Origin: Treponema primitia
GTDB lineage: Bacteria > Spirochaetota > Spirochaetia > Treponematales > Breznakiellaceae
Direction of reading: 5' to 3'
Assembly (NCBI RefSeq): GCF_046533075.1
Contig: NZ_JAJQRB010000001.1
Coordinates: forward strand, 1 to 62,166
Length of the DNA stretch: 62,166 bases
Shown here: piece by piece, positions 1 to 62,166 of the stretch
Layout of the letters: every line of letters starts with the position of its first letter
How positions within the stretch are numbered: position 1 is the first letter of the stretch
Position numbers and translations under genes: made by a program
The notes under the pieces: generated by a model
Seen by the model: only the letters and a program-made list of their open reading frames with translations
Database searches by the model: none
Told to the model about the DNA's origin: nothing

Positions 1-79
1 TCGTAGTAGACCCGCGCAGCGGGGCTGCGGAGACAGGTTCTACACGCACATGAAGCCAGGTGTACCCCTCCCCACGCCC

Positions 80-110
80 GTTTTGCCGACAAAATACAAA
101 ACCGGGGTAT
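80..110 (-). terminator. Putative rho-independent terminator downstream of the minus-strand operon (AACCGG-loop-CCGGTT followed by a T-rich tract on the minus strand)
   Basis: Inverted repeat aaccgg...ccggtt at ~88-110 with an A-run on the plus strand (T-run on minus), immediately 3' of the CDS ending at 111. Confidence 0.35.
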
Positions 111-797
111 TCACCGGTTAAATTTCCGTTCCGACATAGCCAAAGCCAAATCAACCTCTGCTATGGTTACCCCCAAGCGGGCAGCTATGGTTTCGGCGGA
201 AAAGCCGTTCCGGGATAGTTCCAGGACCTGCTCCGTCAACGGCGCCTTAGGCTTAACTTGATTGGGTGAACGGATAAACCGGGGCCCGGCGGATTTTCCG
301 GTTTCCGCTTCGGGAACCGCCGGGTCGAAGAGGCCGCCGGATGGGTCGAGGGCGGGCATAGCGGCGGGCTCCTGCCCCGGAGTTTCCGGCTGGGTGTCCG
401 GCTCCGGAAGGATGACCTCCAGGGAGGACCTTAGTCCCCGGGCTCGGCCTAGGGCGGCGTAAGCCCCTTCGGCGGAGCGGGGCTTGGGCGATTCGCCGGT
501 CAGGGCGCTTAGGGCGCTTTCCTGGGTGTTCCGCCGGTCCAGTTCACGGGCATAGGCGGTGATACGGCGGTCCAGGGTATCGAGCAGGATCTTGAGGGAT
601 TTTGACTTGTCTTCCAGGAGGGTAAGGTTCCGTTCCGCCGCCAGATCTATTCCGGCAATGAGCCGGTCTACCTCTTCCTCAAAGTCCTTAAGGATACGCT
701 CGGCGCCGGTGCGGCGGCGGAGATATGAGAGGAGATAAATAAACGAAAAACCGCAGATTATCAGGGCGGCGGCGGAAAAGATAAGGGACAGGGTCAT
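111..797 (-). CDS. Hypothetical protein: N-terminal TM helix, coiled-coil, C-terminal HTH-like segment (LSRNGFSAETIAARLGVTIAEV)
   Basis: 228-aa ORF, last gene of the minus-strand flagellar cluster. N-term is hydrophobic (LIFSAAALIICGFSFIYLL). C-term resembles a sigma-70 region 4 / LuxR-type HTH. Confidence 0.5.
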   Translation of the reverse strand: MTLSLIFSAAALIICGFSFIYLLSYLRRRTGAERILKDFEEEVDRLIAGIDLAAERNLTLLEDKSKSLKILLDTLDRRITAYARELDRRNTQESALSALTGESPKPRSAEGAYAALGRARGLRSSLEVILPEPDTQPETPGQEPAAMPALDPSGGLFDPAVPEAETGKSAGPRFIRSPNQVKPKAPLTEQVLELSRNGFSAETIAARLGVTIAEVDLALAMSERKFNR

Positions 798-801
798 TGG
801 A

Positions 802-1143
802 CTACCCGCTTAAATCAATATTTTTTCCCAAGGCTGGGTCCCGAATTATAGAAGGATCATCCCCAGCCCTTGGGTCTATACCTAACAGTTCCGTATCATC
901 GCCCCCCTGCCCTTCCCCTTCGTCCCGGCGTTTCCGGGGGGAGCGGTCTTTAATCCGCTCCGGTCCCTGGCCGGCATCCTGGGATTCATTAACCGACTGG
1001 ATCCGCTCGTCGGTTCTGCGTTGAATCTGTGCGCCCTGAATTGACTGCTGGAGCTGGAGCCCCTGTTTTTGGTTCGCCTGCTCCTTGCCAACCTTATCAA
1101 CCTGGGTAAAGAGGGTCTGCAAATCAATCGGATTAATTGCCAT
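802..1143 (-). CDS. Hypothetical small acidic/Gln-rich protein (start probably at MAINPIDLQ)
   Basis: ORF 802..1179. The internal Met MAINPID gives a start at 1143, a short overlap with the upstream gene stop at 1133. No recognisable domain. Confidence 0.35.
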   Translation of the reverse strand: MAINPIDLQTLFTQVDKVGKEQANQKQGLQLQQSIQGAQIQRRTDERIQSVNESQDAGQGPERIKDRSPRKRRDEGEGQGGDDTELLGIDPRAGDDPSIIRDPALGKNIDLSG

Positions 1144-3085
1144 CGAGACCCCGCATTCCCTCCATGTCCGGTTCTTCATACTTCGTTATTTTAACTAAGC
1201 CGTCTTCCAGGATAAAAGTCACCGCACGGTATTCGGTACGGACATCTTCCTTGGCGTCTTTTATCATCACCCGAACTCCGGGATACACCTTTGCGGAGGC
1301 GGAAACCCGTCCCCGGGCCTGAAGGTTGTTTAATAAATCCTGGGCTTTTTCAATATCATCGGTGTTTTTCTTTATATCCGTAATGGTCTCCACCCGTTTT
1401 TCATCCAGTTCCTGGAGATAGGCTTCCTTATCCTCCGGCAGGGACTTACGTTGTTGTTTAATATTGATCAGGGTCTGTATATTCAGCTTGATATCATCAA
1501 ACTGTTTTTCCAGGGTCGCCTTTTTTTCCGCAAGCTGGGAAAGAAGCTCCTTCGTTTTTGGATCCACCCCCACTTCACAGATCGTTTCCGTACCCGCCGT
1601 GGGGCTGCCCAGTATCTTTGCGTTGATCTCTTCGCCCGCCCGCAGCCGGCCTCCCACGATGGTGGCCCGCTTACCCTGGCAGATGATCCGCTTACCGGCG
1701 TCCACCCGGGAATTGATAATGCCATCGGAGGCTATTACCGAATCCCCCGCTTCGATCATCGTATTTTCAATAAACCGGGCCATCAGGGTCTTCCCCGCCC
1801 GGATAATTTCCTTACCCCTTCCGGTAACACCCTGGTGGACAATGATATCACCTTCGGCATCCAGATCCGCCTTTTCCACGGTACCGTTCACTTCGATATT
1901 ACCCGCAGCTTTAACGGAGAAACCATCCACCACGTTACCGGTGATCATCACCGTACCAAGGAAGATGATGTTTCCGGTTTTAAGGTCCACATCACCGTCA
2001 ACGGTGTACACGGGTTCCACATTGATCTTACCGTTGACCTCCACCACCTGTCCGTTCATATCGGCAATGATGGTAACCTTGTCCTCCCCCATATGGACGT
2101 TCTTTCCCAGGGGCAGAACCATGTCCTTACCATCCCTGGCCGGCAGGGGATTCCCCGTAACGGTCCTGCCGGGGGTTCCCTGTTCCGGGGGTATCTTCTT
2201 TGCCAAAGGCTGGGCTTCAAACACGTTCTGGATAAGCTTAAGGTCCTTAAAATCGACCCGTCCGTTGGCCCCTTCCCTGATGTGCACCTTGGACTGGTTC
2301 GTTTCAAAGTTGTACTGTAAATAAGCATCCCGTCCGTTAGTCGGGGGGAGTCCTTCGGCGATCACCACTTTTTGTTTATAAACAGGCTGGTCCGCAAAAT
2401 CCCGCAGATAATCCAAATCAATTCCGAAATAAACCTTGTTGTTCTTCAAAAAAGTCTGATAGGTTTCAATGGAAACATCGCAGCCCCCGGGCCCCGGAGG
2501 CGTTACATAGAGCAGGGCCTTCATGTCCTGCTCCGCGATTTCCACGGTCATGGTCGCGTCGTTGGAGGGTTTGTGCTCAAAGTCTCCAACCCGGATATAT
2601 TCATCACTGGGGTTTTTTATGACCTCGTTTATCACCGTTTGGTCAAAATCCTTTATGCCCCGATCAGCCAGGGCAACCCGCGCCTGGGCAGGGGTAGCTT
2701 TCTTTCCGCGGCCCACGGGAGAAGAAACCTTGATATACACTCCATCATGGCGCAGGTGGACAAAAACATAGCCGTTTTTATCCTCCATCACCGGAACCTC
2801 AAAATCAACGCCGCTATCAAAGGAGTCGTCTTCAGAAGATTTCTCATCCCGGACATAATGCCGGTAGGCCTTGATCTTCCAGTCCTTTTTTCCGGCGCCC
2901 ATAATACCGGTGGAACCCCGTTCGCTTATTTCGTATTCAATCCGTCTGACGGGGAGATTGAGCAGGGTAGCCGCCTGGGCTACCGCTTCTTCCAGGGTCG
3001 GCCCCTGGGCTTCAATGATGCTGATATCTCTGTCCTGATCCAACTGCTCCTTCATAATATGCTGCAGCTGGACAAAATCAACCAT
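1133..3085 (-). CDS. FapA/DUF342-family protein (flagellar-assembly-protein-A-like), beta-helix plus coiled coil
   Basis: 650 aa. Repetitive G-x-V/I beta-helix segments (GNIEVNGTVEKADLDAEGDIIVHQGV...) and a C-terminal coiled coil. Positioned next to fliA as in other flagellar loci. Confidence 0.55.
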   Translation of the reverse strand: MVDFVQLQHIMKEQLDQDRDISIIEAQGPTLEEAVAQAATLLNLPVRRIEYEISERGSTGIMGAGKKDWKIKAYRHYVRDEKSSEDDSFDSGVDFEVPVMEDKNGYVFVHLRHDGVYIKVSSPVGRGKKATPAQARVALADRGIKDFDQTVINEVIKNPSDEYIRVGDFEHKPSNDATMTVEIAEQDMKALLYVTPPGPGGCDVSIETYQTFLKNNKVYFGIDLDYLRDFADQPVYKQKVVIAEGLPPTNGRDAYLQYNFETNQSKVHIREGANGRVDFKDLKLIQNVFEAQPLAKKIPPEQGTPGRTVTGNPLPARDGKDMVLPLGKNVHMGEDKVTIIADMNGQVVEVNGKINVEPVYTVDGDVDLKTGNIIFLGTVMITGNVVDGFSVKAAGNIEVNGTVEKADLDAEGDIIVHQGVTGRGKEIIRAGKTLMARFIENTMIEAGDSVIASDGIINSRVDAGKRIICQGKRATIVGGRLRAGEEINAKILGSPTAGTETICEVGVDPKTKELLSQLAEKKATLEKQFDDIKLNIQTLINIKQQRKSLPEDKEAYLQELDEKRVETITDIKKNTDDIEKAQDLLNNLQARGRVSASAKVYPGVRVMIKDAKEDVRTEYRAVTFILEDGLVKITKYEEPDMEGMRGLDGN

Positions 3086-3105
3086 TAATATACTCCATTA
3101 CCGAA

Positions 3106-3918
3106 TCAGACAATACCTTTACGGATGTTCGTCAGTTTTGCCCTGAGCCGCAGGATCGCCTTGGTATGCAGTTGGGATACCCGCGATTCGGTTACTTCCA
3201 AAACCTGACCGATTTCTTTTAAAGTCAGATCCTCGTAATAGTAGAGGACCAATATCTTCTTTTCCTTATCCGGAAGTTCTTCAAGGGCCTCCACAATTAC
3301 CCGGCGTATCTCATCCTTTTCCACAATAACATCCGGGTTGAGACTCGAGGGAGATTCGATGCTGTCCCCGATGGAAACCTTGTCATTCTCATCGCCGGAG
3401 AACCATACATCGTTCAGGGAAAGCATGGTGGTACCGGAAATTTTCATCATGGTTTTGATGAATTCATTTTCGTCCAATCCCATGGAATTGGCTATTTCCT
3501 GATCCGTGGCGGTTCTTCCCAGTTGGGCTTCCAGGGAACCGATTGCTTCCTCTACTTCCCGTGTTTTCTGGCGGACAGACCGGGGAACCCAATCTATTGA
3601 ACGGAGCTCATCAAATATGGCGCCCCGGATACGGGTTACCGCATAGGTCTTAAACTTTACATTTTTTTCGGGATCAAACTTGTCGATGGCATCCAGAAGG
3701 CCGAAGACGCCGAACCCTACGAGATCATCAAACTCAACATTATGGGGCATACCGACAGCAACTTTACCGGCAACATACTTTACCAGCGGGGCGTATTGCT
3801 TAATAAACATTTCGCGGATCTTCGGATCCCTATTCTGGCGGTATTCCTGCCAAAATTCCTCTTCCGCCTTTTCTTCCAAGGCATAATCGGTAAGATTATT
3901 CCCAAGAACCTTCCCCAT
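3106..3918 (-). CDS. fliA: RNA polymerase sigma-28 factor FliA/WhiG
   Basis: 270 aa. Region 2 ([19 protein letters not shown]...[19 protein letters not shown]) and region 4 HTH ([29 protein letters not shown]). Confidence 0.9.
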
Positions 3919-3921
3919 GGC

Positions 3922-4617
3922 TTATCCCTTATCTTCCCGTTTTAAAATTGTCTGGATGGCGGAAGCCATCTCATGAACATTAAAATCATCACCAAGCCCC
4001 GCCTTTTCCGAAGCGGTCTTGCCCGAACTATCAAAGGACCCCCCGCCCGAAGAGCCGGATCCCCCGCTCCCACCGCCGTCCGCCGGACCGGAAGCGAACG
4101 CCCCGGACATGGCATCAAGATCCGGCAATACATCCACCGAATCAAGGTCCTCAGCGGTGAAATCCAAACCCGTAGGTAAGGCCGGCTGCAAAGGGCTTGG
4201 AGCTCTTTCTAAGCTCCCCTCCCCAGTATATCCGCCTTTGCTATTCTGGTCCAGGGTGTTTCCCGATAAAGAATCTATATTTTCATCCGAATCGCCGGGA
4301 TTTTCCAATATTTCGCCCACCTCGTCCCCGAATCCCCCCTCTCCCAGGGAGATATCCGATCCCTGGTCATCATCACCCCCGATAGAGATATCCACCTGTG
4401 AACCAAGACCGGGTTCCTCAGCAGGGTTATTCAGGAGTTCCGGCAGGTACATGGTTATCGCCCCATAGCCTATGGACGCCAAGACAAAAAAAACAGCGGC
4501 AAAAACAAAGGCCCGAGCCACAAGCAGGGACAAACCTGCCCCGGTGATAATACCCAGCAGCAAGGAGAAGATAAAACCGATACCAGCGGCTATACCGCTT
4601 ATCTTCGGATTAAACAT
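3922..4617 (-). CDS. Hypothetical membrane protein, acidic Gly/Asp/Ser-rich
   Basis: 231 aa with two N-terminal TM helices and a low-complexity acidic tail. Sits between flhG and fliA. Confidence 0.5.
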   Translation of the reverse strand: MFNPKISGIAAGIGFIFSLLLGIITGAGLSLLVARAFVFAAVFFVLASIGYGAITMYLPELLNNPAEEPGLGSQVDISIGGDDDQGSDISLGEGGFGDEVGEILENPGDSDENIDSLSGNTLDQNSKGGYTGEGSLERAPSPLQPALPTGLDFTAEDLDSVDVLPDLDAMSGAFASGPADGGGSGGSGSSGGGSFDSSGKTASEKAGLGDDFNVHEMASAIQTILKREDKG

Positions 4618-4631
4618 CCAGGATTCGCCCC

Positions 4632-5519
4632 CTATCCACGGTCAAAAAGCCGTTTCATCATCATAGAAAAGCCCGCGCTTTCCTTAATATCACTCTTCTC
4701 CATGCGTCCCACAATATGCTGGATACAAATAGAAGCCTTGCTCCGGGGTTCGGTTACCATAAAAGGCCGTTGCCGCAGCACCGCATGGGATACCGCAATA
4801 TCATCGTAGATAAAACCCAGGTAATCCACCTTGAGGTTGAGGAACTGCCCGGCGATATTGGTCATCCGGTCCGCTACCTTTTTTGCCTCCGCCACGGAAT
4901 GGACCCGGTTTACCACCAGTTTAAGCCCCATATTGAGACTGTCAATCTCTGTGGCGATGATCTTGATAATACCGTAGGCGTCGGTGATGGCCGTAGGTTC
5001 CGGGGTGGTGATGATCACCGCATCATCCGCGGCGGCGATGAAGTCTAACACATTGCTGGAAACACCGGCGCTGGTATCGATGATGATGATGTCCGCATTG
5101 GACAGGGTGTCCAGCTCATCGATAAAATTCATCCGCTCATCCTCGGTGAGGTTGGCGATCTTGGAAAAGCCCGAGGCGCCGGCGACAATGGAAATACCGT
5201 ATTCGGTATCTACCATGATTTCCTTCATAGTTTTCTGCTTGCGGATCACATGGTAGAGGTTCCATTTAGGGATCATATTGAGCATCACATTTACGTTGGC
5301 CAGGCCCAAGTCGGCGTCCATGACAACCACCTTTTTCCCCAGCCGGGCATAGGCCAGGGCCATGTTTACCGAAACATTGGTCTTCCCCACCCCGCCTTTG
5401 CCGCTGGTAATGGTGATGACCCGGGCGCGCTTCCGCTCCTTTGGGTCGGAGGAATTCTGTTCTCCGGAGCCCTTCTTTTGCCGCATTATTTCCCGCAATT
5501 TTTCAGCTTGATCTTCCAT
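4632..5519 (-). CDS. flhG: Flagellar number regulator FlhG (MinD/ParA-like ATPase, YlxH)
   Basis: Deviant Walker A (ITSGKGGVGKTNVSVNMALA, MDADLGLANV). The ORF extends to 5585, but the ATG at 5519 overlaps the flhF stop (5521-5523), so 5519 is the preferred start. Confidence 0.85.
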   Translation of the reverse strand: MEDQAEKLREIMRQKKGSGEQNSSDPKERKRARVITITSGKGGVGKTNVSVNMALAYARLGKKVVVMDADLGLANVNVMLNMIPKWNLYHVIRKQKTMKEIMVDTEYGISIVAGASGFSKIANLTEDERMNFIDELDTLSNADIIIIDTSAGVSSNVLDFIAAADDAVIITTPEPTAITDAYGIIKIIATEIDSLNMGLKLVVNRVHSVAEAKKVADRMTNIAGQFLNLKVDYLGFIYDDIAVSHAVLRQRPFMVTEPRSKASICIQHIVGRMEKSDIKESAGFSMMMKRLFDRG

Positions 5520-5520
5520 T

Positions 5521-6831
5521 TTATTTTTCTCCGAAGGGAGGGAATTTCTGCTCAATCTTATCCCGGTCGATCCGGAACCCCTCAAGGTTGATTAAAAACC
5601 GGACCACACTGGCCCGATGGATATGCTTGTCGACGGGCTGGCCATCGGTGATGTAGACCGCTTCTTTTCCATCCGAAAATAGGGCGCTGATCACATTTCC
5701 CACCCGGACGGTTTCGTCCAGCTTGGTAATCACCACCGACTGGTAATTGAAGGGGGCAAATTGCCGGAGTATCTCCCGCATGTCGCTGTATTTGGTGGTG
5801 GCGGCCAAGGCTAGGTGTACCTCCGCCGAGGTCCCGCAGACATCCAGGAACTGCTTCATTTCCGCGAGTTTTACCGTATCCCGGGGGCTCTTGCCGATGG
5901 TATCAACCAGTATCAGGTCGACGTCATTCTGATAAAAGGCGATGGTCTTCCGGAGCTCATCGTTGGTATTTACATAGGATACGGGAATCTCCATGATCTG
6001 ACCGTACTTTTCAAGCTGCTCCTTGGCGGCGATGCGGTATCCGTCGATGGTGATCATCACTACCCGGAGGGGCGCCCCTCCCCAGCCGTCCACCCCATAG
6101 GCGGCGGCCAGTTTGGCGATGGTGGTGGTCTTTCCAACCCCGGTGGGGCCCACCAGTACCATGATCCGGGGTCCCCGGCGCGGGAGGGATGGCCTGCTAT
6201 TGAAACTTTCGGTATGTATCCTGACGGTTTCCCCTATCCATTCAACTACCCTATCCTGGACCGCATCATAGTCTTCCAGCGCATCCAGGGAAAATTCCTT
6301 CCGTACCCGGTCTAACATGGCCTTGGTATAGGCGGGGGAAAAATCATTCTGGTAGAAAACTTCCTCCAACCTGCCCAGGGTTGGGTGTTCCTCCTGGGGT
6401 CCCCTAAAAGGGTGGGCGTCGATCTTTTCCGTAAGGGTCTTAATCTCATTGAGCAATTTCTGCATGGTAGGATCGGGTTGTTTTGTAGAGGCCGCCGCAG
6501 TGGCGAGAAGCTTTTTCTTCTCCTCCTCAAAATCCAGAGGTTGGTTGGGTACATCAATCTGGCTAGTCTGACTAGTCACATTCGGTTGCGCCGCCATCTG
6601 AGAAGATTGCCGGGCTGAGCTTATGCCGTAAGCGCCGGCGGCATAGCGGAGATCCGAGGAAATATAGCCCGTAACTTCTACCCCGTCCCGGGAAAAGAGG
6701 CCGCCAAAGATCCCCCCTATACGGACGGTCCGGTAGTTCATCACCTTAGCCCTTTCCCCGTATTTCAAGCGTATTTTTTGTAAACAGTCGGCGTAGGTTG
6801 AGCCCTGTTCTATAAATTGTTCCACAGACAC
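5521..6831 (-). CDS. flhF: Flagellar biosynthesis GTPase FlhF (SRP-type)
   Basis: 436 aa with G1 motif MVLVGPTGVGKTTTIAKLAA, DTIG, and an SRP54-type GTPase domain. Confidence 0.9.
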   Translation of the reverse strand: MSVEQFIEQGSTYADCLQKIRLKYGERAKVMNYRTVRIGGIFGGLFSRDGVEVTGYISSDLRYAAGAYGISSARQSSQMAAQPNVTSQTSQIDVPNQPLDFEEEKKKLLATAAASTKQPDPTMQKLLNEIKTLTEKIDAHPFRGPQEEHPTLGRLEEVFYQNDFSPAYTKAMLDRVRKEFSLDALEDYDAVQDRVVEWIGETVRIHTESFNSRPSLPRRGPRIMVLVGPTGVGKTTTIAKLAAAYGVDGWGGAPLRVVMITIDGYRIAAKEQLEKYGQIMEIPVSYVNTNDELRKTIAFYQNDVDLILVDTIGKSPRDTVKLAEMKQFLDVCGTSAEVHLALAATTKYSDMREILRQFAPFNYQSVVITKLDETVRVGNVISALFSDGKEAVYITDGQPVDKHIHRASVVRFLINLEGFRIDRDKIEQKFPPFGEK

Positions 6832-6845
6832 TTATGCTTTCCTCC

Positions 6846-8960
6846 TTAAACCTTCACCTTTTCTTCACTTTCCACGCTGATTTCTCCAACCGCTTCCACG
6901 GTAACATCGGCTACCAACTCGGGTACTGAAAGCACCACCAGATCCGGCAGTTCCCGTTCCGTGGAGGACTTAACCAGATACCGGGCCGCCTCGGAACAGA
7001 GGACGATGGGGTACCAACCCTGGTCCTGTACCGCAGCCACCGTCCGGGAAAGGGCCTTTATCCAACTAATCCTGGTGGAGGGGTCCATGGCGGACATGAT
7101 ACCCGCGGCGGTTTCCACGGCGCTGTCCAGGATCTTCTGTTCCAGGCTCTGGCTTATGGTGAGTACCCGAAGCACCCGGTCATCGGTGGCGTACTGCAGG
7201 CATATCTGCCGGCTTAAGGCCTGCCGGGCCTTTTCGTTGAGGAACTGCATATTTTTGGCTGCCTTAGCTGCCTGGCCGTAATCCGCCAGGGCTTCCAGAA
7301 TAGCCACCATATTGCGGATAGAGACCTGCTCCCGGAGCAATGCCTGAAGCACCTTTTGAATTTCCCCAAGGCTGAGTGCCTTCTGGGCTTCCTCCACCAC
7401 TGCGGGGTAGCTTTTCTTAAGGGCGTCCAGAATCTCCTGGGTATCCTGACGACCCAGGATCTCCGCGGCATGGCGCTTGATAATATCCGTTAAATGGGTG
7501 GCGATAATCGAGGGAGGATCAACCACGGTATAACCCGCCCGTTCCGCCTCATCCCGTTTATCCTCGCTTACCCAGAGGGCAGGAAGACCGAAGGTGGGGT
7601 CCCGGGTTTTTTCCCCGGGCAGCTCATCCTTCACCCCCCCGGGATTGATACAGAGGTAGTAACCCATGCGTATCTTGCCCCGGCCCACGTCTACACCCTG
7701 GATCTTAAAGCAGTACTCCGAAGGTTCCAGCCGTATATTGTCGATGATCCGTATCCGGGGAATAACCAGCCCCAGGTCCAGCCCGGATTCCCGGCGAATC
7801 CGGTGGACCCGTTCCAGGAGCTCCGCCCCCTTCTCCCGGTCCACCAGGGGGATGAGTCCGTAACCAAGCTCCAGGGACAGGGGGTCCAGGGGCACTATGG
7901 GGGACATATCTTCGCTTTCGGGTTTGGCCTTCTTGGCATCCGCAGTTTTTGCCGCCGCAGTATCCCGCTTGGTCTTCCGCCGACCCAGGCGTACCGCTAA
8001 TACCACCAGGAGGGCGGCCATGGGAATGAGCACGTACCAGGGAAAGCCCGGCAGCAGGGCAAAGCCCCCAAGGACACCGGCGCCTATCCAGTAGATACGG
8101 GCGTCCCGGGAGAACTGTTCCGAAACATCCTCCCCAAAGGTTCCGTTGGAAACCGACCGGGTAACGATGATACCCGTGGCGGTGGAAATGAGCAGGGCAG
8201 GAAACTGGGATAACAGGCCGTCCCCGATGGAGAAGGATATATAGGTACCGATGGCCACCGTGATGGGTTCACCGTGGATCAGGGTTCCGATGACGATGCC
8301 CCCAATGACATTCACCACCGTGATGAGTATGCCCACCTTAACGTTCCCGGAGATAAACTTACTGGAACCGTCCATGGCGCCGTAGAAGTCAACCTCCCGC
8401 TGGAGATCGTTTTTCCGGGCAATGGCCTCTTCCTCGGTGATGGCCTGGGAGTTGTACTCCGCTTCAATGGCCATCTGTTTCCCCGGCAAAGCATCCAGGG
8501 CAAACCGGGCGGCCACTTCCGCGATACGGGTGGCGCCCTTGGTGATAACCACCGCCTGCACCGCGATGATGATGATAAAGATAACAAAGCCCACCACCAG
8601 ACCTTCGGTACCGCCGGAGCCGACCACGAAGGACGAGAAGGCCCGGACCATGCGGCCGTCGAAAGCGGTTCCCCGGGTCAGGATGAGCCGGGTGGAGGAG
8701 ACGTTCAGGGCCAGGCTGAACACGGTTGACACCAACAGTATGGTTGGGAAGATACTGAAGTCCGTAGCCTTCCGGGTATAGAGGACGATAAGGAGGATCA
8801 GCAGGGCCAGAACCAGGTTCATGGCCATCAGGGCGTCCAGGAGTACCGTGGGCAGGGGGATGATCAGCATCATCACCACCGCCACCACCGCCACCGCCAT
8901 GACGAGTTCCGTACTGTTCCCAAAAAAGGTTTTCCGCGCCGTGCCGCTTTGGTCAGACAT
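6846..8960 (-). CDS. flhA: Flagellar export apparatus protein FlhA
   Basis: 704 aa with multi-TM N-terminal domain and a FHIPEP-type cytoplasmic domain (…KRHAAEILGRQDTQEILD…). Confidence 0.92.
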   Translation of the reverse strand: MSDQSGTARKTFFGNSTELVMAVAVVAVVMMLIIPLPTVLLDALMAMNLVLALLILLIVLYTRKATDFSIFPTILLVSTVFSLALNVSSTRLILTRGTAFDGRMVRAFSSFVVGSGGTEGLVVGFVIFIIIIAVQAVVITKGATRIAEVAARFALDALPGKQMAIEAEYNSQAITEEEAIARKNDLQREVDFYGAMDGSSKFISGNVKVGILITVVNVIGGIVIGTLIHGEPITVAIGTYISFSIGDGLLSQFPALLISTATGIIVTRSVSNGTFGEDVSEQFSRDARIYWIGAGVLGGFALLPGFPWYVLIPMAALLVVLAVRLGRRKTKRDTAAAKTADAKKAKPESEDMSPIVPLDPLSLELGYGLIPLVDREKGAELLERVHRIRRESGLDLGLVIPRIRIIDNIRLEPSEYCFKIQGVDVGRGKIRMGYYLCINPGGVKDELPGEKTRDPTFGLPALWVSEDKRDEAERAGYTVVDPPSIIATHLTDIIKRHAAEILGRQDTQEILDALKKSYPAVVEEAQKALSLGEIQKVLQALLREQVSIRNMVAILEALADYGQAAKAAKNMQFLNEKARQALSRQICLQYATDDRVLRVLTISQSLEQKILDSAVETAAGIMSAMDPSTRISWIKALSRTVAAVQDQGWYPIVLCSEAARYLVKSSTERELPDLVVLSVPELVADVTVEAVGEISVESEEKVKV

Positions 8961-8987
8961 TAAAATCTACTCCTTACAGAAGAAGAA

Positions 8988-9120
8988 TATAACCACAGAG
9001 CACACAGAGCTTGCACAGAGGACACAGAGGAAAAGACAGAAAGAAGAATTTTAAAAACCTCTTCCCCTTTCCCCCTCCGTGTCCTCTGTGTTCTTCCCTC
9101 TGCGCCCTCTGTGGTTACTC
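8988..9120. repeat. Palindromic intergenic repeat element R1 (arms AACCACAGAG...CACAGAGGACACAGAGG / CCTCCGTGTCCTCTGTG...CTCTGTGGTTA; purine run - AATTTTAAAAA - pyrimidine run at apex)
   Basis: Imperfect ~45-bp inverted repeat in the flhB-flhA intergenic gap. Same family as the copies at 10325-10437 and 20780-20830. Confidence 0.7.
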
Positions 9121-9138
9121 TTCTCTCCATCGTTTCTC

Positions 9139-10539
9139 CTATGCCCCAAGGCCGGCGTTGCGGCGCCGGTCTTCGTTCAGCCGGTATACGTGGGCTAATA
9201 CATCAGCCACGGCCCGGTAATAGGTTTCCGGTATGACTTCCCCCACCTCGGTCTCAGCATAGAGCGCACGGGCCAGGGGTTTGTTTTCCACCACCGGTAC
9301 ATCGTTGTCCTCGGCTATGCGGCGAATCCGCAGGGCCAGTTCGTCCTCGCCCTTGGCGCTTACCATGGGGCCGTCCATCCCCGGCTTGTATTCCAGGGCC
9401 ACCGCAAAGTGGGTCGGGTTGGCGATAACCACATCCGCCTGGGGAACCGTAATAGCAATATTCCGGGTCATCAGTTCACGCATTCTTTGCCGCAGCCGGG
9501 ACTTGATCATCGGGTCCCCTTCGTACATCTTCCGTTCTTCCTTCACTTCCTGCTTGGACATCTTTAAGGATTCCCGGTACTGCCAGCGCTGGAAAAGCAT
9601 ATCCGGTATGGAAAGGAGGAGCAGCAGTAACGCTGAGATGATAAGCATCCTGATGGCCAGGGACGCTACGGTGGTCACCCCTAACCAGAGCCTGGCGGTT
9701 TGGAGATTCGCCAGTTGTTTGATCTCCGAACGGATTAGGAAGAAGGCCACGGCGCCGATGATAGCCATCTTAACGATGGACTTAGCGATATTGAAAAGCC
9801 CTTCCATAGAGAAGAGGGTTTTCTGAAAGTAACGGCCCAGCCGGGGCACTACCTTGGAAAAGTCCGGGGTCAGGGGCTTGGTGGTAAAGAGGAAACCGGT
9901 CTGCACCACATTGGAAAAAATCCCCGCCGCCATGGCCACCAGCACGATGGGCAGGGCCAGCCGGGTCAGGTAGTTAAAGAAGGCCACCGCCACCACCCGA
10001 TCCTTTATGGGGTCCAGCTCGGAGGCCCGGAGAAAGTAGAAACGCAGCATTTCTACGCAAGTCCTGAGCATAGAGGGGGCCAGGAAAAAAATAGTAAGCG
10101 CCGGCAGGAGCAGGACCAATGCGCCGATAAGCTCCTGGCTCTTGGCAACCCGCCCCTCCTCCCGGGCCTTCTGTATCTTATACTCGGTGGGTTCTTCAGT
10201 ACGCCCCTCATCCTCCGCGGCGAACCACTGCAGGTCTATTTTGGAAGGAATATCGTTGTTTGCGGACTTTTTTCGTTCGCCATTTCCTTGAAAAAAATCA
10301 AAAATATAATCAGAGAAATCAAAAGAATAACCACAGAGGACACGGAGGGAAGAACACAGAGGAAGAGGAGGAAGAGAAGAAGAAGAAAAATTTATATCTT
10401 CCCTCTGTGTCCTCTGTGAAAGCGAACCGAAGGTTCGATCTCTGTGTTCTCTGCGGTTATTCTTCATTTCTCTGCGGTTATTCTTCATTTCTCTGTGGTT
10501 ATTCTTCATTCCTCTGCGGTTATTCTTCATTCCTATCAT
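9139..10539 (-). CDS. flhB: Flagellar export apparatus protein FlhB (annotated start overlaps fliR stop, ATGA; N-terminal ~95 aa encoded by repeat DNA)
   Basis: Conserved IDLQWFAAEDEGRTEEPTEYKIQKAREEGRVAKS... and NPTH autocleavage motif (VIANPTHFAVAL). The 5' 240 nt consist of a dispersed palindromic repeat plus four 21-bp tandem units. Confidence 0.85.
   Translation of the reverse strand: MIGMKNNRRGMKNNHREMKNNRREMKNNRREHRDRTFGSLSQRTQREDINFSSSSLPPLPLCSSLRVLCGYSFDFSDYIFDFFQGNGERKKSANNDIPSKIDLQWFAAEDEGRTEEPTEYKIQKAREEGRVAKSQELIGALVLLLPALTIFFLAPSMLRTCVEMLRFYFLRASELDPIKDRVVAVAFFNYLTRLALPIVLVAMAAGIFSNVVQTGFLFTTKPLTPDFSKVVPRLGRYFQKTLFSMEGLFNIAKSIVKMAIIGAVAFFLIRSEIKQLANLQTARLWLGVTTVASLAIRMLIISALLLLLLSIPDMLFQRWQYRESLKMSKQEVKEERKMYEGDPMIKSRLRQRMRELMTRNIAITVPQADVVIANPTHFAVALEYKPGMDGPMVSAKGEDELALRIRRIAEDNDVPVVENKPLARALYAETEVGEVIPETYYRAVADVLAHVYRLNEDRRRNAGLGA
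10325..10437. repeat. Palindromic repeat element R2 (AACCACAGAGGACACGGAGGGAAGAACACAGAGG ... GAAGAAAAATTTATATCTTCCCTCTGTGTCCTCTGTG) plus CGAACCGAAGGTTCG mini-palindrome
   Basis: Same family as R1 and R3. Lies inside the 5' end of the flhB ORF, in frame and without stop codons. Confidence 0.7.
10449..10532. repeat. 4 x 21-bp tandem repeat (CTCTGCGGTTATTCTTCATTT), translated on the minus strand as (MKNNRRE)x4 at the annotated FlhB N-terminus
   Basis: Four near-identical 21-bp units read directly. The unit resembles the terminus of the R1 repeat (CTCTGTGGTTACTCTTC). Confidence 0.8.
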
Positions 10540-11354
10540 GACCCGCCCCCGATCTGTGTCCCAATCTGCATGTACAGGGACTCGATGTTTTGGAAACCCA
10601 TGTCCACTACCCGGGCGAAGGCTTCGGTCATGAAGGGCATGGTGGCCATGATGAGGACGAAGGCTACGGTGATTGATATGGGGAAACCTTCGGTAAGGAT
10701 ATTGATCTGCGGGGCCGCCTTGGAGATGAGCCCCGTGGACAGTGAGGTAAGGAAGAGGGTCCCCAGTATGGGCATACTGATCACGATGGCGTCCATAAAC
10801 ACCCCGGTAAGCCCGTTCAGGAGGGTTTCTATCACCGCTTCATGGCCCATAACCAGAGAATAGGCGCTGATCGACTGGATGGAACGCCAGAACCCGCCCA
10901 GGAACAGTTCGGAAAAGCCGCCTATGGAAAGGAATACCAGCATGGCCACCAGGTTCAGGTATTGACCCATTAGGGGGTTTTCTATTTGAGCAAGGGGGTC
11001 GAAGGTTTCAGAGGCGCCGAAGCCCATCTGGAGGGAGAAGAACTGACCCGCCGTGGAGAAGGCGGAGAAGATCAGGGTAAGGTAGAACCCGATGATGATC
11101 CCCACGATGGCCTCCCCAATGAGGAGAAACACAAAGTACAGACCGAAGGGCGCAAGATTCCAGCCCGCAGCAAGGGCGGTGGGAAAGGCGGTAAAGGCGG
11201 CAAACCCCGCCAGGGCAATCTTGGCAATCTGGGGTATGCCGTCCGAAGACAGTAACGGTGCAGTTTCGATCATCGCCAGAGCCCGGACGGCAATCAGGAG
11301 AAACGCCGGTGCACCGGCTAAAATTTCGTTAAGGAACTGCGCCTCAATCACCAA
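10536..11354 (-). CDS. fliR: Flagellar export apparatus protein FliR
   Basis: 272-aa polytopic membrane protein. Position and sequence are typical of FliR. Confidence 0.85.
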   Translation of the reverse strand: MVIEAQFLNEILAGAPAFLLIAVRALAMIETAPLLSSDGIPQIAKIALAGFAAFTAFPTALAAGWNLAPFGLYFVFLLIGEAIVGIIIGFYLTLIFSAFSTAGQFFSLQMGFGASETFDPLAQIENPLMGQYLNLVAMLVFLSIGGFSELFLGGFWRSIQSISAYSLVMGHEAVIETLLNGLTGVFMDAIVISMPILGTLFLTSLSTGLISKAAPQINILTEGFPISITVAFVLIMATMPFMTEAFARVVDMGFQNIESLYMQIGTQIGGGS

Positions 11355-11385
11355 CCAACCCCTTGTCTAAAAGTTTATGCACGCG

Positions 11386-11655
11386 TTAACGCGCCATAGC
11401 AGGAATCATCCTGAATAACTGCACCGTATAATCCCCCAGGGAAGTAAACATCCAGCCCCCCAAAAGGCCCAGTACCAGAAGTATGGTCAGCACCTTTGGT
11501 ACAAAGGTCAGGGTCTGCTCCTGGATAGAGGTGGTGGCCTGCAGTATAGCTACTATCAGGCCCACGGTAAGGGCGGAAAACAAAAGCGGCGCCGCCAAAA
11601 GCAGGGTCTCAAATATGCCCCCCCGGAGAAGGGCCGTAATGTCGCCGATACTCAT
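11386..11655 (-). CDS. fliQ: Flagellar export apparatus protein FliQ
   Basis: 89 aa with two TM helices (…LLAAPLLFSALTVGLIVAILQATTSIQEQTLTFVPK…). Confidence 0.85.
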   Translation of the reverse strand: MSIGDITALLRGGIFETLLLAAPLLFSALTVGLIVAILQATTSIQEQTLTFVPKVLTILLVLGLLGGWMFTSLGDYTVQLFRMIPAMAR

Positions 11656-11664
11656 CTATCACCC

Positions 11665-12492
11665 CTATCCGAAAGAACGGACTATCTGGTCCGTCAAAAG
11701 CCCCCAGCCGTCCACCAGAATAAAGAGGATCAGCTTAAAGGGCATGGAAATCATTACCGGGGGCAGCATGATCATACCCATGGACATGAGCGCGCTGGCC
11801 ACCACCATATCGATCACGATAAATGGAATAAACAACAATATGCCTATCTTAAAGGCTATGGTTAATTCATTGAGAATGAATGCGGGAATCAGCACATAGG
11901 TGGGGACATCCGCCAGGGTATTCGGGCGGTCCAGCCCCCGCATGGACATGAAGAGCCGGATATTGCCGGGGTTGCTCTGCATCTGGCGGTACATGAAGAT
12001 ACGCAGCGGAGCCTCGGCGCCCCGGTACGCTTCCTGCACCGATATGTTCCCCTGTTGGAGGGGCTGGAAACTATTCTGATATATCTCTTCAAAGGTGGGC
12101 CACATGATAAATGCGGTGAGGAAAAGGGAAATCCCCAGAATCACCTGGTTTGGGGGTACCTGCTGCAGGGAAAGGGCCCGTTTAATAAAGTCCAGGACTA
12201 TGGATATCCGCAGAAAACTTGTGGTAAGTATGATGATACTCGGCGCCAGGGAGAGGGCGGTAAGGAGCAGCAGCAGTTGGAGAGAAAAGGCTACTTCCTG
12301 CCCCGATTCGGGGTTCCGTACGGTAAGATCGATAAAGGGGATCACCGGGTCTGCGGGCGCTGCAGGGACGGCCACGGTTCCCGGTGTGGAAAGGTTCGGA
12401 AAGGGAAAGGGCGTGGTCTGGGCCGCTGCCGGGAGGGGGACAAAAACAGCCAGCAGAAACAGGGTTCCCGCCAGAACAATCGGGCGGCTCAT
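11665..12492 (-). CDS. fliP: Flagellar export apparatus protein FliP
   Basis: 275 aa with signal peptide and conserved FliP core (…PSIIILTTSFLRISIVLDFIKRALSLQQVPPNQVILGISLFLTAFIM…). Confidence 0.9.
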   Translation of the reverse strand: MSRPIVLAGTLFLLAVFVPLPAAAQTTPFPFPNLSTPGTVAVPAAPADPVIPFIDLTVRNPESGQEVAFSLQLLLLLTALSLAPSIIILTTSFLRISIVLDFIKRALSLQQVPPNQVILGISLFLTAFIMWPTFEEIYQNSFQPLQQGNISVQEAYRGAEAPLRIFMYRQMQSNPGNIRLFMSMRGLDRPNTLADVPTYVLIPAFILNELTIAFKIGILLFIPFIVIDMVVASALMSMGMIMLPPVMISMPFKLILFILVDGWGLLTDQIVRSFG

Positions 12493-13139
12493 AGGTCCTT
12501 CAGCCTTTCCCGCCGTTTACGCAGGTCGTCCGCCCGGAACCGTGTATTTGCGCCGCCACCGCCCAGACGGCGCAGGAGGGCCGAAAAGTTCAGGAACTTC
12601 GGGGCGCCGTCACTTCCTTTACGGGAATCGTCCAGAAGCATGGCGTCCACCATCTCCTGATCCGTTATTTCAGAGATAAGGGATACGCCATTGTCTCCGG
12701 CGCCCACCAGCCATGCCTTGTTCCCCACGGAAACTACCGCCACCGAACTGCCCGCCCCCATGGGGGTCCTGGCCAATATCTTGAGATAGGGATTTTTCTG
12801 CTCCGGTGAACGGGAGAGGCGCTTGAAAAAGAATACCAAACCATAGATAGCAGCCGCGGCCAGGGCGAGAACTAAAACCATCCGGAGAACAAAAAAAACA
12901 GTAGGGGTTCCCGGAGTGGGAAGAGCTTCTCCCGGGGGCGCATCCCCAAGAATAATCAGGTTTTCTGCAATGGGCTCGCCGGGAAGCGGCGCTGTTTCAA
13001 CGGCCAGGACAGAGGATTCCCCCAGGGTGTCCGGCGTTTGAGCGGATACTTTGTTGAGATTAAAAGTAAAGAGGCCAATGCTTATAAAAAGCACGGCTAT
13101 AGACATCGGATAAAATCGATACAGTTTTTCCCCTCCCAA
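12489..13139 (-). CDS. fliO: Flagellar biosynthesis protein FliO/FliZ
   Basis: 216 aa with a single TM helix. Located immediately upstream of fliP and overlaps the fliP start. Confidence 0.6.
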   Translation of the reverse strand: MGGEKLYRFYPMSIAVLFISIGLFTFNLNKVSAQTPDTLGESSVLAVETAPLPGEPIAENLIILGDAPPGEALPTPGTPTVFFVLRMVLVLALAAAAIYGLVFFFKRLSRSPEQKNPYLKILARTPMGAGSSVAVVSVGNKAWLVGAGDNGVSLISEITDQEMVDAMLLDDSRKGSDGAPKFLNFSALLRRLGGGGANTRFRADDLRKRRERLKDL

Positions 13140-13199
13140 GTAGAAACTGATCCTTAGTAACTATTTTAATCTATATTAGTAGTGTTGCGCTACCCCTAT

Positions 13200-14252
13200 T
13201 TAGCTTAATTCGGTCATTCTTTCCATGGGAGAGACAATTTCTGTGACACGGACACCAAAATTTTCGTCAATAACCACCACTTCACCCTTTGCAATAAGCT
13301 TATGATTCACCAGAATGTCTACCGGCTCACCGGCAAGCTTGTCCAATTCAATGATGGTACCCTCACCCATACCCAAAATTTCCTTGATCAGCTTTCTGGT
13401 ACGGCCCAATTCTACGGTCATCTCCATGTATACATCCATGATGAGACCGATATTGCCCGCTTCCTGAGCCGTGGGCTGGGGCATTAGATTTGGAAACTGT
13501 ACCGACTGAACGTTAGAGGGCGACCCCATAATACCTCCCATACCACCTCCTCCCATCATACCGCCCATAGGAGCTGCCGGAGCCGGCTTAGCCGCCGCCG
13601 GAGCGGGACCGGCGGTCAGGGCCTTGGTAATATCCGCCGCCACCTGCGGCCCGTAGACTTCCCAAATCCGGTGATCCTTTCCATCGCCCAGATCGAGCTG
13701 GTAATCCGCAACCTGGAACTCTCCTGCGGGGAGCGCCGCGGCAGCTTTGGGAACATTGGCGGCCTCGGGGGCAACATTGGCGATAGACTTATTGCCGGTC
13801 TTTCCGGTCAGGGTGGTGATCTGGGTACCCACAATGGTACCCACCATTTCCCCAATCACCGACATGGCCATCTCATCCAATTCGATGTTTTCTTCCTTGT
13901 TCATCAGAGCGGCAATAGCTCTAGCCGTATCCTCGGGAAAAAGAAATATATGTTCACCGGGGAACCCGGCGCTAAAATCCGCTTTAACCGCAGTAACCAT
14001 ATCCGGAAGCTTTTCTATCAGGGCGTCCCGGTCAGAACTGCTCAGCTCGGGCCCCTTAAGGCTAACCGATGCGCCGGTCATGGTGGAAAGGTTGGAGGAC
14101 TGGGCATCCACGGTGCCGGAGAGATAACCCTGCAGGGCCTTGGACTCGGCGCCGCCGTTTCCTCCGCCGCCATTACCGCCGCTAAAGCTCGAAGAATCTA
14201 CCCCGGCTAACAGTGCATCTATTTCCGCCTGCGAAAGAGCGCTATCGCTCAT
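13200..14252 (-). CDS. fliY: Flagellar motor switch protein FliY/FliN (CheC-like N-domain, Gly/Met linker, C-terminal FliN/SpoA domain)
   Basis: N-terminal LSQAEIDALLAG CheY-binding motif. C-terminal FliN domain (TVELGRTRKLIKEILGMGEGTIIELDKLAGEPVDILVNHKLIAKGEVVVIDENFGVRV). Confidence 0.8.
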   Translation of the reverse strand: MSDSALSQAEIDALLAGVDSSSFSGGNGGGGNGGAESKALQGYLSGTVDAQSSNLSTMTGASVSLKGPELSSSDRDALIEKLPDMVTAVKADFSAGFPGEHIFLFPEDTARAIAALMNKEENIELDEMAMSVIGEMVGTIVGTQITTLTGKTGNKSIANVAPEAANVPKAAAALPAGEFQVADYQLDLGDGKDHRIWEVYGPQVAADITKALTAGPAPAAAKPAPAAPMGGMMGGGGMGGIMGSPSNVQSVQFPNLMPQPTAQEAGNIGLIMDVYMEMTVELGRTRKLIKEILGMGEGTIIELDKLAGEPVDILVNHKLIAKGEVVVIDENFGVRVTEIVSPMERMTELS

Positions 14253-14276
14253 ACTTTGCCCCCCCCTTCCTGCAAA

Positions 14277-14837
14277 TCATAACTCAACCACATCAAGCTG
14301 TTTAAATACAATATTCTTTGCCTTTGAAGAATTCAGGACCTTGGTATTCAGGGCCTCAATGATCTCCTGTTTCAGCCTGGCTTCGTTTTCGGTTGCCAGA
14401 TCCCGGGCATACTTGGAACTAAAAAAATTCCGCACAAAATCCTGCAACTCGTAAAGCCGGGTGGTCAGTTCGGTGGCAGCGTTCTTATCATTCATATCAT
14501 AACCGATGGCCAAATCAACCACCACCGAATGGGAGGTAGGATCCTTGGTTCTGCACCGTACCGTGCCTATGGAATTAAAATAGAGATACTCCGGCCGTTT
14601 CCCGTTATAGGGGGAAGAGGAATCGGCCACAACGGTTTGGGATGGCCCACCTTTATTCATAAAATTAAAGGTAATCACCGTTACGGTAATAATAAAAATC
14701 AGTGCGCCCAAACCTATGGCTACAAATTTAAGCAGATTCGGCAATAAGGCTCCCAAACCGCCCGGTTTTTTAGAACCGCCGCCGCCTGAGTCCTGAGCTT
14801 CGCCTCCCTCATCCAGTATATCGTCGCCATCGCCCAT
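14277..14837 (-). CDS. fliL: Flagellar basal-body-associated protein FliL
   Basis: 186 aa with a single TM helix (KFVAIGLGALIFIITVTVITF) followed by a FliL-type periplasmic domain. Confidence 0.8.
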   Translation of the reverse strand: MGDGDDILDEGGEAQDSGGGGSKKPGGLGALLPNLLKFVAIGLGALIFIITVTVITFNFMNKGGPSQTVVADSSSPYNGKRPEYLYFNSIGTVRCRTKDPTSHSVVVDLAIGYDMNDKNAATELTTRLYELQDFVRNFFSSKYARDLATENEARLKQEIIEALNTKVLNSSKAKNIVFKQLDVVEL

Positions 14838-14941
14838 GACCTAACCCTCCGACTCTCTATTTTATAGTATACAAAAATACCATTTTATGCAAACCCTTTT
14901 CTTACAAAAGGCCTGGCCATTTTACAAAAGACCTGACCATT

Positions 14942-15673
14942 CTATAAATGGCCATCATCCAGGATGATAACATCCACCCGGCGGTTATATGCCCTGCCTT
15001 CTGCGGTATCATCCGAGGCTACCGGGACCGTGGCGGCAAATCCCGCCACCTGAAAATGCCGTTCCTCTACTCCAATATCGGTAAGATAGTGAAGAACACT
15101 AATAGATCGGGCGGTAGAAAGTTCCCAATTCGATTCCCATGGACCTTCGGGGTCCACCGGAGTATCATCGGTATGACCTTCAATGCGGAATTTTCGTCCC
15201 CGTACCTCATCCGAACTCAGCAGGGTTCCTAAGCGCAGCAGAATATCCCGGGTCTGTTCCACGTTGATCCTGGCGCTGGCGGGGTTAAAAAAGGCGTCCG
15301 AAGCAAGGCTTATAACCAGGCCCCGCTCGTCACGGGTGACCTTTACTTTGTTGGATTTAACTTCCGGGTTAAAAAGGCTTATGGCCTTTTTCAAAGCCGT
15401 GCCCAGGGACTCGCCCTTTTCCATTGCAGGCAGGGAGGCTATGGTATTGCCCAGATCCGCGCTTTTCCCGGCCCCCAGGGTGTTTCCCCCGGAATTGGCC
15501 CCGATACCCTGGTTGTTAAATGCGGAAATCAGGGCTTCCACGGTGGAAGGGGTTACTTCATCGGGGTTGAAGAGGGCGACAAAGAAACAAAGCATCAGGG
15601 TAACCATGTCTGAATAGGTTACAATCCACTCACCGCCTGCACCGCCCGCTTCGGGCTTTTTCTTTTTCGCCAC
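14942..15673 (-). CDS. motB: Flagellar motor stator protein MotB (OmpA-like peptidoglycan-binding)
   Basis: MotB plug/TM region (WIVTYSDMVTLMLCFFVALF) and a C-terminal OmpA-like domain. Confidence 0.88.
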   Translation of the reverse strand: MAKKKKPEAGGAGGEWIVTYSDMVTLMLCFFVALFNPDEVTPSTVEALISAFNNQGIGANSGGNTLGAGKSADLGNTIASLPAMEKGESLGTALKKAISLFNPEVKSNKVKVTRDERGLVISLASDAFFNPASARINVEQTRDILLRLGTLLSSDEVRGRKFRIEGHTDDTPVDPEGPWESNWELSTARSISVLHYLTDIGVEERHFQVAGFAATVPVASDDTAEGRAYNRRVDVIILDDGHL

Positions 15674-15684
15674 GTCATACTTCC

Positions 15685-16467
15685 TTAATCTTTTAGCACT
15701 TCCGCTTCTACTGTTTTACGATCCAGGGGATTCAAATAGGTCAGGAGCTTCATCCCCAATATACGGGGGTTATCGCCGGCCTGGATGGAGAGGACTCCCT
15801 CGATGGCCATTTCCTTAACCTTGGCTTCCGTGGCGTCCATGGTCTGTAATTTACCCGACCAGGGGATCATCAGAAGGTTAGCAACCATGGAACCGTACAG
15901 GGTGGTGATAAGCGCAACGGCCATGTTCGGTCCCAGGGCGGATTTATCTTCCAGGTTTTTCAACATACCAATGAGCCCGATAACCGTGCCCAACATACCA
16001 AGTCCGGGAGCCAGGGTACCCCACATATTGACAACCTTGATTTTTGCAACGTGCCGTTCCTGCATCTGGCCCAGCTCGGTTTCCATAAGGTTCCGCACAA
16101 TCTCTGCGTCGGTACCGTCCACCACAAGCCGCAGCCCCTTTTTGATAAATTCATCGTCCAGATCGTCCAGCATTTCTTCCAGCGCCAGGAGTCCTTCCCG
16201 GCGGGCCTTTTCCGACATATTCATCAATTGCCGGATAAGCGCCGTTTCGTTAAAGTTAGCGGTCTTAAAGGTCAAACTGATAGTATTGAAGATACCAATA
16301 GTGTTGGGAATGCTGCCGAAGGTGAAGAGACCGAAGTAGGAACCCAGCACGACGATCAAGATTGAAGGAAGATCGTAGAAGGTCATCAGGCCTGATCCCC
16401 CGGTGATAATTCCCAGGCCAACCATGCCGAAACAACCGGCAACACCAATTAAGGTTGATATATTCAT
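15685..16467 (-). CDS. motA: Flagellar motor stator protein MotA
   Basis: 260 aa with four TM helices. A conserved MotA/TolQ/ExbB proton channel. Confidence 0.88.
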   Translation of the reverse strand: MNISTLIGVAGCFGMVGLGIITGGSGLMTFYDLPSILIVVLGSYFGLFTFGSIPNTIGIFNTISLTFKTANFNETALIRQLMNMSEKARREGLLALEEMLDDLDDEFIKKGLRLVVDGTDAEIVRNLMETELGQMQERHVAKIKVVNMWGTLAPGLGMLGTVIGLIGMLKNLEDKSALGPNMAVALITTLYGSMVANLLMIPWSGKLQTMDATEAKVKEMAIEGVLSIQAGDNPRILGMKLLTYLNPLDRKTVEAEVLKD

Positions 16468-16479
16468 ACCGCTTTACCT

Positions 16480-16677
16480 CTATTCCTCATTCTTAAAGCC
16501 GCCGATTCTCCGGCGATATTCCACGATCCGGTCGATAACTTCGGTCACCGTTTCTTTCACCACAATAATTTTACCGGACAGCATCTGGAGGGTGGTATCC
16601 GGCCGAACTTCGAGGGACTCAATTTGATGCGGATTTAAATAGTATTCCATTCCGTTCAGCCGGGTTACCTTAATCAC
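16480..16677 (-). CDS. flbD: Flagellar protein FlbD
   Basis: 65 aa, MIKVTRLNGMEYYLNPHQIE... A typical FlbD located between flgE and motA. Confidence 0.85.
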   Translation of the reverse strand: MIKVTRLNGMEYYLNPHQIESLEVRPDTTLQMLSGKIIVVKETVTEVIDRIVEYRRRIGGFKNEE

Positions 16678-16682
16678 TTAGT

Positions 16683-18107
16683 TTACCTTTTGAGGGTCAA
16701 AATTTCCTGCAAGAGCTGGTCCGCAGTCTGGATGGTCCGGGAGTTGGCCTGGAACCCGCGCTGGGTAACGATCATATCCACGAACTGTTCCGAAAGATCC
16801 ACGTTGGACATTTCCAGGGTACCGGCGATGATCTTGCCCTTCCCCGCTATGCCCGAGGGCCCAATGTTGGCGTAACCCGAGTTGTTACTCACCAGGAAGA
16901 CATTGTCTCCGCCCTTTTCAAGACCGCCCTGGTTAGAAAAGCTGGCCATTGCCACCTGCCCCAGGGTGCGGTTCGTTCCGTTGGAATACACCCCGGTGAT
17001 AACCCCGCTCTGGTCAATCTTAAAGTTTTCCAGGTAGCCCATGGTATAACCATCCTGAATGATAGCTTTGGTAGAACTGGACTCCGCATACTGGGTAATG
17101 CTATTTACCAGCCCCCCCGCGGTGCCCAGGTTCAGGGCGAATTCCTGACGGATCATTCCACCGTCAATTTCCGGGGCCGCGCTCAGCACATCAAAGGCCA
17201 CGTTCATCACCACCGGGCCCTCTCCGTTGGTCACGGCGCCGTTGATGTCCTCAATGCTCTGGAGGGTACCATTGTTGTTGAAGATCACCGTAAAGGTGTT
17301 TGTCGCCGCCGGGACCTGTCCCACCATACCTACTTCAGTATTGGTGGGCTGGGCGCTTTCCGGGTCCACCGTTACGGTGGCGGTCCAGCGGTTGTTGAGG
17401 TTCGCCAGAGGCTCGCCATCGGCGTTGAAGCCCCAGTTACGCAGGAATTCTACCCGGAGTATGTGCTCCAGACCAAAGGTGTCGTAGATTTTCATTTCCG
17501 TACCCCAGGTACCGTGGGAGATTTCCGCCGGGGAGGGAGCGTTGGGAACGATGGGGGTCCGCTTGTCTAAGTTACAGGCAAAGTCGACCGATGTGGTGGC
17601 GCGGGCAGCATCTTTGCTCCCCACGGGGATAACGAGGTTCTCGGTATCCCGGGAAACATCCAGCACCTGCTCACCCCCAATGGTCCGGGCCTGCCAGCCC
17701 TGAACCCGCATACCGTTGGCGGGGTTTACCAGCAAACCTTCCTGGTCTAGGCCGAACGCGCCCGCCCGGGTGTAGAAGGATTTTTCGCCCTGCTTAAGGA
17801 CGAAGAAGCCCGTACCCTGGATCGCCAAATCGGTACCCACGCCGGTAGTCTGGAGGGAGCCCTGAGTATGGATGGTGTCGATGGAAGCCACCGACATCCC
17901 GAGACCAACTTCCTTGGGGTTCACGCCGCCAAGGTCTTCCGTGGGCTTTGCCGCCCCCTGAAGCTGCTGGTATATCATATCCTGAAAATTAACTCTGTTC
18001 CGTTTAAATCCGGTGGTGTTGACGTTGGCAATGTTATTACCTACCACGTCCATCCTGGTCTGGTGATTTTGTAATCCCGACACACCGGAAAATAATGATC
18101 GCATCAT
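16683..18107 (-). CDS. flgE: Flagellar hook protein FlgE
   Basis: N-terminal [35 protein letters not shown] and the C-terminal flagellar rod/hook conserved domain. Confidence 0.92.
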
Positions 18108-18119
18108 AGTAGTTTTCTC

Positions 18120-18560
18120 CTATTCTTCAAATACTCTGGTAACCTGATCCCACTGATAGTAGGCGCCGTTTACCAATACCTCGGGTACGGCTCCCCGGGC
18201 AACCGCCCGTACCGTCCCCTGGACGACCCGGTCTCCCTCGACAATTTCCACCGAACGCCCCAGGGCGGAAGTGGCTTCACCGCCGGTAAGAAGACTCGCC
18301 AGCCGGGAAAAATCGCTGGCCATGCCGGTCATCTGTTCCAGGGTGGAAAACTGGGCCATCTGCCCGATGAATTCCTTGTCCTCCATAGGGGCGGTGGGAT
18401 CTTGATGGCTCAACTGGGTGATGAGAATTTTTAAGAAATCATCCTTACCCAGGCTCTGGTTGGGCATCCTGCCCTTCTGTATCGATTTGTTGAAGGTGTC
18501 CACTTCCATGCTAAGGACTGCCTTTTCCTGAGAGCTAAGAACCGCTTCAAGCGCTGCCAT
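18120..18560 (-). CDS. flgD: Flagellar hook assembly/capping protein FlgD
   Basis: FlgD N-terminal motif KDDFLKILITQLSHQDPTAPM. Confidence 0.85.
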   Translation of the reverse strand: MAALEAVLSSQEKAVLSMEVDTFNKSIQKGRMPNQSLGKDDFLKILITQLSHQDPTAPMEDKEFIGQMAQFSTLEQMTGMASDFSRLASLLTGGEATSALGRSVEIVEGDRVVQGTVRAVARGAVPEVLVNGAYYQWDQVTRVFEE

Positions 18561-18591
18561 TTTTTCTATCTCCTAACACTAACACGAGTGT

Positions 18592-20022
18592 TTACACCAA
18601 CACATTGACCCGGGACATGCCCGGGCCTTCAAAACCATTGAATCCGGCCTCCATGCTAAGGGGGTCCATGGTTTCCGCCATGGCGTCATAACTGGAAGAG
18701 ACAACATGGGAAGAGAAAAACGGGGTTGCCGCCTCTCTGTTCCATTGCCCCTGACCGCTATTTTGGCCGCCGTCTCCCGCAAGAGCCATATCAAGACTAG
18801 CCCCGGCAAAGCCGGAATCCCGAAAAGCCTGCTCCAGGGAGTGGATCTCCTTCTCAAAAGCCCGGAGGGCCTCATTGCTTTCAACAATGATATGCCCTGT
18901 GATCTTGTTTTCGGCCATTTCAAGGCGTATCTTTACCATTCCCAGGGACTCGGGTTTGAGGGAAAGTTTGATGGTCCCTTCCCCGCCGTCCTTGACCATG
19001 ATGGACGCCTGCCGGACTATGTCGCCGTTGAGGTTCTGGTGGAGTTCCCTGGCCAGAATATCCTCGAAGGCCCGGCCCGGGCTTTTCTCCTGGCCCAGTT
19101 CCATGTACTCCCGGCTTCTGCCGTTGTTTTTAAGCTCCACCGCGATATCAACAACCCGTTCCGCTCCGGCATTTGACCCGGGCTTTATTTCCTGCCCGGG
19201 GTTAAGCACGGCGCCGTTTCCCTCGGTCCTGAGATCCTGGACCTCCAGGGTAAACCGTTCCCGGTTTTTTTTGTTGTTCTTGGTTTCCGCTACGGTGGCT
19301 GGACCTTTTTCTTTTTTCTCAACCCCGCCGGGATTGCGCCCCTTCCCCTGGACCAGCTGCGAAAGTTCGGCGTTGGCCGCAGTTTCCGCTGCATTTTCAG
19401 GAAGTTCCCGGGCAATATTCCGGAGATCCTTCAGATCCCGGAACCGGTCATTCGCCCCGGCAAACTCAAGAGCGCTGTCCTGATCCGCCAAATCCGCCCC
19501 TTCCCCGGAATGTATTCCCGTAAGAAGCTGATCGTTTAATAAGCCCTGGCTTAGTTCTATCGCCGCCGGGAGGGAATCCTTGTCACCCTCCCCTTCGCCG
19601 CTTTCCTTGGCCAGTTTAGTTTTTTTAGCCGCCGCCTCTTTTAGCAGCTCCGCCGGAGAAGAGGCTTCACCCTCCCTCTGCATAGCAAATAAAAGACGCC
19701 GGTCCCTGTTTTGGATTTTTTCATTACCGGCGGAAAGGACATTTTTATCCTCAACAGAAAATTTCGCGCCCTTCCCGGCAGCATCCTTGGCTGCCTTGGC
19801 GATTTTTTCCGTTGAGACAAGTCTTTCCGTCTCAATTTTGCCGGCCTCTTCGCCGCCGGCTTTGGTTTTCCGTGTAAGTCCCGCAAGCAGTTTGGCAAAT
19901 ACACCCAGGGCGCCTTTTTTTGCCCCCTTAGAGTGCTTAACCTCTCCGGAATTCAGACTTTCTACGGAATGTGATTGGGGGGATACTGCTGCCAACACCG
20001 CCCGACCTCCTGTAGTTTTCAC
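18592..20022 (-). CDS. fliK: Flagellar hook-length control protein FliK-like
   Basis: 476-aa low-complexity, charged protein with a C-terminal FliK-like domain (…GTIKLSLKPESLGMVKIRLEMAENKITGHIIVESNEALRAFEKEI…). Located upstream of flgD. Confidence 0.7.
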   Translation of the reverse strand: MKTTGGRAVLAAVSPQSHSVESLNSGEVKHSKGAKKGALGVFAKLLAGLTRKTKAGGEEAGKIETERLVSTEKIAKAAKDAAGKGAKFSVEDKNVLSAGNEKIQNRDRRLLFAMQREGEASSPAELLKEAAAKKTKLAKESGEGEGDKDSLPAAIELSQGLLNDQLLTGIHSGEGADLADQDSALEFAGANDRFRDLKDLRNIARELPENAAETAANAELSQLVQGKGRNPGGVEKKEKGPATVAETKNNKKNRERFTLEVQDLRTEGNGAVLNPGQEIKPGSNAGAERVVDIAVELKNNGRSREYMELGQEKSPGRAFEDILARELHQNLNGDIVRQASIMVKDGGEGTIKLSLKPESLGMVKIRLEMAENKITGHIIVESNEALRAFEKEIHSLEQAFRDSGFAGASLDMALAGDGGQNSGQGQWNREAATPFFSSHVVSSSYDAMAETMDPLSMEAGFNGFEGPGMSRVNVLV

Positions 20023-20055
20023 ATCAAGGTGTGATTACTCCGGAAGCCGGTCTGT

Positions 20056-20673
20056 CTAGTCTCTGAGGGAGGGTCTCCCCGCCATCTTACGCTGCAGCTC
20101 CGCCGCCCGTTCTGGGGGCATGAGTGACAGCCAGTAGGATACGATAGAAGCGCTTCCTTCAGCCTGGGCAATCTCTTCGGTCTTCCGGAGTACGTCGATG
20201 GCATCCTGATCGTTCATGTTGGTTATTATGCCCACCGCTCGCTCCGGAGGCATACCATTCAAATAACGCGCATTCTGCTCAACGTTCCTGGATCTAATGT
20301 CGGCGTCTTCCACCATGGCATTGAAGGAATTCTCCCGTTCATCCAAAGCTTTTTGCCGTTCCTCCAGGTCCTGGGCCATTTGTTCTATTTGATCCTGCCG
20401 GGAAACCAGTTCCTCTTCCTTCTGTTCTATCTCCATATTACGCAATTCCAGGGCTTCCAGCCGTATGGCCAGCCGTTCCGCATCCAGGGAAAGGAACTCC
20501 TCCTCCCCGGTTTCCGTCTGGGAGCGGGGCTGCAGGCCGATAAGGCGGTACACCGGGGCCAAAATCGTCTTGGCGTCGATAACATTGAGGTAATCAAACC
20601 ATACCAAGCCGCCGCCTGCTAAAATGGCGATGAGCAGCAATAAAAGAAAAACCCTGCCTAAAACTCTCCCCAC
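20056..20673 (-). CDS. FlbB-like flagellar protein (TM anchor, coiled coil, MgtE_N-like C-terminus); GTG start
   Basis: 205 aa. First gene of the operon. Start is GTG at 20673, with an AGAGGAGTGAGG RBS-like tract upstream. Confidence 0.5.
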   Translation of the reverse strand: MGRVLGRVFLLLLLIAILAGGGLVWFDYLNVIDAKTILAPVYRLIGLQPRSQTETGEEEFLSLDAERLAIRLEALELRNMEIEQKEEELVSRQDQIEQMAQDLEERQKALDERENSFNAMVEDADIRSRNVEQNARYLNGMPPERAVGIITNMNDQDAIDVLRKTEEIAQAEGSASIVSYWLSLMPPERAAELQRKMAGRPSLRD

Positions 20674-20779
20674 TCCGGCCTCACTCCTCTCTATAGTATA
20701 CCCGTATTATAATAATCCTTTCAACACTTTCTCAGGATAAACCGGCAATTCTCAGTTACACCTCGAGAATTTTAAGAAA

Positions 20780-20830
20780 AACTCTGTGTTCTCTGTGTTC
20801 TTCCCTCCGTGTCCTCCGTGGTTAATTTTC
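20780..20830. repeat. Half-copy of the palindromic repeat family, R3 (CTCTGTGTTCTCTGTGTTCTTCCCTCCGTGTCCTCCGTGGTTAAT)
   Basis: Matches the right arm of R1 (9070-9117). Lies in the divergent promoter region between the flagellar operon and the epimerase gene. Confidence 0.65.
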
Positions 20831-20923
20831 TATGCGTTTATCCTGACACTTCCCGGGATTACATGGACTTTTTTCACTATTATCCCTATACTTCCTATCG
20901 GTAATTAACGAAAGGAGAACAGT

Positions 20924-21958
20924 ATGAAAGTATTATTTATCGGTGGGACCGGGACCATCAGTACCGCCATTTCGCGGCAGCTTTGCGACATGATGTCGCA
21001 CGAACAGGGGCATGAACTGTATCTGCTTAACCGGGGAACCCGCAACGATGTGCTCCCCAAGGCGGTGCAGGAGATACGCGGGGATATCAACAACGAGGCG
21101 GATATCGCTGAAAAAATTAAGGGGCATCAATTTGACGTGGTGGCGGATTTTATCGCCTTTACCGCCGCCCATGCGGAGCGGGATTACCGGCTCTTTAAAG
21201 ATAAAACCAGACAATACTTGTGTTTCAGTTCCGCATCGGCTTACCAGAAGCCGCTGCAAAACTACCTGATCACCGAAAGTACCCCCCTGGCAAATCCCTA
21301 CTGGCAGTATTCCCGGGATAAAATTGCGCTGGAAGATTTTCTTATCAAAAAAAACCGGGAAGAAGCCTACCCTATCACCATAGTTCGCCCCAGCCACACC
21401 TACGATGAACGGAAGATACCCCTGGGGGTCCACGGCAAAAAAGGCAGCTGGCAGGTAGCCAAACGCATCCTGGAGGGTAAGCCGGTTATCATCCACGGTG
21501 ATGGGACCAGTCTCTGGACCATGACCCACAACAGCGACTTTGCCCGGGGCTTCATCGGGCTTATGGGTAACGCCCACGCCATTGGGGAGGCCGTGGGGAT
21601 TACCTCCGACGAGACGGTGACCTGGAACCAGGTGTACGCTGCCATCGCCGCGGCCCTGGACCGGCCGCTCAAGGCGGTTCACGTGTCCAGCGAATTCCTC
21701 GCCGCAGTGAGCGATTATGATTTTACCGGGGGGCTCATCGGGGATAAGGCAAACTCCGTGGTCTTCGACAATACCAAGCTTAAACGGCTGGTTCCCGGCT
21801 TTAGCGCCACGGTCCGTTTCGATCAGGGTATACGGAAGACCGTCGAATATGTGCTGGCCCATAAGGAATTGCAGGAAGAGGACCCGGAATTCGATGCATG
21901 GTGCGATAGGGTTATTGCGGCCCAGGATAAGGCAGCAGCGGAAGTGTTGAAAAAATAA
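20924..21958 (+). CDS. NAD-dependent epimerase/dehydratase family protein
   Basis: N-terminal Rossmann GxxGxxG (MKVLFIGGTGTISTAI). AAGGAG RBS 8 nt upstream. Confidence 0.8.
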   Translation: MKVLFIGGTGTISTAISRQLCDMMSHEQGHELYLLNRGTRNDVLPKAVQEIRGDINNEADIAEKIKGHQFDVVADFIAFTAAHAERDYRLFKDKTRQYLCFSSASAYQKPLQNYLITESTPLANPYWQYSRDKIALEDFLIKKNREEAYPITIVRPSHTYDERKIPLGVHGKKGSWQVAKRILEGKPVIIHGDGTSLWTMTHNSDFARGFIGLMGNAHAIGEAVGITSDETVTWNQVYAAIAAALDRPLKAVHVSSEFLAAVSDYDFTGGLIGDKANSVVFDNTKLKRLVPGFSATVRFDQGIRKTVEYVLAHKELQEEDPEFDAWCDRVIAAQDKAAAEVLKK

Positions 21959-21973
21959 TCGTAAAATATTTCT

Positions 21974-23086
21974 TTAAAACCGCAGCCGTACCAGGGCTGT
22001 AACCAGCAGCCGCGTTCCTGTTCTTTCCGGTCCCAGCTCACCGGGGCTGCTATCGGCAAGTACGGCCTTGTCTAAAGGAACCTGGGCGGAGATGGAGAGG
22101 CTCATGCCCTGGAAGATTTCGTAGTCCATGCTCAGGGTGGGCGAGAAGGAAAGGTCGTCCAGGGCGGCGGCGCAGGCGAGGCTGGCTGAGGTATAGTCGT
22201 TGAAGCGGTAACGAAAGAGGGCGTAGAGATAGTTTTGCTGTTGGAGGGCGAAGATACCCGAGGCGGTGGAAGAATCGCTGCCGTTGTAAAGGTATTCCGT
22301 AAGAACATAGCAGTCTCCGTCAAGGAACGAGTAGTCGAAGCCCGCGCCGGCGGACAGGCCGTCGATACCGGCAGCGGCATTGGGGTTCCAGGCGTAGAGG
22401 GCGTCCGCCACAAGACCTACGATTAAATCCGCCTTAACCGAAAGGCCCCAGCGGTGGATACCGGAGGAGCTCAGTACGGGCGTTTCGTAGGCGTAGAGGG
22501 CCTGGAGACTGGCGCGGCCCCAGTGATTTTCGGCGGAAAGGCCGGCAATAAGGCCGCCGCCATCCTGCTCAAAGGGGTTTCTTGGGGAGGCGGTGAAGAC
22601 CAGAAGCTTGGCTGAATCTGCAGGGTAGAGAGAACAGGCGGCGCCCAGGATGGCCCGCGGACGAGCGGTAGTTGAAAGGGGGCTGCGGGGGTTGAGGAAA
22701 TCCGAGGAGCCCCAGGCCTGGCCGTAGCCAAAGGGGAGCCGCATAAGACCGGCGTCAAGGCCCACGGATTCACCGTTCAGGCGGAAGTAGAGCCGTTCCA
22801 GTTCAATATAGGCGGCGTAGTTTTCTCCGGCGTCCATGCTGCCCTGGGAGGAGGCGCCTGAAGCGGCAATGAGGTTAAGGGCGCCGTAAAAGGCTCCCCT
22901 GTCCTTTACCTTTGCCTGCATTCTGATATTGGCGTATTCCTCAAAGCCGTATAGAAAGTCCGATGCGTTCCCCGCCCCCGCTCCAAGGGTAAGCTTGGAA
23001 TCCAGGATGCCGGAAAAGGTCTGCGCCCCGGCGGACAGAGGAAAAATTAACAGTAATACTGCGATAAAACGGATTGGTTTCATCAT
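21974..23086 (-). CDS. Putative outer-membrane beta-barrel protein (signal peptide, C-terminal Phe)
   Basis: 370 aa with a signal peptide (MMKPIRFIAVLLLIFPLSAGAQ). Alternating amphipathic strands and a terminal ...LVRLRF. Confidence 0.5.
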   Translation of the reverse strand: MMKPIRFIAVLLLIFPLSAGAQTFSGILDSKLTLGAGAGNASDFLYGFEEYANIRMQAKVKDRGAFYGALNLIAASGASSQGSMDAGENYAAYIELERLYFRLNGESVGLDAGLMRLPFGYGQAWGSSDFLNPRSPLSTTARPRAILGAACSLYPADSAKLLVFTASPRNPFEQDGGGLIAGLSAENHWGRASLQALYAYETPVLSSSGIHRWGLSVKADLIVGLVADALYAWNPNAAAGIDGLSAGAGFDYSFLDGDCYVLTEYLYNGSDSSTASGIFALQQQNYLYALFRYRFNDYTSASLACAAALDDLSFSPTLSMDYEIFQGMSLSISAQVPLDKAVLADSSPGELGPERTGTRLLVTALVRLRF

Positions 23087-23093
23087 TCATTCC

Positions 23094-23834
23094 TTACCGT
23101 TCCAGGTTCCGGGTGCTGAATACCGAATCCGGGATGGGACGATCCAGCACGACACTGCGGAGTATAAAGGTAGTTTTGCTTCCCCGGCGGAGCAGATCCC
23201 GCATCTCCGACTCCACGGGGAAACGGCGGCCGCCAAAATTTTCCGCACGGAGCAGGGTATACTCCTTGAGTTTTGAACCGGAAAGGGCGAAAAGCTCATA
23301 ATGGAGCAGATCGTTGTTTTCCTTGTCTATCCAAAGTTTTTGTTTGGGGTAACTTTCGGTGCGGCGTTTAGCGCTCAGCTCCAGGACCCAGGCGCCCCGG
23401 TTGTTCCACGTTTCAGAACCCGCGAGTACCGGATTGTAGCGGGAGGAGAGGCTTTCATTATCAATGGTATCCTCGTAGGAAAGATCCGAACCCATCATTG
23501 ATTCCTTGAGCATGTGTCCGGAAATAAGCATCACCTCCTCGTTGTCCGGGGAATAGACATAGAGCCTTAACCCCTTCTTGAGGTACTTAGTCCCCCTGTC
23601 CTCCGGGTTCTGAAATTCCACAAAGCTGTCCGAATTGCCCCGGGCATAGGCCTTCATGGTCTTAACATACTGCCTATTCTGATAGTCAATGATCATCTCA
23701 CCTTCATATTCAATGGTACTATAGACTTCGTTATCGTCCACCCGGCGCAGCAGTTCCGCCGCACTCGGCGCCGCCTGGGCAAATACCGAAAGGGAGCCGA
23801 AAAATAAAATAACCTGAAATAGTACTTTTCTCAT
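23094..23834 (-). CDS. LolA-like outer-membrane lipoprotein-sorting/carrier family protein
   Basis: 246-aa secreted protein. Genomic context with FtsX-type permeases and an ABC ATPase. Confidence 0.5.
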   Translation of the reverse strand: MRKVLFQVILFFGSLSVFAQAAPSAAELLRRVDDNEVYSTIEYEGEMIIDYQNRQYVKTMKAYARGNSDSFVEFQNPEDRGTKYLKKGLRLYVYSPDNEEVMLISGHMLKESMMGSDLSYEDTIDNESLSSRYNPVLAGSETWNNRGAWVLELSAKRRTESYPKQKLWIDKENNDLLHYELFALSGSKLKEYTLLRAENFGGRRFPVESEMRDLLRRGSKTTFILRSVVLDRPIPDSVFSTRNLER

Positions 23835-23875
23835 AACAAACCTCCAATTTGCATCCGCAATTTTATAACCCCATC

Positions 23876-25150
23876 CTAGCTCCGCAGGGCTTCCACGGGT
23901 TCCACAAAGGCGCTCCGTAAGGATGGTATCAGCGTACAGATGGAAGTAATTACCACGCCGAACAGGAACCCTTGCAGCAAAATTAATGGGGAGAATTCCA
24001 GGAATATGGTACCCGACATGGGGAAGTCCTTCATGCTTCCGCCGGTCATGGTACTGAAATCAAAGGGGAAGAATGAGCCGATCAGGGTGGTGATCCCTCC
24101 GATCAATACCCCCGCCAGGGAACCGGCTATGCTGAGGAATATGGCCTCGAAGAAAAACACCGTAACTATTTCAGCGCGGGTCATCCCAAGGGAACCCATC
24201 ATACCTATTTCCTTGATCCGTTCGTGGATGATCATCACCACCGTATTAACGATAAGAAAGCTCGCCACAATAAGGAATACCAGGTAGATGATTATGTAGA
24301 TCCCCATGCTCTGCTGCATCATTGCCACAAAGTAATTATCACGCCAGTCCCGTACCACATTCCGATCCCCAATTAAATTCTTAAGCGCCGCAGCAATTGT
24401 ATCGCTCTGGTTTTCCCGTTCTCCATAGATGAAAAGCTGCTGTGTGCCATCCCCCAGGACCAGGAGCTGCTGGAGCCGCTCAAAGGAAACGATGATCACC
24501 CCCTCGTCATACTTTCGGTAATCAAATTCAAATATGCCGGTAATCTCGGGACTCCATATCTTGTCGGAAAATTGGGCGGAGACCGTTTTGAGGGGAATAC
24601 GGTCCCCAATCCTGAGCCCCGCCTTTCGGGCCAGAGCGGTTCCTATGGCACAGCCTTTGCTTCCCGGTTCGGGATACCGGCCTTCCACAAGGCCGTTGGT
24701 CCGGTCTGAAAGGTTAAAATAGTTTATCTGCGCTTCCTTTTCCATTTCAATTCCCCAGAGCAGGGCGTGTTTCACCGTACTGTTCTGCAGGGTCGCATAG
24801 GCGCTGATCCGGGGAAATGCGGCTTTTACACCGGGGATGGCCTTTGCAGCCTCCGCCAATTCTGCGGCGCTTTTACCGTCCTCCACCGGGTACTGTACCG
24901 GGTAGTATTCCTGTTCCGCCTCATACTGGGCCGACACCACGCTGACATGGCCGGTTTCAAAAACCTGAACCACTTCGTTGATGCTCCGTATCATGCCGTC
25001 CCCCATGGCCTGCATGACGATGGTAAAAAACACCGCCAGACCCACTGCGGTAATGCAGAGCGCGGTCCGCCTGATATTCCGCCATATGTTCCGGTATGCA
25101 ATGATCAGGAGGGTTCCGGTCCCTCCTCTTCCGTATTCTGTCGTATTCAT
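23876..25150 (-). CDS. ABC transporter permease, FtsX/MacB family
   Basis: 424 aa with an N-terminal TM helix, a large periplasmic domain and a C-terminal 3-TM FtsX domain. Confidence 0.8.
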   Translation of the reverse strand: MNTTEYGRGGTGTLLIIAYRNIWRNIRRTALCITAVGLAVFFTIVMQAMGDGMIRSINEVVQVFETGHVSVVSAQYEAEQEYYPVQYPVEDGKSAAELAEAAKAIPGVKAAFPRISAYATLQNSTVKHALLWGIEMEKEAQINYFNLSDRTNGLVEGRYPEPGSKGCAIGTALARKAGLRIGDRIPLKTVSAQFSDKIWSPEITGIFEFDYRKYDEGVIIVSFERLQQLLVLGDGTQQLFIYGERENQSDTIAAALKNLIGDRNVVRDWRDNYFVAMMQQSMGIYIIIYLVFLIVASFLIVNTVVMIIHERIKEIGMMGSLGMTRAEIVTVFFFEAIFLSIAGSLAGVLIGGITTLIGSFFPFDFSTMTGGSMKDFPMSGTIFLEFSPLILLQGFLFGVVITSICTLIPSLRSAFVEPVEALRS

Positions 25151-25159
25151 GTTTTTCTC

Positions 25160-26890
25160 CTATTCAAACCGCAGACTTTCTGTTACCGGCATTTTCAGAG
25201 CCCGTTTGACCGGCAGAAAAGCCATAAGAGAAGAAAGGATTGTGGCGACAACACCGGACAGAAAAATTACCGGTACATTCCAGGCGGATTTAAAACTCGC
25301 GGCGATACGGTATCCAAAATCCCCTCCCATTTGATCGCTCACGGCGGAATAATCGATCCCGTATTTTATCATGGGTATATTGATAAGGCAGCCCAGGATT
25401 ATCCCGAAAACGGAACCTAAAAGCCCTACCATACCCGCTTCCATCATGTAGGTTCCAATGAGTTGTCCATCGGTCATGCCCATGGCCCGCATCATCCCTA
25501 TTTCCCGGGTCCGTTCCAGGATCGCCAAAAGCATGGTATTGGCTATCCCCAGGAAGGAAAGGATGAAAAGGAGAATTACTATTATCCGGGATGAAATATC
25601 ATCTCCCTTGGAAACGGCGATATAATCGGCGGCGTAATCCAGCCAGCCGAATACTCCAAGTTCCGGGGAAAGTCCGGAGGGAATAGCCGCGGACAGAAAG
25701 GCGGTAATTGTTTCGGATGATTCACTCTTAAGCGGCAGCCGGGAATCGTCGGCGTTTTTTTCCCGGATAAGAAGTTCCGTAACCCGGCCTTCCAGCATAA
25801 GACCCGATTCATCCTGTAACACATCCATGGGCAGGTATCCCACATTATTATTGTTTTTCGGGTTCGGAGAATTTATCATCCCCACAAGCACCGCGTCGAC
25901 AAGCTGGTTCACATGACGTACGGCTCCGGTATAGTCGATCCTGATCAGGGAGACGAGAATTGGGTCCAACAGGGCCGGATCATCCGAGCTTAGGTAATAG
26001 ACGCCGGTAAGGGGATCAAGCTCGTAGGCCGAAAGCAGGACGCGCCGTTCTCCATCGTTCAGAAGGGGGGCAATATCATTGTCGTACCTATCCTGACGTA
26101 TCGAATCCGGCGCAGCTTTTATGTCCAGCACGGTGGATATACGCAGATCCATCCTTCCCGTTGCGGCCAGTATGTTCCAGCATCTTTCAAGATCCTCCGG
26201 GGGAAGGTCCTTTTTTATAACCAGTCTGACATCCCCGGCGGCAATTTTATCCCCAAGGTCGTACATCCCATGTTTTTTTTGAACCAACTCCTCATACAAG
26301 CCGGTGATAAAGGCACGGTCCGCCTCATCGGACACCGGGGCAAGGTATTCGTTCTCCAGTTCCGACCGGGTAGGCCGCTGGGGAACACCAGCCTTTATTT
26401 TCTGGGCCGTCATGGACCCCAGGGCAATCTCAAAGGCGCCGGGTTTTATATACCTGCCCGCATCCGTATATGTTGTATACCGCAGCAAGTTTGCTTCCGC
26501 AGCGGGATCGCAGGCGATAAACTGCATGGGGGCGGAACCGAACTCCGAATAGAGGGTGCCGGTAAAAACAAACCGGGGGGCGCTGTCATAACCCGCCTTG
26601 TCCAATGCCGCAGCGTACTGTTCCCAATTACTAAAACTTTCGTACATGGGCAGCTCATCCTTCTTATCAAAATAGGCTTTTGTCTGGAGTTTAGCGGCGC
26701 CGCTCTCGTAGTTAACGATATTACGCCGGGAATCCAGGTTCATCCCGAGGATCCAGCCGTCTATGAAGATATAGAGACCCACGCTTACGGTTACCGCCAG
26801 AACCGTGATGATGGTCTTAACCTTATGCCGGAAGAGATTCCTCCATGCTATACGTTTTATTTCTACTGCGGTAGAAAAAATACCACTCAT
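25160..26890 (-). CDS. ABC transporter permease, FtsX/MacB family (large periplasmic domain)
   Basis: 576 aa with the same architecture as the neighbouring permease. Overlaps the ATPase gene. Confidence 0.75.
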   Translation of the reverse strand: MSGIFSTAVEIKRIAWRNLFRHKVKTIITVLAVTVSVGLYIFIDGWILGMNLDSRRNIVNYESGAAKLQTKAYFDKKDELPMYESFSNWEQYAAALDKAGYDSAPRFVFTGTLYSEFGSAPMQFIACDPAAEANLLRYTTYTDAGRYIKPGAFEIALGSMTAQKIKAGVPQRPTRSELENEYLAPVSDEADRAFITGLYEELVQKKHGMYDLGDKIAAGDVRLVIKKDLPPEDLERCWNILAATGRMDLRISTVLDIKAAPDSIRQDRYDNDIAPLLNDGERRVLLSAYELDPLTGVYYLSSDDPALLDPILVSLIRIDYTGAVRHVNQLVDAVLVGMINSPNPKNNNNVGYLPMDVLQDESGLMLEGRVTELLIREKNADDSRLPLKSESSETITAFLSAAIPSGLSPELGVFGWLDYAADYIAVSKGDDISSRIIVILLFILSFLGIANTMLLAILERTREIGMMRAMGMTDGQLIGTYMMEAGMVGLLGSVFGIILGCLINIPMIKYGIDYSAVSDQMGGDFGYRIAASFKSAWNVPVIFLSGVVATILSSLMAFLPVKRALKMPVTESLRFE

Positions 26891-27573
26891 GATTTTACCT
26901 GCTCTTTTTCTATCTGCCCGTCCCGTATCAAAATTACCCGGCGCGCAAAATCCATAACCATATTGTCATGGGTTGAAAAGATAAAGGTGGTTCCTTCAAT
27001 TTGATTAAGGCGGAGCATAATTTCCAGAATCTCCCGCCCGGTCTTTGAGTCCAGGTTCGCCGTGGGCTCATCCGCTAGGATGATGCTGGGACGCTTCACC
27101 AGGGCTCGGGCTATTGCCACCCGCTGCTGCTGCCCCCCGGACATCTCCTTGGGTTTACGGTTCCCCATGCCCTCAAGACCGACCTCCAGAAGCACCTTTT
27201 CTGTTCTTTCTTTGATTTCCTTTTTATCAATCCCCAGCAGGGTGAGGGGGAAGGAAATATTCTCCGTCACCGAAAGAACCGGTATAAGGTTATAGGCCTG
27301 AAAGATAAAACCAATACTGCTGCGCCTGAGCAGGGCGAGCTGTTTTCTTGAGAGAGCCGCCATGTCCTGCCCTCCTATATACATGGCGCCCCCCGTAAGG
27401 GTGTCCAGACATCCGGCCAGGTGGAGGAAGGTTGATTTTCCGCTCCCCGACGGACCTGCGACGGCGGCAAATTCCCCGCCCTGAAATTCCAGGCTTACCC
27501 CCCGCAGGGCGTGTACTTCAATCCCGTTCAGGGAATAATCCTTCACCACGTTTTCCGCTTTTATTACCGTCAT
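26887..27573 (-). CDS. ABC transporter ATP-binding protein (LolD/MacB-type)
   Basis: Walker [10 protein letters not shown], signature [15 protein letters not shown] and Walker B ILADEPT. Confidence 0.92.
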
Positions 27574-27648
27574 TAGGTATCTCCTTTAAAATAAATGTTA
27601 TATTTATATAACATTATAGGCCATCCTTTCACTGAAGTCCAGTGAAAT

Positions 27649-28731
27649 CTATTTTTTTAGATCCCGCTGCAGCTCCGATAGGGCCTGTAATCCAAATACA
27701 TCCTTGGTTTTAAGTTCCTCGGCAATTGAGTTGGGAACCAGCATCATGGAGTTCCCCGCCTTAAGACCTTCGTTCAATATGGAAAGAATTTTAAGCTTCA
27801 TCGCCGGTTCATTTTTAGCGTAGACTTGAACCGCTTCCTCCAGCTTTTTGGCAATCTCAATTTCCGCCTCCGCCAGGAGAACCCGGCTTTTCTTCTCCCG
27901 TTCCGCCTGAGCCACCCGGGAGAGAGAGTCCTGGAGGGCGGCGGGGATCTGCACATCCGTAATTTCAATATGCTGAACCGTGATACCCCAATCGGTGGTC
28001 TTCTTGTCCACCTCACCCTGAATCTGCCGGGCGATAATCTCCCCGTGCTGTAAAAAGGTACTAAGGTCATGGCCGGAAATAGCGTTTCTGAGCGCGGTTT
28101 TGGAGGACAGAATTACTGCGTCAAGGTAATTTTCCAGTTCCAGGACAGCCTTTTCCGGGTCCCAGACCAGCCAGAAACAAAGGGCGTCCACCGTAACGGT
28201 CACCGAATCCATGGTGAGGGTCGCCTGGGCGGAAAAATCCGTAACCCGTATCCGCAGATCCACTACCTGGGCCACCCGGTCCGCCAGGGGAACCAGCACA
28301 AAGAGCCCCGGCCCCCGGACCCGGTGAAACCTTCCGAAGCGCAGCACGATGGCCCGTTCCCACTCTTCAAGCTTCTGAACCGCCGGGACGATAAGAACCG
28401 CCAGGGCGGCAAATATAACAGGCATCGCAAGCCCAGGCCGGCCTGCGATGGCGGCGGAACAGGAAAGCAGCAGGGCGATCTTTATCCCGGCGCTCCACCG
28501 GGGCCAGAGTATCATCAGGAAGATTGCGGTCAGGGGAACACCGGCCAAAATGCCCAGTTCAAAAGGCGCGGGCAGTTCACTCCGAAGGACGAGAACGGCG
28601 ATCACAAAAACAATCAGGATCACTAAAAGGCTTATCCCCACGCCATTGAAGAAAAAATCCCGCCGCTTTTCCGGCCGGGGCATGTTTTTTATCAGGAGTT
28701 TCTTTTCCTTTTTTTCAGCCTTCATCAACAT
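27649..28731 (-). CDS. SPFH/band-7 (stomatin/prohibitin-like) domain membrane protein
   Basis: Multi-TM N-terminal region followed by an SPFH domain and a coiled-coil tail. Confidence 0.75.
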   Translation of the reverse strand: MLMKAEKKEKKLLIKNMPRPEKRRDFFFNGVGISLLVILIVFVIAVLVLRSELPAPFELGILAGVPLTAIFLMILWPRWSAGIKIALLLSCSAAIAGRPGLAMPVIFAALAVLIVPAVQKLEEWERAIVLRFGRFHRVRGPGLFVLVPLADRVAQVVDLRIRVTDFSAQATLTMDSVTVTVDALCFWLVWDPEKAVLELENYLDAVILSSKTALRNAISGHDLSTFLQHGEIIARQIQGEVDKKTTDWGITVQHIEITDVQIPAALQDSLSRVAQAEREKKSRVLLAEAEIEIAKKLEEAVQVYAKNEPAMKLKILSILNEGLKAGNSMMLVPNSIAEELKTKDVFGLQALSELQRDLKK

Positions 28732-29132
28732 CCTCCTAAATCAGAATAATCCCGCAGCATTTCTAAAAGGGAGGTTTTCGAGACTCCCAGGTTTTCAAAT
28801 TCCTGAATAAACCGGGTAAGAACCTCCCGGATTTTCCGGTCCCGGGCATCCTCCTCCGGGACCGGCTTCCTGTCGGAGATGAAGGTACCGCTCCCCACCT
28901 GGGTGGAAAGTATCCCCCGGATTTCAAGTTCGTTATAAGCCTTGGCTATGGTATTCGGATTGATTCGAAGCTCCACCGCCAGGGCGCGGATGGTAGGGAG
29001 CCTATCCCCGCTCTTCAGTCTCCCTGATAAGATGGCGTACTCAATCTGCTGGATGATCTGCCGGTAAATCGGCGCCCCATTGGCGTTATCCAGGGAGAAA
29101 CTAATACCCGAAGGGATAATTGTACTATTCAT
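28725..29132 (-). CDS. GntR-family transcriptional regulator (HTH only, short)
   Basis: GntR winged-HTH PIYRQIIQQIEYAILSGRLKSGDRLPTIRALAVELRINPNTIAKAYNELE. Confidence 0.8.
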   Translation of the reverse strand: MNSTIIPSGISFSLDNANGAPIYRQIIQQIEYAILSGRLKSGDRLPTIRALAVELRINPNTIAKAYNELEIRGILSTQVGSGTFISDRKPVPEEDARDRKIREVLTRFIQEFENLGVSKTSLLEMLRDYSDLGGC

Positions 29133-29190
29133 CTAATACAATTGTAAATGAACTAGTACAATATGTCAAGTGAATTATTGTTTTTTTGAA

Positions 29191-30492
29191 TTATTGTTTT
29201 GACTTCCACACGTCAAGGGCATTCTGAACCGTGAAGCTTAGATCTCCGGGGTTTTTGGTTCCCATGGCTATTTCCTGCAATCCATCGTTGATGGCGCTGT
29301 ACACCGCTTCCGGGAAAACCCTGTCGATCACCGCGGTACCTGTTTTATACTCCCGGGCGAACTTAGCCACCTCTTTCTGTATAGGTTCCAGGTCCAGGGC
29401 GTTTTCGTCGATATCAATGCGGCTCGGTATGCCTATTTTCCCGGAACTCAGAAGCCAGGTCTGGGTTTCCCTGCCGGAAAGCCACTGTATAAGGCGCCAG
29501 GCAGCCCGTTCCTCCGGGGACTTATCCCGTATATTCGCACTGATACCCCAGCCTGCTCCAAGTACCACGGAAGTAGAATCGTTAAACTTAACCCCGTTAA
29601 TCTCCGGGAACAGGGTAACCAGAATATCCTGCCGCTCGAGGGGGATAAAGGCCTGGGCGCGCCAGTCGCCGTCGATAAGGTAGGCGGCCTTATTTTCGGC
29701 AAATTGGGTAACAACATCCCCGTAATCGATGAGCAGGGTAGTTCTGGCTATAACCCTGTCAATATAGAGGGATTGGATAAATTCAAGGGCCGCCGTAAAA
29801 TCGCTGTCCGTAAATTTCGCCTTGCCGGAAAGTATCGCCTGTTCCCAAGCCTCACCACAGAAACGCCCGGCAATGAGGGAGAATAGGCATTCCTGCATTA
29901 CCCAACCGTCCTGGTTGCCCAGGATGATGGTCTCATAGCCCTTTGACCTGAGTATGGGAACCTGAGCTTTAAGCTCATCATAGGTCTTCGCCGCCGTAAG
30001 CCCCGCATCGGCAAGTACCGCGGTATTCACATAGAAGGCATGGGTTGAAGTAAGAGACCTGGGCAGTATACCCAAGTATCCTGCAGCCTGGGCCCCTCCG
30101 TCCAGGGCTGCAGGGGAAAAGGCCGTCCCGAGCTTATCCCCGGCTGCCAGGGGAGAAAGATCCTTCAGAAATTTCCCGGCATGGAGCCCCGTGGACCCCC
30201 CCGAAGGCCAGGCAAAGATAATATCCGGAAACTTCCGCGCCTCAATACAGGCTGCTATTTTGGCATGGTAGGATTCACCATACAGATCCTCCCGGACTAT
30301 GGTAATATGGGGATTCGCCTCCTCAAAGGCATCCCAAACCCGGGCTTCTTCCTCGGCGCTGCCGGGCAGGGTCGTATCAAAATAGTTCAATACCCGGAGA
30401 CTTACCGGCGCATTTGGGCCACCCCCGAAACAGCCGGAAAGGGCTAAAGCCGTCACAAGGATCAGCCCCATAGAATAGTACGATTTTATCAT
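29191..30492 (-). CDS. ABC transporter substrate-binding lipoprotein (extracellular solute-binding family 1, sugar-type)
   Basis: Lipoprotein signal (…LVTALALSGCFGG) followed by an SBP-type fold. Confidence 0.75.
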   Translation of the reverse strand: MIKSYYSMGLILVTALALSGCFGGGPNAPVSLRVLNYFDTTLPGSAEEEARVWDAFEEANPHITIVREDLYGESYHAKIAACIEARKFPDIIFAWPSGGSTGLHAGKFLKDLSPLAAGDKLGTAFSPAALDGGAQAAGYLGILPRSLTSTHAFYVNTAVLADAGLTAAKTYDELKAQVPILRSKGYETIILGNQDGWVMQECLFSLIAGRFCGEAWEQAILSGKAKFTDSDFTAALEFIQSLYIDRVIARTTLLIDYGDVVTQFAENKAAYLIDGDWRAQAFIPLERQDILVTLFPEINGVKFNDSTSVVLGAGWGISANIRDKSPEERAAWRLIQWLSGRETQTWLLSSGKIGIPSRIDIDENALDLEPIQKEVAKFAREYKTGTAVIDRVFPEAVYSAINDGLQEIAMGTKNPGDLSFTVQNALDVWKSKQ

Positions 30493-30586
30493 AATTTTAT
30501 TATTATTCCCATTTACCCCGCTGTCAATTCATGGCTTGACACTAAAACGGGGAATTCGGTAGTATATTTCCGTTACCCTAGTTCAC

Positions 30587-30668
30587 GCGGCCATGGTGGA
30601 ACTGGTAGACACGCCAGCTTGAGGTGCTGGTGCCGAGAGGTATGGAAGTTCGAGTCTTCTTGGCCGCA
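30587..30668 (+). tRNA. tRNA-Leu (anticodon GAG), long variable arm; CCA not encoded
   Basis: Acceptor stem GCGGCCA/TGGCCGC. Anticodon stem CCAGC/GCTGG with loop TTGAGGT, a long variable arm, and T-arm GGAAGTTCGAGTCTTCT. Confidence 0.85.
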
Positions 30669-30675
30669 ACGAATG

Positions 30676-30702
30676 CCCCGCTGAAAAGCGGGGTTTTTGT
30701 TT
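30676..30702 (+). terminator. Rho-independent terminator after tRNA-Leu (CCCCGC-tgaaaa-GCGGGG-TTTTT)
   Basis: Perfect 6-bp GC stem followed by a T-tract. Confidence 0.75.
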
Positions 30703-30710
30703 GAACCGTT

Positions 30711-30730
30711 CCAAGAAGACTCGAACTTCC
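30711..30730. repeat. Inverted copy of the tRNA-Leu T-arm (CCAAGAAGACTCGAACTTCC)
   Basis: Exact reverse complement of 30645-30664. Confidence 0.8.
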
Positions 30731-30824
30731 GGAGGGCGCGCCGAGTGAATACGAGGAAAAGCGCGCATGGATGCGCGCGTCAGCGCCCGGAGCTGGCCCG
30801 GAAGCCGAGAACAGGATGTTCGAT

Positions 30825-30888
30825 GCTGGAGGGTTCGAGTCTTCTTGGCCGCAACGAATGCCCCGCCTATTTGGCGGGGTTTTTTTAT
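30825..30888 (+). repeat. Direct duplicate of the tRNA-Leu 3' half plus a variant terminator (attL/attR-like remnant)
   Basis: GCTGGAGGGTTCGAGTCTTCTTGGCCGCAACGAATGCCCCGCC-tattt-GGCGGGG-TTTTTTT. The variable arm is deleted relative to the intact tRNA. Confidence 0.8.
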
Positions 30889-30953
30889 AGCCTCACGGAA
30901 GCCTTTTTCGAGGGCCTTGAAGAAGTTGGAAAAGGGGTTTATAGTTTGTATTT

Positions 30954-31463
30954 ATGGCATCATTTATTGGTTACCATGGGACTGATGAATATGGGGCTAG
31001 AAAAATAGAGGAGCGCGGGTTTGAAGATTCGCCTTCTGAAAGTTGGTTAGGGCCGGGTATCTATTTTTTTGAGACCCAAGGGGTTTTTGATGGAATAGAA
31101 GCGGCAGAATGGTGGGTTAAAACCTACAAAAAGTATCCCCGATGGGTTATACTAAAAGCGGAGATTAATTCTGTTGCTGTTATGGATTTGTTTGGTTCAA
31201 AAATCGACAGAGCAAAATTTGGTAGCATAAAACAAAAATTGCTTGAAAAACATCTTGCTTCCGGAGGTAAGGAAATTGACTTTGAACTTAAAACCGTATT
31301 TATGGCCATCAACAGAAAAGTCGATATAATCCGATGTCTAGTCGATGCCGCACGGTTGGACAAATTTGTCAATTTTGTTGTGGGTTTTCCGCAAATACAA
31401 ATTTGTGTCACAAAGTCGGGTTGCATAAGCAACTTTCAAAAGTTTAATGAAGGGATTCTATAA
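30954..31463 (+). CDS. DUF3990-like protein (GYHGT ... LGPGIYF motifs)
   Basis: 169 aa. MASFIGYHGTDEYGARKIEERGFEDSPSESWLGPGIYFFET matches the YHGS/…FGxGFYxT N-terminal signature of DUF3990 as recalled from memory. AT-rich region. Confidence 0.55.
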   Translation: MASFIGYHGTDEYGARKIEERGFEDSPSESWLGPGIYFFETQGVFDGIEAAEWWVKTYKKYPRWVILKAEINSVAVMDLFGSKIDRAKFGSIKQKLLEKHLASGGKEIDFELKTVFMAINRKVDIIRCLVDAARLDKFVNFVVGFPQIQICVTKSGCISNFQKFNEGIL

Positions 31464-31612
31464 TGGACGATACGCTGTTTGAAGAAATTCTCAATGAAAT
31501 TGATTTGATGTCCTCTGAAGAATATTGGGCTTTTTATCGGGAAGCTAAGAAGTTACCTGATTTTAACCTGCTTATTCCGGCTGATTTGAACACAAATTCC
31601 GGCAACACTTGA
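31463..31612 (+). CDS. Small ORF (49 aa) translationally coupled to the DUF3990-like gene (TAATG overlap); 3' end runs into the IS21 terminus
   Basis: MDDTLFEEILNEIDLMSSEEYWAFYREAKKLPDFNLLIPADLNTNSGNT*. The stop codon lies inside the IS21 terminal repeat. Confidence 0.4.
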   Translation: MDDTLFEEILNEIDLMSSEEYWAFYREAKKLPDFNLLIPADLNTNSGNT

Positions 31613-31736
31613 ACATGAAACCGGAACATTTGAACATCGTACCTACTCCAGGACAAGGTATACCACAGGCCGGTAAAATTGTGCAAGCATGTTTTAGCGG
31701 ACTCTTATGCGCCGTAGGCGCCGGTCAAAGGAGGGG

Positions 31737-32480
31737 CTAATCAGGGTCCCTGTCGGCGAGAGTTTTTCTCATGGAATCCCCCGAAATGTTGAACTTATGG
31801 GCGTTGTGGACTACCCGGTCCAGGATGGCGTCGGCTAGAGTGGGGTCCGGAAATAGGCCGTGCCAAGCGGAACAGGGAAGCTGTCCTGAGATAATCGTCG
31901 AGGCGGCATCGTAGCGCCGTTCAAAGAGCTCCATGATTTCATGACTCTCCTCCAGGGTGAACTTCCGCAGCCCCCAGTCGTCCAGAATGAGCAGCGGAAC
32001 TGTCGCGAGGCGGTTACGAAGCAGGGTGAACCGGCCCTCCATCTGGGCATCGGAAAGCTGTACGAAGAAGTCGGGAACCCTGATATAGGTCACCGGGGTA
32101 CCTTGGTAACAGGCGGCGCGGCCGATGGCGCTGACAAGGTAGGTCTTGCCGACCCCGGTAGGACCCGTGATAAGGATATTCTGTTTGTTCCTGAGGTATG
32201 ATCCTTCGCACAAACGCTGTACATCGGGTTTTGAAATGCCGTGTTTTCCCTGGTAGTCAATGTCCTCAATGACCGCCGGGAACCGGAAGCCCGCCTGGGT
32301 CACCAGTCGGTTAATCCGCTTGGAGCGTTTGGCAAGCCATTCGGCCTCGACCAGAAGTGCCAGCCGTTCGTCGAAGGGGAGCGTGTCCGGACCCGGCTGT
32401 TCCTGCTGTTCGATGAAGGCGGCGGCCATGGCCGACAGGTGGAGGTCGTGCAGTTGATTTATCGTTGTTTTGTTAAGCAT
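31737..32480 (-). CDS. istB: IS21 helper ATPase IstB
   Basis: Walker A ILITGPTGVGKTYLVSAIG and Walker B LLILDDWG. The probable start is MLNKTTINQ at 32480. The longer annotated ORF upstream is an out-of-frame read-through of the istA 3' end. Confidence 0.85.
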   Translation of the reverse strand: MLNKTTINQLHDLHLSAMAAAFIEQQEQPGPDTLPFDERLALLVEAEWLAKRSKRINRLVTQAGFRFPAVIEDIDYQGKHGISKPDVQRLCEGSYLRNKQNILITGPTGVGKTYLVSAIGRAACYQGTPVTYIRVPDFFVQLSDAQMEGRFTLLRNRLATVPLLILDDWGLRKFTLEESHEIMELFERRYDAASTIISGQLPCSAWHGLFPDPTLADAILDRVVHNAHKFNISGDSMRKTLADRDPD

Positions 32481-34117
32481 TGAACGCCTCCTCAGCCAGG
32501 GATGGACCGTAGTATTCCTGTCCCCGGATGTTTTGATGGGTAATAGGGGGTGCAGCCTGCTCCTCCTGTTTCTTAAACAGCCGTTCAAAATACTTATGGG
32601 TATAGATGTTGGCGGCCAGGGCTTGCTCACAGACTTGTTCCATGTATTGCCGGGGTGCGTTCTGCCCCATGCGGAGGATACCGGCGCAGGTTTTAAATGA
32701 CTGTTCCGGATGTTCCCGCTGTTCCATAAGCCAGGTGATATAGGCCTCCGTTTTCGGCCCCGTCTTGGCCGCCCAGGAGCGGAACCGTTCAGGCGACCAG
32801 TCGGCGACCGCCTTGTGTTTCTCGGGCATATGCTCAAATCGGTGGGTTCTTTCCAGTCTTGGTTGAAAACATCACTTAAGATCATTTTTCAAGAAAGTTG
32901 TATTATTTTTCATTCAGCTTTTCTCGGTAATCAACTAACTTTGGGAAGAACCAATCGGTGGTATACCGGCTGCGCTTCTCGTAATTACGGATATGGCAGG
33001 AAATGCGTTCCCCCTCCGAAAACACCTCAATAGTGCGTATTGTAGCCCGTATTTCGACCTGTTTCCCCGCAAACGTGTAGGGCACGCTGTAGTAATACGA
33101 ATCGAACTGGACATGATAGTCGAAGCCGACCTTAGCCAGCTTATGTTCGGCGTACTCGTACCGGGACGGGGGAAGCGCCCGTAACTGCCCTTTCTCAAAT
33201 TCCAAGAAAGCCTCCTGCCGATTCCCCGGGATTTTTGCGAACGGCTGAGTGTTGAGGACTTCGAGCTCCGCCCTCACCGCCTTCCACAGTTCCGGGAAGG
33301 AAAGAAACTGCCGGTCCCGCAATTTCGCAATGATTCTGCGTTCCACGATTTGTACACCGGTTTCTACCGGCGCCTTGTCCCGGGGAGCTCTGGACCGGGC
33401 CGGGATGATGACCGCCCCATAGTACCGGGCCAGCTCGTGATAGGTCTTGTTAAGATCCGGGTCGTAGTATTTTGGTTTGATGACTGCCGTCTTGGTATTA
33501 TCTGGCACAAGAATCGCTGCGGCCCCGCCGTAGTACTCAAAGGCGTTTACATGGGCCGCGCTCCACGATTCCTGTCCCATGTTCAGGAACGGTTCCACAT
33601 ACAGGTAAGAACTGGCCGGGAGGTCTGCTACAAACAGGTATACTTTTACTGCTTCCCCCCGAGAATTGGTATACTGCATGGTCAGCCCTGCCCAGTCAAC
33701 CAGCATTCGTTCCCCGGCTTTGTAGGATTTATGCATATACACCTCATTCTGTTTACGGAACTTCCGATACCGCTCGCAGAATGGAGAAAGCATATATCCG
33801 TTGGGGTGGGCGGTTTTGTACTCCTCCCACAGGAGGGTTAGGGTGACCCCCTTCTTCTGCATTTCCCGGTGGACCCATTCCAGGTCCGGTTCGTCCCGCT
33901 GCGCCCCCGCCTCTTTGACCGCCGGGTACAGGACCTTGCTCAGCTCCTTGTTCCGTATGGCCTTAAGGTCGATGATGCCCGCCTCCCGGGCCCGCGCCAG
34001 AATGGCGTTCACATTCCCCAGGGAGCGGCCGGTGGCCCCGGCTATTTCCCGCTGTGTCATTCCTGCGTCCTTGAGCCGAAGGATTTCCCGTGCTTTTTCC
34101 ATCTCTACTCTCCTCAT
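32473..34117 (-). pseudogene. istA: IS21 transposase IstA, disrupted: N-terminal part (32903..34117) and C-terminal part (32473..32829) lie in different frames and are separated by a ~106-bp insertion
   Basis: N-part has the HTH (MTQREIAGATGRSLGNVNAI) and a DDE core. C-part has MPEKHKAVADWSPERF...HPEQSFKTCAGIL, the conserved IstA C-terminus, in another frame. Confidence 0.8.
32847..32952. mobile_element. MITE-like ~106-bp insertion inside istA with imperfect TIR (GGTTCTTYCC...) and flanking 9-bp direct repeat AATCGGTGG
   Basis: Direct repeats aatcggtgg at 32838-32846 and 32953-32961. The AT-rich insert starts GGTTCTTTCCAG and ends ...TTTGGGAAGAACC. Confidence 0.55.
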
Positions 34118-34671
34118 GATGTCGCTCCTTGGTTTGTTCCCGGAAGCGTACGATATTTTGGAGGGTTTGATGTTCAAATGTTCCGCAAGCCTGTTCAAGT
34201 GTTCCGCAAGCCTGTTCAAGTGTTCCGCATGGATGTTCAAATGTCGCCGCAAGCGTGTTCAAGTGTTGCCGTTTTTCTGTTCAAGTATTTCCGCAAGCCT
34301 GTTCAAATGCGCCGGAATTCATGTTCAAATGTCGCCGCAGAATGCAGTCATTATTAATGAAGCGTACCGGCGCGGGGACATTGAGACGAATATCATCCAT
34401 AACATCAAACCCTTGGCAGAGCATAGCAAAGAGCGCGGCGTCCTCACTGTAAAGGAAGCCACCCAGGTCCTTAATGAGCAAACATGGAAATTGGTATGGT
34501 CCGATCAGTGGATGCATTACATCTATAATTTGACGGCGGCTCAGACGAGGATGCGCTTCAGACTCCTTGTTAACACCGAATGGGATACTTAAACGACACT
34601 ACAGCATAATGTAAGGGTTTACATTAAAGCATAGAATATCGCCCCAAAGGGGTAGTGCTGATAGGTTTGCT

Positions 34672-34965
34672 TTACTTTTGCGCTTCAATGATAACTGTAT
34701 CAATTCCAGAGGCCACTTTTTCAAGAATATCCAACTTAATTGCCTCTAAATGCTCTATTTGGGAAGGTTTTAAGCCCTGTGCCGCCGTCTCATCGTAAAA
34801 AAGCTGATAAGCTTCGATGTCCAAAGCCTCAGCAAGCTTCATGATAAAGGCGAAAGAGGGTGTTCTTCTCCCACTCTCGATCTGCCGGATATAGGTATGG
34901 GCCGCCTCACATCGTTCTGCCAGTGTTTTTTGGGAAATTCCTCGCTTTTTACGCCATTTTTTCAT
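34672..34965 (-). CDS. XRE-family (Cro/C1-type HTH) transcriptional regulator
   Basis: HTH ISQKTLAERCEAAHTYIRQIESGRRTPSFAFIMKLAEAL. The start is probably MKKWRKKRG. Confidence 0.7.
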   Translation of the reverse strand: MKKWRKKRGISQKTLAERCEAAHTYIRQIESGRRTPSFAFIMKLAEALDIEAYQLFYDETAAQGLKPSQIEHLEAIKLDILEKVASGIDTVIIEAQK

Positions 34966-35151
34966 ATTGTGAATAAATACACCGTTCAAATCCATATTTT
35001 GTATTCTATGAGCTTCTACTTTTTATCCATAGAGTAGCTTGACGTTTACATTATAGATATAATATGATTACATCGTGCTTACAATTTTATGGAAAATTAA
35101 AGGATTTTTTGAAAATTTGTGTAGTCTGCTGGACTACAAAAGGAGTTTTTT

Positions 35152-35790
35152 ATGAAAAAAAGAGAACTTTTATTGTCAATTCTCGGCATAGTACTGACAT
35201 TGGGGTTAATGCTTACTGGGTGTGATAATCCAGCTGGAGATAATGGTAACGGCGGTAACATTAAATATACGGTAACTTTTAATGCAGATGGTGGAACTGT
35301 TAATCCAACAAGTAAAGAAATTATTGCCGGTGATACTGTTGGCACTTTACCAACACCAACAAAACCCGGATATACTTTTGGAGGTTGGTTTACAGCTCGA
35401 AATGGAAGTGGAGTCGCTTTTACAACAACAAGCACTGTTACCGCTGCTATAACACTATATGCAGAATGGATAGTGATTATACAAAATACATATTATGGAG
35501 AATTTGATGGTATAAGTTCAACTGCGTATAATTTAATAATGGCCCATCAATATGAATGGGATGCAGTAAAATGGCATAATGCGATTATGAATAATCCTTG
35601 TTATCCAAGTAGTAAACAGTATCAAGCTGGTATGTCAATTAGCGAATTAAGATCTTTTTTAAATGGAAAAGACATAATCGGATCAACTCAAGAAACGATA
35701 ATAACTAATTTAACTAGAAACGGTGCTGCGATTCTTATTTATCTTGCGGTTAATGATTATTACTATTATGTATATGCAATACGGGAATAA
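35152..35790 (+). CDS. Lipoprotein with Listeria-Bacteroides (InlB B-repeat, Flg_new) repeat
   Basis: Lipobox LMLTGC followed by YTVTFNADGGTVNPTSKEIIAGDTVGTLPTPTKPGYTFGGWFTARNGSGVAFTTTSTVTAAITLYAEW. AT-rich. Confidence 0.7.
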   Translation: MKKRELLLSILGIVLTLGLMLTGCDNPAGDNGNGGNIKYTVTFNADGGTVNPTSKEIIAGDTVGTLPTPTKPGYTFGGWFTARNGSGVAFTTTSTVTAAITLYAEWIVIIQNTYYGEFDGISSTAYNLIMAHQYEWDAVKWHNAIMNNPCYPSSKQYQAGMSISELRSFLNGKDIIGSTQETIITNLTRNGAAILIYLAVNDYYYYVYAIRE

Positions 35791-35940
35791 TGTAGTTACA
35801 TAAGAATATGTCAAGGGAACCTCTAAAAACTCAAAATAAAAGTCAAATACCTTATCTTTTATAGAGGTTTTGCGGACGTGTCAGAAATAGGACCTGTTGA
35901 CAAAGGGAATCTATTAATAGATATGGTATAATTCCTATCG

Positions 35941-36171
35941 GTGGATACAGCCATGATGGGTAGGAAAAGCAAACAGCTATGCATGATAATGATAGACATG
36001 GAGGAACTCATACCGAAAAATCATCTGGTAAGAAAGATAATAGAAGCAATAGATTTTGATTTTATATATACCGAAGCGGCAGAGTATTATTCAAATATTG
36101 GCCGTCCATCAATAGACCCTCTAGACTTCCCCCGGTTTGGTAGACGGTCCAATCCGATAATCATCCGGTAA
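35941..36171 (+). pseudogene. N-terminal fragment of an IS5/IS1182-family transposase (InsH_N/DUF772-like)
   Basis: …LIPKNHLVRKIIEAIDFDFIY…YYSNIGRPSIDP… then truncated. Confidence 0.6.
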
Positions 36172-36179
36172 GAGAAAAG

Positions 36180-37139
36180 ATTATGCGCCTGGTGGTGGTG
36201 GATGAACAGCACCGCTTCGGGGTAACCCAGCGCCAGGCCATCATGTCCAAGGGGGATCACCCGGGCCTCCTGATGATGAGCGCCACCCCTGGACCCTGGC
36301 GTTGACGGTTTTTGGGGACCTGGACGTTTCGGTAATCCCCGACATGCCCCCGGGCCGGAAACCCGTCAAAACCCACCTGGCAAAGGAGTCCAGCGAGGCC
36401 CGGGTCTACGACTTTGTCCGCAAGGAACTGGCCGCAGGGCATCAGGCCTATTTTGTCTATCCCCTCATAGAGGCGGACGGTAACAAGGCCCTCAAGGACG
36501 CTGAGTCCATGGCGGAGCGGCTGGCAAAAAAGGTTTTCCCCCAATACCCCACAGCCCTGGTCCATTCAAAGCTGGATGAAGAAGAAAAGCGGCGGGCCAT
36601 GGAACGGTTCCGCCTGGGGGAAATCCGCATCCTGGCGGCCACCAGCGTGGTGGAAGTGGGGGTGGATGTACCCAACGCCACCTGCATGGTCGTGGAACAC
36701 GCCGAGCGTTTCGGCCTTTCCGCCCTGCACCAACTCCGGGGCCGGGTCGGCCAGGGGGAAGCTCAGTCTTACTGCTTCCTGGTCTACTCCGATGCGCCCG
36801 ATGAGGCGGCGGGGGGGGCGGAGCCGAAGCTGCCGGGACGGTCCTGACCGATGACGGCAAGACCCGGCTCAAGGTGATGCTGGAAAACAACGATGGCTTT
36901 GTCATCGCCGAGGAGGACCTGAAGCTCCGGGGCCCCGGCCAGATTGCGGGCATCGAACAGCCGGGCTACCTATCCTTAGGGATCGCCGACCCCATACGGG
37001 ACGCCGAGGAACTTGCCCGGGCCCGGATCGACGCCTTCGCCATGCTGGAGGAGGACCCGGGGCTGCTCCTGCCAGAACACCGCCGCATAGCCCAGGTACT
37101 GGAACGGGCGCCGCCCTTTGCGAACGTGGTGCTGTGAGC
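36180..37139 (+). pseudogene. recG: recG 3' fragment (C-terminal ~320 codons of ATP-dependent DNA helicase RecG) with at least two frameshifts
   Basis: Three successive frames carry [17 protein letters not shown], then DLDVSVIPDMPPGRKPVKTH…HSKL…QLRGRVGQG, then NDGFVIAEEDLKLRGPG…. Frameshifts occur near 36295 and in the G8 run near 36815. Confidence 0.8.
37087..37129 (+). repeat. recG 3'-terminus, copy 1 (ATAGCCCAGG-tactggaacggg-CGCCGCCCTTTGCGAACGTGG)
   Basis: Directly repeated, minus the 12-nt insert, at 40741-40771. Encodes IAQVLERAPPFANVVL*. Confidence 0.85.
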
Positions 37140-37187
37140 TATGCTTATCGGTAAGTGGATAAATTGGATCTAAAAGGAATACGCAGA

Positions 37188-40100
37188 ATGAAACAATTGT
37201 ATATTTTCCTTATTATTTTGGCTTTTTTGGAATTCTTTGGCTGTGTGAGCCAGAGTCGGGATACATCGGGGGACCTCACCTCTGGTGAACGGGGGCTGGA
37301 GGTGATTGTTGAAGGGGAAGCTGAACCTGATGTGGAAGTGTTTCTACAGTTAGGGCACGCAGGCGGGGCACTGGATGCAGCGTTTAGTCCTGATGAAAGC
37401 CACATTATTTCAGCCTCACAAGATACCACGCTGAAGCTATGGGATATCGCAACTGGACGTGAAATTCGGACGTTTTCCGGACATTCAGGCGGAGTACGGT
37501 CAGTTGCATATAGCCCTGACGGAAAGCTTATCGCTTCGGGGGCTTCTGATAAAACCACGAAGCTGTGGGATGCCGTAACCGGGCGTGAAATCCGAACTAT
37601 AACAGAAGATTCCTCCATAAGTTATGTGGCTTTTAGTCCTGACGGTAAATGGCTGGTTACAAAAAGTTCTAATAATACCACGAAACTATGGGATATCGCC
37701 AATGGACAGGAAATCAATGCTTTCAACGGTGTAGTGGAATTTAATCCCGGCTGGGACCAAATTGCCCAATGGGATAGGGATGGAAATATTACAATCCGGG
37801 ACATCACAAGCGACCGTGAAATTCGTATTTTTCCGGGATATTCAAAGGGCATTACCGCCCTCGCGTTCAGTACCGATGGGAAACAGATTGTCTCAAGTTA
37901 TGAGGATAGGACCGTAAAAGTATGGAATATCGAAAACGGGCAGGAAACTCAAAGCTTCGTAATAAAAAAGAAGCAGGGAGAAGGAACCGGCATGACGCCA
38001 ACCATAAGATGTGTGGCTTTTGCGCCTGATGGGAAACGAATTGTCACAGGAGATGATGATCGTAAAATGAAGCTATGGGATAATAGTCAGGAAACCCAGA
38101 CCTATGAAGGTCACTGGGTTACGATCGTGGATGCAAATGGAGGGGAGACATCAAGTGACACCGGGCATTTTAAACGGCTTCAATCAATTTCATTCAGTTC
38201 CGATGGACGGCAAATTCTTTCAAGAAGTGATGATAGGGTAATATGCTGGGATACAGACAGCGGCCGTGAAATAGCCAATTTTAAAATAGCCGACCAGATA
38301 GCTTCCATAAAATTCAGTGCTGATGAAAAAAAGATCATTACAGGAGATTTATTTGGGAATCTTGAGTTGTGGGATTTTATTGACGGACAAAAATTACAGT
38401 CATTCAAAAAAAGCATGGTAGGAATGTCAAGCGTCGCATTTAGCCCTGACGGTTCTCAGATTGTTTTTAGTTCATCGGATGATAACACGGTAAAATTTTG
38501 GGATATTACAGTCGGAAAGTTAATTCGATTTTTTTCAGGTATTAATAAATATGACAAGATTAAAGGGATACGGTCGGTAATATTCAGCCCCAGCGGCAAA
38601 CAAATTGCTACAGGATCTTTAGGAAATGTAAAGTTGTACGATGCCGCAACAGGAGAGGAAATTCGTGTTTTTTCCGGGCAAAATTGGCCAGAGTCCATTG
38701 CCTTCAGTCCGGACGGAACAAAACTCGTTTCAGCATCCGATGACGGTACAATAAAACTGTATGATGTTGTAACCGGCGGTGAAATTGGCAATGTGGTAAA
38801 AAGGAGCTTTACAGGGGAATATCGTATTTTTGCGGAACACCCGGATGAATCCGTTGTTACGGCGGCCTTTAGTATTGATGGCAAACAAATCCTTTCCTGC
38901 GGTTCCTCGGGCACAGTGAAAATATGGAATTCAGCCGATGGACGCGAAATTCGTTCATTTCAAGCAAGCGAGACAAATAGTTCCGGATTAAAGGATCTGC
39001 TGTTTTCTGCAGCCTTTAGCCCTGATGGAAGCCGGCTTGTTACGGGATCTCGTTATGGTACTGTTAATCTTTGGAATACCTCAAGTGGACAGAAAATACG
39101 AACTTTAGGGGATTTGAGTAATAGTATTTTCGCTGTGGAGTTCAGTCCCGATGGAAAAAAAATTATTGCAGGGGATTACAATGTCTTGAAATTATGGGAT
39201 GCGGAAACCGGCCAGATAATTCGGAATTTCTCCGGTCATTCCGGTTTTATTCATTCCATAGCGTTTAATCCCGGCGGGCAGCAAGTAGTTTCAATTTCAA
39301 GTGATGGTACCGCCCGCATTTGGAATATTGAATCCGGTAACGAAATTGTCAAATTAGTTAATTATGCAGGCAAGGATACCCAAATAACATCCGGCGGCCG
39401 CGGGCTTACGGTGGAATTAGAAGATCAGGTAGGCTCGGTGGACAGCGAATGGATTTCCGTTACCCCCGATGGCTATTATAATGCTTCGCCCCGCGGCGAC
39501 CATTACTTCAATGTCCGTATCGGTAATACTGTATCCGGCATAGATGCCTACCGATCGATCTTCTACAACCCCGATGTAGTCCGGGCTCGTCTGCAAGGAA
39601 GGCCTGATCCTGCCTCCAAGGGTAAGGTTACTATTCAGCAGGCCGGTTTATTCAGCCCCCCAATTATTACCATACAGGAACCAGGTGTAAATAATATTGT
39701 TACCACCGCTACGACAAATTTATCGGTCGTCATCGAATCCAGTCGGCAGCCTATCAGTACTATCAAACTCCTCGTGAACGGCAGACTTGTCGGGCGTGAT
39801 GAATTGATCGCCGTCACCGGAGGTAACCTTACCCCTGAGAGAGCCAGCCTGACCGTCACCGGCGGCCAAAGGGTCATAAATTTCCAGCTCCCGGTGGGCC
39901 TTGATCCCGGCCTTAACCGCATTGAGGTGGTGGCCTTTAACGGTTACTCGGACAGCCGGAAGTGGGTGGATATTACCCGGCAGACCCGGACCGGGGAGCA
40001 AGCTGCTCCTCCTAATCTGTGGATTCTTGCGGTGGGTGTGAATCAATATAGCAGTTCCCAAATCAACAGCCTGGATTACTGTGTTGCCGATGCACGGGAA

Positions 40101-40736
40101 CTAATTGATTCCTTCTCTGCCCAGGAAGGTCGGCGTTATGGGAAGGTACACAGCCTCCTCATCGCCGATGGCGCCTCCATCGTCCCAACGGCGGCCAATA
40201 TCAGGGATAACCTTAAATTTCTCTCCGGGGCGGGACCCAAGGATGTGGTCCTGCTTTTCCTCGCGGGCCACGGGGTAAGCGATAATTCGGGAACCTTTCT
40301 CTTTCTTCCCAGAGATGCGGCCCTGACGGCGAACGGTGGGGTAAACCCTGCAAAGGCAATCTCCAACAATGATATCATTTCTGTACTGGATGCGCCCGGC
40401 AATCGGCTAGTGTTCATTGATGCCTGTCAATCCGGTGGGGTGGATAATGACCGCCTGGTCAGATCCCTCATGGACACCAACGCCTTCGTCTTTACTTCCA
40501 GCAGGGGGAACGAGAAGTCCCAGGAGCGGTCCGAATTAGGGCATGGGGTATTTACTTACAGCGTTATTCAGGGTTTAAAGGGGCTCGTTTCGGCCCAATC
40601 CGCCAATAACAGCATCAGCGTACTTGAATTGAGCGGTTTCGTGTCAACCAATGTCCTCAGGATTACTTCGGACCAACAGCACCCCAGCGCCTACTCCCTG
40701 GGGTTCTACGACTTTCCGATGGTGGAAATGCCATAA
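37188..40736 (+). CDS. Secreted/lipoprotein WD40-repeat protein with C-terminal caspase-like (peptidase C14) domain
   Basis: Signal peptide MKQLYIFLIILAFLEFFGC. About 14 WD40 repeats (…GHSGGVRSVAYSPDGKLIASGASDKTTKLWD…). C-terminal caspase fold with the His/Cys dyad (VLLFLAGHGV … LVFIDACQSGG). Confidence 0.85.
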   Translation: MKQLYIFLIILAFLEFFGCVSQSRDTSGDLTSGERGLEVIVEGEAEPDVEVFLQLGHAGGALDAAFSPDESHIISASQDTTLKLWDIATGREIRTFSGHSGGVRSVAYSPDGKLIASGASDKTTKLWDAVTGREIRTITEDSSISYVAFSPDGKWLVTKSSNNTTKLWDIANGQEINAFNGVVEFNPGWDQIAQWDRDGNITIRDITSDREIRIFPGYSKGITALAFSTDGKQIVSSYEDRTVKVWNIENGQETQSFVIKKKQGEGTGMTPTIRCVAFAPDGKRIVTGDDDRKMKLWDNSQETQTYEGHWVTIVDANGGETSSDTGHFKRLQSISFSSDGRQILSRSDDRVICWDTDSGREIANFKIADQIASIKFSADEKKIITGDLFGNLELWDFIDGQKLQSFKKSMVGMSSVAFSPDGSQIVFSSSDDNTVKFWDITVGKLIRFFSGINKYDKIKGIRSVIFSPSGKQIATGSLGNVKLYDAATGEEIRVFSGQNWPESIAFSPDGTKLVSASDDGTIKLYDVVTGGEIGNVVKRSFTGEYRIFAEHPDESVVTAAFSIDGKQILSCGSSGTVKIWNSADGREIRSFQASETNSSGLKDLLFSAAFSPDGSRLVTGSRYGTVNLWNTSSGQKIRTLGDLSNSIFAVEFSPDGKKIIAGDYNVLKLWDAETGQIIRNFSGHSGFIHSIAFNPGGQQVVSISSDGTARIWNIESGNEIVKLVNYAGKDTQITSGGRGLTVELEDQVGSVDSEWISVTPDGYYNASPRGDHYFNVRIGNTVSGIDAYRSIFYNPDVVRARLQGRPDPASKGKVTIQQAGLFSPPIITIQEPGVNNIVTTATTNLSVVIESSRQPISTIKLLVNGRLVGRDELIAVTGGNLTPERASLTVTGGQRVINFQLPVGLDPGLNRIEVVAFNGYSDSRKWVDITRQTRTGEQAAPPNLWILAVGVNQYSSSQINSLDYCVADARELIDSFSAQEGRRYGKVHSLLIADGASIVPTAANIRDNLKFLSGAGPKDVVLLFLAGHGVSDNSGTFLFLPRDAALTANGGVNPAKAISNNDIISVLDAPGNRLVFIDACQSGGVDNDRLVRSLMDTNAFVFTSSRGNEKSQERSELGHGVFTYSVIQGLKGLVSAQSANNSISVLELSGFVSTNVLRITSDQQHPSAYSLGFYDFPMVEMP

Positions 40737-40740
40737 AGCC

Positions 40741-40771
40741 CATAGCCCAGGCGCCGCCCTTTGCGAACGTG
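40741..40771 (+). repeat. recG 3'-terminus, copy 2 (ATAGCCCAGGCGCCGCCCTTTGCGAACGTGG), right boundary of the WD40-caspase cassette
   Basis: Encodes IAQAPPFANVAL* in the recG frame. Confidence 0.85.
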
Positions 40772-41139
40772 GCGCTCTAGCAGCCTGTTGCACTTGTAGG
40801 TTTTTTGCGCTTGAAGCCGCAAAAAACTTCGATTTATGGGCTGCTTACGGAGTTTGTAGGGTTGAAAAATTGCCAGATAGGCAATTTTTCTCGATTAATT
40901 GCGCGAAGCGCAACAAACTCCTAGGGGCTTACTTTTCTATCCTTAATCCCTCATTTTTGTATTCATCTATTGAACCATCAATGGTTAGCAAAATAAAATT
41001 ATTTCGTAGTGCTTCCCATACTAAAAAGCGGTCAAAGGGATCTCTGTGGTATAATGGTAAATGATAACTTGTAATTATATCAATGTTGTTTATTTCTTTA
41101 CATACATGCTCTTCTTGGCCGAAGAAAATGCCCCTTCAC

Positions 41140-41823
41140 TTAGTCCCAATCAAAACCTCCCAACCCTACATCGCCCGTCGGAACAGTACCCATATCAATA
41201 ATCGGGGCAGTATCCCCTGAGGGAAGGCCCGAAGTGTTTCCAAAAGGAAGGGCAGGAGTAAGGGACGCCGCCGCAGCTTCAAAGGGAGATACCACCCGGC
41301 GGTCTGTTTCATCAACATAGCTTGTTTCCCGTTTCGACACATTGACCAGGCTTCCGTTTGCATGAACATATTGAACCCGCCCCTCATCTACCCGGAGGTT
41401 CACCGTATCAAATTCAAAGGAGGTCCCCCGTACCGATGCGGTTACCGTAGGGCTCCTGACCGTAAAGTTGGTTTTTCCTCCGGAGGGGGGGCTTACATCT
41501 GCCCGAATCCTCCCGGCATGAAGGTATATGTTTACCTGTTCGTCCCCATCATTCCGCAGTATTTCTTCCAGACTTAAACGGGTTAAGGGCCGTACCGTAA
41601 TAACCGAATCTCCCAGTGCAATAAGGGCGGTACTTTTAAACCCCGTGGATATGCGGGTTCCCTTTTCTATCCGGTCCCCTTGAGCAGCTTTTACCCAAAC
41701 GGATGAACCGGATACCTGCATTTCTACGGTCCCGCTTAGTTCCCGAAAAAACCCGCTTTCCTGAGAAAATAATAATCCTGCGCTTATAATAAACAATACA
41801 AAAAACGATATTCTTCCCATCAT
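41140..41823 (-). CDS. FecR-like domain protein (signal/TM anchor plus beta-sandwich)
   Basis: 228 aa from MMGRISFFVLFIISAGLLFS. Motifs resemble FecR/DUF4974 (…GTVEMQVSGSSVWVKAAQGDRIEKGTRISTG…). Confidence 0.5.
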   Translation of the reverse strand: MMGRISFFVLFIISAGLLFSQESGFFRELSGTVEMQVSGSSVWVKAAQGDRIEKGTRISTGFKSTALIALGDSVITVRPLTRLSLEEILRNDGDEQVNIYLHAGRIRADVSPPSGGKTNFTVRSPTVTASVRGTSFEFDTVNLRVDEGRVQYVHANGSLVNVSKRETSYVDETDRRVVSPFEAAAASLTPALPFGNTSGLPSGDTAPIIDMGTVPTGDVGLGGFDWD

Positions 41824-41837
41824 GTCCTCCGCAATTT

Positions 41838-43058
41838 CTAGAACGATAACAAAGTCTCCAAAGAGACCCGCCACTTCACGGCGGCTCCCGAAGCAAAAGC
41901 CTTCCCGGTCTGGGGCAGGAAAGCTCCGCCGCCAAGGGTAAAGGCAATATCCGAAACCGGCGCCCAGATAAGGTTCGCGGCAAGCTCGCCCCCCAGCAGG
42001 GGAGAACGGGAATCCGTGTCCAGTTCAGTATCACGGTAAGTAGTAGTATCGGTGCGGAAAAAATAAGCCGCCGACCCTTCCGCCGAAATGGCCTTGTGGA
42101 GACGCCGGGTATAGCTCCCCTGTATCAGGGCAATACCTGAAAGTTTTGGCCGGAGTATCCTTCCCTGGGCTATGGTGCTTATGGGAAGGAAAGCCTGCGC
42201 CTGATCATTCCATGCCCCGGAGCTAAAGGAAGCTCCCAGAAAAAACCGGTCATTGGCGGGGCCGGGGGGAAGCCAAACCAGATCGGCCCTAAGGGCAAAA
42301 CAAAATTCTAATGGATTATCCCCGGGCTCTTTCTCAAGTAAACCCAGCACGGCCCCCAGATCGGCGTTAAAATCGTCCAGAAAGGGCAGACTCAAAGTTG
42401 CTTCCCCGTATTGGGAATTGACCGTATTGGATGAATCGTTCAAATCGAACTGCCCTATCATACCCAGCTTAAGAAACTTATCGGTATTGAACAGAGCGGG
42501 AATTCCCCAGTTCAGGGAAAAAAGTACACGCCGGGAAGAAAAATAGACATCCCGATCATGATAATCCGCATAATCGCTGTCGCTCATGGTGATATAGGCG
42601 TCCTTTTTATAGAGCAGCCCGGTATAAAAGGCCCTTGCGGAAAGCTTGGTTTTCCCCAGGCTGTACTCTGCGGAAAGACCATCAAAGAGGCCGCTTAAAA
42701 TAGTGTTTGAAGCTTCCTGGTAGAAACTCCGTCCGGCAGCCATGCGTAAACCTGACTTGAACCGATACCTCATTTCAAAGCGGTAAATCTCCGGGATCCG
42801 CTGCCATTCATCATCCGCCCGTTCCATAGAAAATCCACCGGAAAAGTAGAGATCCCCCTGTTCCCCAAGGGGCGCCGCAAACCAGGGAATTACCGTTCCC
42901 GTGTATTCAAAACTACTGCCGCCGGTATCACCATTGCGGAATAGCGGGAGTTGGCGCAGGGTCAGGCCGAAATCCTGGGCAAAGGCGGCGGGTGTACTCA
43001 GTATAAGTAACAGGATGAAAATGAAAAGATGGGGAGACTTGTTACAATTCATTTTCAT
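41838..43058 (-). CDS. Hypothetical outer-membrane-like protein (signal peptide, C-terminal Phe)
   Basis: 406 aa with a signal peptide (…ILSTPAAFAQ) and C-terminal …LETLLSF. Confidence 0.45.
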   Translation of the reverse strand: MKMNCNKSPHLFIFILLLILSTPAAFAQDFGLTLRQLPLFRNGDTGGSSFEYTGTVIPWFAAPLGEQGDLYFSGGFSMERADDEWQRIPEIYRFEMRYRFKSGLRMAAGRSFYQEASNTILSGLFDGLSAEYSLGKTKLSARAFYTGLLYKKDAYITMSDSDYADYHDRDVYFSSRRVLFSLNWGIPALFNTDKFLKLGMIGQFDLNDSSNTVNSQYGEATLSLPFLDDFNADLGAVLGLLEKEPGDNPLEFCFALRADLVWLPPGPANDRFFLGASFSSGAWNDQAQAFLPISTIAQGRILRPKLSGIALIQGSYTRRLHKAISAEGSAAYFFRTDTTTYRDTELDTDSRSPLLGGELAANLIWAPVSDIAFTLGGGAFLPQTGKAFASGAAVKWRVSLETLLSF

Positions 43059-43512
43059 AGTCCAGTGCCCGGCTAAGAATCCGCAGTAAAGTTTCTCCGG
43101 AAATTTGCGCGGTCGAATAGGACCGGCCCTGCAGTATTTGGAGGCGGCTCAGTTCCCGGTAACTGTAACGGGGACCGGGAAACAGGGTATACATAAGCCC
43201 CCCTTTCAGACTGAGGGACTTCATGATAAGAAGGGAAACCCCGCCAAAGGTGATCGCCCCTTCGGCCCGGGTTTTTTTAGGGAGCCATTTGTTTTCCCGG
43301 GCAAAGTTGTACGCCTCGGCAGGAGAACTGTCCGGGGGAAGGGCCGCTGTGGCGGAAAGGATAAACCAGGCGGCATCCTCGCAGCTGACGGTCTTTAGGC
43401 CGAGGACCCGTTCCAGTTCCGCCGCGGTTTGGGTGTGGGACAAGACGGCGGCGCCGAGAAACAGCAAAGTAACGATGCAGAACTTCTGCGGTGATAGTGA
43501 TGGTGTTTTCAT
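43042..43512 (-). CDS. Hypothetical secreted protein
   Basis: 156-aa ORF with a signal peptide, in the same operon as its neighbours. Confidence 0.4.
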   Translation of the reverse strand: MKTPSLSPQKFCIVTLLFLGAAVLSHTQTAAELERVLGLKTVSCEDAAWFILSATAALPPDSSPAEAYNFARENKWLPKKTRAEGAITFGGVSLLIMKSLSLKGGLMYTLFPGPRYSYRELSRLQILQGRSYSTAQISGETLLRILSRALDYENEL

Positions 43513-45392
43513 GGCAATACCGGCGGTCTGGTCTGCCAGGAAAGCACGGGGTAGTCGTAGCCGCTGATGAACTTCCAGCCGGTATCCCCAAAGGTCCAGC
43601 CGGCGGCGGTATAGGGCGTTTGTGTTATAAAAGCCGTAGGAGCTGTTGCCTGGCCAGCTTCATTGTTTGGTCCCGGAGCAGGGGTGGTGTTAGTATTATT
43701 TTGCAATACAATATCATCCCGGGAATAGTTACCGCTCAGTGTGACAGCAGAGGAAGCGCATATTGCATTCGCTATTTTTGTTGGTGCCGTTGAAGGACCG
43801 GCGTCAACCACGGAAACCAGGGCCATGCAATCGATGACGGTAACGCCGATACCGGCATTATCATAGCCCATTATCCCGCCGACATGGATAGCAACGTTTC
43901 CCGTTCCCATTGATTCTACCGTTCCCGCAGCGTAACACCTGGAGATAGTCCATAAATTGGTTCCAGCAATACCCCCCGCCATTATATTAGGACATGTGCC
44001 GGAACTTATTACATTGGCGTAAGCGTAGCAGTTTTCGATTACACCGGTAACACCGGCAGTATTAAGATAACCTGCTATACCGCCGGAATGCGAATCTGAA
44101 GAGGATCCTGTGGCAGTGCCTTTTATTATGCCCGAAGCATAACAGTTTTTTATCGTGACGCCGGTAATGGAATTGTTAGCCCTGCCAACTATACCTCCTA
44201 CATTGGAGTCATCGGCCTCCGTCTCTATACGGCCTTCGGCAAAACAGGCGGTAATTTCGCCATCCGCAAAAAAACCGGCAATTCCCCCGGTGGTGCCGTT
44301 CCCTGTAGGGGAAAGGCCGCTTATGCTGCCCTTAAAAGAGCTGCCGCTTATGGTCACATTCACAGAATTTCCCGCAATGCCGCCCACCATAAGAGCGTTT
44401 ACCGTTTCTCCGGCTATGTCCCCCTCGATATGGCAGTTTGTGATGGTGGTGGTTGTTCCGTAATTATTCGTACCCACAATTCCCCCCAGGTTGAGGGAAC
44501 TGACGCCGTTACCCTTGACCGAAAAAGAGCCGGAGACCTGAATATCCGTAAAGCTGGTATCAATTGCAAACCCGGCAACCCCGCCAGCGTGTTGGTCAGA
44601 ATAGGTGAGTCCATCCAGGTAGGTAAAATCCACCGGGGCGCCAAGGGTATAGTTAATCGTTACATTGCTGATTGCCGCATTGTCGACCAGACCCAAAAAT
44701 CCCACATACGCGAAATGTTCGCCCGCCGTTACATTTGCCCCGGTAAAGGAACCGATAGTGATACTGTGGCCCCCTCCGTCAAATACCGCCTCAAAGGGTG
44801 TTGTATAATCGCCTATGGGCGTCCAGGGCGCGGTCAGGACTATATCCCTTTCCAGATGAAAAATCTTCGTACCGTCGATGGCAAAATCCGTTCCTATGCG
44901 CCGCAGTTCCGCCTCGTTGTGGATGTAGATATCCGGAAGCTCCTCATAGTATGCCTTATAGATTGGATCTATCATCATGGGGATGTTGATAGGATTATTC
45001 GGTCCCGCCGTAACGTTGATCGTAATGTTGCCGGTCCCTACCAGCCTTGAAGCAGTGTCATAGGCATTAGCTTCAACGGCCCATGTCCCGATTTTCAGTG
45101 TAACCACCGGAGGCAGAGGCGGTTCCAGTTTTAAAGTTTCGCCCGGTCCGGTAAAGGTAAGTTTGTAGCTAATGCTGTGGCTGATAAAATCATCCGATAA
45201 AGACCGGGAAAAGCTGTTCCCACCCGGCAGTACCAGACGAATGGTTCCTTTTTCAGCGTTATAAGCGCTTCCCGAAGGCAAGTCACAGGAGGCCGCGCAT
45301 AGGGCTGCAAAAGCTAACCCAATCAGCGGCATTACCCAATGGAATCCGAAACGTTTTATTAAAAACCCCGCCATTTCCGATAATTTCCGCAT
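43509..45392 (-). CDS. Surface protein with GLUG-motif-like repeats (GGIAG/GGIVG every ~30 aa)
   Basis: At least eight repeats (HAGGVAGFAID, LGGIVGTNNYG, VGGIAGNSVN, TGGIAGFFADG, VGGIVGRANNS, SGGIAGYLNTAG, AGGIAGTNLWT, VGGIMGYDNAG). N-terminal lipoprotein-like signal. Confidence 0.6.
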   Translation of the reverse strand: MRKLSEMAGFLIKRFGFHWVMPLIGLAFAALCAASCDLPSGSAYNAEKGTIRLVLPGGNSFSRSLSDDFISHSISYKLTFTGPGETLKLEPPLPPVVTLKIGTWAVEANAYDTASRLVGTGNITINVTAGPNNPINIPMMIDPIYKAYYEELPDIYIHNEAELRRIGTDFAIDGTKIFHLERDIVLTAPWTPIGDYTTPFEAVFDGGGHSITIGSFTGANVTAGEHFAYVGFLGLVDNAAISNVTINYTLGAPVDFTYLDGLTYSDQHAGGVAGFAIDTSFTDIQVSGSFSVKGNGVSSLNLGGIVGTNNYGTTTTITNCHIEGDIAGETVNALMVGGIAGNSVNVTISGSSFKGSISGLSPTGNGTTGGIAGFFADGEITACFAEGRIETEADDSNVGGIVGRANNSITGVTIKNCYASGIIKGTATGSSSDSHSGGIAGYLNTAGVTGVIENCYAYANVISSGTCPNIMAGGIAGTNLWTISRCYAAGTVESMGTGNVAIHVGGIMGYDNAGIGVTVIDCMALVSVVDAGPSTAPTKIANAICASSAVTLSGNYSRDDIVLQNNTNTTPAPGPNNEAGQATAPTAFITQTPYTAAGWTFGDTGWKFISGYDYPVLSWQTRPPVLP

Positions 45393-45562
45393 ACCCTTTA
45401 AATATTACATCTAAAGGTGTAGATAGTCAATCCAAAACATTTGCGCGTAACAGCGGTTTATTAGATCCCGCGGTATAGGCCGGGACCGGACACCCCGTAC
45501 TTGCCGGTAGGGGAGCCTCCGCCCTTAGGCTAAGACTCCCCTATATTTTTCGATAATTTTTT

Positions 45563-46846
45563 CTAGAATGCGGGGATCACAAAATATACATAAAGTATGT
45601 AACAGGGCATTAAGATCAGTGAGAGTAACCAACTCATCCTAAAGAGGGATTTAAAATCATAACCACCCGCTGCCATGGCCAAGGGGACTGCCGGCGTTGC
45701 ACTGGGAGTCATAAACGCAGTAAGACTGCCTGCGGTTATAAGAACTAAAAGTCCGACAGGATTGGCTCCCAAGGCAGATGAAGCTATCAGACATATAGGA
45801 GCGAAGATGTTCATTACACCCTGGTTTAACATGAATTGGGTCAGAATGAATGGGACAATAAAGAATACCGCGTTAAGTAAGAGGCCGCTCTGTACTCCGC
45901 CAAGGGTACTTGATATCACTCCGCCTACCGCAGTCGCTGCCCCGGTATCAATCAGGGCTTGAGCCATGCCGGTCGCACCGATAAGGATAAATCCTATATC
46001 GATAGCCATCGAAGAAATAGCCTCTTTTCCGGAAAGGACACCGAAGGCCACATCAAGGAAACAAGCGCCCATAACGATCATCCAAGGCGCTATTTTTATC
46101 TGTGTATTAAAAACTAACCCTAATACGGTGAGGAAGAAAATAATACACCCCATAATATTGGCGAGTGGTTTGAGTTTCTCTTGCCCGGAACCGGTATTCG
46201 TTGCCGTCTGAATCGGAATTATGGGCTTTTCGGGGGTGAGCTTAGGAGCCAAGAAGATTGCCCAGAAAAACAGAACCAATATCATTGGAAGGCGGCCCCT
46301 GGTAAAATCAAGGGGTGACATGGTGATATTAAAACCATACGCCTCCAGTAATCCGTTATATAATGCTGATTGGTTTATGGCAAATCCAAAGGGCAGAATT
46401 CCACAGCAGGCAATACAAATTACCGCCAGCGGGAATTGCCCCTTGGAAGGGCTGACCTTGTATTCGTTACAAACCGCATCCATTATGGGGAAGCAGATTG
46501 CATAGGCAACCATGGGACTGGTGATTAGGCTGGAAGCAATCAGCCCTATCACCAAAACGCCGATATAAGCTTTCCGATAACTACCGCTGGTGATGGTACG
46601 AATCCCGCGGGTAATAGTCTCAAGCAGGGTTGTTCGTTTTAACCCCGCTGAAACTACAAACATACCGACAACAATAATAACATTACCGCTTCCTAAGCCC
46701 GCCAATGCCTTAGCGGGTTCAAGACATTTTGTGAAAACCAGAACCAGCAAGGCAAGCATGGCGGTCACACCCAATGGCCAAATGTTGGATGCATAAAGCA
46801 CGATAGATAGCACAAATACCAAAATACTAATAACAACCGGATTCAT
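45563..46846 (-). CDS. Anion permease, ArsB/NhaD-superfamily (SLC13/CitMHS-like) transporter
   Basis: 427-aa polytopic membrane protein with transporter-like internal symmetry. Confidence 0.5.
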   Translation of the reverse strand: MNPVVISILVFVLSIVLYASNIWPLGVTAMLALLVLVFTKCLEPAKALAGLGSGNVIIVVGMFVVSAGLKRTTLLETITRGIRTITSGSYRKAYIGVLVIGLIASSLITSPMVAYAICFPIMDAVCNEYKVSPSKGQFPLAVICIACCGILPFGFAINQSALYNGLLEAYGFNITMSPLDFTRGRLPMILVLFFWAIFLAPKLTPEKPIIPIQTATNTGSGQEKLKPLANIMGCIIFFLTVLGLVFNTQIKIAPWMIVMGACFLDVAFGVLSGKEAISSMAIDIGFILIGATGMAQALIDTGAATAVGGVISSTLGGVQSGLLLNAVFFIVPFILTQFMLNQGVMNIFAPICLIASSALGANPVGLLVLITAGSLTAFMTPSATPAVPLAMAAGGYDFKSLFRMSWLLSLILMPCYILYVYFVIPAF

Positions 46847-46893
46847 ATCAAATCCCTCCTAAAAATATAAAATACCCCAAACTGTACTAACCG

Positions 46894-47730
46894 CTATTCT
46901 TCGTCAAAATAAATACCCAGGTTGTACCACTTCCATGGTGTTGGATAAATAAACACCGCTCCCGGATCTAAACCAGCCACCTCACGAGAAACATCCGCAA
47001 AATACTCGGACAGTTTTTCTGCACCCCAGCGTTTATACATCACATCCTGATGAAAAGGAAAAATCATCTGGGCGCCATACTTTGTCAGCAATTCCGCTAA
47101 AATATGCGGTGAAACCTGCTCGCCGGTTAATAGATCTCCTCCTTTGCGCACACCGGCCTGACGCAATAAAATATTCGGATGAATATCGAAAACATTTTTC
47201 CATATTGCCTGTCCGGATGCCATGAGAATACGGAAACCGTTATTAGTTGAGATCAGGAAGTCATAGGAGTCTAAATAACCATTCTCATCACATTCCTTGT
47301 GTCCGCTTATCCCCAGCTGCTTAAGGGTAATGTCATTTTCAAGACTGTATTTAAGACCGCCCGTGGGGTTATGCTTAGCTTGAAATATATCCAGGGTAAA
47401 ATCGTCCAGGTGATAATTTTGTCCGGGATACATGGGGAACACATTATCGTAGGGTAACTTGTGGTATCGTAAAGCCGCTGTTGCAGAATACGCTCCAATA
47501 AAAACCTTGGAGTTGAATTTTTCAACAAAATACCCCAAATCTATGTCATGATCATAATGGGTATGACTAACTAAAATATAGTCTGCCCCTTTAACATCCT
47601 CCCTGGTGGGTCCCCCAAAATCAAGCCCGGTAAAATATGGATCAATTAATATGGTTTTTCCGTTTGGCAGAACCAACTCATGACCAGCGCCTACATTAAA
47701 AAATCGAATTTTTAAACCGGTGGACTTCAT
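46894..47730 (-). CDS. MBL-fold metallo-hydrolase
   Basis: HxHxDH motif (VSHTHYDHDIDLG). Confidence 0.75.
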   Translation of the reverse strand: MKSTGLKIRFFNVGAGHELVLPNGKTILIDPYFTGLDFGGPTREDVKGADYILVSHTHYDHDIDLGYFVEKFNSKVFIGAYSATAALRYHKLPYDNVFPMYPGQNYHLDDFTLDIFQAKHNPTGGLKYSLENDITLKQLGISGHKECDENGYLDSYDFLISTNNGFRILMASGQAIWKNVFDIHPNILLRQAGVRKGGDLLTGEQVSPHILAELLTKYGAQMIFPFHQDVMYKRWGAEKLSEYFADVSREVAGLDPGAVFIYPTPWKWYNLGIYFDEE

Positions 47731-47757
47731 ATAATACCTCCTTACAAATACACTAAC

Positions 47758-48900
47758 TTACCAATCAAGCACCGATCCGTCAAAAGAAATTTTTGCCCCC
47801 TTGGTTGCCCTATCCTTTGCCGGGAAAAGATCCGCCGCCTTATCCGAAAGCTCAATGCCTATCCCGGGGCCGTTGGGAACAATAATACAGCCATTTTTTA
47901 TTTCAAGCGGTTTTTTCACCATGGCGTCTTCCCGTCCGTCAAGACAGAAATCGGGCAGTTCCATTATTCCAAGGTTAGGAATACAAGCCGAAAGCTGCAC
48001 ACAGGCAGCGGTGGAAACAGGCCCCAGGGGATTATGGGGGATTATTTGTACACCATGGGCTTCTGCTACGGCGGCTACTTTTTTAGCTTGGGAAATTCCT
48101 CCCACCGCACACACGTCAGGCCGGACATAGAAGGCCCCGCCCCTGGCGAGAAGCGTTTGAAATTCATGCATACAAATAAAACGCTCACCGGTAGCTATGG
48201 GGATATTGATTTTATGCGCCAAGGCGCCCATGGCATCGGGATTATCCGGAATAATCGGATCCTCAATATTAAATGGGCGGTATTGCTCAGCTTCTCTACA
48301 CAGGGCTACTGCTTCCGGGCTAGTGAGTGAACGATGCATCTCCATGATCAAATCAAAATCGTTACCCACTGCCTCGCGGCAGCGCCTCACTTTTTCGATG
48401 AGAAGTTCAATCTTATTTGAAAAAAACTCCCTCTCTCCCCCGGGGGTAGTTTGCTGCTCAGTTAAAAATAGTTTAGCTGCGGTAAACCCTTTTTCTTTGA
48501 GTGTTTTACAGCCCTTTACCATTTCATCCGCCGTTTGACTGCCAAAGCCCGATGCATAGACCCGTATTTTATTTCTGGTTTTACCGCCTAAAAGTTCATA
48601 TACAGGAACTCCAAGGAGCTTTCCCTTAATATCCCAAAGCGCAATATCAATGGCGCTGAGGGCACTCATAATAACCGAACCTCTAAAATACATAGCCCGG
48701 TACATATTTTGATAATGATATTCGATGGTTGAAGGGTCCTTCCCAATAATAAATTCTTTGAGCTTTTCTAAAGCCGCAGCGGTGGCTCCCAAGAATCCCC
48801 AATTTCCGGCCTCCCCAAGGCCCGTTATACCCTCATCTGTATCAATTTGTATAAACAAATAATGTTTCGCGGGAATAACCCGCAGGTCTGTAATTTTCAA
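47758..48900 (-). CDS. Enolase-superfamily enzyme, mandelate racemase/muconate lactonizing (D-mannonate/galactonate dehydratase-like)
   Basis: N-terminal capping domain and a barrel with metal ligands. …DIALWDIKGKLLGVPVYELLGG… is a classic MR/MLE motif. Confidence 0.75.
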   Translation of the reverse strand: MKITDLRVIPAKHYLFIQIDTDEGITGLGEAGNWGFLGATAAALEKLKEFIIGKDPSTIEYHYQNMYRAMYFRGSVIMSALSAIDIALWDIKGKLLGVPVYELLGGKTRNKIRVYASGFGSQTADEMVKGCKTLKEKGFTAAKLFLTEQQTTPGGEREFFSNKIELLIEKVRRCREAVGNDFDLIMEMHRSLTSPEAVALCREAEQYRPFNIEDPIIPDNPDAMGALAHKINIPIATGERFICMHEFQTLLARGGAFYVRPDVCAVGGISQAKKVAAVAEAHGVQIIPHNPLGPVSTAACVQLSACIPNLGIMELPDFCLDGREDAMVKKPLEIKNGCIIVPNGPGIGIELSDKAADLFPAKDRATKGAKISFDGSVLDW

Positions 48901-49200
48901 CTTTATACCTCCAATTTAGAAAATCTCTGAATACACTAATCGATATTGCAAAAACCATGCCAAATTGGAATATTTCTTTATGAAACAATATTTGCCCGCC
49001 GGAGAACGGTCTTTTATTGCGCCCATTGCATAGAGATTCATAAAATTGTAATGAAATGCGAAAAAACGTTAGCCGAGGGGACTACCCTATGGTGTGATAA
49101 TCTTAACGGGATAAACGGCGCCTATTCTTTGGATAGCCCATTATTGAAATAATTTGAAATCAATGGTTTCATTTTTGAAACGCCATTTAAAACAACCACG

Positions 49201-51141
49201 TTAGTCAAGAATTCCAAAATGCTTCATTTTACGCCAGAGCGTGCTTTTACTGATGCCCAGTTCCCGGGCGATCTTTATTCTGGACCCCCTATGCTTTTTG
49301 AGAAGATCCTGGATATATTGTTTTTCAAACTGATCCGCAGAATCTTTAAAATCGTGGATTTGAGGCGGTTCATAATCCCCATACGCCGATAGCAGCTGTT
49401 GGGTAATAAACGCCCCATTGATTTCGTTCGTGCGGGTAATGATTACCAGTCTTTCACAAAAATTCCTGAGCTGACGGATATTGCCCTGCCAAGGATACTG
49501 CTCCATGACCTCATAGGCGTCTTCGGAGAGCGCAAAGTATTTCCCGAACTTTTTCCCATAATTTGAAAGGAAATGATCCGTTAAAAACTGTATATCCCCC
49601 GTCCGTTCGCGCAGGGGCGGCAGATCCACGGTAAGCACATTAAGGCGGTAGTAAAGGTCCTCCCTAAATTGTCCTTCCTGCACCAGCTTAGACAATTGCT
49701 TATTGGTGGCGGTGATAACCCGAACATTAATAGGAATAATGCAGTCATCCCCCACTCTGCGGATACATTTTTCCGCCAAAGTCCTGAGCAGCCTGACCTG
49801 CCCAGAAAGATCCAACTCAGAAATCTCGTCCAGAAATATGGTACCCCCCTCGGCAATTTCAAAAAGCCCCTTTTTACCCCGGCGTATCGCACCGGTAAAG
49901 GCGCCCTCGGCGTAGCCAAACAATTCGCTTTCCAGAAGAGTTAAGGGAAGGGCTGCGCAGTTTACCGCAACAAAGGGCTTGTCCTTTCGCACACCGTTAT
50001 TATGGATACCCTGGGCAAAAAGTTCCTTGCCGGTTCCGGATTCACCTAATATCAAGGTGGTTGCATCATATTTAGAAAATTCATTGGCAATATACTTTGC
50101 GTCAAGAATTTTTTCCGATCGGCCTATGATATCACTAAAATGATACGGAGCCGTATGCCCCTTTTGATGCAATTCGCTTTTTGCCTGGGCTTCCATACGC
50201 TGTATCCGTTCAAGTTCATTAAAATGAATAACCGCCCCTCTGAATCCACCTTCGTTATGAACCGCAGTAATATTGACAATATATATCGATTGGTTTATTT
50301 CCAGTATTTTCCCAAATACATCCGGGCCTCCCCGGAGTACCGATTTGGTGAGTTCCGGATCAAGCTGAGGGATCATGTCCCAAATAAATTTGCCATCGTA
50401 TGTTCCCGGGACAAGGTTAAAATCGCTTTCGGTTACCTTGTTAAGGATAAGCGTCCTGCCCTCATGATCTATGTGAACAACTGCGTTAAAGGAATTGTGA
50501 ATAATGGACATGAGATCCCTGCTGCGTTGACGCTCGGACTCTATAGCCGCAGCAACTAATTTAGCAACCCTAAAGGCGTTGGCAAGAGACTCATCAGCAA
50601 GATTACCATCCAGACAGCAGGTCCTAATAGGGCATGGCCCAAACTGTGCATAGACGGTCGCGCTGGAAATTAAAATATCAACCCTTTGGTCTACAGCCTG
50701 ACAGACCGCATCGTAAATAGATAAACGGTCTGTCGAGTCAACATGACACAGTGAAATGGGTACCTTGAGCAGATCCTCACAAGATTTTATAGAATAGCTG
50801 ATCCCGGAAGCCTGTGCTTCGACGGTCAGAAATCGTATGTGGGGAGACCTAATTCCGCTTATCCGTATTGCCTCAGAAAAATTCTTCATTAATTCACCAA
50901 TCGTGATGTAACATTGGACGATAGGTATAGTAATGTCGGCAGAGCAAAGGGTCTTGTTCAGGGCACTTCTTATTACAATAGCCTCAAAGCCCGCAGCTTC
51001 CACATCCCGGGCCATTTGCGCTGCATTGTGTATATCTGCTTGAAAAATCTGAAAAGTATCGGTATATTGCCCCCTAAGGACAACTCTTTTTGCTGTATTA
51101 TATATCGCCTCTGTGGTGGCAAAAAAAGCAATATTTGCCAT
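49201..51141 (-). CDS. Sigma-54-dependent transcriptional activator (PrpR-type N-terminal sensory domain, AAA+ sigma54-interaction domain, Fis-type HTH)
   Basis: [22 protein letters not shown] (Walker A), GAFTGA loop ([12 protein letters not shown]), ESELFGY, and C-terminal [22 protein letters not shown]. Confidence 0.88.
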
Positions 51142-51217
51142 AAAAATCTCCCTATTAAGGTATCATATACCCCACAAAACGCATCAAGACAGGTAAAAAT
51201 CTATAGTACCTGAACCG

Positions 51218-52240
51218 CTACACCGGAAATTCCGCCGAAAATTTCCGGTAATCCGCCAGATTCTTCTCCAGCAGCGTAGGGGTATCAAGACCATAGGGAC
51301 AGTTATCCTTGCAATGGTTACAATGGATGCAGTCTTCGATCTTGTCCATTTCTTTTTTAAACTTTTCCGTAAGGAACTGAGCGGGTGGCGAGCGGCGGAG
51401 CAGCAGGAACATCCGGGCGCAGGTGGAAATTTTAATCCCCGCGGGACAGGGCTGACAGTAATCGCAAGCCCTGCAAAAGTTGCCCGCCAGTTCCGCCCGA
51501 TCCGCCTCAATACGGCGGCGTTGTTCGGCGCTTAGAACCGCATTTTCCCTCTGGGCGGCGAACAGGGCGTCTAACTCGCTTTCCCGCTGTATGCCCCAGA
51601 TGGGGACGGCGCCTTTAAAGTCCGCAAGCCAAGCCCGGGAGGCGGCCACATCGGTGATGAGCCCTCCGCTCAGGGCTTTCATGCAGATGAAGCCCATGTT
51701 TTTTTCTTCGCAGTACCGTACCATGGCCTGCTCTTTTTCATCGGATAAGTAGTTAAAGGGAAACTGCAGGGTATCGTAAAGGCCGCTGTCTATGGCTTCC
51801 CGGGCTACAGCCAGCCGGTGATTAGTAATACCGATAAAGCGGATCTTACCCTGTTCCCTGACCTTAAGGGCCGCCTCGTAGAGACCGGTCCCGTCACCGG
51901 GTTTTGGGCAAAAAGGCGGATTGTGGAACTGGTAGATATCGATATGACTTGTCTTGAGATTTTTCAGACTTGTTTCCAGGTCCTTCAAAAAATCCTCCCC
52001 CTTTATAGCTTTGGTTTTGGAGGCCAGGAAAAAATCGTTCCGCCGCCCGCCAATGGCGTCTCCCAATTTTTCTTCACTATCCGTATAAGCCCGGGCGGTA
52101 TCAAAAAAATTAATTCCGCCATCCAGAGCTCTTCGCAGTAATACTACCGCATCTGCCTTACTGGTCCGTTGTACCGGCAGGGCGCCGAATCCATCTTTGT
52201 TTACCCTTAGGCCTGTACGGCCTAATAACACTTCCTTCAT
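51218..52240 (-). CDS. Aldo/keto reductase with C-terminal 4Fe-4S cluster-binding Cys motifs
   Basis: AKR N-terminus (LGRTGLRVNKDGFGALPV…FFDTARAY) and C-terminal CRACDYCQPCP … CIHCNHCKDNCP. Confidence 0.75.
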   Translation of the reverse strand: MKEVLLGRTGLRVNKDGFGALPVQRTSKADAVVLLRRALDGGINFFDTARAYTDSEEKLGDAIGGRRNDFFLASKTKAIKGEDFLKDLETSLKNLKTSHIDIYQFHNPPFCPKPGDGTGLYEAALKVREQGKIRFIGITNHRLAVAREAIDSGLYDTLQFPFNYLSDEKEQAMVRYCEEKNMGFICMKALSGGLITDVAASRAWLADFKGAVPIWGIQRESELDALFAAQRENAVLSAEQRRRIEADRAELAGNFCRACDYCQPCPAGIKISTCARMFLLLRRSPPAQFLTEKFKKEMDKIEDCIHCNHCKDNCPYGLDTPTLLEKNLADYRKFSAEFPV

Positions 52241-52251
52241 AGCAAAACTCC

Positions 52252-53889
52252 TTATTGTATATTGATATAGTACCGTTCCAGATATGCAATTTGCCGGCGG
52301 GAATCATTGTACCGGCTGCTCTGGGGGTACTCATTTACCAGACGGCGATAGTAGTCCAGGGCTAAACGGATATTCCGGGAAGGCCCCTGTTTTTCGTAAA
52401 GTTGTGCGTAGAGCCAGAGCGCTTCGTCGCTGCCCCGGGGAAACTGCGCCATAAACTGATTCAGTACGGCAATGGCCTGGGGAACATGATCCGCCCCAAA
52501 TTCTTCCCGAGCCCTGCGCAGGTACTCTTCGGCGCCGGCGCCCGGGGGAAGGATCAGCGGTGGCTCAAGCTCCGCAGTTTCGTTTACAGCCGCAGACGGC
52601 ACGGCGGGAACAGACCCCGGCGAAACCACTGCAGGAGCGGCACTACCGGGAACAACGGCAGCCGGCACGACAGGAACAGCCCCCGGCGAAACCACTGCGG
52701 GAGCGGCCCTGCCGGGAACAACGGCAGACGGCACGACAGGAACAACCCCGGGTGAAACCACTGCGGGAGCGGCCCTGCCGGGAACAACGGCAGACGGCGC
52801 GGCGGGAACAGACCCGGGCGAAACCACTGCGGGAGCGGCCTTACCCGGCACGACGGCTGGCGGTACGGCTTCTGATGCAGGGAGCGGCTCTCCGGGAATG
52901 GTGGGCCAGCGGGGTTCGGCAATCACCCTACCCCGGTCTGCCGGAGCGCCGAAGCTGAGCGAGGCCAGGGGCGCCTCTTCGACAATAACGCTTACCAAAT
53001 CGTTGATGATATAATCCCGGATAAAATCCTGGCGGTAGAATTTGAGTTCATAGGTCCCGGCTTCGGCGGCCAGGAAAACAAAGGTCTGACCTTCGGAATC
53101 CAGGCGCCGGGAATTGTAGTTTATACCCCGCTTGGAGGCGGATTCCCCCAGATAGACCCAGCCGGTTCCCCGGAACGGAACCTCCAGGGTTTGCCCGGTC
53201 ACGGCCCGGACGATCCGGGAAGAAACGCCTTGAGGAATCGCCGGAATAGGCGCCGGCGTGAAGGTCGGAGGATTCCGGGCGGGGGGATCAGGGATGGGGT
53301 TTACCGGAAGCGGTATGGGTTCCCTGACACGGGGAGGCGGCGGTATGGGTTCCGTGGGCCTGACGATACGCGGCGGCGGAGGCGGAATAACCGGTTCCGG
53401 CGGCGGCGGTTCGGGCGGGACGGCAAGCTCAGACTGGGCAGTCTCCTCCGGCAAGGTCCCTTCCAGTGAAGACTCTTCCGGCGGGGACTCTTCCGCCAGG
53501 ACCAGCGCCGGCGCAAGGGACGGCAGATCCGGGGCAAGCGGCTCGGGAAGGGGTTCCGCCAGAACTATGGCGCTTTCCCCGGGGGGCGGATCAGGAAGGA
53601 AGACCTCGCCGAATTCTAAAAACGGCTCATCCAACTCAGCCGGCCAGCCTTCGGAGGGGGCGCCGGGGGGGGGTAAGGCCAGGGACGGATCATCATCCTC
53701 TACCTGGGACCAGTCATAATCCACATCCCCGTTGTCGTCATAATCCCCGTAATCTTCATAGTCTTCATCGTCCTCATAGGGTTCCTCTTCCGGAGGGGTC
53801 ATATTCACCTTGGGGAGGCCCTTACAGGACCAGGACAGGAGGCAACAGATTATCAGTCCCAGGGGAAAAAGGTGTTTTACGGGGTTCAC
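52252..53889 (-). CDS. Proline-rich secreted protein with internal 22-aa tandem repeats and a C-terminal TPR-like helical domain
   Basis: Signal peptide and acidic DYEDY run. Four copies of AVVPG(R/K)AAPAVVSPG(S/V)VP(A/V)VPS. Helical C-terminus. Confidence 0.55.
   Translation of the reverse strand: MNPVKHLFPLGLIICCLLSWSCKGLPKVNMTPPEEEPYEDDEDYEDYGDYDDNGDVDYDWSQVEDDDPSLALPPPGAPSEGWPAELDEPFLEFGEVFLPDPPPGESAIVLAEPLPEPLAPDLPSLAPALVLAEESPPEESSLEGTLPEETAQSELAVPPEPPPPEPVIPPPPPRIVRPTEPIPPPPRVREPIPLPVNPIPDPPARNPPTFTPAPIPAIPQGVSSRIVRAVTGQTLEVPFRGTGWVYLGESASKRGINYNSRRLDSEGQTFVFLAAEAGTYELKFYRQDFIRDYIINDLVSVIVEEAPLASLSFGAPADRGRVIAEPRWPTIPGEPLPASEAVPPAVVPGKAAPAVVSPGSVPAAPSAVVPGRAAPAVVSPGVVPVVPSAVVPGRAAPAVVSPGAVPVVPAAVVPGSAAPAVVSPGSVPAVPSAAVNETAELEPPLILPPGAGAEEYLRRAREEFGADHVPQAIAVLNQFMAQFPRGSDEALWLYAQLYEKQGPSRNIRLALDYYRRLVNEYPQSSRYNDSRRQIAYLERYYINIQ
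52590..52860. repeat. 4 x ~66-bp tandem repeat inside the Pro-rich protein gene
   Basis: Near-identical units GGAACAG(A/C)CCCCGGCGAAACCACTGC(A/G)GGAGCGGC(A/C)CT(A/G)CCGGGAACAACGGCAG(C/A)CGGCACGACA. Confidence 0.75.
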
Positions 53890-54314
53890 GGAACACCCTC
53901 CATCAGCGTATCAATCTCCGCTTTAAAACGATCCCGCCATAACCGGGTATTTCCCTCCAGAGGATCGGTCCAGTAAGGGCGGGCGTCATCAACAGTCCAG
54001 GTATCCCGGGGGAGACGTTCGGGGATAAACTCGGGGAGCGCATCCGGTTCTTCGGGCAAAAAGAAATCCTCCGGCGATATGGCCAGGGGTTTAAAAGAAT
54101 CCGCCAGTTCCTTGGCGGCGGCCCGGGATTTGACCGTGCGAATATGACCCTGTACCATTAATACTGCAACAAAAGCGAGGATTAAAACCAAGACCGCCCC
54201 CCCAATACCCAATAACACGATCCTTCGCCGGGTTTGAAAGAACTCAGGCGCCGTTTCCCGGATAAATTTCCGCACCGTCGTTGTAAAATGCCAAATCAGA
54301 TCCCCTATCTGCAT
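53886..54314 (-). CDS. Hypothetical single-pass membrane protein
   Basis: 142 aa with a TM helix (IVLLGIGGAVLVLILAFVAVLMV). Overlaps the upstream gene stop. Confidence 0.45.
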   Translation of the reverse strand: MQIGDLIWHFTTTVRKFIRETAPEFFQTRRRIVLLGIGGAVLVLILAFVAVLMVQGHIRTVKSRAAAKELADSFKPLAISPEDFFLPEEPDALPEFIPERLPRDTWTVDDARPYWTDPLEGNTRLWRDRFKAEIDTLMEGVP

Positions 54315-54560
54315 AGTATCATTCTAATAGAAAGCTGCTTTTCCGGCTACTGTACGGATAATCTTCTTTCTGTTATATTATACATATAATGGATATAGTG
54401 ATTAACCCCCGGGGTAATGGCGCCTGTCCACTTTGCGACCAGAACAGCATTTGCCGTATTCAGGGTACCCTCTTCAAAGCCATGGAAGAATTTTCCGCCA
54501 AGGACGATCCCATGGAAGTGGTGGTTTATTCCTGTCCCCAATTCCAGGAGAAACTCTAAG

Positions 54561-55646
54561 GTGAACGAACGTCTTGAATCACTGCTGCGGCGGTATGATG
54601 AACTATCGGGCCTAATCCAGGACCCTGAACTGGTGAAGGATCAGAAAAAATACCGCGATACCATGAGGGAATATTCCCAACTGGATACCATTGCCGGGAC
54701 TCAGAAGGAAATCGAAGAAATTTCCGCCCAGCTTGCGGACGCCAAAACCCTGATCCAGGATGAAAAGGATCCGGATATGCGGGAAATGGCCAAGGAAGAA
54801 AGCCGGGAACTGGAAACCCATCTCAAGGATGCGGAGGATCGCCTCAAATTTCTGCTGATCCCCAAAGACCCCCTGGACGAAAAGAATATCATCATGGAAA
54901 TCCGGGCGGGTACCGGCGGCGACGAGGCGGCCCTCTTTGCGTCGGACCTCTACCGCATGTATTCCCGGTTTGCGGAAACCAAGAGCTGGAAGTTTGAAAT
55001 CATGAGCTCCAACGAAACCGAGCTTGGGGGCTTTAAGGAAATCGTTTTTTCCATCAGCGGTAATAATGTGTACGAAAATCTCCGCTACGAGTCGGGGGTA
55101 CACCGTGTTCAGCGGGTCCCCGCCACCGAAGCTTCGGGCCGTATCCACACCTCCGCAGTAACCGTGGCGGTGCTCCCCGAAGCGGACGAGACCGAAATCG
55201 ACATACGTACCGAAGACCTCCGTATCGACGTGATGCGTGCCGGCGGTCCCGGGGGCCAGTGCGTCAACACCACCGATTCTGCGGTACGGATCACCCATAT
55301 CCCCTCCGGGGTGGTGGTCCAATGTCAGGATGAAAAGAGCCAGATTAAAAACAAGGCCAAAGCCATGCGTGTACTCCGGGCACGGATCTACGAAATGGAG
55401 GAAGCCAAAGCCGCCGCCTCCCGTTCGGAGGCCCGGAAAAACCAAGTCGGCTCAGGGGACCGCTCCGAGCGGATCCGTACCTACAACTTCCCCCAGAACC
55501 GACTTACGGATCATCGTATCAACCTTACCCTCTATAAACTGGACCTTATCATGCAGGGCGATGTGGAAGAACTCTTCGACGCCCTCAAACTTTCCGCCCG
55601 GGAAGAATTACTCCAAACCACAGCATCGGTAACCGCCGCTTCTTAA
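54561..55646 (+). CDS. prfA: Peptide chain release factor 1 (GTG start)
   Basis: GGQ motif ([21 protein letters not shown]) and PxT-type recognition region. GTG at 54561, 10 nt downstream of AGGAG. The longer 409-aa ORF is probably an upstream overextension. Confidence 0.9.
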
Positions 55647-55671
55647 TATGTATAAGATCCGGGGGGAAAGT

Positions 55672-55792
55672 AAAAGACCGCAAAGGCGCAGAAGGCGAAT
55701 AAGGATGATGAAAAAAAGAAGAAATAGAGAGAAGAAAAATTTCCTCTCCCTCCCCTCCCCTTCTTCGACTTCTGTGCCTTTGCGGTTACCCA
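55672..55792. repeat. Palindromic intergenic element R4 (arms ACCGCAAAGGCGCAGAAGGCGAATAAGG / CTTCTTCGACTTCTGTGCCTTTGCGGTTACC; purine run - AAAAATTT - pyrimidine run apex)
   Basis: Same architecture as R1/R2 with related arms. Inserted between prfA and prmC. Confidence 0.65.
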
Positions 55793-55805
55793 ATTCCTTT
55801 GTCTT

Positions 55806-56660
55806 ATGACTATACGGGAAGTCCTTACCCAGGGAACGGCGCGGCTCAGAAAAGCAGGAATCGACAATCCCGGTTTAGACGCCGCACTATTCCTGGCTTT
55901 CATCCTTAAAACGAACAGGGAAAAACTTATACTCCGGGATGCCGAAGCGTTACACGAAGACGGCGCTGAGGATTTTGCCGGCCTCCTGGACCGCCGCATT
56001 GCCGGGGAATGTACCGCCTATATCCTGGGCCGTAAGGAATTCCGCGGCCTGGACCTTATCGTCACCCCCGATGTCCTCGTTCCCCGGCCGGACACAGAAA
56101 CCCTGGTGGAAGCGGCCCTGACCATCGGTACGGATCAGGAACTGACCGCACTGGATCTCTGTACCGGTTCCGGGGCGGTAGCCATAGCCTTGAAACACGA
56201 ACTACCCTCCTTGGAAGTCTACGCTTCGGATATCTCAGCAAAGGCCCTGGCCGTGGCCCGGGAAAACGCCCGGCGGCTTTTGGGGAGCGATGGGGCGGTA
56301 CATTTTCTCCAAGGGGACCTCTTCTCGCCGGTTCCGGAGATCCGTTTCTCCCTCATCACCGCCAACCCTCCCTATGTGGCTTCCGGGGAAATCGCCGCCC
56401 TTGCCCGGGAAGTCCGGGGGGAACCGCTTTTGGCGCTGGACGGGGGGAAAGACGGGCTGGACCTGGTGCGGAGGATCATAGACGGGGCGCGCTCGTACCT
56501 GCTGCCCGGGGGGAGGCTCCTTATGGAAGCGGACCCTAGACAAATGGCGGGAATTAGCCTAATACTGGAAAAAAAGGGATACCGGGATATCAGAACCTAT
56601 CAGGATCTGTCCGGGCAGGATCGGGTTATAGATGGAATCGCTGGTTGCGACGTTCAGTAA
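55806..56660 (+). CDS. prmC: Release factor glutamine N5-methyltransferase PrmC (HemK)
   Basis: SAM-binding motif (LDLCTGSGAVAIAL) and catalytic NPPY (ITANPPYV). Confidence 0.88.
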   Translation: MTIREVLTQGTARLRKAGIDNPGLDAALFLAFILKTNREKLILRDAEALHEDGAEDFAGLLDRRIAGECTAYILGRKEFRGLDLIVTPDVLVPRPDTETLVEAALTIGTDQELTALDLCTGSGAVAIALKHELPSLEVYASDISAKALAVARENARRLLGSDGAVHFLQGDLFSPVPEIRFSLITANPPYVASGEIAALAREVRGEPLLALDGGKDGLDLVRRIIDGARSYLLPGGRLLMEADPRQMAGISLILEKKGYRDIRTYQDLSGQDRVIDGIAGCDVQ

Positions 56661-58704
56661 AAAAATCAGCCCCTACTCCGGGACAGACCAGGAACGGATC
56701 AATACCGGACTGAGCTGGGCGGAGAAATACTGCGTTCCCCAACAGGACCGCCGGGGGGATAGTATCCTGGGGGTAGCGTCCATCCTGGTGGACCTTAATC
56801 TGGACGCCGATACCATTATTGCTGCGGTACTTCAGAATTCCCTGGAAAATACATTCCCTAAGGAAGGCAGCGTTCCCCTTACCCGTGAGGCCATAGCCGA
56901 AAAATTCGGCGCGTCCGTGGCCCTTATGGTTGAAGGTGTTACCAGGATCGCCGATATTTCTGCGAAGAATAAAACTAACCATGAAGCTGAAAATATCCGG
57001 AAAATGCTCTTTGCCATGGTCAGCGACATCCGGGTCATCCTGATAAAACTGGCGGATAAACTTTACAATATGAGGACCCTGGATCTTGCCGAAATTGCGG
57101 ATCGTAAGGCCGTTGCCCAGGAATGTCTGGATATTTATGCGCCCCTGGCGGACCGGCTGGGAATTTCCTGGATGAAGGACGAGCTGGAGGATCTGTCCCT
57201 GAAGTACCTTAACCGGGAAGTTTTTCTCCAGATAAAGGAGATCGTGGCCCTGAAAAGGGGTGAACGCCGGGATTTTCTGGAGAAGGTTTTAGGAACCATC
57301 ACCGCCGAAGCAAAAACTGCGGGGATCGATATCGCGGTGGAAAGCCGGGCAAAACACTTTTACTCAATATACCAGAAGATGCGGAAACGCAACAAAGCTG
57401 TGGGAGATCTTTACGATTTGATGGGGGTCCGTATCCTCTGTAACAGTATTGAGGACTGCTATAACCTCTTAGGTCTTGTTCACCGTCTGTGGAAGCCATT
57501 GGACGGCCGCTTCAAGGACTATATCGCCATGCACAAGGCCAATGGGTACCAGAGCCTTCATACTACGGTGATGTGCGCCTGGGACCCTTTGCCCCAAGCC
57601 TCTCCCGGCGATACCGTTGAGGGCCGCCTGCTGGAAATCCAGATCCGCACCTGGGAGATGCACCAGGTGGCGGAATACGGCATCGCCAGCCACTGGCTCT
57701 ACAAGAAGGGCAGCTCCGCCGAACTAGTCCGCCCGGGGGATCTTTCCATTGTGAACCGCCTTAAGGACTGGAAACAGGCCGAAGGGGAAGAGGGGTCCTC
57801 TGAATCTTTCCTGGAGGATATCAAGGGGGAACTCCTCAAGGATTCTATTTATGTTTTTACCCCCCAGGGCAAGGTAATAGAACTGCCCCTGGGTTCCACC
57901 GCCGTTGACTTTGCCTATCACATCCACTCCGCCGTGGGGGATCACTGCGCCGGGGCCAAGGCGGACGGTATCATCATCCCCCTCAGTGCGGAATTGCAGA
58001 ACACCCAGGTGGTAGAAATACTAACCGCCACCAACGCGCGGCCCCACGTTAATTGGCTCCGTTTCGTAAAAACATCCAAGGCCCGGAACAGAATCCGTTC
58101 CTGGCTGCAGGAAAACGACGATTCGGTGATCATCGAAAAAAACGTTATCGCCAAAAAGAAAACACCCCCGGTCGAACCGGCCAAAGCCGCCCCGCCGCCG
58201 GAAAAAGAAAAACTAATCGAATGTCCGGTTCAGCGTTTTGTCCAGGAGCAGCTTGGGACGGCAAGTATCTTCCAGGTACGGGTAGAAGATGAGAAGAACA
58301 TGATGATCCGCTTTGCCAAATGCTGCAACCCCGTGGCCGGCGACCCCATACTGGGTTATGTATCCCGGGGCCGGGGCATCATCATCCACCGGAAAAACTG
58401 CAGCAACCTGGCAAACATCCCCGACTTCGCCGAACGGCGTATCGACACCGAATGGGAAAACAGCGGTCCCCAGCTTAAACGTTTCAAAGTTGAAGCCCGG
58501 CTATCCGCGGATCTTTTCTCGGAGATTGAAGGCGCCGTACGCAAGCATCAAGGACATCTTATCGAAGGCCGTTTGGAAGAAACATCCACTAACCACCTCA
58601 CCGGGTTCTTCACCATGCAGTTGGAACAGGCGGAGGATCTTAAGAAAATCATGAAAAACATACGGGGCATACCGGCGGTTTACAGCATCCTGTCGCTTAA
58701 TTAG
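56632..58704 (+). CDS. relA: RelA/SpoT-homologue (p)ppGpp synthetase with degenerate (inactive-type) HD hydrolase domain, TGS and ACT domains
   Basis: Synthetase motifs (DLMGVRILCNSIEDCYNLLG, NGYQSLHTTV). In the HD-region alignment the catalytic residues appear replaced (…AEKYCVPQQDRRGDSILGVASIL…AAVLQNSLENT). Confidence 0.8.
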   Translation: MESLVATFSKKISPYSGTDQERINTGLSWAEKYCVPQQDRRGDSILGVASILVDLNLDADTIIAAVLQNSLENTFPKEGSVPLTREAIAEKFGASVALMVEGVTRIADISAKNKTNHEAENIRKMLFAMVSDIRVILIKLADKLYNMRTLDLAEIADRKAVAQECLDIYAPLADRLGISWMKDELEDLSLKYLNREVFLQIKEIVALKRGERRDFLEKVLGTITAEAKTAGIDIAVESRAKHFYSIYQKMRKRNKAVGDLYDLMGVRILCNSIEDCYNLLGLVHRLWKPLDGRFKDYIAMHKANGYQSLHTTVMCAWDPLPQASPGDTVEGRLLEIQIRTWEMHQVAEYGIASHWLYKKGSSAELVRPGDLSIVNRLKDWKQAEGEEGSSESFLEDIKGELLKDSIYVFTPQGKVIELPLGSTAVDFAYHIHSAVGDHCAGAKADGIIIPLSAELQNTQVVEILTATNARPHVNWLRFVKTSKARNRIRSWLQENDDSVIIEKNVIAKKKTPPVEPAKAAPPPEKEKLIECPVQRFVQEQLGTASIFQVRVEDEKNMMIRFAKCCNPVAGDPILGYVSRGRGIIIHRKNCSNLANIPDFAERRIDTEWENSGPQLKRFKVEARLSADLFSEIEGAVRKHQGHLIEGRLEETSTNHLTGFFTMQLEQAEDLKKIMKNIRGIPAVYSILSLN

Positions 58705-58775
58705 TGTTACGGGGACTTACTCCCCAATAGAACCCGGGCTTTTGTCCCTCATTACTTTTTTTACCTTTCTGGAAA

Positions 58776-58824
58776 AGCTATTGAACAAATTTTCCGTATT
58801 GACTATGCTATCCCCATGCTTCCG
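58776..58824 (+). repeat. 49-bp direct repeat, left copy (GCTATTGAACAAATTTTCCGTATTGACTATGCTATCCCCATGCTTCCGG)
   Basis: Perfect 49/49 identity with 61982-62030. Begins 72 nt after the relA stop. Confidence 0.9.
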
Positions 58825-58968
58825 GCCAGCGCTGATACCGTCGGCATCCGTGGCGGCGCAAAGAGTAAGAAATTCTGCAAAAATTGTAGAATTTCCATTT
58901 GGTCTATCATTCTATGACAAATCATTTGTTGTAGAATAATGGAAATATATCTTTTAGGAGGCTTTATT

Positions 58969-59211
58969 ATGGCTTTAGTTTGTAAGTATTGTGGAAAGGA
59001 AACTCGCACATCTGGTACTGCCTTGGCTACAAATGCTAATGGAACACTTTGCCCGGCCTCGCTAACAAAGAAACATGTACTTGTTCCCAATCCGCCAATT
59101 TGTGTGTATTGTGGGAGGGAAACAAGATCGTCTGGTAATGTTTTGGCAACTAATGCCAGTGGAACAGGTTGTCCCGCTTCGCCTACAAAAAAACATCAGT
59201 TGGCTGATTAA
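58969..59211 (+). CDS. Small Cys-rich protein with two tandem CxxC…C…KKH modules (zinc-ribbon-like)
   Basis: MALVCKYCGKETRTSGTALATNANGTLCPASLTKKH / VLVPNPPICVYCGRETRSSGNVLATNASGTGCPASPTKKH. AGGAGG RBS 7 nt upstream. Confidence 0.6.
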   Translation: MALVCKYCGKETRTSGTALATNANGTLCPASLTKKHVLVPNPPICVYCGRETRSSGNVLATNASGTGCPASPTKKHQLAD

Positions 59212-59226
59212 TCTGGAGGTAAATTT

Positions 59227-60390
59227 ATGAAAATTACGAAAGTATCTACCATAGTAATATTTGTGGTTGTTTTACTTGGATTAGCGGTTTTTTGTTTAAC
59301 AGCAACAAATTTTAAAATAATTGCATTCGATGAATTGCCTTTGAATTTTATGGGTACGTTCTTAGGTGCAATAGTAACGGCACTTATTACCGTAATCTTG
59401 TTGAATGGTCAAAGTGCCGCTGAAGAAGAAAAAGAACGAAATGTAAAAGTATTTGAACAAAAATCAAAAGTGTTTCAGGAATACATAAATACTGTCTGGA
59501 CAATTTGGGAAGACCATAAAATCACAGCGGATGAATTCCAAAATCTTACAACCGGCTATTACAGGGACTTGATGATTTATCTTGACGACAAAAAGGAATT
59601 TGATGTCAAAAATGAATTTGATGTCAAAAAGATAATTGATAAGGAAGAAAAGAAAAATAAGAAAAAGCCATCAAAAATAATTGCCGATTGTATCACTGCA
59701 ATTGGAGGATGTCTTGATAAATCAGGCGAAGAGACTTATAAAATATTGCGTAAAAATGTCATACTCATTATAAATGTTTTAAGTGACCAAATAGGTCTAG
59801 GGGGTAAAATTGACGATAAAATTATTGAAGAACATGACGAACAAATGTTTCCGGTGTTATTCAGGAAAGCATTATTAAAGTCACTGAACGATGCCTTGGT
59901 AGAAGGTTCTGATATGTTTCGAAAAGGTGTTTATCAGGAAGTACGGGGCGGTTCCGGGACATTTGAATATGCCGTATTTGAGTTTTTGAAATTTCCTGAT
60001 TGTAAAATTATTGTAGGACCATTTACTATAGCAAAAGATTACCAGCGTATAGAATTAGACCTTATAGTCGGCTGGCAATATTGGCAAGTTCATGATTTTC
60101 GAGTATCAAAAAGTAACGATTGGAGAATCTTTGTTGATAAGAACAAATTAAATGCTAATTGTACTCTGGAAAAGCCGCTGCCGGGTGCACGGGACGAGAT
60201 GGAGTTACAGAATTTTTCAGGAATTCATTTTGATGATATAGAAAGCCTTAAAAAAAATTATCAAAGTAATTATCGCGAGGCCGCTGACGAAATTGCTCGT
60301 CGTGCTATTTATCACTTTAACAACCACAAGATTGAGGATAAGTCTATTCCTGAATTTTTGCAAACCTATATAATAGGCAACACTAAGTGA
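59227..60390 (+). CDS. Hypothetical 2-TM membrane protein with large, uncharacterised cytoplasmic C-terminal domain
   Basis: 387 aa. TM helices at 8-26 and 42-60. 18-bp internal duplication (EFDVKNEFDVKK). GGAGG RBS. Very AT-rich. Confidence 0.65.
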   Translation: MKITKVSTIVIFVVVLLGLAVFCLTATNFKIIAFDELPLNFMGTFLGAIVTALITVILLNGQSAAEEEKERNVKVFEQKSKVFQEYINTVWTIWEDHKITADEFQNLTTGYYRDLMIYLDDKKEFDVKNEFDVKKIIDKEEKKNKKKPSKIIADCITAIGGCLDKSGEETYKILRKNVILIINVLSDQIGLGGKIDDKIIEEHDEQMFPVLFRKALLKSLNDALVEGSDMFRKGVYQEVRGGSGTFEYAVFEFLKFPDCKIIVGPFTIAKDYQRIELDLIVGWQYWQVHDFRVSKSNDWRIFVDKNKLNANCTLEKPLPGARDEMELQNFSGIHFDDIESLKKNYQSNYREAADEIARRAIYHFNNHKIEDKSIPEFLQTYIIGNTK

Positions 60391-61145
60391 GTAAAGAAAA
60401 TGACGCTTTATGGAGATTATATACCGATGCCGAAGAAGATGGGGCTTTTGAGGATGTTCGAGCTATAAATGACGATATACCCAATTTAGTGGAAAAAGCG
60501 ACATACCCACTATTCCTGCACGTTTCTGATGAGTATTTACAGGCTGACATAAAGCTGATGGTTTTTGGACAGGAAACAAATGCTTGGAACTATAAAAAAC
60601 AATGGGGTGAGGACAAAATTATTTATGGTAGCTCAAAAGAAATATACGTTGAAGACATTACCAATTTTTATAATGATTTTTTAACAAGTCCTCCAAAAAC
60701 ACCATTTTGGCAAGGGACAAAGAAAATTATTGATATGCTACAAACGGCAATTAACCCAAAAACAGTTGATTATATTTGGAACAACATCGTTAAAATGGGA
60801 AAACATGGCATGCATTTCCCGGACAAATGGTATGAACCGGTAATCAAACCATATTTTAATTCATTGATACTCAAAGAAATTGAAATCTTAAAACCGGATT
60901 TTGCCATATTCTTTACAGGGCCAACATCGCAATATGAAAGCGTTATTGGCGATGTTTTTGGAATTCCTGAACGCAAAGGAGTTACAGGGTTTGACAGAAA
61001 AGATTTATGCGAAGTGGTTATTCCGGGTGTAACAAAAGCATACCGCACTTATCATCCGGGTTATCTACAACGTAACCCGAATATGACACCAAACAAACAG
61101 CAGATTTTTGAAGCAATTGTTAAAGGGTTTGCAGAAAAAACTTAA
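60387..61145 (+). CDS. Hypothetical cytoplasmic protein with UDG-superfamily-like motifs (…MVFGQETNAW… and …TYHPGYLQRNP…); GTG start overlapping the upstream stop (GTGA)
   Basis: 252 aa. A motif-A-like GQ(E/D) ~55 aa from the N-terminus and a motif-B-like HPxYLxRNP ~25 aa from the C-terminus. This spacing is typical of the uracil-DNA glycosylase fold. Confidence 0.55.
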   Translation: MSKENDALWRLYTDAEEDGAFEDVRAINDDIPNLVEKATYPLFLHVSDEYLQADIKLMVFGQETNAWNYKKQWGEDKIIYGSSKEIYVEDITNFYNDFLTSPPKTPFWQGTKKIIDMLQTAINPKTVDYIWNNIVKMGKHGMHFPDKWYEPVIKPYFNSLILKEIEILKPDFAIFFTGPTSQYESVIGDVFGIPERKGVTGFDRKDLCEVVIPGVTKAYRTYHPGYLQRNPNMTPNKQQIFEAIVKGFAEKT

Positions 61146-61236
61146 ACATATCCCTTGAGAGATTTCAAAGGTTTAGCGCCACGGCTTGGAAATCTGGAAA
61201 TATTCGTCCAAAGTCTTGTAGAACTCTACGAGGGTA

Positions 61237-61266
61237 ACGCAAAGGCGTTTGTCACCAAATCTGCTC
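61237..61266 (+). repeat. ~30-bp direct repeat, copy 1 (GTAACGCAAAGGCGTTTGTCACCAAATCTG); copy 2 at 61908-61937
   Basis: TAACGCAAAGGCG(YY)TGTCACCAAAT(Y)TG is shared. The two copies flank the hairpin and the toxin-antitoxin remnant. Confidence 0.7.
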
Positions 61267-61330
61267 CCGCCCCGTTTAGCGCAAGTAAGCGCGGGCGAGG
61301 GAAGCAGGGTTAAATAGATCCTTACGAACA

Positions 61331-61464
61331 GGCGCCGGTGGGGGAGGGGGAGCCGCGCTGCGGGATATTCTGGAATTCCCTGCTGGAGGAGACCTACTGG
61401 GCTCCGCAAGCAGACTCTACAGGCATCCCGCAGCGTGGCTCCCCCTCCCCCACCGGCGTTTTTT
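61331..61464 (+). terminator. Very long inverted repeat (35-bp arms, 58-nt spacer) followed by T6; candidate terminator or structured element
   Basis: GGCGCCGGTGGGGGAGGGGGAGCCGCGCTGCGGGA…TCCCGCAGCGTGGCTCCCCCTCCCCCACCGGCG TTTTTT, with a single G/A mismatch. Confidence 0.55.
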
Positions 61465-61533
61465 CGAATGACCTGTATACCCCACCCTACTAACTCCACC
61501 ATCAGGCGCCGGATTTGCCATCTATTTATCGAA

Positions 61534-61615
61534 TTATGTATACTGGCCTTTACAGGCAATAATATGCAGGTTTTTGTTTTCATCGGCATCTACATGAAAG
61601 GTTACCTCATTCATT
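61534..61615 (-). pseudogene. yoeB: Remnant of a YoeB/Txe-family toxin (only the C-terminal ~26 codons remain: MNEVTFHVDADENKNLHIIACKGQYT)
   Basis: Resembles the YoeB C-terminus (…EHRLVYAVEDDCLVIASCRYHY). Its ATG overlaps the antitoxin's last codons (GCGAATGAATGA), the classic toxin-antitoxin arrangement. Confidence 0.5.
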
Positions 61616-61846
61616 CGCCATAGCCTCAAGTTCCGCCATGGTTTTAACAATGCCTTTGCCTTCGTCAAGTTCTTTGATGCGGTTCTGCAATTCCCCGGTA
61701 AACGCCGCATTGTGCCGTGCCTTTTCCCATGCATCATATTCGTCTTTGGACAAAATAACGATTTCACGCTGGTGAAAAGTGTTTTTTAAGCTTTGGATAA
61801 CATTGACATTGAGTTCGTCTGCTTTAAGGTGGTAGCTTGCATACAT
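61608..61846 (-). CDS. yefM: YefM/Phd-family type II antitoxin
   Basis: 79 aa. …REIVILSKDEYDAWEKARHNAAFTGELQNRIKELDEGKGIVKTMAELE resembles YefM (…[40 protein letters not shown]…). Confidence 0.65.
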
Positions 61847-61981
61847 ACTTATTCCCTCTCGTTCAAATATACGCCGTCTTGCGATCTATGGCAAGACAAG
61901 TACCGTGATAACGCAAAGGCGCCTGTCACCAAATTTGATAAGACAGGCATTACGCCGGTTTGTAAACCCCGTACCATTTAG

Positions 61982-62030
61982 GCTATTGAACAAATTTTCC
62001 GTATTGACTATGCTATCCCCATGCTTCCGG
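61982..62030 (+). repeat. 49-bp direct repeat, right copy (identical to 58776-58824)
   Basis: Perfect copy. Bounds a ~3.2-kb AT-rich segment. Confidence 0.9.
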
Positions 62031-62111
62031 CAGCGGCAGACCTAACCACGACAGCCACCCTCATGGGGAGTTTTGCGAAGCAAAACTCCAAGGCAAAGGC
62101 GCAGCCTTTGC

Positions 62112-62166
62112 CGGCTCACGGCTCACGGCTCACGGCTCACGGCTCACGGCTCACGGCTCACGGCTC
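62112..62166. repeat. Heptamer tandem repeat (GGCTCAC)n running to the window edge
   Basis: At least 7 perfect units of ggctcac, preceded by the hairpin GGCAAAGGC-gca-GCCTTTGCC. Confidence 0.85.

Follow-up and report, generated by a model that had tools for sequence, protein, structure and literature searches.

The palindromic repeats found in Treponema primitia are probably selfish, non-autonomous foldback elements that inserted into the genome and were kept where translational coupling between neighbouring genes survived, and not dedicated regulators; this is a reading of the sequence of a 62,166 nt stretch, here called the window, and of its relatives. In the mechanism we propose, the copies surviving within translationally coupled operons would be those that remained translated. 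An element inside flhB (R2) would be read in frame and so supply an N-terminal extension of FlhB, and at elements in two spacers (R1 and R4) ribosomes engaged on a short ORF would unwind the hairpin, translate the spacer and arrive at flhA or prmC. If ribosomes do read through in this way, it would explain why essential coupled operons (fliR-flhB-flhA and prfA-prmC) accommodate hairpins of −50 to −87 kcal/mol without polarity, and palindromic DNA would become a source of new N-terminal protein segments.

The repeat family in the window

The initial annotation of this DNA described a dispersed, REP/MITE-like family of palindromes, and folding, motif counts and alignment bear this out. R1 is a complete element at 8988-9120, recognized by its fold, inverted repeats and alignment and lying, as first reported, in the flhB-flhA spacer. 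Its arms consist of CACAGAGGN units of about 9 nt, a period detected by TRF, and the region 8982-9126 folds at −86.6 kcal/mol (z −14.4) on the minus strand, which is the sense strand, and at −63.2 kcal/mol (z −9.9) on the plus strand. R2 (10323-10464), identified by fold and translation, is likewise complete and lies within the 5′ end of flhB, where translation confirms that it is in frame; here the fold (10318-10465) reaches −62.2 kcal/mol (z −7.3) on the minus (sense) strand and −70.5 kcal/mol (z −9.7) on the plus strand. One of its arms carries a nested mini-hairpin, CGAACC GAA GGTTCG (10422-10440), also present in the copy on contig L001. The complete element R4 (55677-55786), found by fold and inverted repeats in the prfA-prmC spacer, had been noted at 55672-55792 as a relative. 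It does share the architecture of R1 and R2 and differs in its units (ACCGCAAAGGCGCAGAAGG; CGCAAAGG and CGCAGAAGG) and in its termini (ACCGC...GCGGT), which places it in a sister subfamily; its fold (55665-55800) has energies of −49.8 kcal/mol on the plus (sense) strand and −61.0 kcal/mol on the minus strand, with z about −7. The fourth copy, R3 (20782-20829), was correctly described as a half-copy: alignment and complementarity to R2 show it to be a solo arm of the alpha type (see below) with no partner, situated in the divergent intergenic region ahead of the minus-strand flagellar operon, at a distance of about 110 nt from its first gene. The long imperfect hairpin originally ascribed to each copy is thus found in R1, R2 and R4 and not in R3, for which no hairpin fold was obtained (z −0.8 and −2.0).

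The similarity of R1, R2 and R3 persists on formal alignment; when all arms were aligned with MAFFT the three formed a single family with the consensus GAAGAAAAGAnTAACCACAGAGGACACAGAGG...ACACAGAGGACACAGAGGAAGA. The left arm of R2 is complementary to the right arm of R1 at 86 % over 49 nt and to R3 at 92 % over 39 nt. The motif AACCRCAGAG occurs seven times in the window against an expectation of 0.20, and CACRGAGGRCRCRGAGG, allowing one mismatch, occurs six times against 0.00, all six within R1, R2 or R3. Two arm types, alpha (..GAGGGAAGAACACAGAGG) and beta (..GAGAT-TACACAGAGG), recur in the window and in contigs L246 and L002, and this shared asymmetry suggests that they derive from a common master copy and that the hairpins did not form independently. 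Mismatches between arms comprised 112 G-T and 113 A-C pairs, and wobbles compatible with the sense strand (43) matched those compatible with the antisense strand (42). Judged from this absence of strand bias, the palindrome is a DNA-level feature.

Three further sites that had been listed as arm fragments proved to be something else. A different direct repeat of about 30 nt (TAACGCAAAGGCG..TGTCACCAAAT) has one copy at 61237 and another at 61908, and the site at 62090 is a 9 bp mini-palindrome adjoining a heptamer array. The motif GCAAAGGCG is also over-represented in the window (seven against 0.64 expected), but these occurrences do not represent the element.

Insertion of the elements and reading frames across them

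Empty sites in the closest relatives indicate that the R1, R2 and R4 copies are insertions. Contig L244, the closest flhB relative (93 % identity in the FlhB core), lacks both R1 in its flhB-flhA spacer and R2; L245 and L003 lack R2; and in T. primitia ZAS-1 and ZAS-2 the prfA-prmC spacer is only 11 nt long and without R4. A nested insertion was found in L067, and L002 has a further copy within the fliQ-fliR spacer. Comparison of filled with empty sites gave no consistent target-site duplication, nothing clear being seen at R4, and the flanks of 76 aligned elements were symmetric (TT[C/A]) with no direct repeats. At R1 the same comparison showed what may be an imperfect duplication of TA(A)GGAG. 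No Y1 transposase or RAYT gene and no parent insertion sequence with matching termini was present among the 27 window ORFs scanned, the only insertion sequence being of the IS21 type (31604-34337) with unrelated TGTTCAAGTG-type ends. In two phage contigs, L013 and L259, nine ORFs close to repeat arms likewise included no Y1 transposase; those scanned against Pfam were ordinary (exonuclease, DnaB, terminase), the ORFs between paired elements, read by eye only, looked like portal or structural proteins, and segments bounded by distant arms contained ordinary phage genes. With transposase, RAYT and clear target-site duplication all looked for and not found, the case for mobility rests on presence and absence between relatives, on nesting and on solo arms, from which we infer that the elements are mobile.

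The composition of the arms bears directly on what an insertion would do to translation. T is nearly missing from the 5′ arm, as A is from the 3′ arm (0-4 T in left arms and 0-1 A in right arms, the nested insert in R2 excepted), and because of this the arms are almost without stop codons in any frame. Over six frames there are two stops in R1, two in R2 and four in R4, compared with 11-13 in shuffled sequences, and four of the six frames are open in each element. The same holds more widely: 74 elements from other phyla averaged 3.04 open frames against 1.38 in shuffles. Every complete copy internal to an operon sits in a sense-strand ORF. Across R1 this is a 56-codon ORF on the minus strand (8960-9130), defined by the geometry of its start and stop: the ATG lies 8 nt past the flhB stop and is preceded, at 5 nt, by AGGAG, and the TAA overlaps the flhA ATG (TAATG). 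Across R4 a 53-codon ORF on the plus strand (55648-55809), defined likewise, begins 1 nt past the prfA stop and ends in a TGA that overlaps the prmC ATG (ATGA). In L002 the fliQ-fliR copy is spanned by a third bridging ORF. When flanks and phase were randomized around an unchanged hairpin, the chance of such an ORF was 0.0097 at R1, 0.037 at R4 and 0.050 in L002, and the joint chance is about 2e-5, a figure to be read with the criterion for a bridging ORF having been set after the first cases were seen and the number of independent insertions being five. An ATG stands at the sense-side boundary in all five of these insertions and at the antisense-side boundary in none. Judged from their sequence, the bridging ORFs are probably translated and presumably maintained by selection.

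At R2 it is FlhB itself that would be extended. The flhB ORF (9139-10539, minus strand, 466 codons) starts with an ATG overlapping the fliR stop (ATGA); about 85 of its N-terminal codons are repeat-derived and the Pfam FlhB domain begins at residue 112. In element-free relatives FlhB has 376-377 aa and the same ATGA overlap. L001 has an orthologous copy of R2, L002 and L246 have other copies at the same site, and in all four sequences the flhB frame runs uninterrupted into the FlhB core from a start codon, ATG or GTG, that lies at the fliR stop. This codon is also the sole canonical start: no in-frame ATG, GTG or TTG lies between the R2 hairpin and the conserved IDLQWF motif in the window, and no canonical start lies there in L001, L002 or L246. 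FlhB may instead initiate at a non-canonical ATT or ATA downstream of R2. A sequencing error could also be supposed, A6 having been read for A7 at 10271-10276, next to an out-of-frame ATG at 10283, as a seventh A would make that ATG a normal-looking FlhB start; the same out-of-frame arrangement in L001, an independent assembly, argues against this. No FlhB of 100 % identity was found in the protein collection searched, so annotators may have labelled the gene a pseudogene. Elements of this kind inflate or break gene calls (FlhB of 430-466 aa against about 376). TRF also found a 21 nt tandem array of 4.0 copies on the minus strand (10447-10531), overlooked in the initial annotation, which is made of copies of the R2 terminus; its sense strand, ATGAAGAATAACCGCAGAGAA, codes for MKNNRRE repeats at the FlhB N-terminus.

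Alternative roles for the hairpins

The stability of the sense-strand fold of R1 (−86.6 kcal/mol) and the location of copies at cistron junctions would suit a functional role as RNA, in which the hairpins determine the stability, the processing (by RNase III, for instance) or the polarity of the flagellar and prfA transcripts, and REP, ERIC and Correia elements are generally known to alter transcript stability or processing (reviewed in PMC10969869). We nevertheless regard such a role as unlikely. The closest relatives lack copies at the same junctions, R1 and R2 lie in opposite orientations with respect to the sense strand, R2 and R4 fold better on the antisense than on the sense strand, and sense-strand G-U pairs are not in excess over A-C mismatches. 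The hairpins moreover lie within ORFs, and translation would therefore keep them melted. Nor did any Rfam family match: a search of the window with Rfam 15 at gathering thresholds returned tRNA-Leu only, an E-value search on the elements gave only weak matches, far below gathering scores, to generic microRNA and snoRNA models of long hairpins, and 16 loci from other phyla yielded tRNAs only. The elements are thus invisible to Rfam-based annotation, and ORFs elsewhere end in ...TTEDTE or ...SSVSSVVK through them.

That the elements are transcription terminators or attenuators, whether bidirectional intrinsic or Rho-related, seems to us very doubtful for the T. primitia copies. Members in other phyla mostly begin 5-17 nt past a stop codon, beside ordinary genes, and have A-rich flanks upstream and T-rich flanks downstream; copies in phage contig L109 are followed by T-rich tails, and few elements (6 of 57) occupy divergent regions. 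Some members elsewhere in bacteria could accordingly be terminators or 3′ stabilizers. In the window, however, scans for an intrinsic terminator, taken as a G+C-rich hairpin immediately followed by a U tract, found no sense-strand site at R1, R2 or R4, R2 is within coding sequence, and R1 and R4 precede the essential genes flhA and prmC, whose start codons overlap the stops of the bridging ORFs.

Those same ORFs might be genuine small-protein genes, with a charged N-terminal half encoded by the purine arm, a hydrophobic, Cys/Ser/Leu-rich C-terminal half encoded by the pyrimidine arm, and the palindrome as a by-product of coding. Their start contexts are good (AGGAG, 5 nt, ATG at R1), their stops are coupled, and the predicted peptides are amphipathic in layout, MERRVTTEGAEGRTQRTRRGKGEEVFKILLSVFSSVSSVQALCALWLYSSSV at R1 being one example. 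This too is most improbable, as the frame taken through the element varies (NNHRE in R2 and VTTEDTE in L246), both arms are conserved as DNA sequence, solo arms and non-coding copies occur, and related ORFs have no Pfam match. Finally, chance or low-complexity similarity between purine/pyrimidine stretches that form no family at all can be dismissed: the arms are compositionally biased and partly of low complexity (GAA runs), but motif counts far exceed the dinucleotide-shuffle expectation, fold z-scores run from −7 to −14, separate copies are joined by the 49 nt and 39 nt matches, and controls with reversed sequence (below) already refute it.

Distribution and comparison with known repeats

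The family had been thought to be specific to this genome, and this does not hold. The 19 nt terminal signature ACCACRGAGGACACRGAGG was sought in two collections: among genomes, which represented at least 12 phyla, it matched at least 120 stretches, and among phage contigs at least 120 again, whereas the reversed sequence gave one match. The same terminus, roughly 19-30 nt long, was found in Acidobacteriota, Bacteroides, Nostoc, Planctomycetota, Clostridia, Proteobacteria, spirochaetes and phages, and was absent from 5426 Escherichia coli genomes. A partner arm (at least 21 of 30 positions) lay downstream of the 19-mer in 49 of 115 genome occurrences and upstream, as a control, in six. The class has termini of the form (AAGAAT..T)TAACCAC[AG]GAGG ... 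CCTC[CT]GTGGTTA and arms of CRCRRAGGN units of about 9 nt. As a working definition of this ACCAC...GTGGT class we used a 5′ ACC[AG]C[AG]GA, a T-poor 5′ arm of units of about 9 nt and a complementary, A-poor 3′ arm ending in G[CT]GGT; R1, R2 and R4, the last with ACCGC, all belong to it. The supposed preference for cistron junctions of essential operons was not borne out either: of 57 elements that had a gene to the left and to the right, 35 lay at tandem, 16 at convergent and six at divergent junctions, beside ordinary genes. Bridging ORFs in other bacteria (L154, L166, L174, L199, L200 and L250) are suggestive and at the same time unreliable, as spurious ORFs arise in GC-rich genomes.

Among known systems, miniature inverted-repeat and foldback elements such as the Correia/NEMIS repeats of Neisseria and the enterobacterial ERIC sequences are likewise 60-200 nt long and encode no transposase; their inverted termini are conserved and their centre varies, and they are dispersed, strain-variable, often co-transcribed within operons and able to form long hairpins. 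The present elements resemble them in being 110-140 nt long, in having inverted arms, in containing no ORFs beyond short ones derived from the repeat, and in differing in presence between relatives (R4 in ZAS-1/ZAS-2; R1 and R2 in L244; R2 in L245 and L003). They differ in that a parent insertion sequence with matching ends and a clear target-site duplication were not found, that their arms are tandem 9 nt units and not unique terminal sequence, and that they span phyla and phages rather than one genus. REPs, also intergenic, palindromic, of high copy number and close after stop codons as BIMEs and REPINs are, have a 5′ GT[AG]G foot beside a short imperfect hairpin and are linked to a RAYT gene, and in-frame REP insertions in genes are on record (PMC6006769). 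In place of that foot, 76 aligned elements have 5′ ACCAC and 3′ GTGGT on both strands, and the single arm R3, unlike a REP, does not fold (z −0.8).

The palindromic elements of Rickettsia (RPEs) are palindromes of about 100-150 bp that lie in frame in protein-coding genes and are translated as an extra peptide (PMC10969869). R2 in flhB is similarly in frame with the ORF intact, a resemblance of function only. Our elements appear to be set apart from RPEs by host phylum, sequence and composition; they also occur commonly between genes, in spacers where they are covered by bridging ORFs, and owe their stop-free state to the strict asymmetry of T-poor and A-poor arms. RPEs are confined to Rickettsia, whereas the terminal signature described here is common to many phyla. 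The short tandemly repeated repetitive (STRR) sequences of cyanobacteria are built of tandem heptamer units, and small dispersed repeats occur there in hairpins. Short-period tandem units are shared with these, and Nostoc has solo arms that belong to the present family, but the unit is 9 and not 7 nt and the sequence and the conserved ACCAC termini are different. Literature searches made with the arms, either as exact sequences or translated, brought up no relevant paper, and neither did one on repeats of termite Treponema.

It is possible, though somewhat less likely than not, that the T. primitia repeats are local members of a superfamily for which we found no description, present in at least 12 phyla and many phage contigs, with nearly identical termini, (AAGAAT..TT[A/C])ACCAC[AG]GAGGACAC[AG]GAGG, and a free interior. 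Stop-poor arms would do little harm to translation, spread would depend on a widely shared mechanism, one candidate being a host or phage enzyme that recognizes a single-stranded DNA hairpin, and operon copies would then gain an ATG and become coupling ORFs. The cross-phylum terminus points to a common and apparently uncatalogued class of repeat, and phylogenetic profiling now offers a way to look for how it spreads. A metagenome scan with the treponeme-type terminus AGAGAAGAGTAACCACAGA returned only nine loci, none of them a treponemal operon. Other unit types (CACAGATT) were seen at these loci, and some of the elements begin at the TAA with which the preceding gene ends.

Hairpin copies and their sites in related genomes

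When the hairpin repeats of the window were folded, R1 (8988-9120), R2 (10323-10464) and R4 (55677-55786) were each far more stable than shuffled sequence, in keeping with the long imperfect hairpin described in the initial annotation, with folding energies down to -86.6 kcal/mol for R1 (z -14.4), of -62.2 (- strand) and -70.5 kcal/mol (+ strand) for R2 and of -49.8 (+) and -61.0 kcal/mol (-) for R4; R3 (20782-20829), rightly taken there for a half-copy, is a solo arm without a fold of its own. The similarity between copies survived formal alignment of all arms and of copies from related contigs, the left arm of R2 matching the right arm of R1 at 86% across 49 nt and R3 at 92% across 39 nt. 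AACCRCAGAG occurs seven times in the window (0.2 expected) and CACRGAGGRCRCRGAGG, with at most one mismatch, six times (0 expected), always inside R1, R2 or R3. The alignment divided the arms consistently into two types (alpha and beta), and each element can therefore be regarded as a slightly asymmetric palindrome descended from a master copy, R1 lying in the opposite orientation to R2. The arms have a 9-nt period, and a 21-nt x 4 array at 10447-10531 repeats the terminus of R2 (both by TRF). The arm fragments at 61237, 61908 and 62090, previously listed as relatives, are not copies of the element.

The flagellar export operon (- strand) contains fliQ (11386-11655), fliR (10536-11354), flhB (9139-10539), flhA (6846-8960) and flhF (5521-6831), while prfA (54417-55646) and prmC (55806-56660; product 100% identical to MFP3040235.1/WP_411045625.1) lie on the + strand. 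The prfA-prmC spacer, 159 nt with R4 in the window, is 11 nt in T. primitia ZAS-1 and ZAS-2, the ZAS-1 PrmC being 90% identical to that of the window. The fliR/flhB junction lacks an element in contigs L244 (the closest flhB contig, FlhB core identity 93%), L245 and L003, in which the flhB ATG overlaps the fliR stop and the protein has 376-377 aa; the flhB-flhA spacer of L244 is 16 nt (GGGGCATAAGGAGTAGCGTGTAATG). Element copies are present at the flhB 5' end of the more distant contigs L001, L002 and L246, and that of L001 is orthologous to R2 because a nested mini-hairpin is common to both. Downstream of flhB, L246 carries another copy, which resembles R1, and L002 has a further one between fliQ and fliR. 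Judged by these sequence comparisons, the window copies are insertions. A class member of ~50 nt (AAACCACAAAGGACACAAAG...CTTCGTGTCCTTAGTGATT) follows a relA-type gene at a convergent junction in ZAS-2 (contig L312, 13262-13330), and this strain therefore has the family at other sites.

Distribution and architecture of the class

The family had been considered genome-specific, a view that is no longer tenable, as its terminal 19-mer matches many phyla and phage contigs. The 19-mer, ACCACRGAGGACACRGAGG, gave at least 120 matches in GTDB contigs (one genome per species; chance expectation estimated at ~17) and at least 120 in IMG/VR, against one for the reversed sequence used as control; the arm core CCTCYGTGTCCTCYGTG likewise had at least 120 matches in IMG/VR. 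Judged from record titles, the GTDB matches listed include Acidobacteriota, Bacteroides/Chryseobacterium, Planctomycetota, Chloroflexota, Desulfobacterota/Geobacter, Gemmatimonadota, Clostridia, Nitrospirae, Alpha-/Beta-/Gammaproteobacteria, Cyanobacteria, Cloacimonadota, Lentisphaerae and Verrucomicrobia/Kiritimatiellales, with Bacteroides hominis, B. nordii and two Nostoc strains as cultured isolates among them. By BLAST, further copies were located in records of B. finegoldii, B. ovatus, Gemmatirosa, Pseudoalteromonas and Nostoc/Calothrix, hardly any of them overlapped by an annotated feature; the 5,426 E. coli genomes gave no copy.

A downstream partner arm (at least 21/30 positions) accompanied 49 of 115 genome occurrences, compared with six in the upstream control. 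The consensus of 76 aligned elements is A-rich..TT[C/A]ACCAC[AG]GAGG[A]CAC[AG]GAGG, with a median element length of 114 nt and variable centres. Other unit types have the identical ACCAC start (CACGAAGG, CACGGAGG, CGCAAAGG, CGCAGATGAA and CACAGATT, the CGCAAAGG type being that of R4), and nested copies exist, for example at locus L067. Members occupy tandem (35), convergent (16) and divergent (6) junctions, typically starting 5-17 nt past a stop codon, and ORFs between paired elements resemble ordinary genes, as judged by reading. In two phage contigs, the Pfam-scanned ORFs close to repeat arms encode ordinary functions (exonuclease, DnaB, terminase) and include no transposase or RAYT. In phage contigs L013 (690-708, 6663-6681), L043, L121 and L259, solo purine arms (ATGACCACAGAGGACACAGAGG.., ATGAAGAATTTAACCACAGAGG..) stand at the extreme gene start and solo pyrimidine arms directly ahead of the ATG of the following gene, at a distance of 1-7.6 kb, the distant arms flanking replication modules (exonuclease, DUF1376, DnaB).

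Reading frames through the elements and identity of the class

Each element has almost no T in its 5' arm and almost no A in its 3' arm, and because it is palindromic this holds for both strands. Over six frames R1, R2 and R4 contain two, two and four stop codons (11-13 in shuffles), leaving four of six frames open in each; elements of other phyla follow the same trend (3.04 open frames, 1.38 in shuffles). Every complete operon copy is enclosed by an ORF on the sense strand. For R2 this is flhB, with which it is in frame and the canonical starts of which are limited to the ATG at 10539, in an ATGA overlap with the fliR stop, and the ATGs within the 21-nt repeats; from the hairpin to the conserved FlhB motif IDLQWF, neither ATG nor GTG nor TTG is present in the window, L001, L002 or L246. 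An out-of-frame ATG at 10283 (- strand; 10263-10283), shared by L001, adjoins an A6 run, and A7 would yield a conventional FlhB N-terminus (MANEKKSANNDIPSKIDLQWF). Since no 100%-identical FlhB turned up in the protein collection, the window flhB may be annotated as a pseudogene.

Short ORFs also bridge the hairpins from upstream stop to downstream start. That over R1 (8960-9130, -; 56 codons) has AGGAG and then ATG, 8 nt past the flhB stop, and its own stop overlaps the flhA ATG (TAATG); that over R4 (55648-55809, +; 53 codons) starts 1 nt past the prfA stop and runs into the start of prmC (ATGA overlap); and that over the L002 fliQ-fliR copy (42 codons) starts 2 nt past the fliQ stop, with a TTGA overlap with fliR. 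With the hairpin fixed and flanks and phase randomised, the chance of such an ORF was 0.0097, 0.037 and 0.050, respectively. A boundary ATG was found on the sense side of five of five independent insertions and on the antisense side of none, which suggests selection after insertion rather than a property built into the termini.

The best-supported reading is that the elements are a selfish, non-autonomous foldback repeat, tolerated within coupled operons because it would be translated through, and thus working like Rickettsia palindromic elements and MITEs. Action at the RNA level is a weak alternative: arm mismatches are as often G-T (112) as A-C (113), wobbles where transcription direction is inferable are sense-compatible in 43 cases and antisense-compatible in 42, a sense-strand terminator scan at the elements found none, and the sense strands of R2 and R4 fold less well than the antisense strands. 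The family lacks the 5' GT[AG]G foot that, together with a linked RAYT gene, defines REPs (PMC6006769). No parent IS was identified among the ORFs scanned, and searches of Rfam 15 and the searchable literature turned up no description of the class, which is absence of evidence and not proof of novelty.

Other repeats of the window

An IS21-family insertion sequence (31604-34337), unrelated to the hairpin family, encodes IstA (32903-34252; HTH and Mu-transposase C-terminal domain) and IstB (31737-32885; IstB_IS21) and is bounded by a series of 21-22-nt terminal repeats (TGTTCAAGTGTTCCGCAAGCC...) at 34181-34337, inverted copies of which occupy 31604-31643. Another long-hairpin family, rich in G+C and without an Rfam match, occurs at 61325-61466 (42-nt arms 90% complementary, then TTTTTT) and in the flhB-flhA spacer of L002 (6630-6760), the copies having a common centre (GGAGACCTACYGGGCTCCG..AGCAGACTC) and different stems.

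A perfect 50-nt direct repeat (58777-58826 and 61982-62031, 3.2 kb apart) brackets genes without a confident Pfam match (59227-61145; 58939-59211, sub-threshold only) and a second repeat of ~30 nt (TAACGCAAAGGCG..TGTCACCAAAT; 61232-61262 and 61906-61936); this arrangement may mark where an integrated element begins and ends. At the end of the contig stands a perfect heptamer array, (CGGCTCA)n (62105-62166), directly preceded by a 9-bp mini-palindrome (GGCAAAGGC GCA GCCTTTGCC), and this array probably broke the assembly. In the region 30587-30886, the 3' end and terminator hairpin of a tRNA-Leu (GAG) gene (30587-30668) recur 185 nt downstream (30648-30701 and 30833-30886, 83% identical), a pattern resembling the att-type duplication of a tRNA integration site. 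A 66-nt tandem repeat (52586-52915; 4-5 copies, 68-90% identical) lies inside the gene of a 545-aa TPR-containing protein (52252-53889, -), and a 1193-aa protein consisting almost entirely of WD40 beta-propeller repeats (37155-40736) explains most direct-repeat families found in its region.

Follow-up and report, generated by a model that had tools for sequence, protein, structure and literature searches.

The flagellar export protein FlhB that is encoded in the window (the whole stretch of 62,166 nucleotides that was analysed, from a Treponema of the termite-gut type) very probably carries a non-conserved N-terminal tail of about 100 residues, which, judged from the DNA, would result from in-frame read-through of an inserted palindromic repeat. 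The explanation presented here as a whole, which we consider likely, comprises an ATG start coupled to the end of fliR, read-through of the inserted repeat and a tail that is tolerated as a passenger. We infer the translation and retention of the tail from the anatomy of the repeat, the frame and stop statistics, a coupled start that is conserved, and an insertion that some relatives have and others lack.

The flhB Reading Frame

The genes fliP, fliQ, fliR, flhB and flhA follow each other in this order on the minus strand, and the same order is kept in the related loci L001 and L002. The longest ORF of flhB (9139..10539, minus strand) codes for 466 aa and was assigned to the FlhB/YscU/SpaS family by its match to Pfam Bac_export_2 (PF01312, E = 7.4e-116), covering profile positions 2-335 of 335 and flhB amino acids 112-451, and by the NPTH autocleavage motif in its translation. 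According to the N-termini of orthologues, the conserved core (IDLQWFAAEDEGRTEE) begins on the minus strand at I101, encoded by ATA at 10237-10239. Upstream lies fliR (10536..11354, minus strand; Pfam Bac_export_1, E = 1.2e-52), and the next gene of the operon is flhA (6846..8960, minus strand; Pfam FHIPEP, E = 2.7e-247). The TGA stop of fliR at 10536-10538 overlaps the proposed start codon of flhB, an ATG at 10537..10539 (minus strand), which suggests translational coupling; this ATGA at 10536-10539, already named in the original prediction, is seen in the sequence. By the overlap, fliR and flhB occupy different frames and remain two proteins. The last codons of fliR (atc ggg ggc ggg tca) form a G-rich SD-like stretch right before the flhB ATG, and GGAGG was identified at this place in relatives.

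Over the 303 nt (101 codons) that run from the start ATG up to, but not including, GAC (D102), the flhB frame contains no stops, versus 7 stops in each of the other two forward frames of the same leader region, so that the repeat is readable in the flhB frame as had been proposed. Among shuffled versions of the leader, only 0.26% (dinucleotide shuffles) and 0.38% (arm-preserving shuffles) were stop-free. This openness is partly compositional, since the arms of the repeat are stop-poor and antisense frame r2, too, runs through this stretch without a stop. In-frame canonical starts are located 231, 252, 273, 294 and 303 nt 5' of the core, and no ATG, GTG or TTG was found in the flhB frame within 231 nt of the core; on re-inspection, no canonical in-frame start had been missed.

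In an AF2 model of FlhB, the core was folded and residues 40-114 showed a pLDDT <50. The predicted tail includes the stretches TFGSLSQR and VLCGYSFDFSDYIFDFFQGNGER. A protein search with the 100-aa leader alone returned no homologues. A promoter and terminator scan gave no promoter-like sites, and its terminator-like matches were no more numerous than in shuffles.

Anatomy of the Repeat in the flhB Leader

Near the 5' end of the leader lies a tandem array at 10447..10531 (minus strand), for which TRF gives a period of 21 bp, 4.0 copies and 95% matches. This array, predicted before at 10449-10532 as 4 x 21 bp, encodes (MKNNRRE)4. On the minus strand its units are ATGAAGAATAACCGCAGAGGA, ATGAAGAATAACCACAGAGAA, ATGAAGAATAACCGCAGAGAA and again ATGAAGAATAACCGCAGAGAA, translated as MKNNRRG, MKNNHRE, MKNNRRE and MKNNRRE, with an in-frame ATG in each. 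The units are 95-100% identical, which implies a recent amplification. The window may come from a metagenome assembly, in which case the copy number of 4 could be an assembly estimate. A dispersed hairpin element built from CACAGAG heptads has the 21-bp unit as its terminal inverted repeat, and the array is matched to the other arm by the families D1/D2 and by the inverted pairs I2, I5, I8, I10 and I11.

Toward the core, the array is followed by a small internal hairpin of the 5' arm (GATCGAACCTTCGGTTCGC; 10421..10441, minus strand), which by alignment is common to the insertion in L001. The inner palindrome (10332..10418, minus strand) has the heptad arms CACAGAGGACACGGAGGGAAGA and TCTTCCCTCTGTGTCCTCTGTG, corresponds to inverted pair I7 (22 nt, 95% complementary) and encloses a purine/pyrimidine-rich, AT-rich loop. 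In the palindromic element as a whole, 10332-10353 pairs with 10397-10418 (95% complementary) and 10306-10347 with 10440-10481. In the 3' arm, a degenerate 2 x 21-bp tandem was identified by TRF at 10295..10337 (minus strand; D6, I2, I5), which is the reverse complement of the 21-bp unit and encodes CGYSFDF and SDYIFDF; the original prediction did not mention this second tandem. The leader ends with a non-repeat part (FFQGNGERKKSANNDIPSK; 10240..10294, minus strand), partly common to L001 (NNVIPFK). It holds an out-of-frame ATG at 10281-10283 and then an A6 run at 10268-10273, which also had not been noticed before.

For the fliR-flhB palindrome, RNA folding gave -97 kcal/mol with z = -5.8. 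This hairpin falls within the initial 300 nt of the flhB ORF. In this position it could slow ribosomes down or be a target for RNase III, which would be awkward for an upstream start.

Comparison with Related Loci

The comparison was based on 65 GTDB loci picked by similarity of the FlhB core alone, an unbiased set. In 58 of the 65, flhB starts in an NTGA overlap (ATG, GTG or TTG) with the fliR stop, in frame and stop-free to the core, which corresponds to a binomial P of ~1e-20 versus the 1/3 expected from frame alone. The in-frame NTGA overlap is also present in L001-L003 and in L085. The leader between coupled start and core has 4-230 codons in the 58 loci (median 27) and is unconserved, so that orthologues do not show it as an ordinary conserved protein segment. 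In 31 of these loci the residue before DLQWF is not Met, and a closer start at that position is thereby excluded for them; the Met of MDLQWF is present in the remaining 27, at the position matching the ATA of the window.

Other repeat insertions were identified at the fliR-flhB junction of L001, of L002/L003, of L023/L049 and of L084, the last being a GCAAAGG-heptad variant, and all of them are in frame and stop-free. The heptads are read in differing registers (TQR versus TTEDTE), which implies at least four separate insertion events. L001-L003 were first noticed through long gene-caller ORFs and thus carry an ascertainment bias, which L023, L049 and the count of 58/65 escape. The insertions of the window and L001 are homologous and differ by four indels, whose lengths (12, 12, 15 and 18 nt) are each divisible by 3; at the level of the alignment, this supports a coding-type constraint that would reach upstream of the core. 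Together with the coupled start and the in-frame state of all junction repeats, the comparison fits the repeat-encoded N-terminal extension that had been offered as one of two readings.

In the nearest relatives by core, L085/P0002 (92.9%) and L004 (93%, tblastn segment), the site is empty, and only 10-11 leader codons come after the ATGA (MSARYDDDFL in L085). The presence of the repeat thus varies among relatives, a comparison that the original prediction had called for, and the insertion is not needed for function, since the nearest relatives have the empty site. In the searches, neither a record of the identical protein nor a sequence with >93% identity in the FlhB core was found. The view that such an extension is unusual for an export-gate protein proved overstated for this clade, where variable, unconserved leaders of 4-230 codons are the norm. 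Large additions at its N-terminus are, moreover, known to be tolerated by FlhB.

Proposed Origin of the FlhB Tail

Translation of flhB would start at the ATG at 10537-10539, on the fliR stop, like in almost all relatives, and ribosomes would pass, without leaving the frame, through ~250 bp of composite palindromic repeat before they reach the core IDLQWFAAEDEGRTEE. The repeat, a copy of the dispersed CACAGAG-heptad hairpin element, would have been inserted into a short, unconserved leader that separates the core from the coupled start. The terminal 21 bp of the element, which by chance contained an ATG, may later have been amplified to 4 copies in the 5' arm and 2 copies in the 3' arm, probably through slippage or unequal recombination. 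The product would be a cytoplasmic tail of ~100 residues, with a basic first half from the purine-rich arm and a second half, from the pyrimidine-rich arm, in which Ser, Leu, Pro, Cys and Phe are abundant.

Since the sole start precedes the insertion and flagellar assembly depends on FlhB, out-of-frame or stop-bearing variants would be purged by selection, so that only in-frame, stop-free insertions are seen. With a coupled start upstream of a dispensable leader, such surviving insertions would become new protein sequence. A change in the copy number of the 21-bp unit would alter the tail by 7 residues and keep the frame. Of the predicted copy-number variation, the length change can therefore be maintained, while on/off phase switching cannot: the 21-nt unit equals 7 codons, and a change in copy number cannot switch flhB off.

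Most likely, the tail is tolerated as a passenger and would be functionally neutral. That a long N-terminal addition is acceptable to FlhB is plausible: in the structures from Salmonella and Vibrio, the N-terminus is cytoplasmic with residues 1-28 unresolved, FliR and FlhB are naturally fused in Clostridium, and in Salmonella an engineered fusion of the two gives weak complementation of a double knockout (PMC7064499). In-frame palindromic insertions have been documented for Rickettsia palindromic elements (RPEs) and for intragenic ERIC/MITEs (PMC10969869).

Alternative Explanations

The insertion might instead be functional, with the hairpin and/or the variable heptad tail tuning the level or activity of FlhB by RNase III processing, translational attenuation, length variation between strains or frameshift switching at the T7/A6 homopolymers. 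In Campylobacter, flagellar genes are known to vary in phase through homopolymer tracts, which provides a precedent for such tuning; further, elements with very stable hairpins are present on both sides of flhB, insertions recur at the fliR-flhB junction, and the near-identical 21-bp units point to ongoing amplification. However, the closest relatives lack the insertion and some leaders have just 4 codons, the leader is unconserved and has no protein homologues, the 21-nt unit cannot shift the frame, and T7/A6 are short for efficient switching. A functional insertion is thus considered unlikely.

Less probable still, and not needed to account for flhB, is the second reading of the original prediction, in which the repeat is an untranslated spacer and FlhB starts near the core at a non-canonical codon, either ATT at 10249-10251, ATA at 10237-10239 or CTG at 10231-10233. 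The closest canonical start is 231 nt from the core, and the ATA takes the position of the Met of MDLQWF in the 27 relatives mentioned above; however, the 31 relatives with Ile or Leu there all have the coupled in-frame start. A start near the core would also leave unexplained why 303 nt are stop-free in exactly the flhB frame (p ~0.003), why the repeats in every other repeat-bearing relative are in frame and why the indels between window and L001, upstream of such a start, are all multiples of 3. No workable SD distance was identified either, since the sole SD-like sequence, AAGGAA at 10285-10290, is >30 nt from the ATT or the ATA.

A start at the out-of-frame ATG at 10281-10283 is very improbable. 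It would require the ribosome or the polymerase to slip by -1 at the A6 run, or a homopolymer sequencing error at a true A7, and would give MANEKKSANNDIPSKIDLQWF... as the product, with a leader of normal length. A-AAA-AAG-like runs are classic slippery sites, which the A6 resembles; the hypothetical leader of ~14 residues has a typical length, and L001 contains an ATG at the homologous place. The ATG of L001, however, would need +1 and not -1 and has no slippery run, while L002 and L003 are without such an ATG, so that neither the slippery site nor the frame relation of a programmed frameshift was conserved among L001-L003. The AGGA lies 1 nt before the ATG of the window, too close for an SD, and with A7 the long upstream open frame would be a coincidence (p ~0.003). 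Frameshift and sequencing error were both rejected on the grounds that the frame relation is not conserved in relatives and that the long frame is improbably open.

An assembly artefact, with contigs mis-joined or collapsed at the repeat and a junction that is absent in the cell, is the least credible. Metagenome contigs of relatives do often end at such repeats and L084 begins inside one, but the fliR-flhB-flhA order is intact, the frame is preserved, L001 independently carries the same element at the same site, and the array of 84 bp is shorter than one sequencing read.

Relation to Known Systems

Tolerance of selfish repeats inside genes is a known phenomenon, and flhB is a new example of it rather than a new mechanism. 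The closest comparison is to the RPEs (Ogata et al. 2000, reviewed in PMC10969869), short dispersed palindromes of ~100-150 bp that are inserted in frame and translated without destroying the host protein. As for RPEs, presence and absence at the site differ between relatives. The likeness is functional only, because the CACAGAG-heptad sequence is unrelated and found in Spirochaetota; further, RPEs occur in surface loops of enzymes, whereas the flhB insertion is located in the extreme N-terminal leader, and unlike in RPEs its terminal repeat is tandemly amplified. Intragenic MITE/ERIC elements with ORFs (Delihas 2007; PMC10969869) are likewise hairpin-forming and non-autonomous; they occur in transcribed regions, in some cases as in-frame fusions with host ORFs. 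Compared to these, the flhB element has no known transposase partner, no Rfam match and only a tentative target-site duplication.

FliR-FlhB fusions (PMC7064499) share with the case described here a large addition on the FlhB N-terminus, and the adjacent fliR and flhB genes are tightly coupled; the addition in the window, however, is repeat-derived, low-complexity sequence and not FliR. Like contingency loci such as the Campylobacter homopolymers, the array consists of near-identical 5' repeats in a flagellar gene that are prone to slipped-strand mispairing. However, its 21-nt unit is a multiple of 3 and the frame is never lost, so that on/off phase variation of flhB through the array is not supported.

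Dispersal of the Element

In the 62-kb window, 9 matches to CACAGAGGACACAGAGG were identified compared to 0.08 expected, and they fall at three places: 8994-9113, 10332-10455 and 20781-20820. The inverted pairs I2, I5-I8, I10 and I11 form hairpin-capable arms with fold z-scores of -5.8 and -10.4. Both the palindromic and the dispersed nature of the repeat, as first described, are thereby confirmed. Copies of the element are also present in L001-L003, L023, L049 and many metagenome contigs. At both the fliR-flhB and the flhB-flhA junctions, sites filled in the window are empty in the orthologous positions of L085, L004 and L005. By comparison with L085, a possible TA(A)GGAG target-site duplication was identified tentatively at the flhB-flhA copy; none is evident at the fliR-flhB copy.

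No transposase was identified for the element, and the ORFs adjoining its metagenomic copies share no recurrent family. A cargo gene of the GxxExxY or four-helix-bundle type was dropped as a candidate, since it was tied to the element at the single locus L168, and a literature search on GxxExxY gave nothing relevant. An Rfam search with the element returned only sub-threshold matches to miRNA-precursor hairpins. In a literature search with the repeat sequence, no bacterial description was found, and the sole paper with the string belongs to unrelated vertebrate developmental biology. Among the matches listed in a metagenome scan with AACCACAGAGGACAC, which came mostly from unrelated environments, similar heptad palindromes are widespread, in metagenomes of 36 to 73% GC. 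The CACAGAG/AACC-heptad palindromes apparently represent a widespread and so far undescribed family.

In a wider sample of the family, most copies are intergenic, and a given reading frame crosses an element without a stop in only ~1/3 of the cases, in contrast to the junction repeats, which are all in frame. For elements between co-directional genes, open frames were counted in 16/51 on the sense strand versus 20/51 on the antisense strand, based on crude context calls. Since most copies are intergenic and a sense-strand excess is absent, being translatable is not a trait of the family as such.

A Second Copy and Bridge ORFs

A wider reading, which is doubtful at present, would see the fliR-flhB leader as a recurrent landing pad, where palindromes in the tightly coupled operons of these treponemes survive only if they are translated through, either by in-frame fusion, as in flhB, or by a small bridge ORF from the upstream stop to the downstream start, and the heptad family as a widespread, undescribed mobile element. 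If this is true, translation through the elements would keep the coupling and prevent hairpin-induced polarity. A testable idea is that such translation protects operon expression. Apart from this wider reading, the likely explanation of the flhB leader would show how an essential gene of a membrane machine can absorb selfish hairpin DNA and stay intact. For motility, the consequence of the insertion is probably small. For annotation, the flhB leader speaks for keeping the long ORFs called for this gene in termite-gut treponemes, which are probably correct, instead of cutting them back to an internal start chosen by guesswork.

The second copy of the palindromic element is located in the flhB-flhA gap (8961..9138, minus strand) and is spanned by a 56-codon ORF at 8960..9130. 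This ORF, preceded by AGGAG, begins 8 nt past the flhB stop, and its end overlaps the start of flhA in a TAATG; by arm-preserving shuffle, its openness has p = 0.015. A bridge ORF between flhB and flhA was found in just 3 of ~22 loci with long gaps, with flhA starts that are uncertain in most of them, and in the absence of the sense-strand excess the bridge-ORF idea stays a local observation. Other examples of bridge ORFs were identified at 55648..55809, between prfA and prmC, and in L002, where the ORF comprises 79 codons.

The flhB Start in the Flagellar Export Operon

On the minus strand of the window, the flagellar export operon contains fliP, fliQ, fliR, flhB, and flhA in this order. The TGA stop codon of fliR (10536..11354) is shared with the ATG of flhB (10537-10539), forming an ATGA overlap at 10536-10539. 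The longest flhB reading frame from this ATG (9139..10539) codes for 466 aa, with flhA located at 6846..8960. The Pfam FlhB domain begins only at residue 112, and the conserved core reads IDLQWFAAEDEGRTEE, with I101 encoded at 10237-10239. Upstream of the core, canonical in-frame starts occur at distances of 231-303 nt, and none is closer. The stretch that begins with the ATG and precedes the core, here called the leader, is 303 nt long; it contains no stop codon in the flhB frame, versus seven in each of the other two forward frames, and shuffling left it stop-free in only 0.26% (dinucleotide) and 0.38% (arm-preserving) of the cases. The overlap, the lack of a closer start, and the open frame through repeat DNA had all been part of the original prediction and were confirmed here.

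FlhB orthologues are mostly 366-385 aa long, with 0-25 residues ahead of (I/M)DLQWF. For comparison, 80 loci, one genome per GTDB species, were chosen by FlhB-core similarity alone, and the fliR stop and the FlhB core were located in each, which was possible for 65 of them. In 58 of these 65 loci, the fliR stop forms an NTGA overlap with an ATG, GTG, or TTG from which the core is reached in frame and without a stop; frame alone would predict 1/3 (binomial P 9e-21). Among these 58, 31 have Ile or Leu instead of Met directly before DLQWF. Since the coupled codon is in frame and open in so many loci, it is the conserved flhB start. The leader varies from 4 to 230 codons (median 27) without any sequence conservation, the 101 codons of the window being the second longest, which characterizes it as an apparently dispensable segment of variable length. 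The supposed exceptionality of such an extension for an export-gate protein is not supported in this clade, where leaders of variable length are the norm.

Leaders of other origin were also observed, all in frame with the coupled start. In L026 (a locus of the comparison, at about 2840-3003), the first codons of the core itself are tandemly duplicated to build the leader (VMDLQCTSGTI, about 4.5 copies of 33 nt), in L014 the core's own start is present in two copies of 36 nt (12 aa), and the 230-codon leader of L025 contains another duplicated sequence.

The Palindromic Element in the flhB Leader

The predicted tandem array of four 21-bp units was identified by TRF at 10447-10531 on the minus strand (4.0 copies, 95% matches); the units encode MKNNRRG, MKNNHRE, MKNNRRE, and MKNNRRE. 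The whole leader is a single composite palindrome, containing one copy of a dispersed element built from CACAGAG heptads. Its inner arms, CACAGAGGACACGGAGGGAAGA (10332-10353) and TCTTCCCTCTGTGTCCTCTGTG (10397-10418), are 95% complementary, and the outer arms extend to AAGAATAACCACAGAG and CTCTGTGGTTATTCTT. The 21-bp unit is the terminal inverted repeat of this palindrome, present four times on the fliR side and twice, as a degenerate reverse complement, on the core side (10295-10337). The leader transcript folds with -97 kcal/mol (z = -5.8). The near identity of the units suggests a recent amplification of the array.

Most likely, translation would begin with the coupled ATG or with any of the four ATGs that the array has in frame, and ribosomes would read through the palindromic element, adding about 100 residues to the FlhB N-terminus as a tail. 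Such a repeat-encoded extension was the main alternative offered in the original prediction, and the coupled in-frame start of the relatives supports it. In the AF2 model, the heptad array (MKNNRRE)4 forms a single long helix (residues 3-41, pLDDT 67-87), which may merely reflect the periodicity of the repeat, while residues 40-114 are unstructured (pLDDT < 50) and the FlhB core is normal. In the FliPQR-FlhB structure, the FlhB N-terminus is cytoplasmic with residues 1-28 unresolved, and natural and engineered FliR-FlhB fusions showed that large N-terminal additions to FlhB are tolerable (PMC7064499). Further slippage of the array would change the length in 21-bp steps of 7 residues and could never switch the gene off, so that the proposed phase variation by heptad copy number is not supported. 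A functional likeness exists to RPE and intragenic MITEs, where a palindromic repeat is read in frame and tolerated inside a host protein (PMC10969869); by this analogy, the flhB leader would be a further case of an already known phenomenon.

The other possibility raised earlier, initiation at a non-canonical codon close to the core (ATT, ATA, or CTG), is improbable: no Shine-Dalgarno (SD) sequence is in range, and the conservation of frame would be left unexplained. Also improbable is a start at the out-of-frame ATG 10281-10283, which would lead to MANEKKSANNDIPSKIDLQWF if A6 (10268-10273) caused a -1 slip or lacked an A. Here, AGGA is only 1 nt from the ATG, the corresponding ATG of L001 (a relative with a homologous insertion, described below) lies in the remaining wrong frame, no such ATG exists in L002 or L003, and the long open frame would remain a coincidence. 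A T7 run (10293-10299) also lies near this ATG and A6 (10268-10283, minus strand), and a one-base slip here would give either a leader of normal length or a truncated long ORF. An assembly error is unlikely, since L001 independently carries the same structure.

Repeat-Built Leaders and Empty Sites in Relatives

The presence of the repeat varies among related flhB genes. CACAGAG palindromes were identified at the fliR-flhB junction of L001 (protein P0003), L002 (P0007), and L003 (P0001), and also in L023 and L049, which come from the unbiased core-similarity set. L084 (P0006) contains a palindrome of another heptad, GCAAAGG, its contig starting within the element. Counted from the coupled start, none of the six leaders contains a stop in the flhB frame; any one frame runs through an element of this kind without a stop in only about 1 of 3 cases, as judged from a broad sample. 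The heptads are read as TQR in the window, L001, L023, and L049, and as TTEDTE in L002 and L003. These different registers, together with the different sequences, indicate at least four insertion events. The window and L001 have a homologous insertion in common, differing by four indels of 12, 12, 15, and 18 nt, and their cores are only 81% identical. The site is empty in the nearest relatives by core identity, L085 (P0002, 92.9%; ggatcATGAgcgcccgctgtgatgatgatttcctgATCGACCTG -> MSARCDDDFLIDLQWF) and L004 (93%, tblastn segment), which points to a lineage-specific insertion not required for function.

Dispersal and Family of the Element

The heptad pattern matches nine times in the window, versus 0.08 expected. 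A second complete palindrome is located in the flhB-flhA spacer (8961-9138, minus strand; fold z = -10.4), and a half copy with four heptads of one arm only (20782-20831) lies outside every ORF, between the divergent genes 20056..20673 (-) and 20924..21958 (+). Inverted arms, dispersed copies, and filled as well as empty sites were found, as for MITEs; a target-site duplication is tentative only, and no cognate transposase was identified. No family for the element was identified in Rfam and no bacterial description of its sequence in a literature text search, and on this basis it is no member of any described repeat family.

Among the matches listed, similar palindromes of AACC plus three copies of CACAGAGNN were present in metagenome contigs that come from many environments and range from 36-73% GC (L099, L105, L112, L132, L154, L170, L188, L129, L165, L184, L136, L152, and L168), arranged both head-to-head and tail-to-tail. 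Variants have a changed heptad (CGCGGAG, CACAAGG) with the architecture kept; in L152 the copies are nested, and in L168 they flank a small GxxExxY-type gene. No description of these palindromes was found in the literature searched.

Reading Frames across Other Palindromes

Both complete palindromes between co-directional genes of the window are spanned by a small ORF from the upstream stop to the downstream start. The first (8960..9130, minus strand, 56 codons, MERRVTTEGAEGRTQ...; arm-preserving shuffle p = 0.015) spans the flhB-flhA palindrome and starts 8 nt past the flhB stop with an AGGAG SD; its own stop overlaps the start of flhA as TAATG. The empty site of L085 suggests that this SD derives from a duplicated TA(A)GGAG, the SD of flhA. 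The second (55648..55809, plus strand, 53 codons) spans a ACCGCAAAGG-type palindrome of another heptad (ACCGCAAAGGCGCAGAAGG..., 55677-55786, plus strand) between prfA (54417..55646) and prmC (55806..56660); it starts 1 nt past the prfA stop and overlaps prmC by ATGA (arm-preserving shuffle p = 0.024), and two antisense frames are open too. The spanning ORFs suggest that operon-internal hairpins are kept translatable, but this is doubtful: most relatives with a long flhB-flhA gap have no bridge ORF, and a wider, crude test of metagenomic element copies revealed no sense-strand excess of open frames. In L002, the 225-nt flhB-flhA gap (4326-4552) contains a GC-rich palindrome of another type, spanned by a 79-codon bridge ORF that overlaps the stop of flhB as GTGATG and extends 8 nt into flhA.

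Other repeats were also present in the window. Five tandem copies of 66 bp (52586-52915) inside ORF 52252..53889 (-) are read in frame as a Pro/Val/Ala-rich unit of 22 residues (AVVPGRAAPAVVSPG...) in a lipoprotein-like protein of 545 aa. A GC-rich 42-nt inverted repeat, 90% complementary with a 58-nt loop, is located at 61325-61466. At 30648-30886, a 54-nt segment consisting of the 3' end of tRNA-Leu(GAG) (30587-30668) and a terminator-like hairpin is followed by a second copy 185 nt downstream.

Follow-up and report, generated by a model that had tools for sequence, protein, structure and literature searches.

Gene content and order around the fliL-fliY junction

The window (the whole stretch of DNA that was analysed, 62,166 nt of a Treponema primitia contig) carries a large motility gene cluster, the relevant features of which are listed in Table 1. 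The genes are arranged in the order fliK-flgD-flgE-flbD-motA-motB-fliL-fliY-fliO-fliP-fliQ-fliR-flhB-flhA-flhF-flhG, followed by a gene encoding a 231-aa protein, a FliA-like sigma factor gene and FapA; a flbB-like gene is also present in the cluster. The preliminary description of this DNA had reported an otherwise canonical operon in which a 24-nt gap separates fliL from fliY and fliM is missing. Both points are borne out, as the TGA stop codon of fliL (14279-14277, minus strand) and the start codon of fliY flank a spacer of exactly this length and, with the exception of fliM, the spirochete fla/motility operon set is complete and in order. The spacer contains a purine-rich, Shine-Dalgarno-like GGAAGGGGGGGG for fliY, and no fliM-like sequence was seen in it. 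With regard to the remainder of the 62-kb window, a tblastn search of the six frames with two Treponema FliM sequences did not find fliM, the best match (E = 0.46) being noise. The FliL protein is 100% identical to MFP3040196.1 of T. primitia.

Table 1 Features of the motility gene cluster around the fliL-fliY junction
Feature	Position in the window	Strand	Description and supporting matches
Entire motility gene cluster	1133..20673	-	Contains the gap; collinear with ZAS-1 (L169) and ZAS-2 (L001)
fliO/fliZ	12489..13139	-	Directly downstream of fliY; PF04347, 52.1 bits; TIGR03500, 56.5 bits
fliY-type switch gene	13200..14252	-	350 aa, ATG start at 14252; FliY/FliN profile matches
fliL-fliY spacer	14253..14276	-	24 nt, in the place of fliM in relatives; sequence 'TTTGCAGGAAGGGGGGGGCAAAGT'
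fliL	14277..14837	-	186 aa, last gene before the junction; PF03748, 30.1 bits; NF005175 (FliL), 147 bits, full-length
motB	14942..15673	-	Upstream of fliL; PF13677 and PF00691

The switch protein encoded next to fliL is FliY

The 350-aa product of the gene following the spacer is a FliY/FliN-like protein and not FliM. The architecture that had been claimed for it holds, with an N-terminal CheY-P-binding peptide (LSQAEIDALL, residues 6-15, as read from the sequence), a degenerate, putatively CheC/CheX-like middle region whose profile match is weak, a Gly/Met-rich linker between this region and the SpoA domain, and a FliN/SpoA C-terminus. The C-terminal domain (residues 271-340) scores 84.9 bits with PF01052, and the protein reaches 100.3 bits with the fliN model TIGR02480, above the cutoff of 84.05. 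The middle region (residues 92-151) scores 26.1 bits with PF13690 (CheX), just below the 27-bit cutoff, and the CheC and CheX NCBIfam models score approximately 27 bits. The comparison of FliM and FliY profiles, which had been proposed for this protein, favours FliY: the best whole-protein model is NF005995 (FliY) with 190.9 bits, under its equivalog cutoff of 218, whereas the FliM model TIGR01397 gives 26.9 bits (cutoff 219.6) at profile positions 250-318 only, which correspond to the shared C-terminal SpoA domain. Neither PF02154, the FliM middle domain, nor the first 250 positions of TIGR01397 matched the protein. It is 100% identical to MFP3040195.1 and 83% identical to the FliY of T. primitia ZAS-2.

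The active site of CheC phosphatases is characterised by the motif [DS]-x3-E-x2-N-x22-P. The full motif is absent from the 350-aa protein (regular expression search), in which the nearest sequence is S131-VIG-E135-MV-G138 with a proline at +24, and it is found in 0 of 159 related spirochete FliY sequences. As the canonical motif is absent, a CheY-P phosphatase activity of this FliY is doubtful.

The fliM-less junction is shared with ZAS-1 and uncultured relatives

The operon contig of T. primitia ZAS-1 (AEEA01000066.1, L169) exhibits fliL, a 24-nt spacer and fliY (353 aa), and the nucleotide identity between this operon and that of the window is approximately 93%. The arrangement is identical in ZAS-1 (GCA_000297095.1) but the strain is different, since the FliL, FliY and MotA sequences are not identical and ZAS-1 is devoid of the short repeat insertions that the window has around flhB. 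The same junction is observed in the JGI metagenome contigs L165, L167 and L168 and in a Logan SRA assembly (L166), which also encode the closest relatives of the window FliY (84-89% identical). Homologous spacers of 21-24 nt are present in ZAS-1, L165, L167 and L168, and the fliM-less primitia subclade has a bootstrap support of 94% in a neighbour-joining tree. The metagenome search with FliY yielded relatives at 56-69% identity among the matches listed, the closer ones having come from a separate retrieval.

The junction is thus borne by six independent assemblies that are 7-16% apart in nucleotide sequence and, because all of them share it while differing to this extent, the deletion predates their divergence. 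An error of sequencing or assembly, or a disabling deletion that arose only very recently in a strain kept in the laboratory, is therefore an extremely improbable cause of the gap. Such an origin could have been suspected from the draft status of the contig and from the G8 homopolymer in the spacer, a kind of run at which certain sequencing chemistries tend to make errors, but it does not account for the recurrence of the junction, and the genes flanking the gap are intact.

Judged by these sequence comparisons, the window strain is a ZAS-1-like T. primitia, a spirochete of the termite gut, and the fliM-less junction is a lineage trait. The preliminary description had considered the arrangement an anomaly unless fliM were encoded elsewhere and close relatives shared the same gene order; ZAS-1 exhibits both, so that the junction is better described as a trait of the lineage, while the departure from the canonical operon stands. 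This trait is derived and young; the sister strain ZAS-2 and 78 of the 80 species-level Treponema-like loci retain fliL-fliM-fliY, with fliM directly preceding fliY.

ZAS-1 encodes an intact fliM outside the operon

The ZAS-1 assembly contains a stand-alone, monocistronic fliM (P0122) on contig AEEA01000050.1, with coaE and a SPOR gene downstream of it. Its product scores 382.8 bits with TIGR01397 (cutoff 219.6) over profile positions 1-318 and exhibits PF02154 and PF01052 (precomputed matches), an LSQDEIDQLL N-terminus and the GGTG motif. The dN/dS ratio of the orphan fliM is 0.01-0.05, and the gene is under purifying selection. Upstream of the orphan, at positions 9954-9982 of L003, is a sigma70-like promoter sequence, TTGATA-17-TATACT, whose -10 element is extended by TG; it is conserved in L005. 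The operon contig L165 stems from metagenome 3300042605, as does L171 (the same as L005), whose orphan fliM is 99% identical to that of ZAS-1.

The P0122 protein is also found as MFP3043832.1, in the same numeric accession block as the MFP3040195.1 and MFP3040196.1 of the window. From this block, which may span two genomes of one batch, and from the bracketing by relatives, we infer that the genome of the window strain carries the orphan fliM as well. Two explanations had been offered initially, namely that fliM is encoded elsewhere or that the FliY-like protein substitutes for it. The former is supported by ZAS-1, which has the junction together with an intact fliM, and by the MFP3043832.1 accession, whereas the latter is unsupported and unneeded. 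A genome without fliM, in which the C-ring would be made of FliG and FliY alone, is very improbable. FliY does possess a CheY-binding peptide, a SpoA domain and, between them, a putative CheC-fold region that is a distant relative of the FliM middle domain, and the 62-kb window is devoid of fliM; nevertheless, ZAS-1 combines the same junction with a strongly conserved fliM, an identical FliM stands under a T. primitia accession in the block of the window's accessions, FliY exhibits none of the FliM-specific matches mentioned above, and the N-termini of FliY are alike in fliM-less and canonical operons.

ZAS-2 retains both copies of fliM

In T. primitia ZAS-2, which is reportedly the strain of the first in situ motor structure, the motility operon (CP001843.1, 1315576-1328661) comprises genes orthologous to those of the window, with the order kept from fliK to flhA and a nucleotide identity of 77-85%. 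In ZAS-2 (L001), as in Treponema sp. TIM-1 (L002), a 343-aa fliM lies between fliL and fliY and overlaps fliY by ATGA. The operon fliM of ZAS-2 has a GTG start and is preceded by a 153-nt hairpin-rich leader, whereas the window has 24 nt at this place. The blastn alignment of the two operons stops at the fliL stop (L001 4819, window 14277) and restarts at L001 5983 (window 14270); the 1163 nt of ZAS-2 that are missing in the window correspond to the intergenic leader and nearly all of fliM. The last 18 nt of the spacer align with the 3' end of the ZAS-2 fliM by blastn, with approximately 12 of 23 positions matching by eye, a stretch too short to prove homology.

We also considered whether fliM was deleted by recombination of its 5' end with that of fliY, the two being similar where they code for LSQxEIDxLL. 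This was rejected because the FliY N-termini in fliM-less operons are of the pure FliY type (MSDGALSQAEIDALL).

A further fliM of ZAS-2 (P0133) is situated at the syntenic locus with coaE, SPOR, SBP_bac_5 and TP_0584_C. It shares 95% identity with P0122, which in turn is 89% identical to the operon copy of ZAS-2. In a tree of 113 FliM sequences (neighbour-joining only, as for FliY), the orphans group together with a bootstrap support of 99.5%, and the ZAS-2 operon copy is their sister (97%). The orphan and the operon fliM of ZAS-2 have a 5' leader of approximately 65 nt in common, which is 95% identical, and hairpin sequences related to this leader are also present in the operon leader of TIM-1. 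The dS value is 0.60 between the two ZAS-2 copies and 0.88 between orthologous orphans, which suggests gene conversion or a shared codon bias and blurs the timing of the duplication.

As the orphans are sister to the operon copy of ZAS-2 and ZAS-2 retains both genes, it is very probable that fliM left the operon by duplication, after which the operon copy was lost, and that the motor is not FliM-less. A different origin, in which horizontal transfer from another treponeme or a cut-and-paste transposition brought in the orphan and this replaced the native operon copy with no duplication within the lineage, is unlikely. The upstream context of the orphan varies (a hybrid histidine kinase in ZAS-1, a Mur ligase-like gene in ZAS-2 and an ABC-F ATPase in MAG Ncb351_bin77), and other orphan fliM exist, such as L060, which is just 80-83% identical to all others, as might be expected from such a gain. 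However, the position of the orphans in the FliM tree, the 5' leader of the operon copy carried by the ZAS-2 orphan, the coexistence of both copies in ZAS-2 as the expected intermediate and the downstream coaE-SPOR-SBP_bac_5-TP_0584_C synteny common to ZAS-1 and ZAS-2 all argue against it, and there are no mobile-element genes beside the orphan.

According to the duplication and loss history, the ancestor of the T. primitia group would have had the canonical fliL-fliM-fliY order, in which the stop codon of fliM and the start codon of fliY overlap in ATGA. A copy of the gene and its 5' leader would then have been placed elsewhere, upstream of coaE, giving a two-copy state that is still seen in ZAS-2. 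A deletion in the ZAS-1 lineage, to which uncultured termite-gut relatives belong along with ZAS-1 and the window strain, would have removed the operon copy and left the 21-24-nt spacer. As this spacer retains a Shine-Dalgarno sequence, fliY would be translated independently, directly after fliL. FliM would be produced from the monocistronic orphan gene, presumably by use of its own sigma70-like promoter, and would join FliG and FliY in a C-ring of the usual kind, the stoichiometry of FliM presumably being maintained without translational coupling.

fliM has also left the operon in distant termite-gut treponemes

A second, distant termite-gut clade exhibits operons that are also devoid of fliM, and the fliL-fliY spacers of this clade hold recognisable fliM fragments. 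The spacer of L148 contains the relic 'KKMVVQVIKKTAEFNVKELAVDGEVL', corresponding to the FliM C-terminus (z = 14), and those of L154, L145, L107 and L108 contain 'NLNxLKKRLLTVDVN', which matches FliM residues 242-261 (z = 4.5-10). By parsimony, fliM was lost from the operon independently at least four times. The sequence 'TAAAG-N16-GTCGAT' in the spacers of this clade was considered as a sigma28 promoter, but the alignment identified it as a relic of fliM codons ~245-260, and a promoter role is unsupported.

It is conceivable, if rather doubtful, that the exit of fliM from the core operon is recurrent and possibly selected in termite-gut treponemes, each loss being preceded by a stand-alone fliM with its own promoter, and that strains with two paralogues could build two C-rings; the scars left by the losses have decayed to different degrees. 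If true, the CheY-responsive switch subunit would be uncoupled, in its dosage or timing, from the rest of the motor, and ZAS-2-like strains might have two kinds of C-ring, for instance condition-specific or pole-specific ones. We know of no functional specialisation of the two FliM paralogues. Unless these paralogues or the separate promoter are functionally specialised, the effect on the understanding of the motor mechanism is small, and the arrangement is a genuine evolutionary variant, though only of modest interest. It shows a route, duplication followed by loss, by which a highly conserved operon can be deprived of a C-ring gene that is essential and normally subject to translational coupling; the evidence consists of ZAS-2 as a living intermediate and of relics under decay in other lineages. 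Annotators who find no fliM in the operon on a Treponema contig or MAG should infer neither a loss of chemotactic switching nor incompleteness, and ZAS-2 should be flagged as a two-FliM strain.

Comparison with known systems

In the flgB operon of Borrelia, the order is fliL-fliM-fliN. The fla operon of T. pallidum and T. denticola, reportedly described by Hardham et al. and by Stamm & Bergen, has the order tap1/fliK-flgD-flgE-orf4-motA-motB-fliL-fliM-fliY-orf-fliP. Compared with the canonical Treponema fla and Borrelia flgB operons, the window keeps the other genes and their order and has no fliM in the operon; literature searches found no published description of such a fliM-less arrangement. 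Its FliN-type partner is FliY, as in other Treponema. The domain order of this FliY, comprising a CheY-binding peptide, a putative CheC/CheX-like region and a FliN/SpoA domain, corresponds to that of FliY in Bacillus subtilis and Thermotoga maritima, where a CheC-like phosphatase is fused to FliN; unlike these, the window protein is below the NF005995 equivalog cutoff and is devoid of the canonical CheC motif. The two FliM of ZAS-2 resemble FliG1 and FliG2 of Borrelia burgdorferi in that a C-ring gene is present both in the operon and as an unlinked copy. In contrast to FliG1 and FliG2, the FliM paralogues are 89% identical, and the ZAS-1 lineage retains only the unlinked copy.

The fliL-fliY junction

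The minus strand of the window carries a long motility cluster running from a flbB-like gene to FapA (Table). On this strand, the TGA stop codon of fliL is followed by a 24-nt spacer, TTTGCAGGAAGGGGGGGGCAAAGT, and then by the ATG of the switch gene, with a Shine-Dalgarno-like sequence of fliY's own inside the spacer. This reading matches exactly the coordinates and the 24-nt gap of the preliminary description. As two Treponema FliM queries gave no tblastn match better than E = 0.46 across the whole 62 kb, fliM is absent from the junction, as that description had claimed, and from the 62 kb.

Table. Motility genes and repeats of the window
Feature	Position	Strand	Remark
flbB-like	20056-20673	-	
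fliK	18592-20022	-	
flgD	18120-18560	-	
flgE	16683-18107	-	
flbD	16480-16677	-	
motA	15685-16467	-	
motB	14942-15673	-	
fliL	14277-14837	-	
switch gene (fliY)	13200-14252	-	350 aa; degenerate CheC-type motif at residues 131-162
fliO	12489-13139	-	
fliP, fliQ, fliR, flhB		-	in this order, between fliO and flhA
flhA	6846-8960	-	
flhF, flhG, 231-aa ORF		-	in this order, after flhA
FliA-like sigma factor	3106-3918	-	
FapA	1133-3085	-	
20-nt tandem repeat	14902-14953		motB-fliL intergenic region; 2.6 copies of TTACAAAAGGCCTGACCATT (plus strand)
short repeat insertions	8961-9138; 10240-10551		both sides of flhB; not in ZAS-1
inverted arms	9074-9122; 10323-10371		flanking flhB; 86% complementary
21-nt tandem repeat	10447-10531		4 copies; related copy at operon head, 20782-20831
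66-nt tandem repeat	52586-52915		~5 copies, 68-100% identity; within 545-aa ORF 52252-53889
tRNA-3'-end-like sequence, then terminator hairpin	30648-30701; 30833-30886		two copies, 83% identical, 185 nt apart; probably a tandem tRNA gene pair

The FliY and FliL of the window match GenBank MFP3040195.1 and MFP3040196.1 of Treponema primitia at 100% identity. The FliL of T. primitia ZAS-1 (WP_010260089.1) falls in the same 90% cluster and differs in sequence, the ZAS-1 operon contig AEEA01000066.1 exhibits 92-95% nucleotide identity to the window over ~16 kb, and the FliY of strain ZAS-2 is 83% identical. By these identities, the window strain is neither ZAS-1 nor ZAS-2. The repeats around flhB lengthen its longest ORF to 466 aa (MKNNRRE repeats), compared with 387 aa in ZAS-1 and 380 aa in ZAS-2, and the true start is probably internal.

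Identity of the switch protein

With regard to the 350-aa protein, an LSQAEIDALL N-terminus and a Gly/Met linker are readable in the sequence. Pfam assigns FliMN_C to residues 271-340 (84.9 bits) and a near-threshold CheX to residues 92-151 (26.1 bits, cutoff 27). The best NCBIfam model is FliY NF005995, at 190.9 bits and under its equivalog cutoff of 218, and the fliN domain model is passed (100.3 vs 84.05). The FliM model TIGR01397 gives only 26.9 bits vs 219.6, through the shared C-terminal domain. These profile scores identify the protein as a FliN protein of the FliY type rather than as FliM, in agreement with the initial reading.

The full canonical CheC-type phosphatase motif, [DS]x3Ex2Nx22P, was not found in the FliY of the window, where a glycine replaces the asparagine (S131-x3-E135-x2-G138), nor in any of 159 related spirochete FliY sequences. 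Spirochete FliY proteins of this kind may therefore not be CheY-P phosphatases.

An intact fliM at a separate locus

A search with the ZAS-2 FliM identified a protein, P0122, annotated as FliM of T. primitia. Its gene stands alone on the 203,547-bp ZAS-1 contig AEEA01000050.1 (positions 10001-11032 of the extracted locus, L003). It is followed 18 nt downstream by coaE and then by a SPOR-domain gene; 183 nt upstream, on the same strand, lies a hybrid histidine kinase/response regulator (1010 aa, L003 6785-9817), which is kept neither in ZAS-2 nor in the MAG Ncb351_bin77. P0122 covers the full TIGR01397 model (382.8 bits) and retains LSQDEIDQLL and the GGTG motif. A dN/dS of 0.01-0.05 points to strong purifying selection on the orphan.

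A sigma70-like promoter (TTGATA-17-TATACT, extended -10 TG; L003 9954-9982) is common to the orphans of ZAS-1 and Ncb351_bin77; it was called, like all promoters here, by consensus match only, and the sequences upstream of it are unrelated. The preliminary description had left two possibilities, namely a fliM encoded elsewhere or a FliY that substitutes for it. The first holds for ZAS-1. For the genome of the window, we infer it from accession numbering: MFP3043832.1, a second GenBank accession of the exact P0122 sequence, is numbered 3,637 above the window FliY, which is consistent with an origin in the same assembly. An orphan fliM 99% identical to that of ZAS-1 also occurs in the metagenome (3300042605) that contains the fliM-less operon contig L165, and the MAG Nt197P3bin89 carries an additional orphan from a different lineage. 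As the nearest sequenced strain has an intact, conserved fliM at a separate locus, nothing suggests that FliY has taken over the role of FliM.

Distribution of the fliM-less junction

ZAS-2 and Treponema sp. TIM-1 have a fliM of 343 aa between fliL and fliY, its stop codon overlapping the fliY start (ATGA). Among the matches listed when one genome per species was scanned with FliM, 78 of 80 loci have fliY immediately after fliM, and fliL precedes fliM in nearly all of them; these frequencies, like those of the metagenome FliY scan below, describe samples and not censuses. In contrast, ZAS-1 exhibits fliL (L169, its operon contig, 10001-10561), a 24-nt spacer and a 353-aa fliY. The nearest three metagenomic relatives (L165 and L166, L167, L168), 84-89% identical to the window FliY, likewise have fliL, a 21-22-nt spacer and fliY. 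In the FliY neighbour-joining tree (all trees: 342-345 columns), the fliM-less sequences and the window form one clade (94% bootstrap), and the next branch outside it is ZAS-2, with fliM. The junction, first presented as an anomaly, is thus unusual against the wider group and not within its immediate lineage.

Proposed duplication followed by loss

ZAS-2 carries a second fliM (P0133) at a locus syntenic with the ZAS-1 orphan, coaE-SPOR-SBP_bac_5-TP_0584_C-DUF8086 lying downstream in both. P0122 shares 95% identity with P0133 and 89% with the copy in the ZAS-2 operon. A neighbour-joining tree of 113 FliM sequences groups the orphans of ZAS-1, ZAS-2 and Ncb351_bin77 in one clade (bootstrap 99.5%), whose sister is the ZAS-2 operon copy (97%).

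The ZAS-2 operon fliM has a GTG start and a 153-nt leader (L001, the operon locus, 4820-4972), which contains repeated GGAGTTT...AAACTCC hairpins and, immediately downstream of fliL, a hairpin made of A and T only; related hairpin sequences occur in the TIM-1 operon leader. The last ~65 nt of the ZAS-2 operon leader, a GGAGTTTT...AAAACTCC hairpin with AAAATAAAAAACCGGAGGTTTTTTATTCA after it, are 95% identical between the two ZAS-2 copies (orphan: L004 9930-10000). As the orphan has the leader of the operon fliM, it is a copy derived from the operon together with that leader. When ZAS-2 and the window are compared by blastn, homology ends at the fliL stop codon and returns 18 nt before the fliY ATG, 1,163 nt (the leader and nearly all of fliM) being gone from the window. 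This short match is only suggestive of a retained fliM tail that supplies the fliY ribosome-binding site.

We propose that fliM was duplicated in an ancestor of T. primitia, that ZAS-2 retained both copies and that the ZAS-1 lineage lost the operon copy. FliM would then be made monocistronically from the sigma70-like promoter, fliY would be translated independently, its coupling to fliM gone, and the C-ring would keep the usual FliG/FliM/FliY composition. One point is inconsistent: the orthologous orphans differ by a dS of 0.88, the two ZAS-2 copies by a lower dS of 0.60. Either partial gene conversion or a codon bias common to the copies could account for this; the dS values hint at gene conversion, and the similarity of the two ZAS-2 copies is slightly higher in their 5' two-thirds.

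Decaying fliM in other operons

The metagenome scan with the window FliY yielded at least 80 termite-gut contigs. Among the 80 matches listed, fliM lies upstream of fliY in 54, fliL directly precedes fliY in 18, and the remaining 8 contigs are too short for a call. In the FliY tree, the 18 fliM-less contigs and the T. primitia clade are far apart. When Fitch parsimony was applied to this neighbour-joining tree and to 100 bootstrap trees, 4-7 changes were required (median 5), and the ancestral state was presence of fliM.

The fliL-fliY spacers of these 18 contigs (18-193 nt) contain fliM fragments, tested against mononucleotide shuffles of the spacers. In L148, the spacer encodes the C-terminus of FliM, 'KKMVVQVIKKTAEFNVKELAVDGEVL' (score 69 vs 26 ± 3 for shuffles), and also 'LKEKLVTVDVN'. 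The spacers of L154, L145, L107 and L108 encode 'NLNxLKKRLLTVDVN', which matches FliM residues 242-261 (z = 4.5-10). Nucleotide alignments place the relics at fliM nt ~735-800 and ~1004-1034. The fragments are pseudogene remnants, and operon fliM loss is a repeated process in the termite-gut group, seen at several stages of decay.

Codons ~245-260 of fliM ('LKEKLxTVDVN') persist in many fliM-less spacers (L107, L108, L127, L133, L137, L144, L145, L147, L148, L152, L154, L162, L163). The underlying DNA, TAAAG-N15/16-GTCGAT(A/G)T, resembles the sigma28 promoter TAAA-N15-GCCGATAA. This relic may reflect shared ancestry only, or may be a fliM-internal promoter kept for the expression of fliY and the export genes.

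Other rearrangements were observed in termite-gut MAGs: a ~2.7-kb insertion between fliL and fliM (L027, 3285-6000), 2-3.6-kb insertions between fliY and fliO (L010, L011, L012, L024, L036), and a histidine-kinase-like gene in the place of motB upstream of fliL (L010, L011, L024).

Comparison with known systems

Full-text literature searches found no mention of the fliM-less arrangement. It represents a clear example of a gene relocated through duplication and loss, for which an extant intermediate and scars are both available. Its practical value lies in the interpretation of Treponema MAGs, and the mechanistic surprise is limited. The proteins are ordinary members of FliM and of the FliY/FliN group, correctly annotated by NCBI as FliM and FliN, and, apart from the absence of one gene, fliM, the operon corresponds to the known Treponema fla operon.

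Follow-up and report, generated by a model that had tools for sequence, protein, structure and literature searches.

The tRNA-Leu(GAG) gene and its duplicated 3' end

The window, by which we mean the whole stretch of Treponema primitia DNA that was analysed (62,166 nucleotides), carries an intact tRNA-Leu(GAG) gene, identical in sequence to that of strain ZAS-1 and adjoined by a solute-binding protein (SBP) that is 100% identical to NCBI MFP3040212.1. The 3' part of the tRNA gene is present a second time downstream, together with a second terminator, and an inverted copy of its T-arm lies in between. The features of the locus, in window coordinates, are the following.

30536-30565, forward strand: putative promoter 5' of the tRNA (TTGACA-18-TAGTAT; consensus scan), in a region conserved in ZAS-1
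30587-30668, forward strand: intact tRNA-Leu(GAG) without encoded CCA (ARAGORN; Rfam tRNA, 52.3 bits)
30649-30703, forward strand: DR1, first copy of the duplicated target, from the T-loop (T54) through the T-run of terminator 1
30675-30694, forward strand: terminator 1, GCCCCGCT-GAAA-AGCGGGG followed by a T-run (terminator scan; -20.0 kcal/mol, z -4.75)
30704-30730, reverse strand: X', inverted T-arm at the left end of the insert, perfect over 20 nt at 30711-30730
30731-30833, no strand assigned: S, GC-rich non-coding spacer, conserved in L128 and in a third version (see below)
30761-30778, within S: spacer hairpin 1, GCGCGCA-TGGA-TGCGCGC
30809-30821, within S: spacer hairpin 2, GAACA-GGA-TGTTC
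30834-30889, forward strand: DR2, second copy of the duplicated target, from T54 to the end of the T-run
30860-30880, forward strand: terminator 2, GCCCCGCC-TATTT-GGCGGGG followed by a T-run (terminator scan; -18.6 kcal/mol, z -4.05)

DR1 comprises the T-loop, the 3' strands of the T-stem and of the acceptor stem, the trailer ACGAAT, and terminator 1 with its T-run, its right end being defined by homology with the L128 element described below. In DR2, the tRNA part stops at 30853 and the trailer occupies 30854-30859. The repeat search returned a direct repeat of 54 nt (30648-30701 and 30833-30886) with 83% identity, its first 34 nt matching throughout, and global alignment of DR1 with DR2 gave 47 identical positions out of 56, the exact 34 nt running from G53 (30648). 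The direct copies lie 185 bp apart and the duplication measures about 55 bp. A sequence-only reading of this DNA had already described a tRNA-Leu(GAG) followed by a direct 3' copy and a second terminator, and ARAGORN and Rfam, the repeat search and the terminator scan all bear it out. That reading had drawn the copy from 30825 to 30858, including the 3' side of the anticodon stem (TGCTGG, 30825-30830), but the homology of the second copy begins at G53/T54 (30833/30834) and its tRNA part ends at 30853; the 102 nt preceding the second copy resemble the 5' part of the tRNA no better than chance (local score of 14 versus a shuffle mean of 14.3), which applies to TGCTGG as well. An overlooked second complete tRNA, considered in the same reading, is absent, one tRNA being found at the locus by both ARAGORN and Rfam.

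Both terminators display the GC-rich hairpin and the subsequent T-run that characterise intrinsic (Rho-independent) terminators. Each stem contains eight pairs, so the extra C-G pair formerly ascribed to terminator 2 does not exist, but the compensatory change reported with it does: the two terminators differ by one closing pair, T:A with a GAAA loop in the first versus C:G with a TATTT loop in the second. The perfect 20-nt inverted repeat formed by the T-arm (30644-30663) and its inverted copy (30711-30730) brackets terminator 1, as previously noticed, and the T-arm 20-mer has three matches in the window versus 0.00 expected. As for other bacteria, a second copy of the 16-nt tRNA core, in either orientation, was found at none of 122 control loci (slices of at most 8 kb), which were among the matches listed for a 21-mer of the T-arm/acceptor and comprise Alphaproteobacteria and Lactobacillales, with no Treponema.

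Between DR1 and DR2 lies an insert of 130 bp (30704-30833), made of the inverted T-arm and a GC-rich spacer of about 100 nt. X' as a whole matches at 24 of 28 positions with one gap, and its outer part (30704-30710) may continue the inverted copy into the acceptor and trailer across a 4-nt gap. Since the tRNA gene keeps a full 3' end and a terminator ahead of the insert, it is intact and terminated.

An empty site in relatives

The closest genome available is that of T. primitia ZAS-1 (L001), whose DNA is 89.85% identical over the SBP/tRNA region; L002, a metagenomic relative, is more distant. Both have kept the divergent SBP/tRNA-Leu(GAG) arrangement, and both possess one tRNA 3' end, one terminator and no inverted arm, that is, the unoccupied site in related genomes for which a search had been suggested. 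The tRNA is missing from the contigs of four further SBP homologues (P0003, P0005, P0006 and P0009). The DNA 3' of the tRNA differs in the window, ZAS-1 and L002, and in ZAS-1 it carries nifV and a nif cluster. The single terminator of ZAS-1, also GC-rich (GCCCCGCC-TAAT-GGCGGGG), is closest to terminator 2 of the window, and the next approximately 14 nt after the copy 2 terminator are ZAS-1-like too. In addition, a 7-mer of ZAS-1, GTTCCAA, lies as far from its terminator as does the beginning of the window's inverted arm (8 of 12 positions matched), and judging from this short match, part of the inverted arm could be older than the insertion.

The accessory tract and a third tRNA fragment

Downstream of DR2 extends a tract of mixed composition, with the following features.

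30890-41109, no strand assigned: accessory mosaic tract, without homology to the ZAS-1 or L002 flanks
about 31574-34337: IS21 copy with multiple terminal repeats
36302-37137: frameshifted recG 3' pseudogene
37155-40736: WD40-caspase gene
41110-41134, forward strand: c3, tRNA 3' end and trailer as a decayed third copy in direct orientation, TCTTCTTGGCCG-AAGAAAAT-GCCCC

The GC content of the tract varies from 32% to 67%, compared with about 52% in the flanks. Pfam and PHROGs scans revealed in addition an HTH_3 gene, a low-GC Flg_new gene, a 137-aa ORF, and a 169-aa protein whose sole match in PHROGs is phrog_14664. The DUF3990 label once given to this protein was not returned by Pfam, and a viral search with it yielded no relatives. 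Homologues of the recG fragment were found as short metagenome fragments only. The segment 35956-36171, which we took to be an IS5/IS1182-like transposase fragment, received no confirmation from Pfam.

The c3 fragment agrees with ZAS-1, over the tRNA 3' end and trailer, at 24 of 26 positions, its trailer being ZAS-1-like; its local score is 40, whereas the best scores in 100 simulated windows were 23.7 +/- 1.7 and never exceeded 29. Its first base is T60, and it breaks off within the terminator stem, 5 nt short of the stop codon of a FecR-family gene; the homologues found for this gene share at most 69% and mostly about 50-65% identity. As a tRNA fragment, c3 could delimit an island of about 10.2 kb, but this island would be one without a detectable integrase: no Phage_integrase or serine-recombinase domain was detected in 30880-41145 by Pfam on the long ORFs and six-frame scans of the rest. 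Likewise, the long ORFs elsewhere in the window include no integrase, the unscanned 11.4-23.9 kb being collinear with ZAS-1 core genes. The small insert has no homology to either end of the 10-kb tract.

Recurrence beside tRNA-Leu(CAA) in other Treponema

A metagenome scan with a 27-mer of the spacer gave one match, in a Treponema sp. metagenome-assembled genome of 44% GC (L128), and a scan with a 39-mer of the tRNA gave nothing. The order of elements at this locus is tRNA-Leu(CAA), trailer and terminator, an inverted copy of the T-arm and acceptor of that same tRNA, a homologous spacer, and a direct repeat of 72 nt, which reproduces the order and orientation found in the window. The direct repeat of L128 is perfect from T54 to 16 nt past the T-run, and its insert measures 126 nt versus 130 nt in the window. 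The inverted arm matches its own tRNA-Leu(CAA) over 13 + 7 bases around a small indel, and the terminal inverted repeats pair over 10 + 7 bp with a bulge. The window spacer shares with that of L128 27 nt exactly, 45 nt at 87% identity, and 68% overall.

The L128 locus occupies a core intergenic region of about 420 bp between RecQ and ComM, the repeat ending 8 nt from the stop codon of ComM, and neither an island nor an integrase was found near it. Because three independent assemblies agree on the tRNA-Leu(CAA) locus, which is identical but for one SNP, the element is not an assembly artefact. No empty-site allele of the tRNA-Leu(CAA) locus was found. A third version, L143/L144, comes from a related strain and is a diverged copy with a spacer 81% identical; it lies beside ComM with the full right-hand repeat, but on the other side the left-hand repeat is reduced to its last 24 nt, and no tRNA-Leu is present there. 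Altogether, three sequence versions are known, from two or three Treponema lineages, and the window spacer is 68% and 60% identical to the two others. There is one copy of the element in the 62-kb window and one in each fetched locus.

The left boundary of the duplication is T54 in both species and the right boundaries differ, which fits a fixed crossover point. In the inverted arm, three paired positions differ between the species, and complementarity with the local tRNA is retained. No recombinase gene is linked to any of the copies; a tyrosine recombinase beside tRNA-Thr in L143 is one candidate for an enzyme supplied from elsewhere. Phage or other mobile-element relatives of the spacer had been suggested as a further check; blastn against phages and plasmids returned nothing. 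Viral scans, for which the T-arm, the two junctions and the core of the spacer were used, yielded an unrelated provirus end (L003), besides chance matches in GC-rich sequence that lack tRNAs.

Folding and conservation of the insert

In the window, the inverted arm (30711-30726) and the second T-arm copy (30833-30848) form perfect terminal inverted repeats of 16 bp around 106 bp. The two arms, 102-106 nt apart, pair with each other and close a hairpin of about 150 nt (138-150 nt), so that the insert and the right-hand T-arm copy make up one long hairpin in both species, with z-scores of -4.3 and -6.2 for single-strand DNA. The T-arm, terminator and inverted arm make up a second long hairpin, again in both species, with a z-score of about -9. 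The spacer alone folds no better than shuffled sequences (z -0.6 and -1.6).

Within the spacer, both hairpin 1 and hairpin 2 are 100% paired in each of the three versions, and either one carries two compensatory pairs: hairpin 1 is GCGCGCA/TGCGCGC in one variant and GCGGACA/TGTCCGC in another, and hairpin 2 is GAACA/TGTTC or GGCCA/TGGCC. Covariation drawn from three sequences is modest evidence for these structures. A YCCGGAG motif stands at both ends and in the middle of the spacer in all versions. No Rfam family was found for the spacer, and the consensus scan found no promoter-like site inside the module. A coding role was considered for the spacer and rejected, because indels of 1 and 6 nt between the versions break every reading frame. 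Another candidate, a tRNA-like RNA encoded on the opposite strand, was also set aside, such a fold being possible in L128 and the acceptor being truncated in the window.

Origin of the insert

The recurrence of the insert beside a different tRNA-Leu gene points to a small mobile element aimed at tRNA-Leu genes. On balance, we consider it probable, if by no means assured, that a small non-coding element has inserted into the 3' part of the intact tRNA-Leu(GAG) gene in a manner specific to the T-loop site, and that the 10-kb tract is a separate matter. The inverted T-arm, which the sequence-only reading had regarded as a by-product of integration or excision, is an integral end of this element and recurs as such in L128. 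Its mobility is what we infer from the comparison of the sequenced loci. The element is apparently undescribed, and nothing like it was found in Rfam or in a limited literature search.

The element would move, or would once have moved, by site-specific recombination at the T-loop. Because it has no ORF, the recombinase, presumably of the tyrosine type, would have to be supplied from elsewhere. The free form would carry a replacement tRNA 3' end together with a terminator. The left boundary at T54 and the full replacement 3' end and terminator on the tRNA side fit site-specific recombination at a known sublocation: crossover sites in the T-loop and T-stem, as well as the restoration of the split tRNA by sequence borne by the element, are established for tRNA-integrating elements (PMC4383910; bioRxiv 10.1101/2020.11.02.365908). 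Among the points that speak against a mobile element is the length of the repeats, 55-72 bp and without a mismatch in L128, because the free form would then have to carry sequence identical to that of the host; another is the circle of about 185-200 bp, which is small for a recombination substrate.

As to the inverted arm, we tentatively put forward, by analogy and as a doubtful rather than a probable proposal, that it may be the targeting part of a miniature integrative element, either as a folded single-strand att hairpin mimicking the T-arm or as a base-pairing guide. If this were so, a change in the arm would retarget the element between tRNA-Leu isoacceptors, as the copies beside the GAG and CAA genes suggest.

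Among the other explanations, the one that survives best, although we regard it as unlikely, is that of a structured RNA or regulatory module maintained by the host on tRNA-Leu genes and not mobile, such as a 3' external transcribed spacer RNA, an antisense RNA, or a read-through sensor in which the inverted arm would pair with either T-arm copy. The compensatory changes in the two hairpins, the strong and similar folds in two species, the stability of the sequence across three assemblies, and the constant orientation of a module always found beside a tRNA-Leu are in keeping with such a function. However, neither ZAS-1, the closest relative, nor L002 possesses the module, a strong terminator separates it from the tRNA with no promoter-like site within, and the spacer by itself folds like its shuffles and belongs to no Rfam family. 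The tRNA-like fold of the opposite strand is open to L128 and not to the window. Furthermore, a function of this kind hardly explains a perfect 72-nt duplication that includes the terminator, and L143 retains the module in the absence of the tRNA.

Less probable still is the explanation closest to the sequence-only reading, in which the 185-bp unit would be a decayed attL/attR remnant of a large island or prophage, its interior deleted down to about 130 bp, and would form part of the 10-kb tract. Downstream repeats of the tRNA 3' end, in the same orientation and starting in the T-loop, are what an integration leaves, an accessory tract does follow with a third fragment at 41110-41134, and the site is empty in relatives. 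Yet the interior is conserved at other Treponema loci (27 nt exact, 60-81% overall, with compensatory changes), and the insert has nearly the same size (126 versus 130 nt) and the same ends elsewhere, one of these loci being free of any island. This makes a decayed island improbable, because independent deletions would not converge on a shared size, shared ends and a shared interior. Moreover, the insert and the two ends of the tract have nothing in common, and no integrase remnant is detectable; in particular, the tyrosine-integrase pseudogene expected nearby did not appear between the copies, whether by Pfam or in six-frame scans.

The earlier interpretation of the locus as the footprint of an integration thus stands as far as the insertion-type repeats are concerned, but these belong to a conserved, self-contained element and not to the attL/attR remnant of a degraded island. 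The accessory tract of about 10 kb is real, as had been stated, but the 185-bp unit is not its starting point: the tract results from a separate, older or independent set of events. That reading had also named, as an outcome that would tell against it, relatives that carry the duplication without an island, and these exist in a modified form, namely, the tRNA-Leu(CAA) locus of another species with a duplication of the same kind, the site in ZAS-1 and L002 being empty.

Very little weight can be given to a local inverted triplication, or tandem inversion duplication, produced by template switching of replication at the terminator hairpin with no mobile element involved. A replication error that yields such triplications, with short inverted repeats at the junctions, has been described (PMC4689423), and the locus does present three T-arm copies in alternating orientation with a palindromic terminator at the first junction. 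Nevertheless, the tRNA is not the source of the 102 nt that separate the inverted copy from the second direct one, whereas a triplication would require all DNA between the copies to stem from the duplicated region; these 102 nt are also conserved elsewhere, in other species and next to another tRNA, and the same boundaries recur independently. The recurrence of the spacer largely refutes this explanation. Equally remote is an inverton, in which the T-arm copies 30711-30726 and 30833-30848 would serve as recombination sites to flip the spacer of about 100 bp: perfect 16-bp inverted repeats around 106 bp fall within the size range of known invertible segments, but the spacer contains no promoter-like site, keeps the same orientation in all versions and in the three tRNA-Leu(CAA) assemblies, and has no invertase gene nearby.

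To return to the small element aimed at tRNA-Leu genes, if it does move, it would be, with about 130 bp and no ORF, the smallest tRNA-integrating element known. Islands and prophages classically land in tRNA genes, but to our knowledge every well-described element there carries its own integrase and kilobases of DNA. It would further offer a natural system in which to study how a recombinase recognises a T-arm, be it through a folded hairpin or through base pairing. There is also a consequence for genome annotation. A tRNA fragment found next to a tRNA gene need not mark an island's edge; at this locus, the fragment closest to the tRNA belongs to the small element, and the island-like tract has a separate, decayed boundary.

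Comparison with known systems

Islander-type tRNA islands and prophages, with their tyrosine integrases and tandem arrays, have the same target as the element, that is, the 3' part of a tRNA gene. They also share the restoration of the gene by element-side sequence, with the displaced 3' fragment found downstream in direct orientation, and a repeat that starts in the T-loop. The starts at G53/T54 in copy 2, at T60 in c3 and at T54 in L128 fall at the canonical crossover sublocations, which are the anticodon loop, the T-loop and the asymmetric 3' end (bioRxiv 10.1101/2020.11.02.365908). By the Islander rules (PMC4383910), copy 2 (30833-30853) and c3 (41110-41134), both downstream and on the forward strand, qualify as tRNA fragments, and the syntenic locus of ZAS-1 and of L002 provides an unoccupied site, but no integrase was found between tRNA and fragment. 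The inverted target copy, which here belongs to the element, is of a kind that Islander discards as noise (PMC4383910). The element differs further from Islander-type islands in its inserted DNA of 126-130 bp, devoid of ORF and integrase, and in its repeats, which extend through the terminator and reach 55-72 bp.

MITEs resemble the element in their size, terminal inverted repeats, lack of an ORF, intergenic location and hairpin. Their flanking repeat is of 2-10 bp, in contrast to about 55-72 bp here, and the terminal repeats of the element are copies of the local target that differ between hosts, with one copy per locus.

CIMEs are non-autonomous elements flanked by att sites and mobilised by the integrase of another element. 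They have in common with the present element att-like flanking repeats, the absence of a recombinase of their own, and a location at the 3' end of a tRNA gene. Known CIMEs measure kilobases and derive by deletion from identifiable ICEs, whereas the element is about ten times smaller, has no known parent, and displays a hairpin architecture.

In the folded attP of CTX-phi and in the attC sites of integrons, inverted target-like copies about 100 nt apart fold into a hairpin that mimics a double-stranded target. In the attP of CTX-phi, they lie about 90 nt apart, with which the 102-106 nt of the element agree. The target differs, being here the T-loop of a tRNA and not dif or attI; XerCD-type sites are absent, and genes of single-strand phages were not found in or beside the element. 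attC sites are imperfect palindromes of about 57-141 nt with the cores R'' (RYYYAAC) and R' (GTTRRRY). The hairpin of the element (138-150 nt; z -4.3/-6.2) is at or above their upper size limit, and its putative cores, CTCGAAC...GTTCGAG in the window and CTTGAAC...ATTCAAG in L128, depart from the consensus at positions 1 and 4 of R'' and at positions 4 and 7 of R'. Neither intI/attI nor a cassette array was found, there being no integrase in the window or in L140 and the copies being single. Imperfect, bulged stems are nonetheless common to these sites and to the element, and the order of site, cargo, inverted site, spacer of about 100 nt and site, predicted for such a folded hairpin once integrated, is the order found here, a resemblance that, by analogy, may be taken as a lead.

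Diverged element copy and tyrosine integrase in a related strain

The diverged copy of the small element, found beside ComM in a related Treponema strain (loci L143 and L144), is incomplete on one side. In this copy (L143 12780-12945), the left-hand repeat is reduced to its last 24 nt. Unrelated DNA abuts these nucleotides, and no tRNA-Leu(CAA) gene is present at this position. Similarly, in the window, synteny is lost immediately past the right-hand repeat of the element. The same Treponema strain encodes a tyrosine integrase, carrying a Phage_integrase and a SAM-like domain (L143 6875-8613, also in L144), directly downstream of tRNA-Thr(CGT). A tRNA-Thr fragment was sought in the examined part of the integrase-bearing contig, and none was found.

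T-arm-like sequences at other loci

In T. primitia ZAS-1 (L001 9770-9800, minus strand), a GTTCCAA sequence is located 14 nt past the terminator stem. This offset equals that of the start of the inverted T-arm in the window, yet ZAS-1 lacks the element. Elsewhere, a low-GC, unrelated viral contig (L003) carries at 8480-8543 a partial tRNA-Leu, extending from the anticodon arm to the acceptor end, whose T-arm and acceptor sequence are the same as those of the tRNA-Leu in the window; it is probably the att site of that provirus. In addition, three of the control loci from other bacteria (L085, L090 and L116) harbour the T-stem/acceptor 12-mer in inverted orientation, 2 to 2.6 kb from tRNA-Leu, which may correspond to another tRNA gene.

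Other segments of the window

A segment of about 7.2 kb (21946-29188), located between the genes coding for the solute-binding protein and the epimerase, has no counterpart in ZAS-1, in which only a few nt separate these two genes. It encodes a GntR regulator, an SPFH/Band 7 protein, an ABC ATPase and two FtsX/MacB-type permeases. Near the end of the window, 59000-61200 forms a low-GC stretch (about 36%) with two ORFs (59227-60390 and 60387-61145), neither of which was matched in a Pfam search.

Insertion sequences and genes of the accessory tract

Among the features of the accessory tract (30890-41109) are the following:

about 31574-34337, IS21-family element
31737-32885, istB of this element
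32903-34252, istA of this element
36302-37137, 3' half of recG in two reading frames (Helicase_C, then RecG_dom3_C), GC 60-67%
37155-40736, gene for a 1193-residue protein with WD40 repeats in two stretches and a C-terminal caspase (Peptidase_C14) domain

Each end of the IS21-family element bears several TGTTCAAATGT-like repeats. A short ORF (35956-36171), containing the stretches LIPKNHLVRKI and GRPSIDP, appeared to resemble the N-terminus of an IS5/IS1182-type transposase; a Pfam search with this ORF, however, returned no match. The recG fragment lies within the accessory tract, immediately ahead of the WD40-caspase gene, and its top homologues are RecG fragments from termite-gut metagenomes, mostly sharing about 70% to 84% identity with it.
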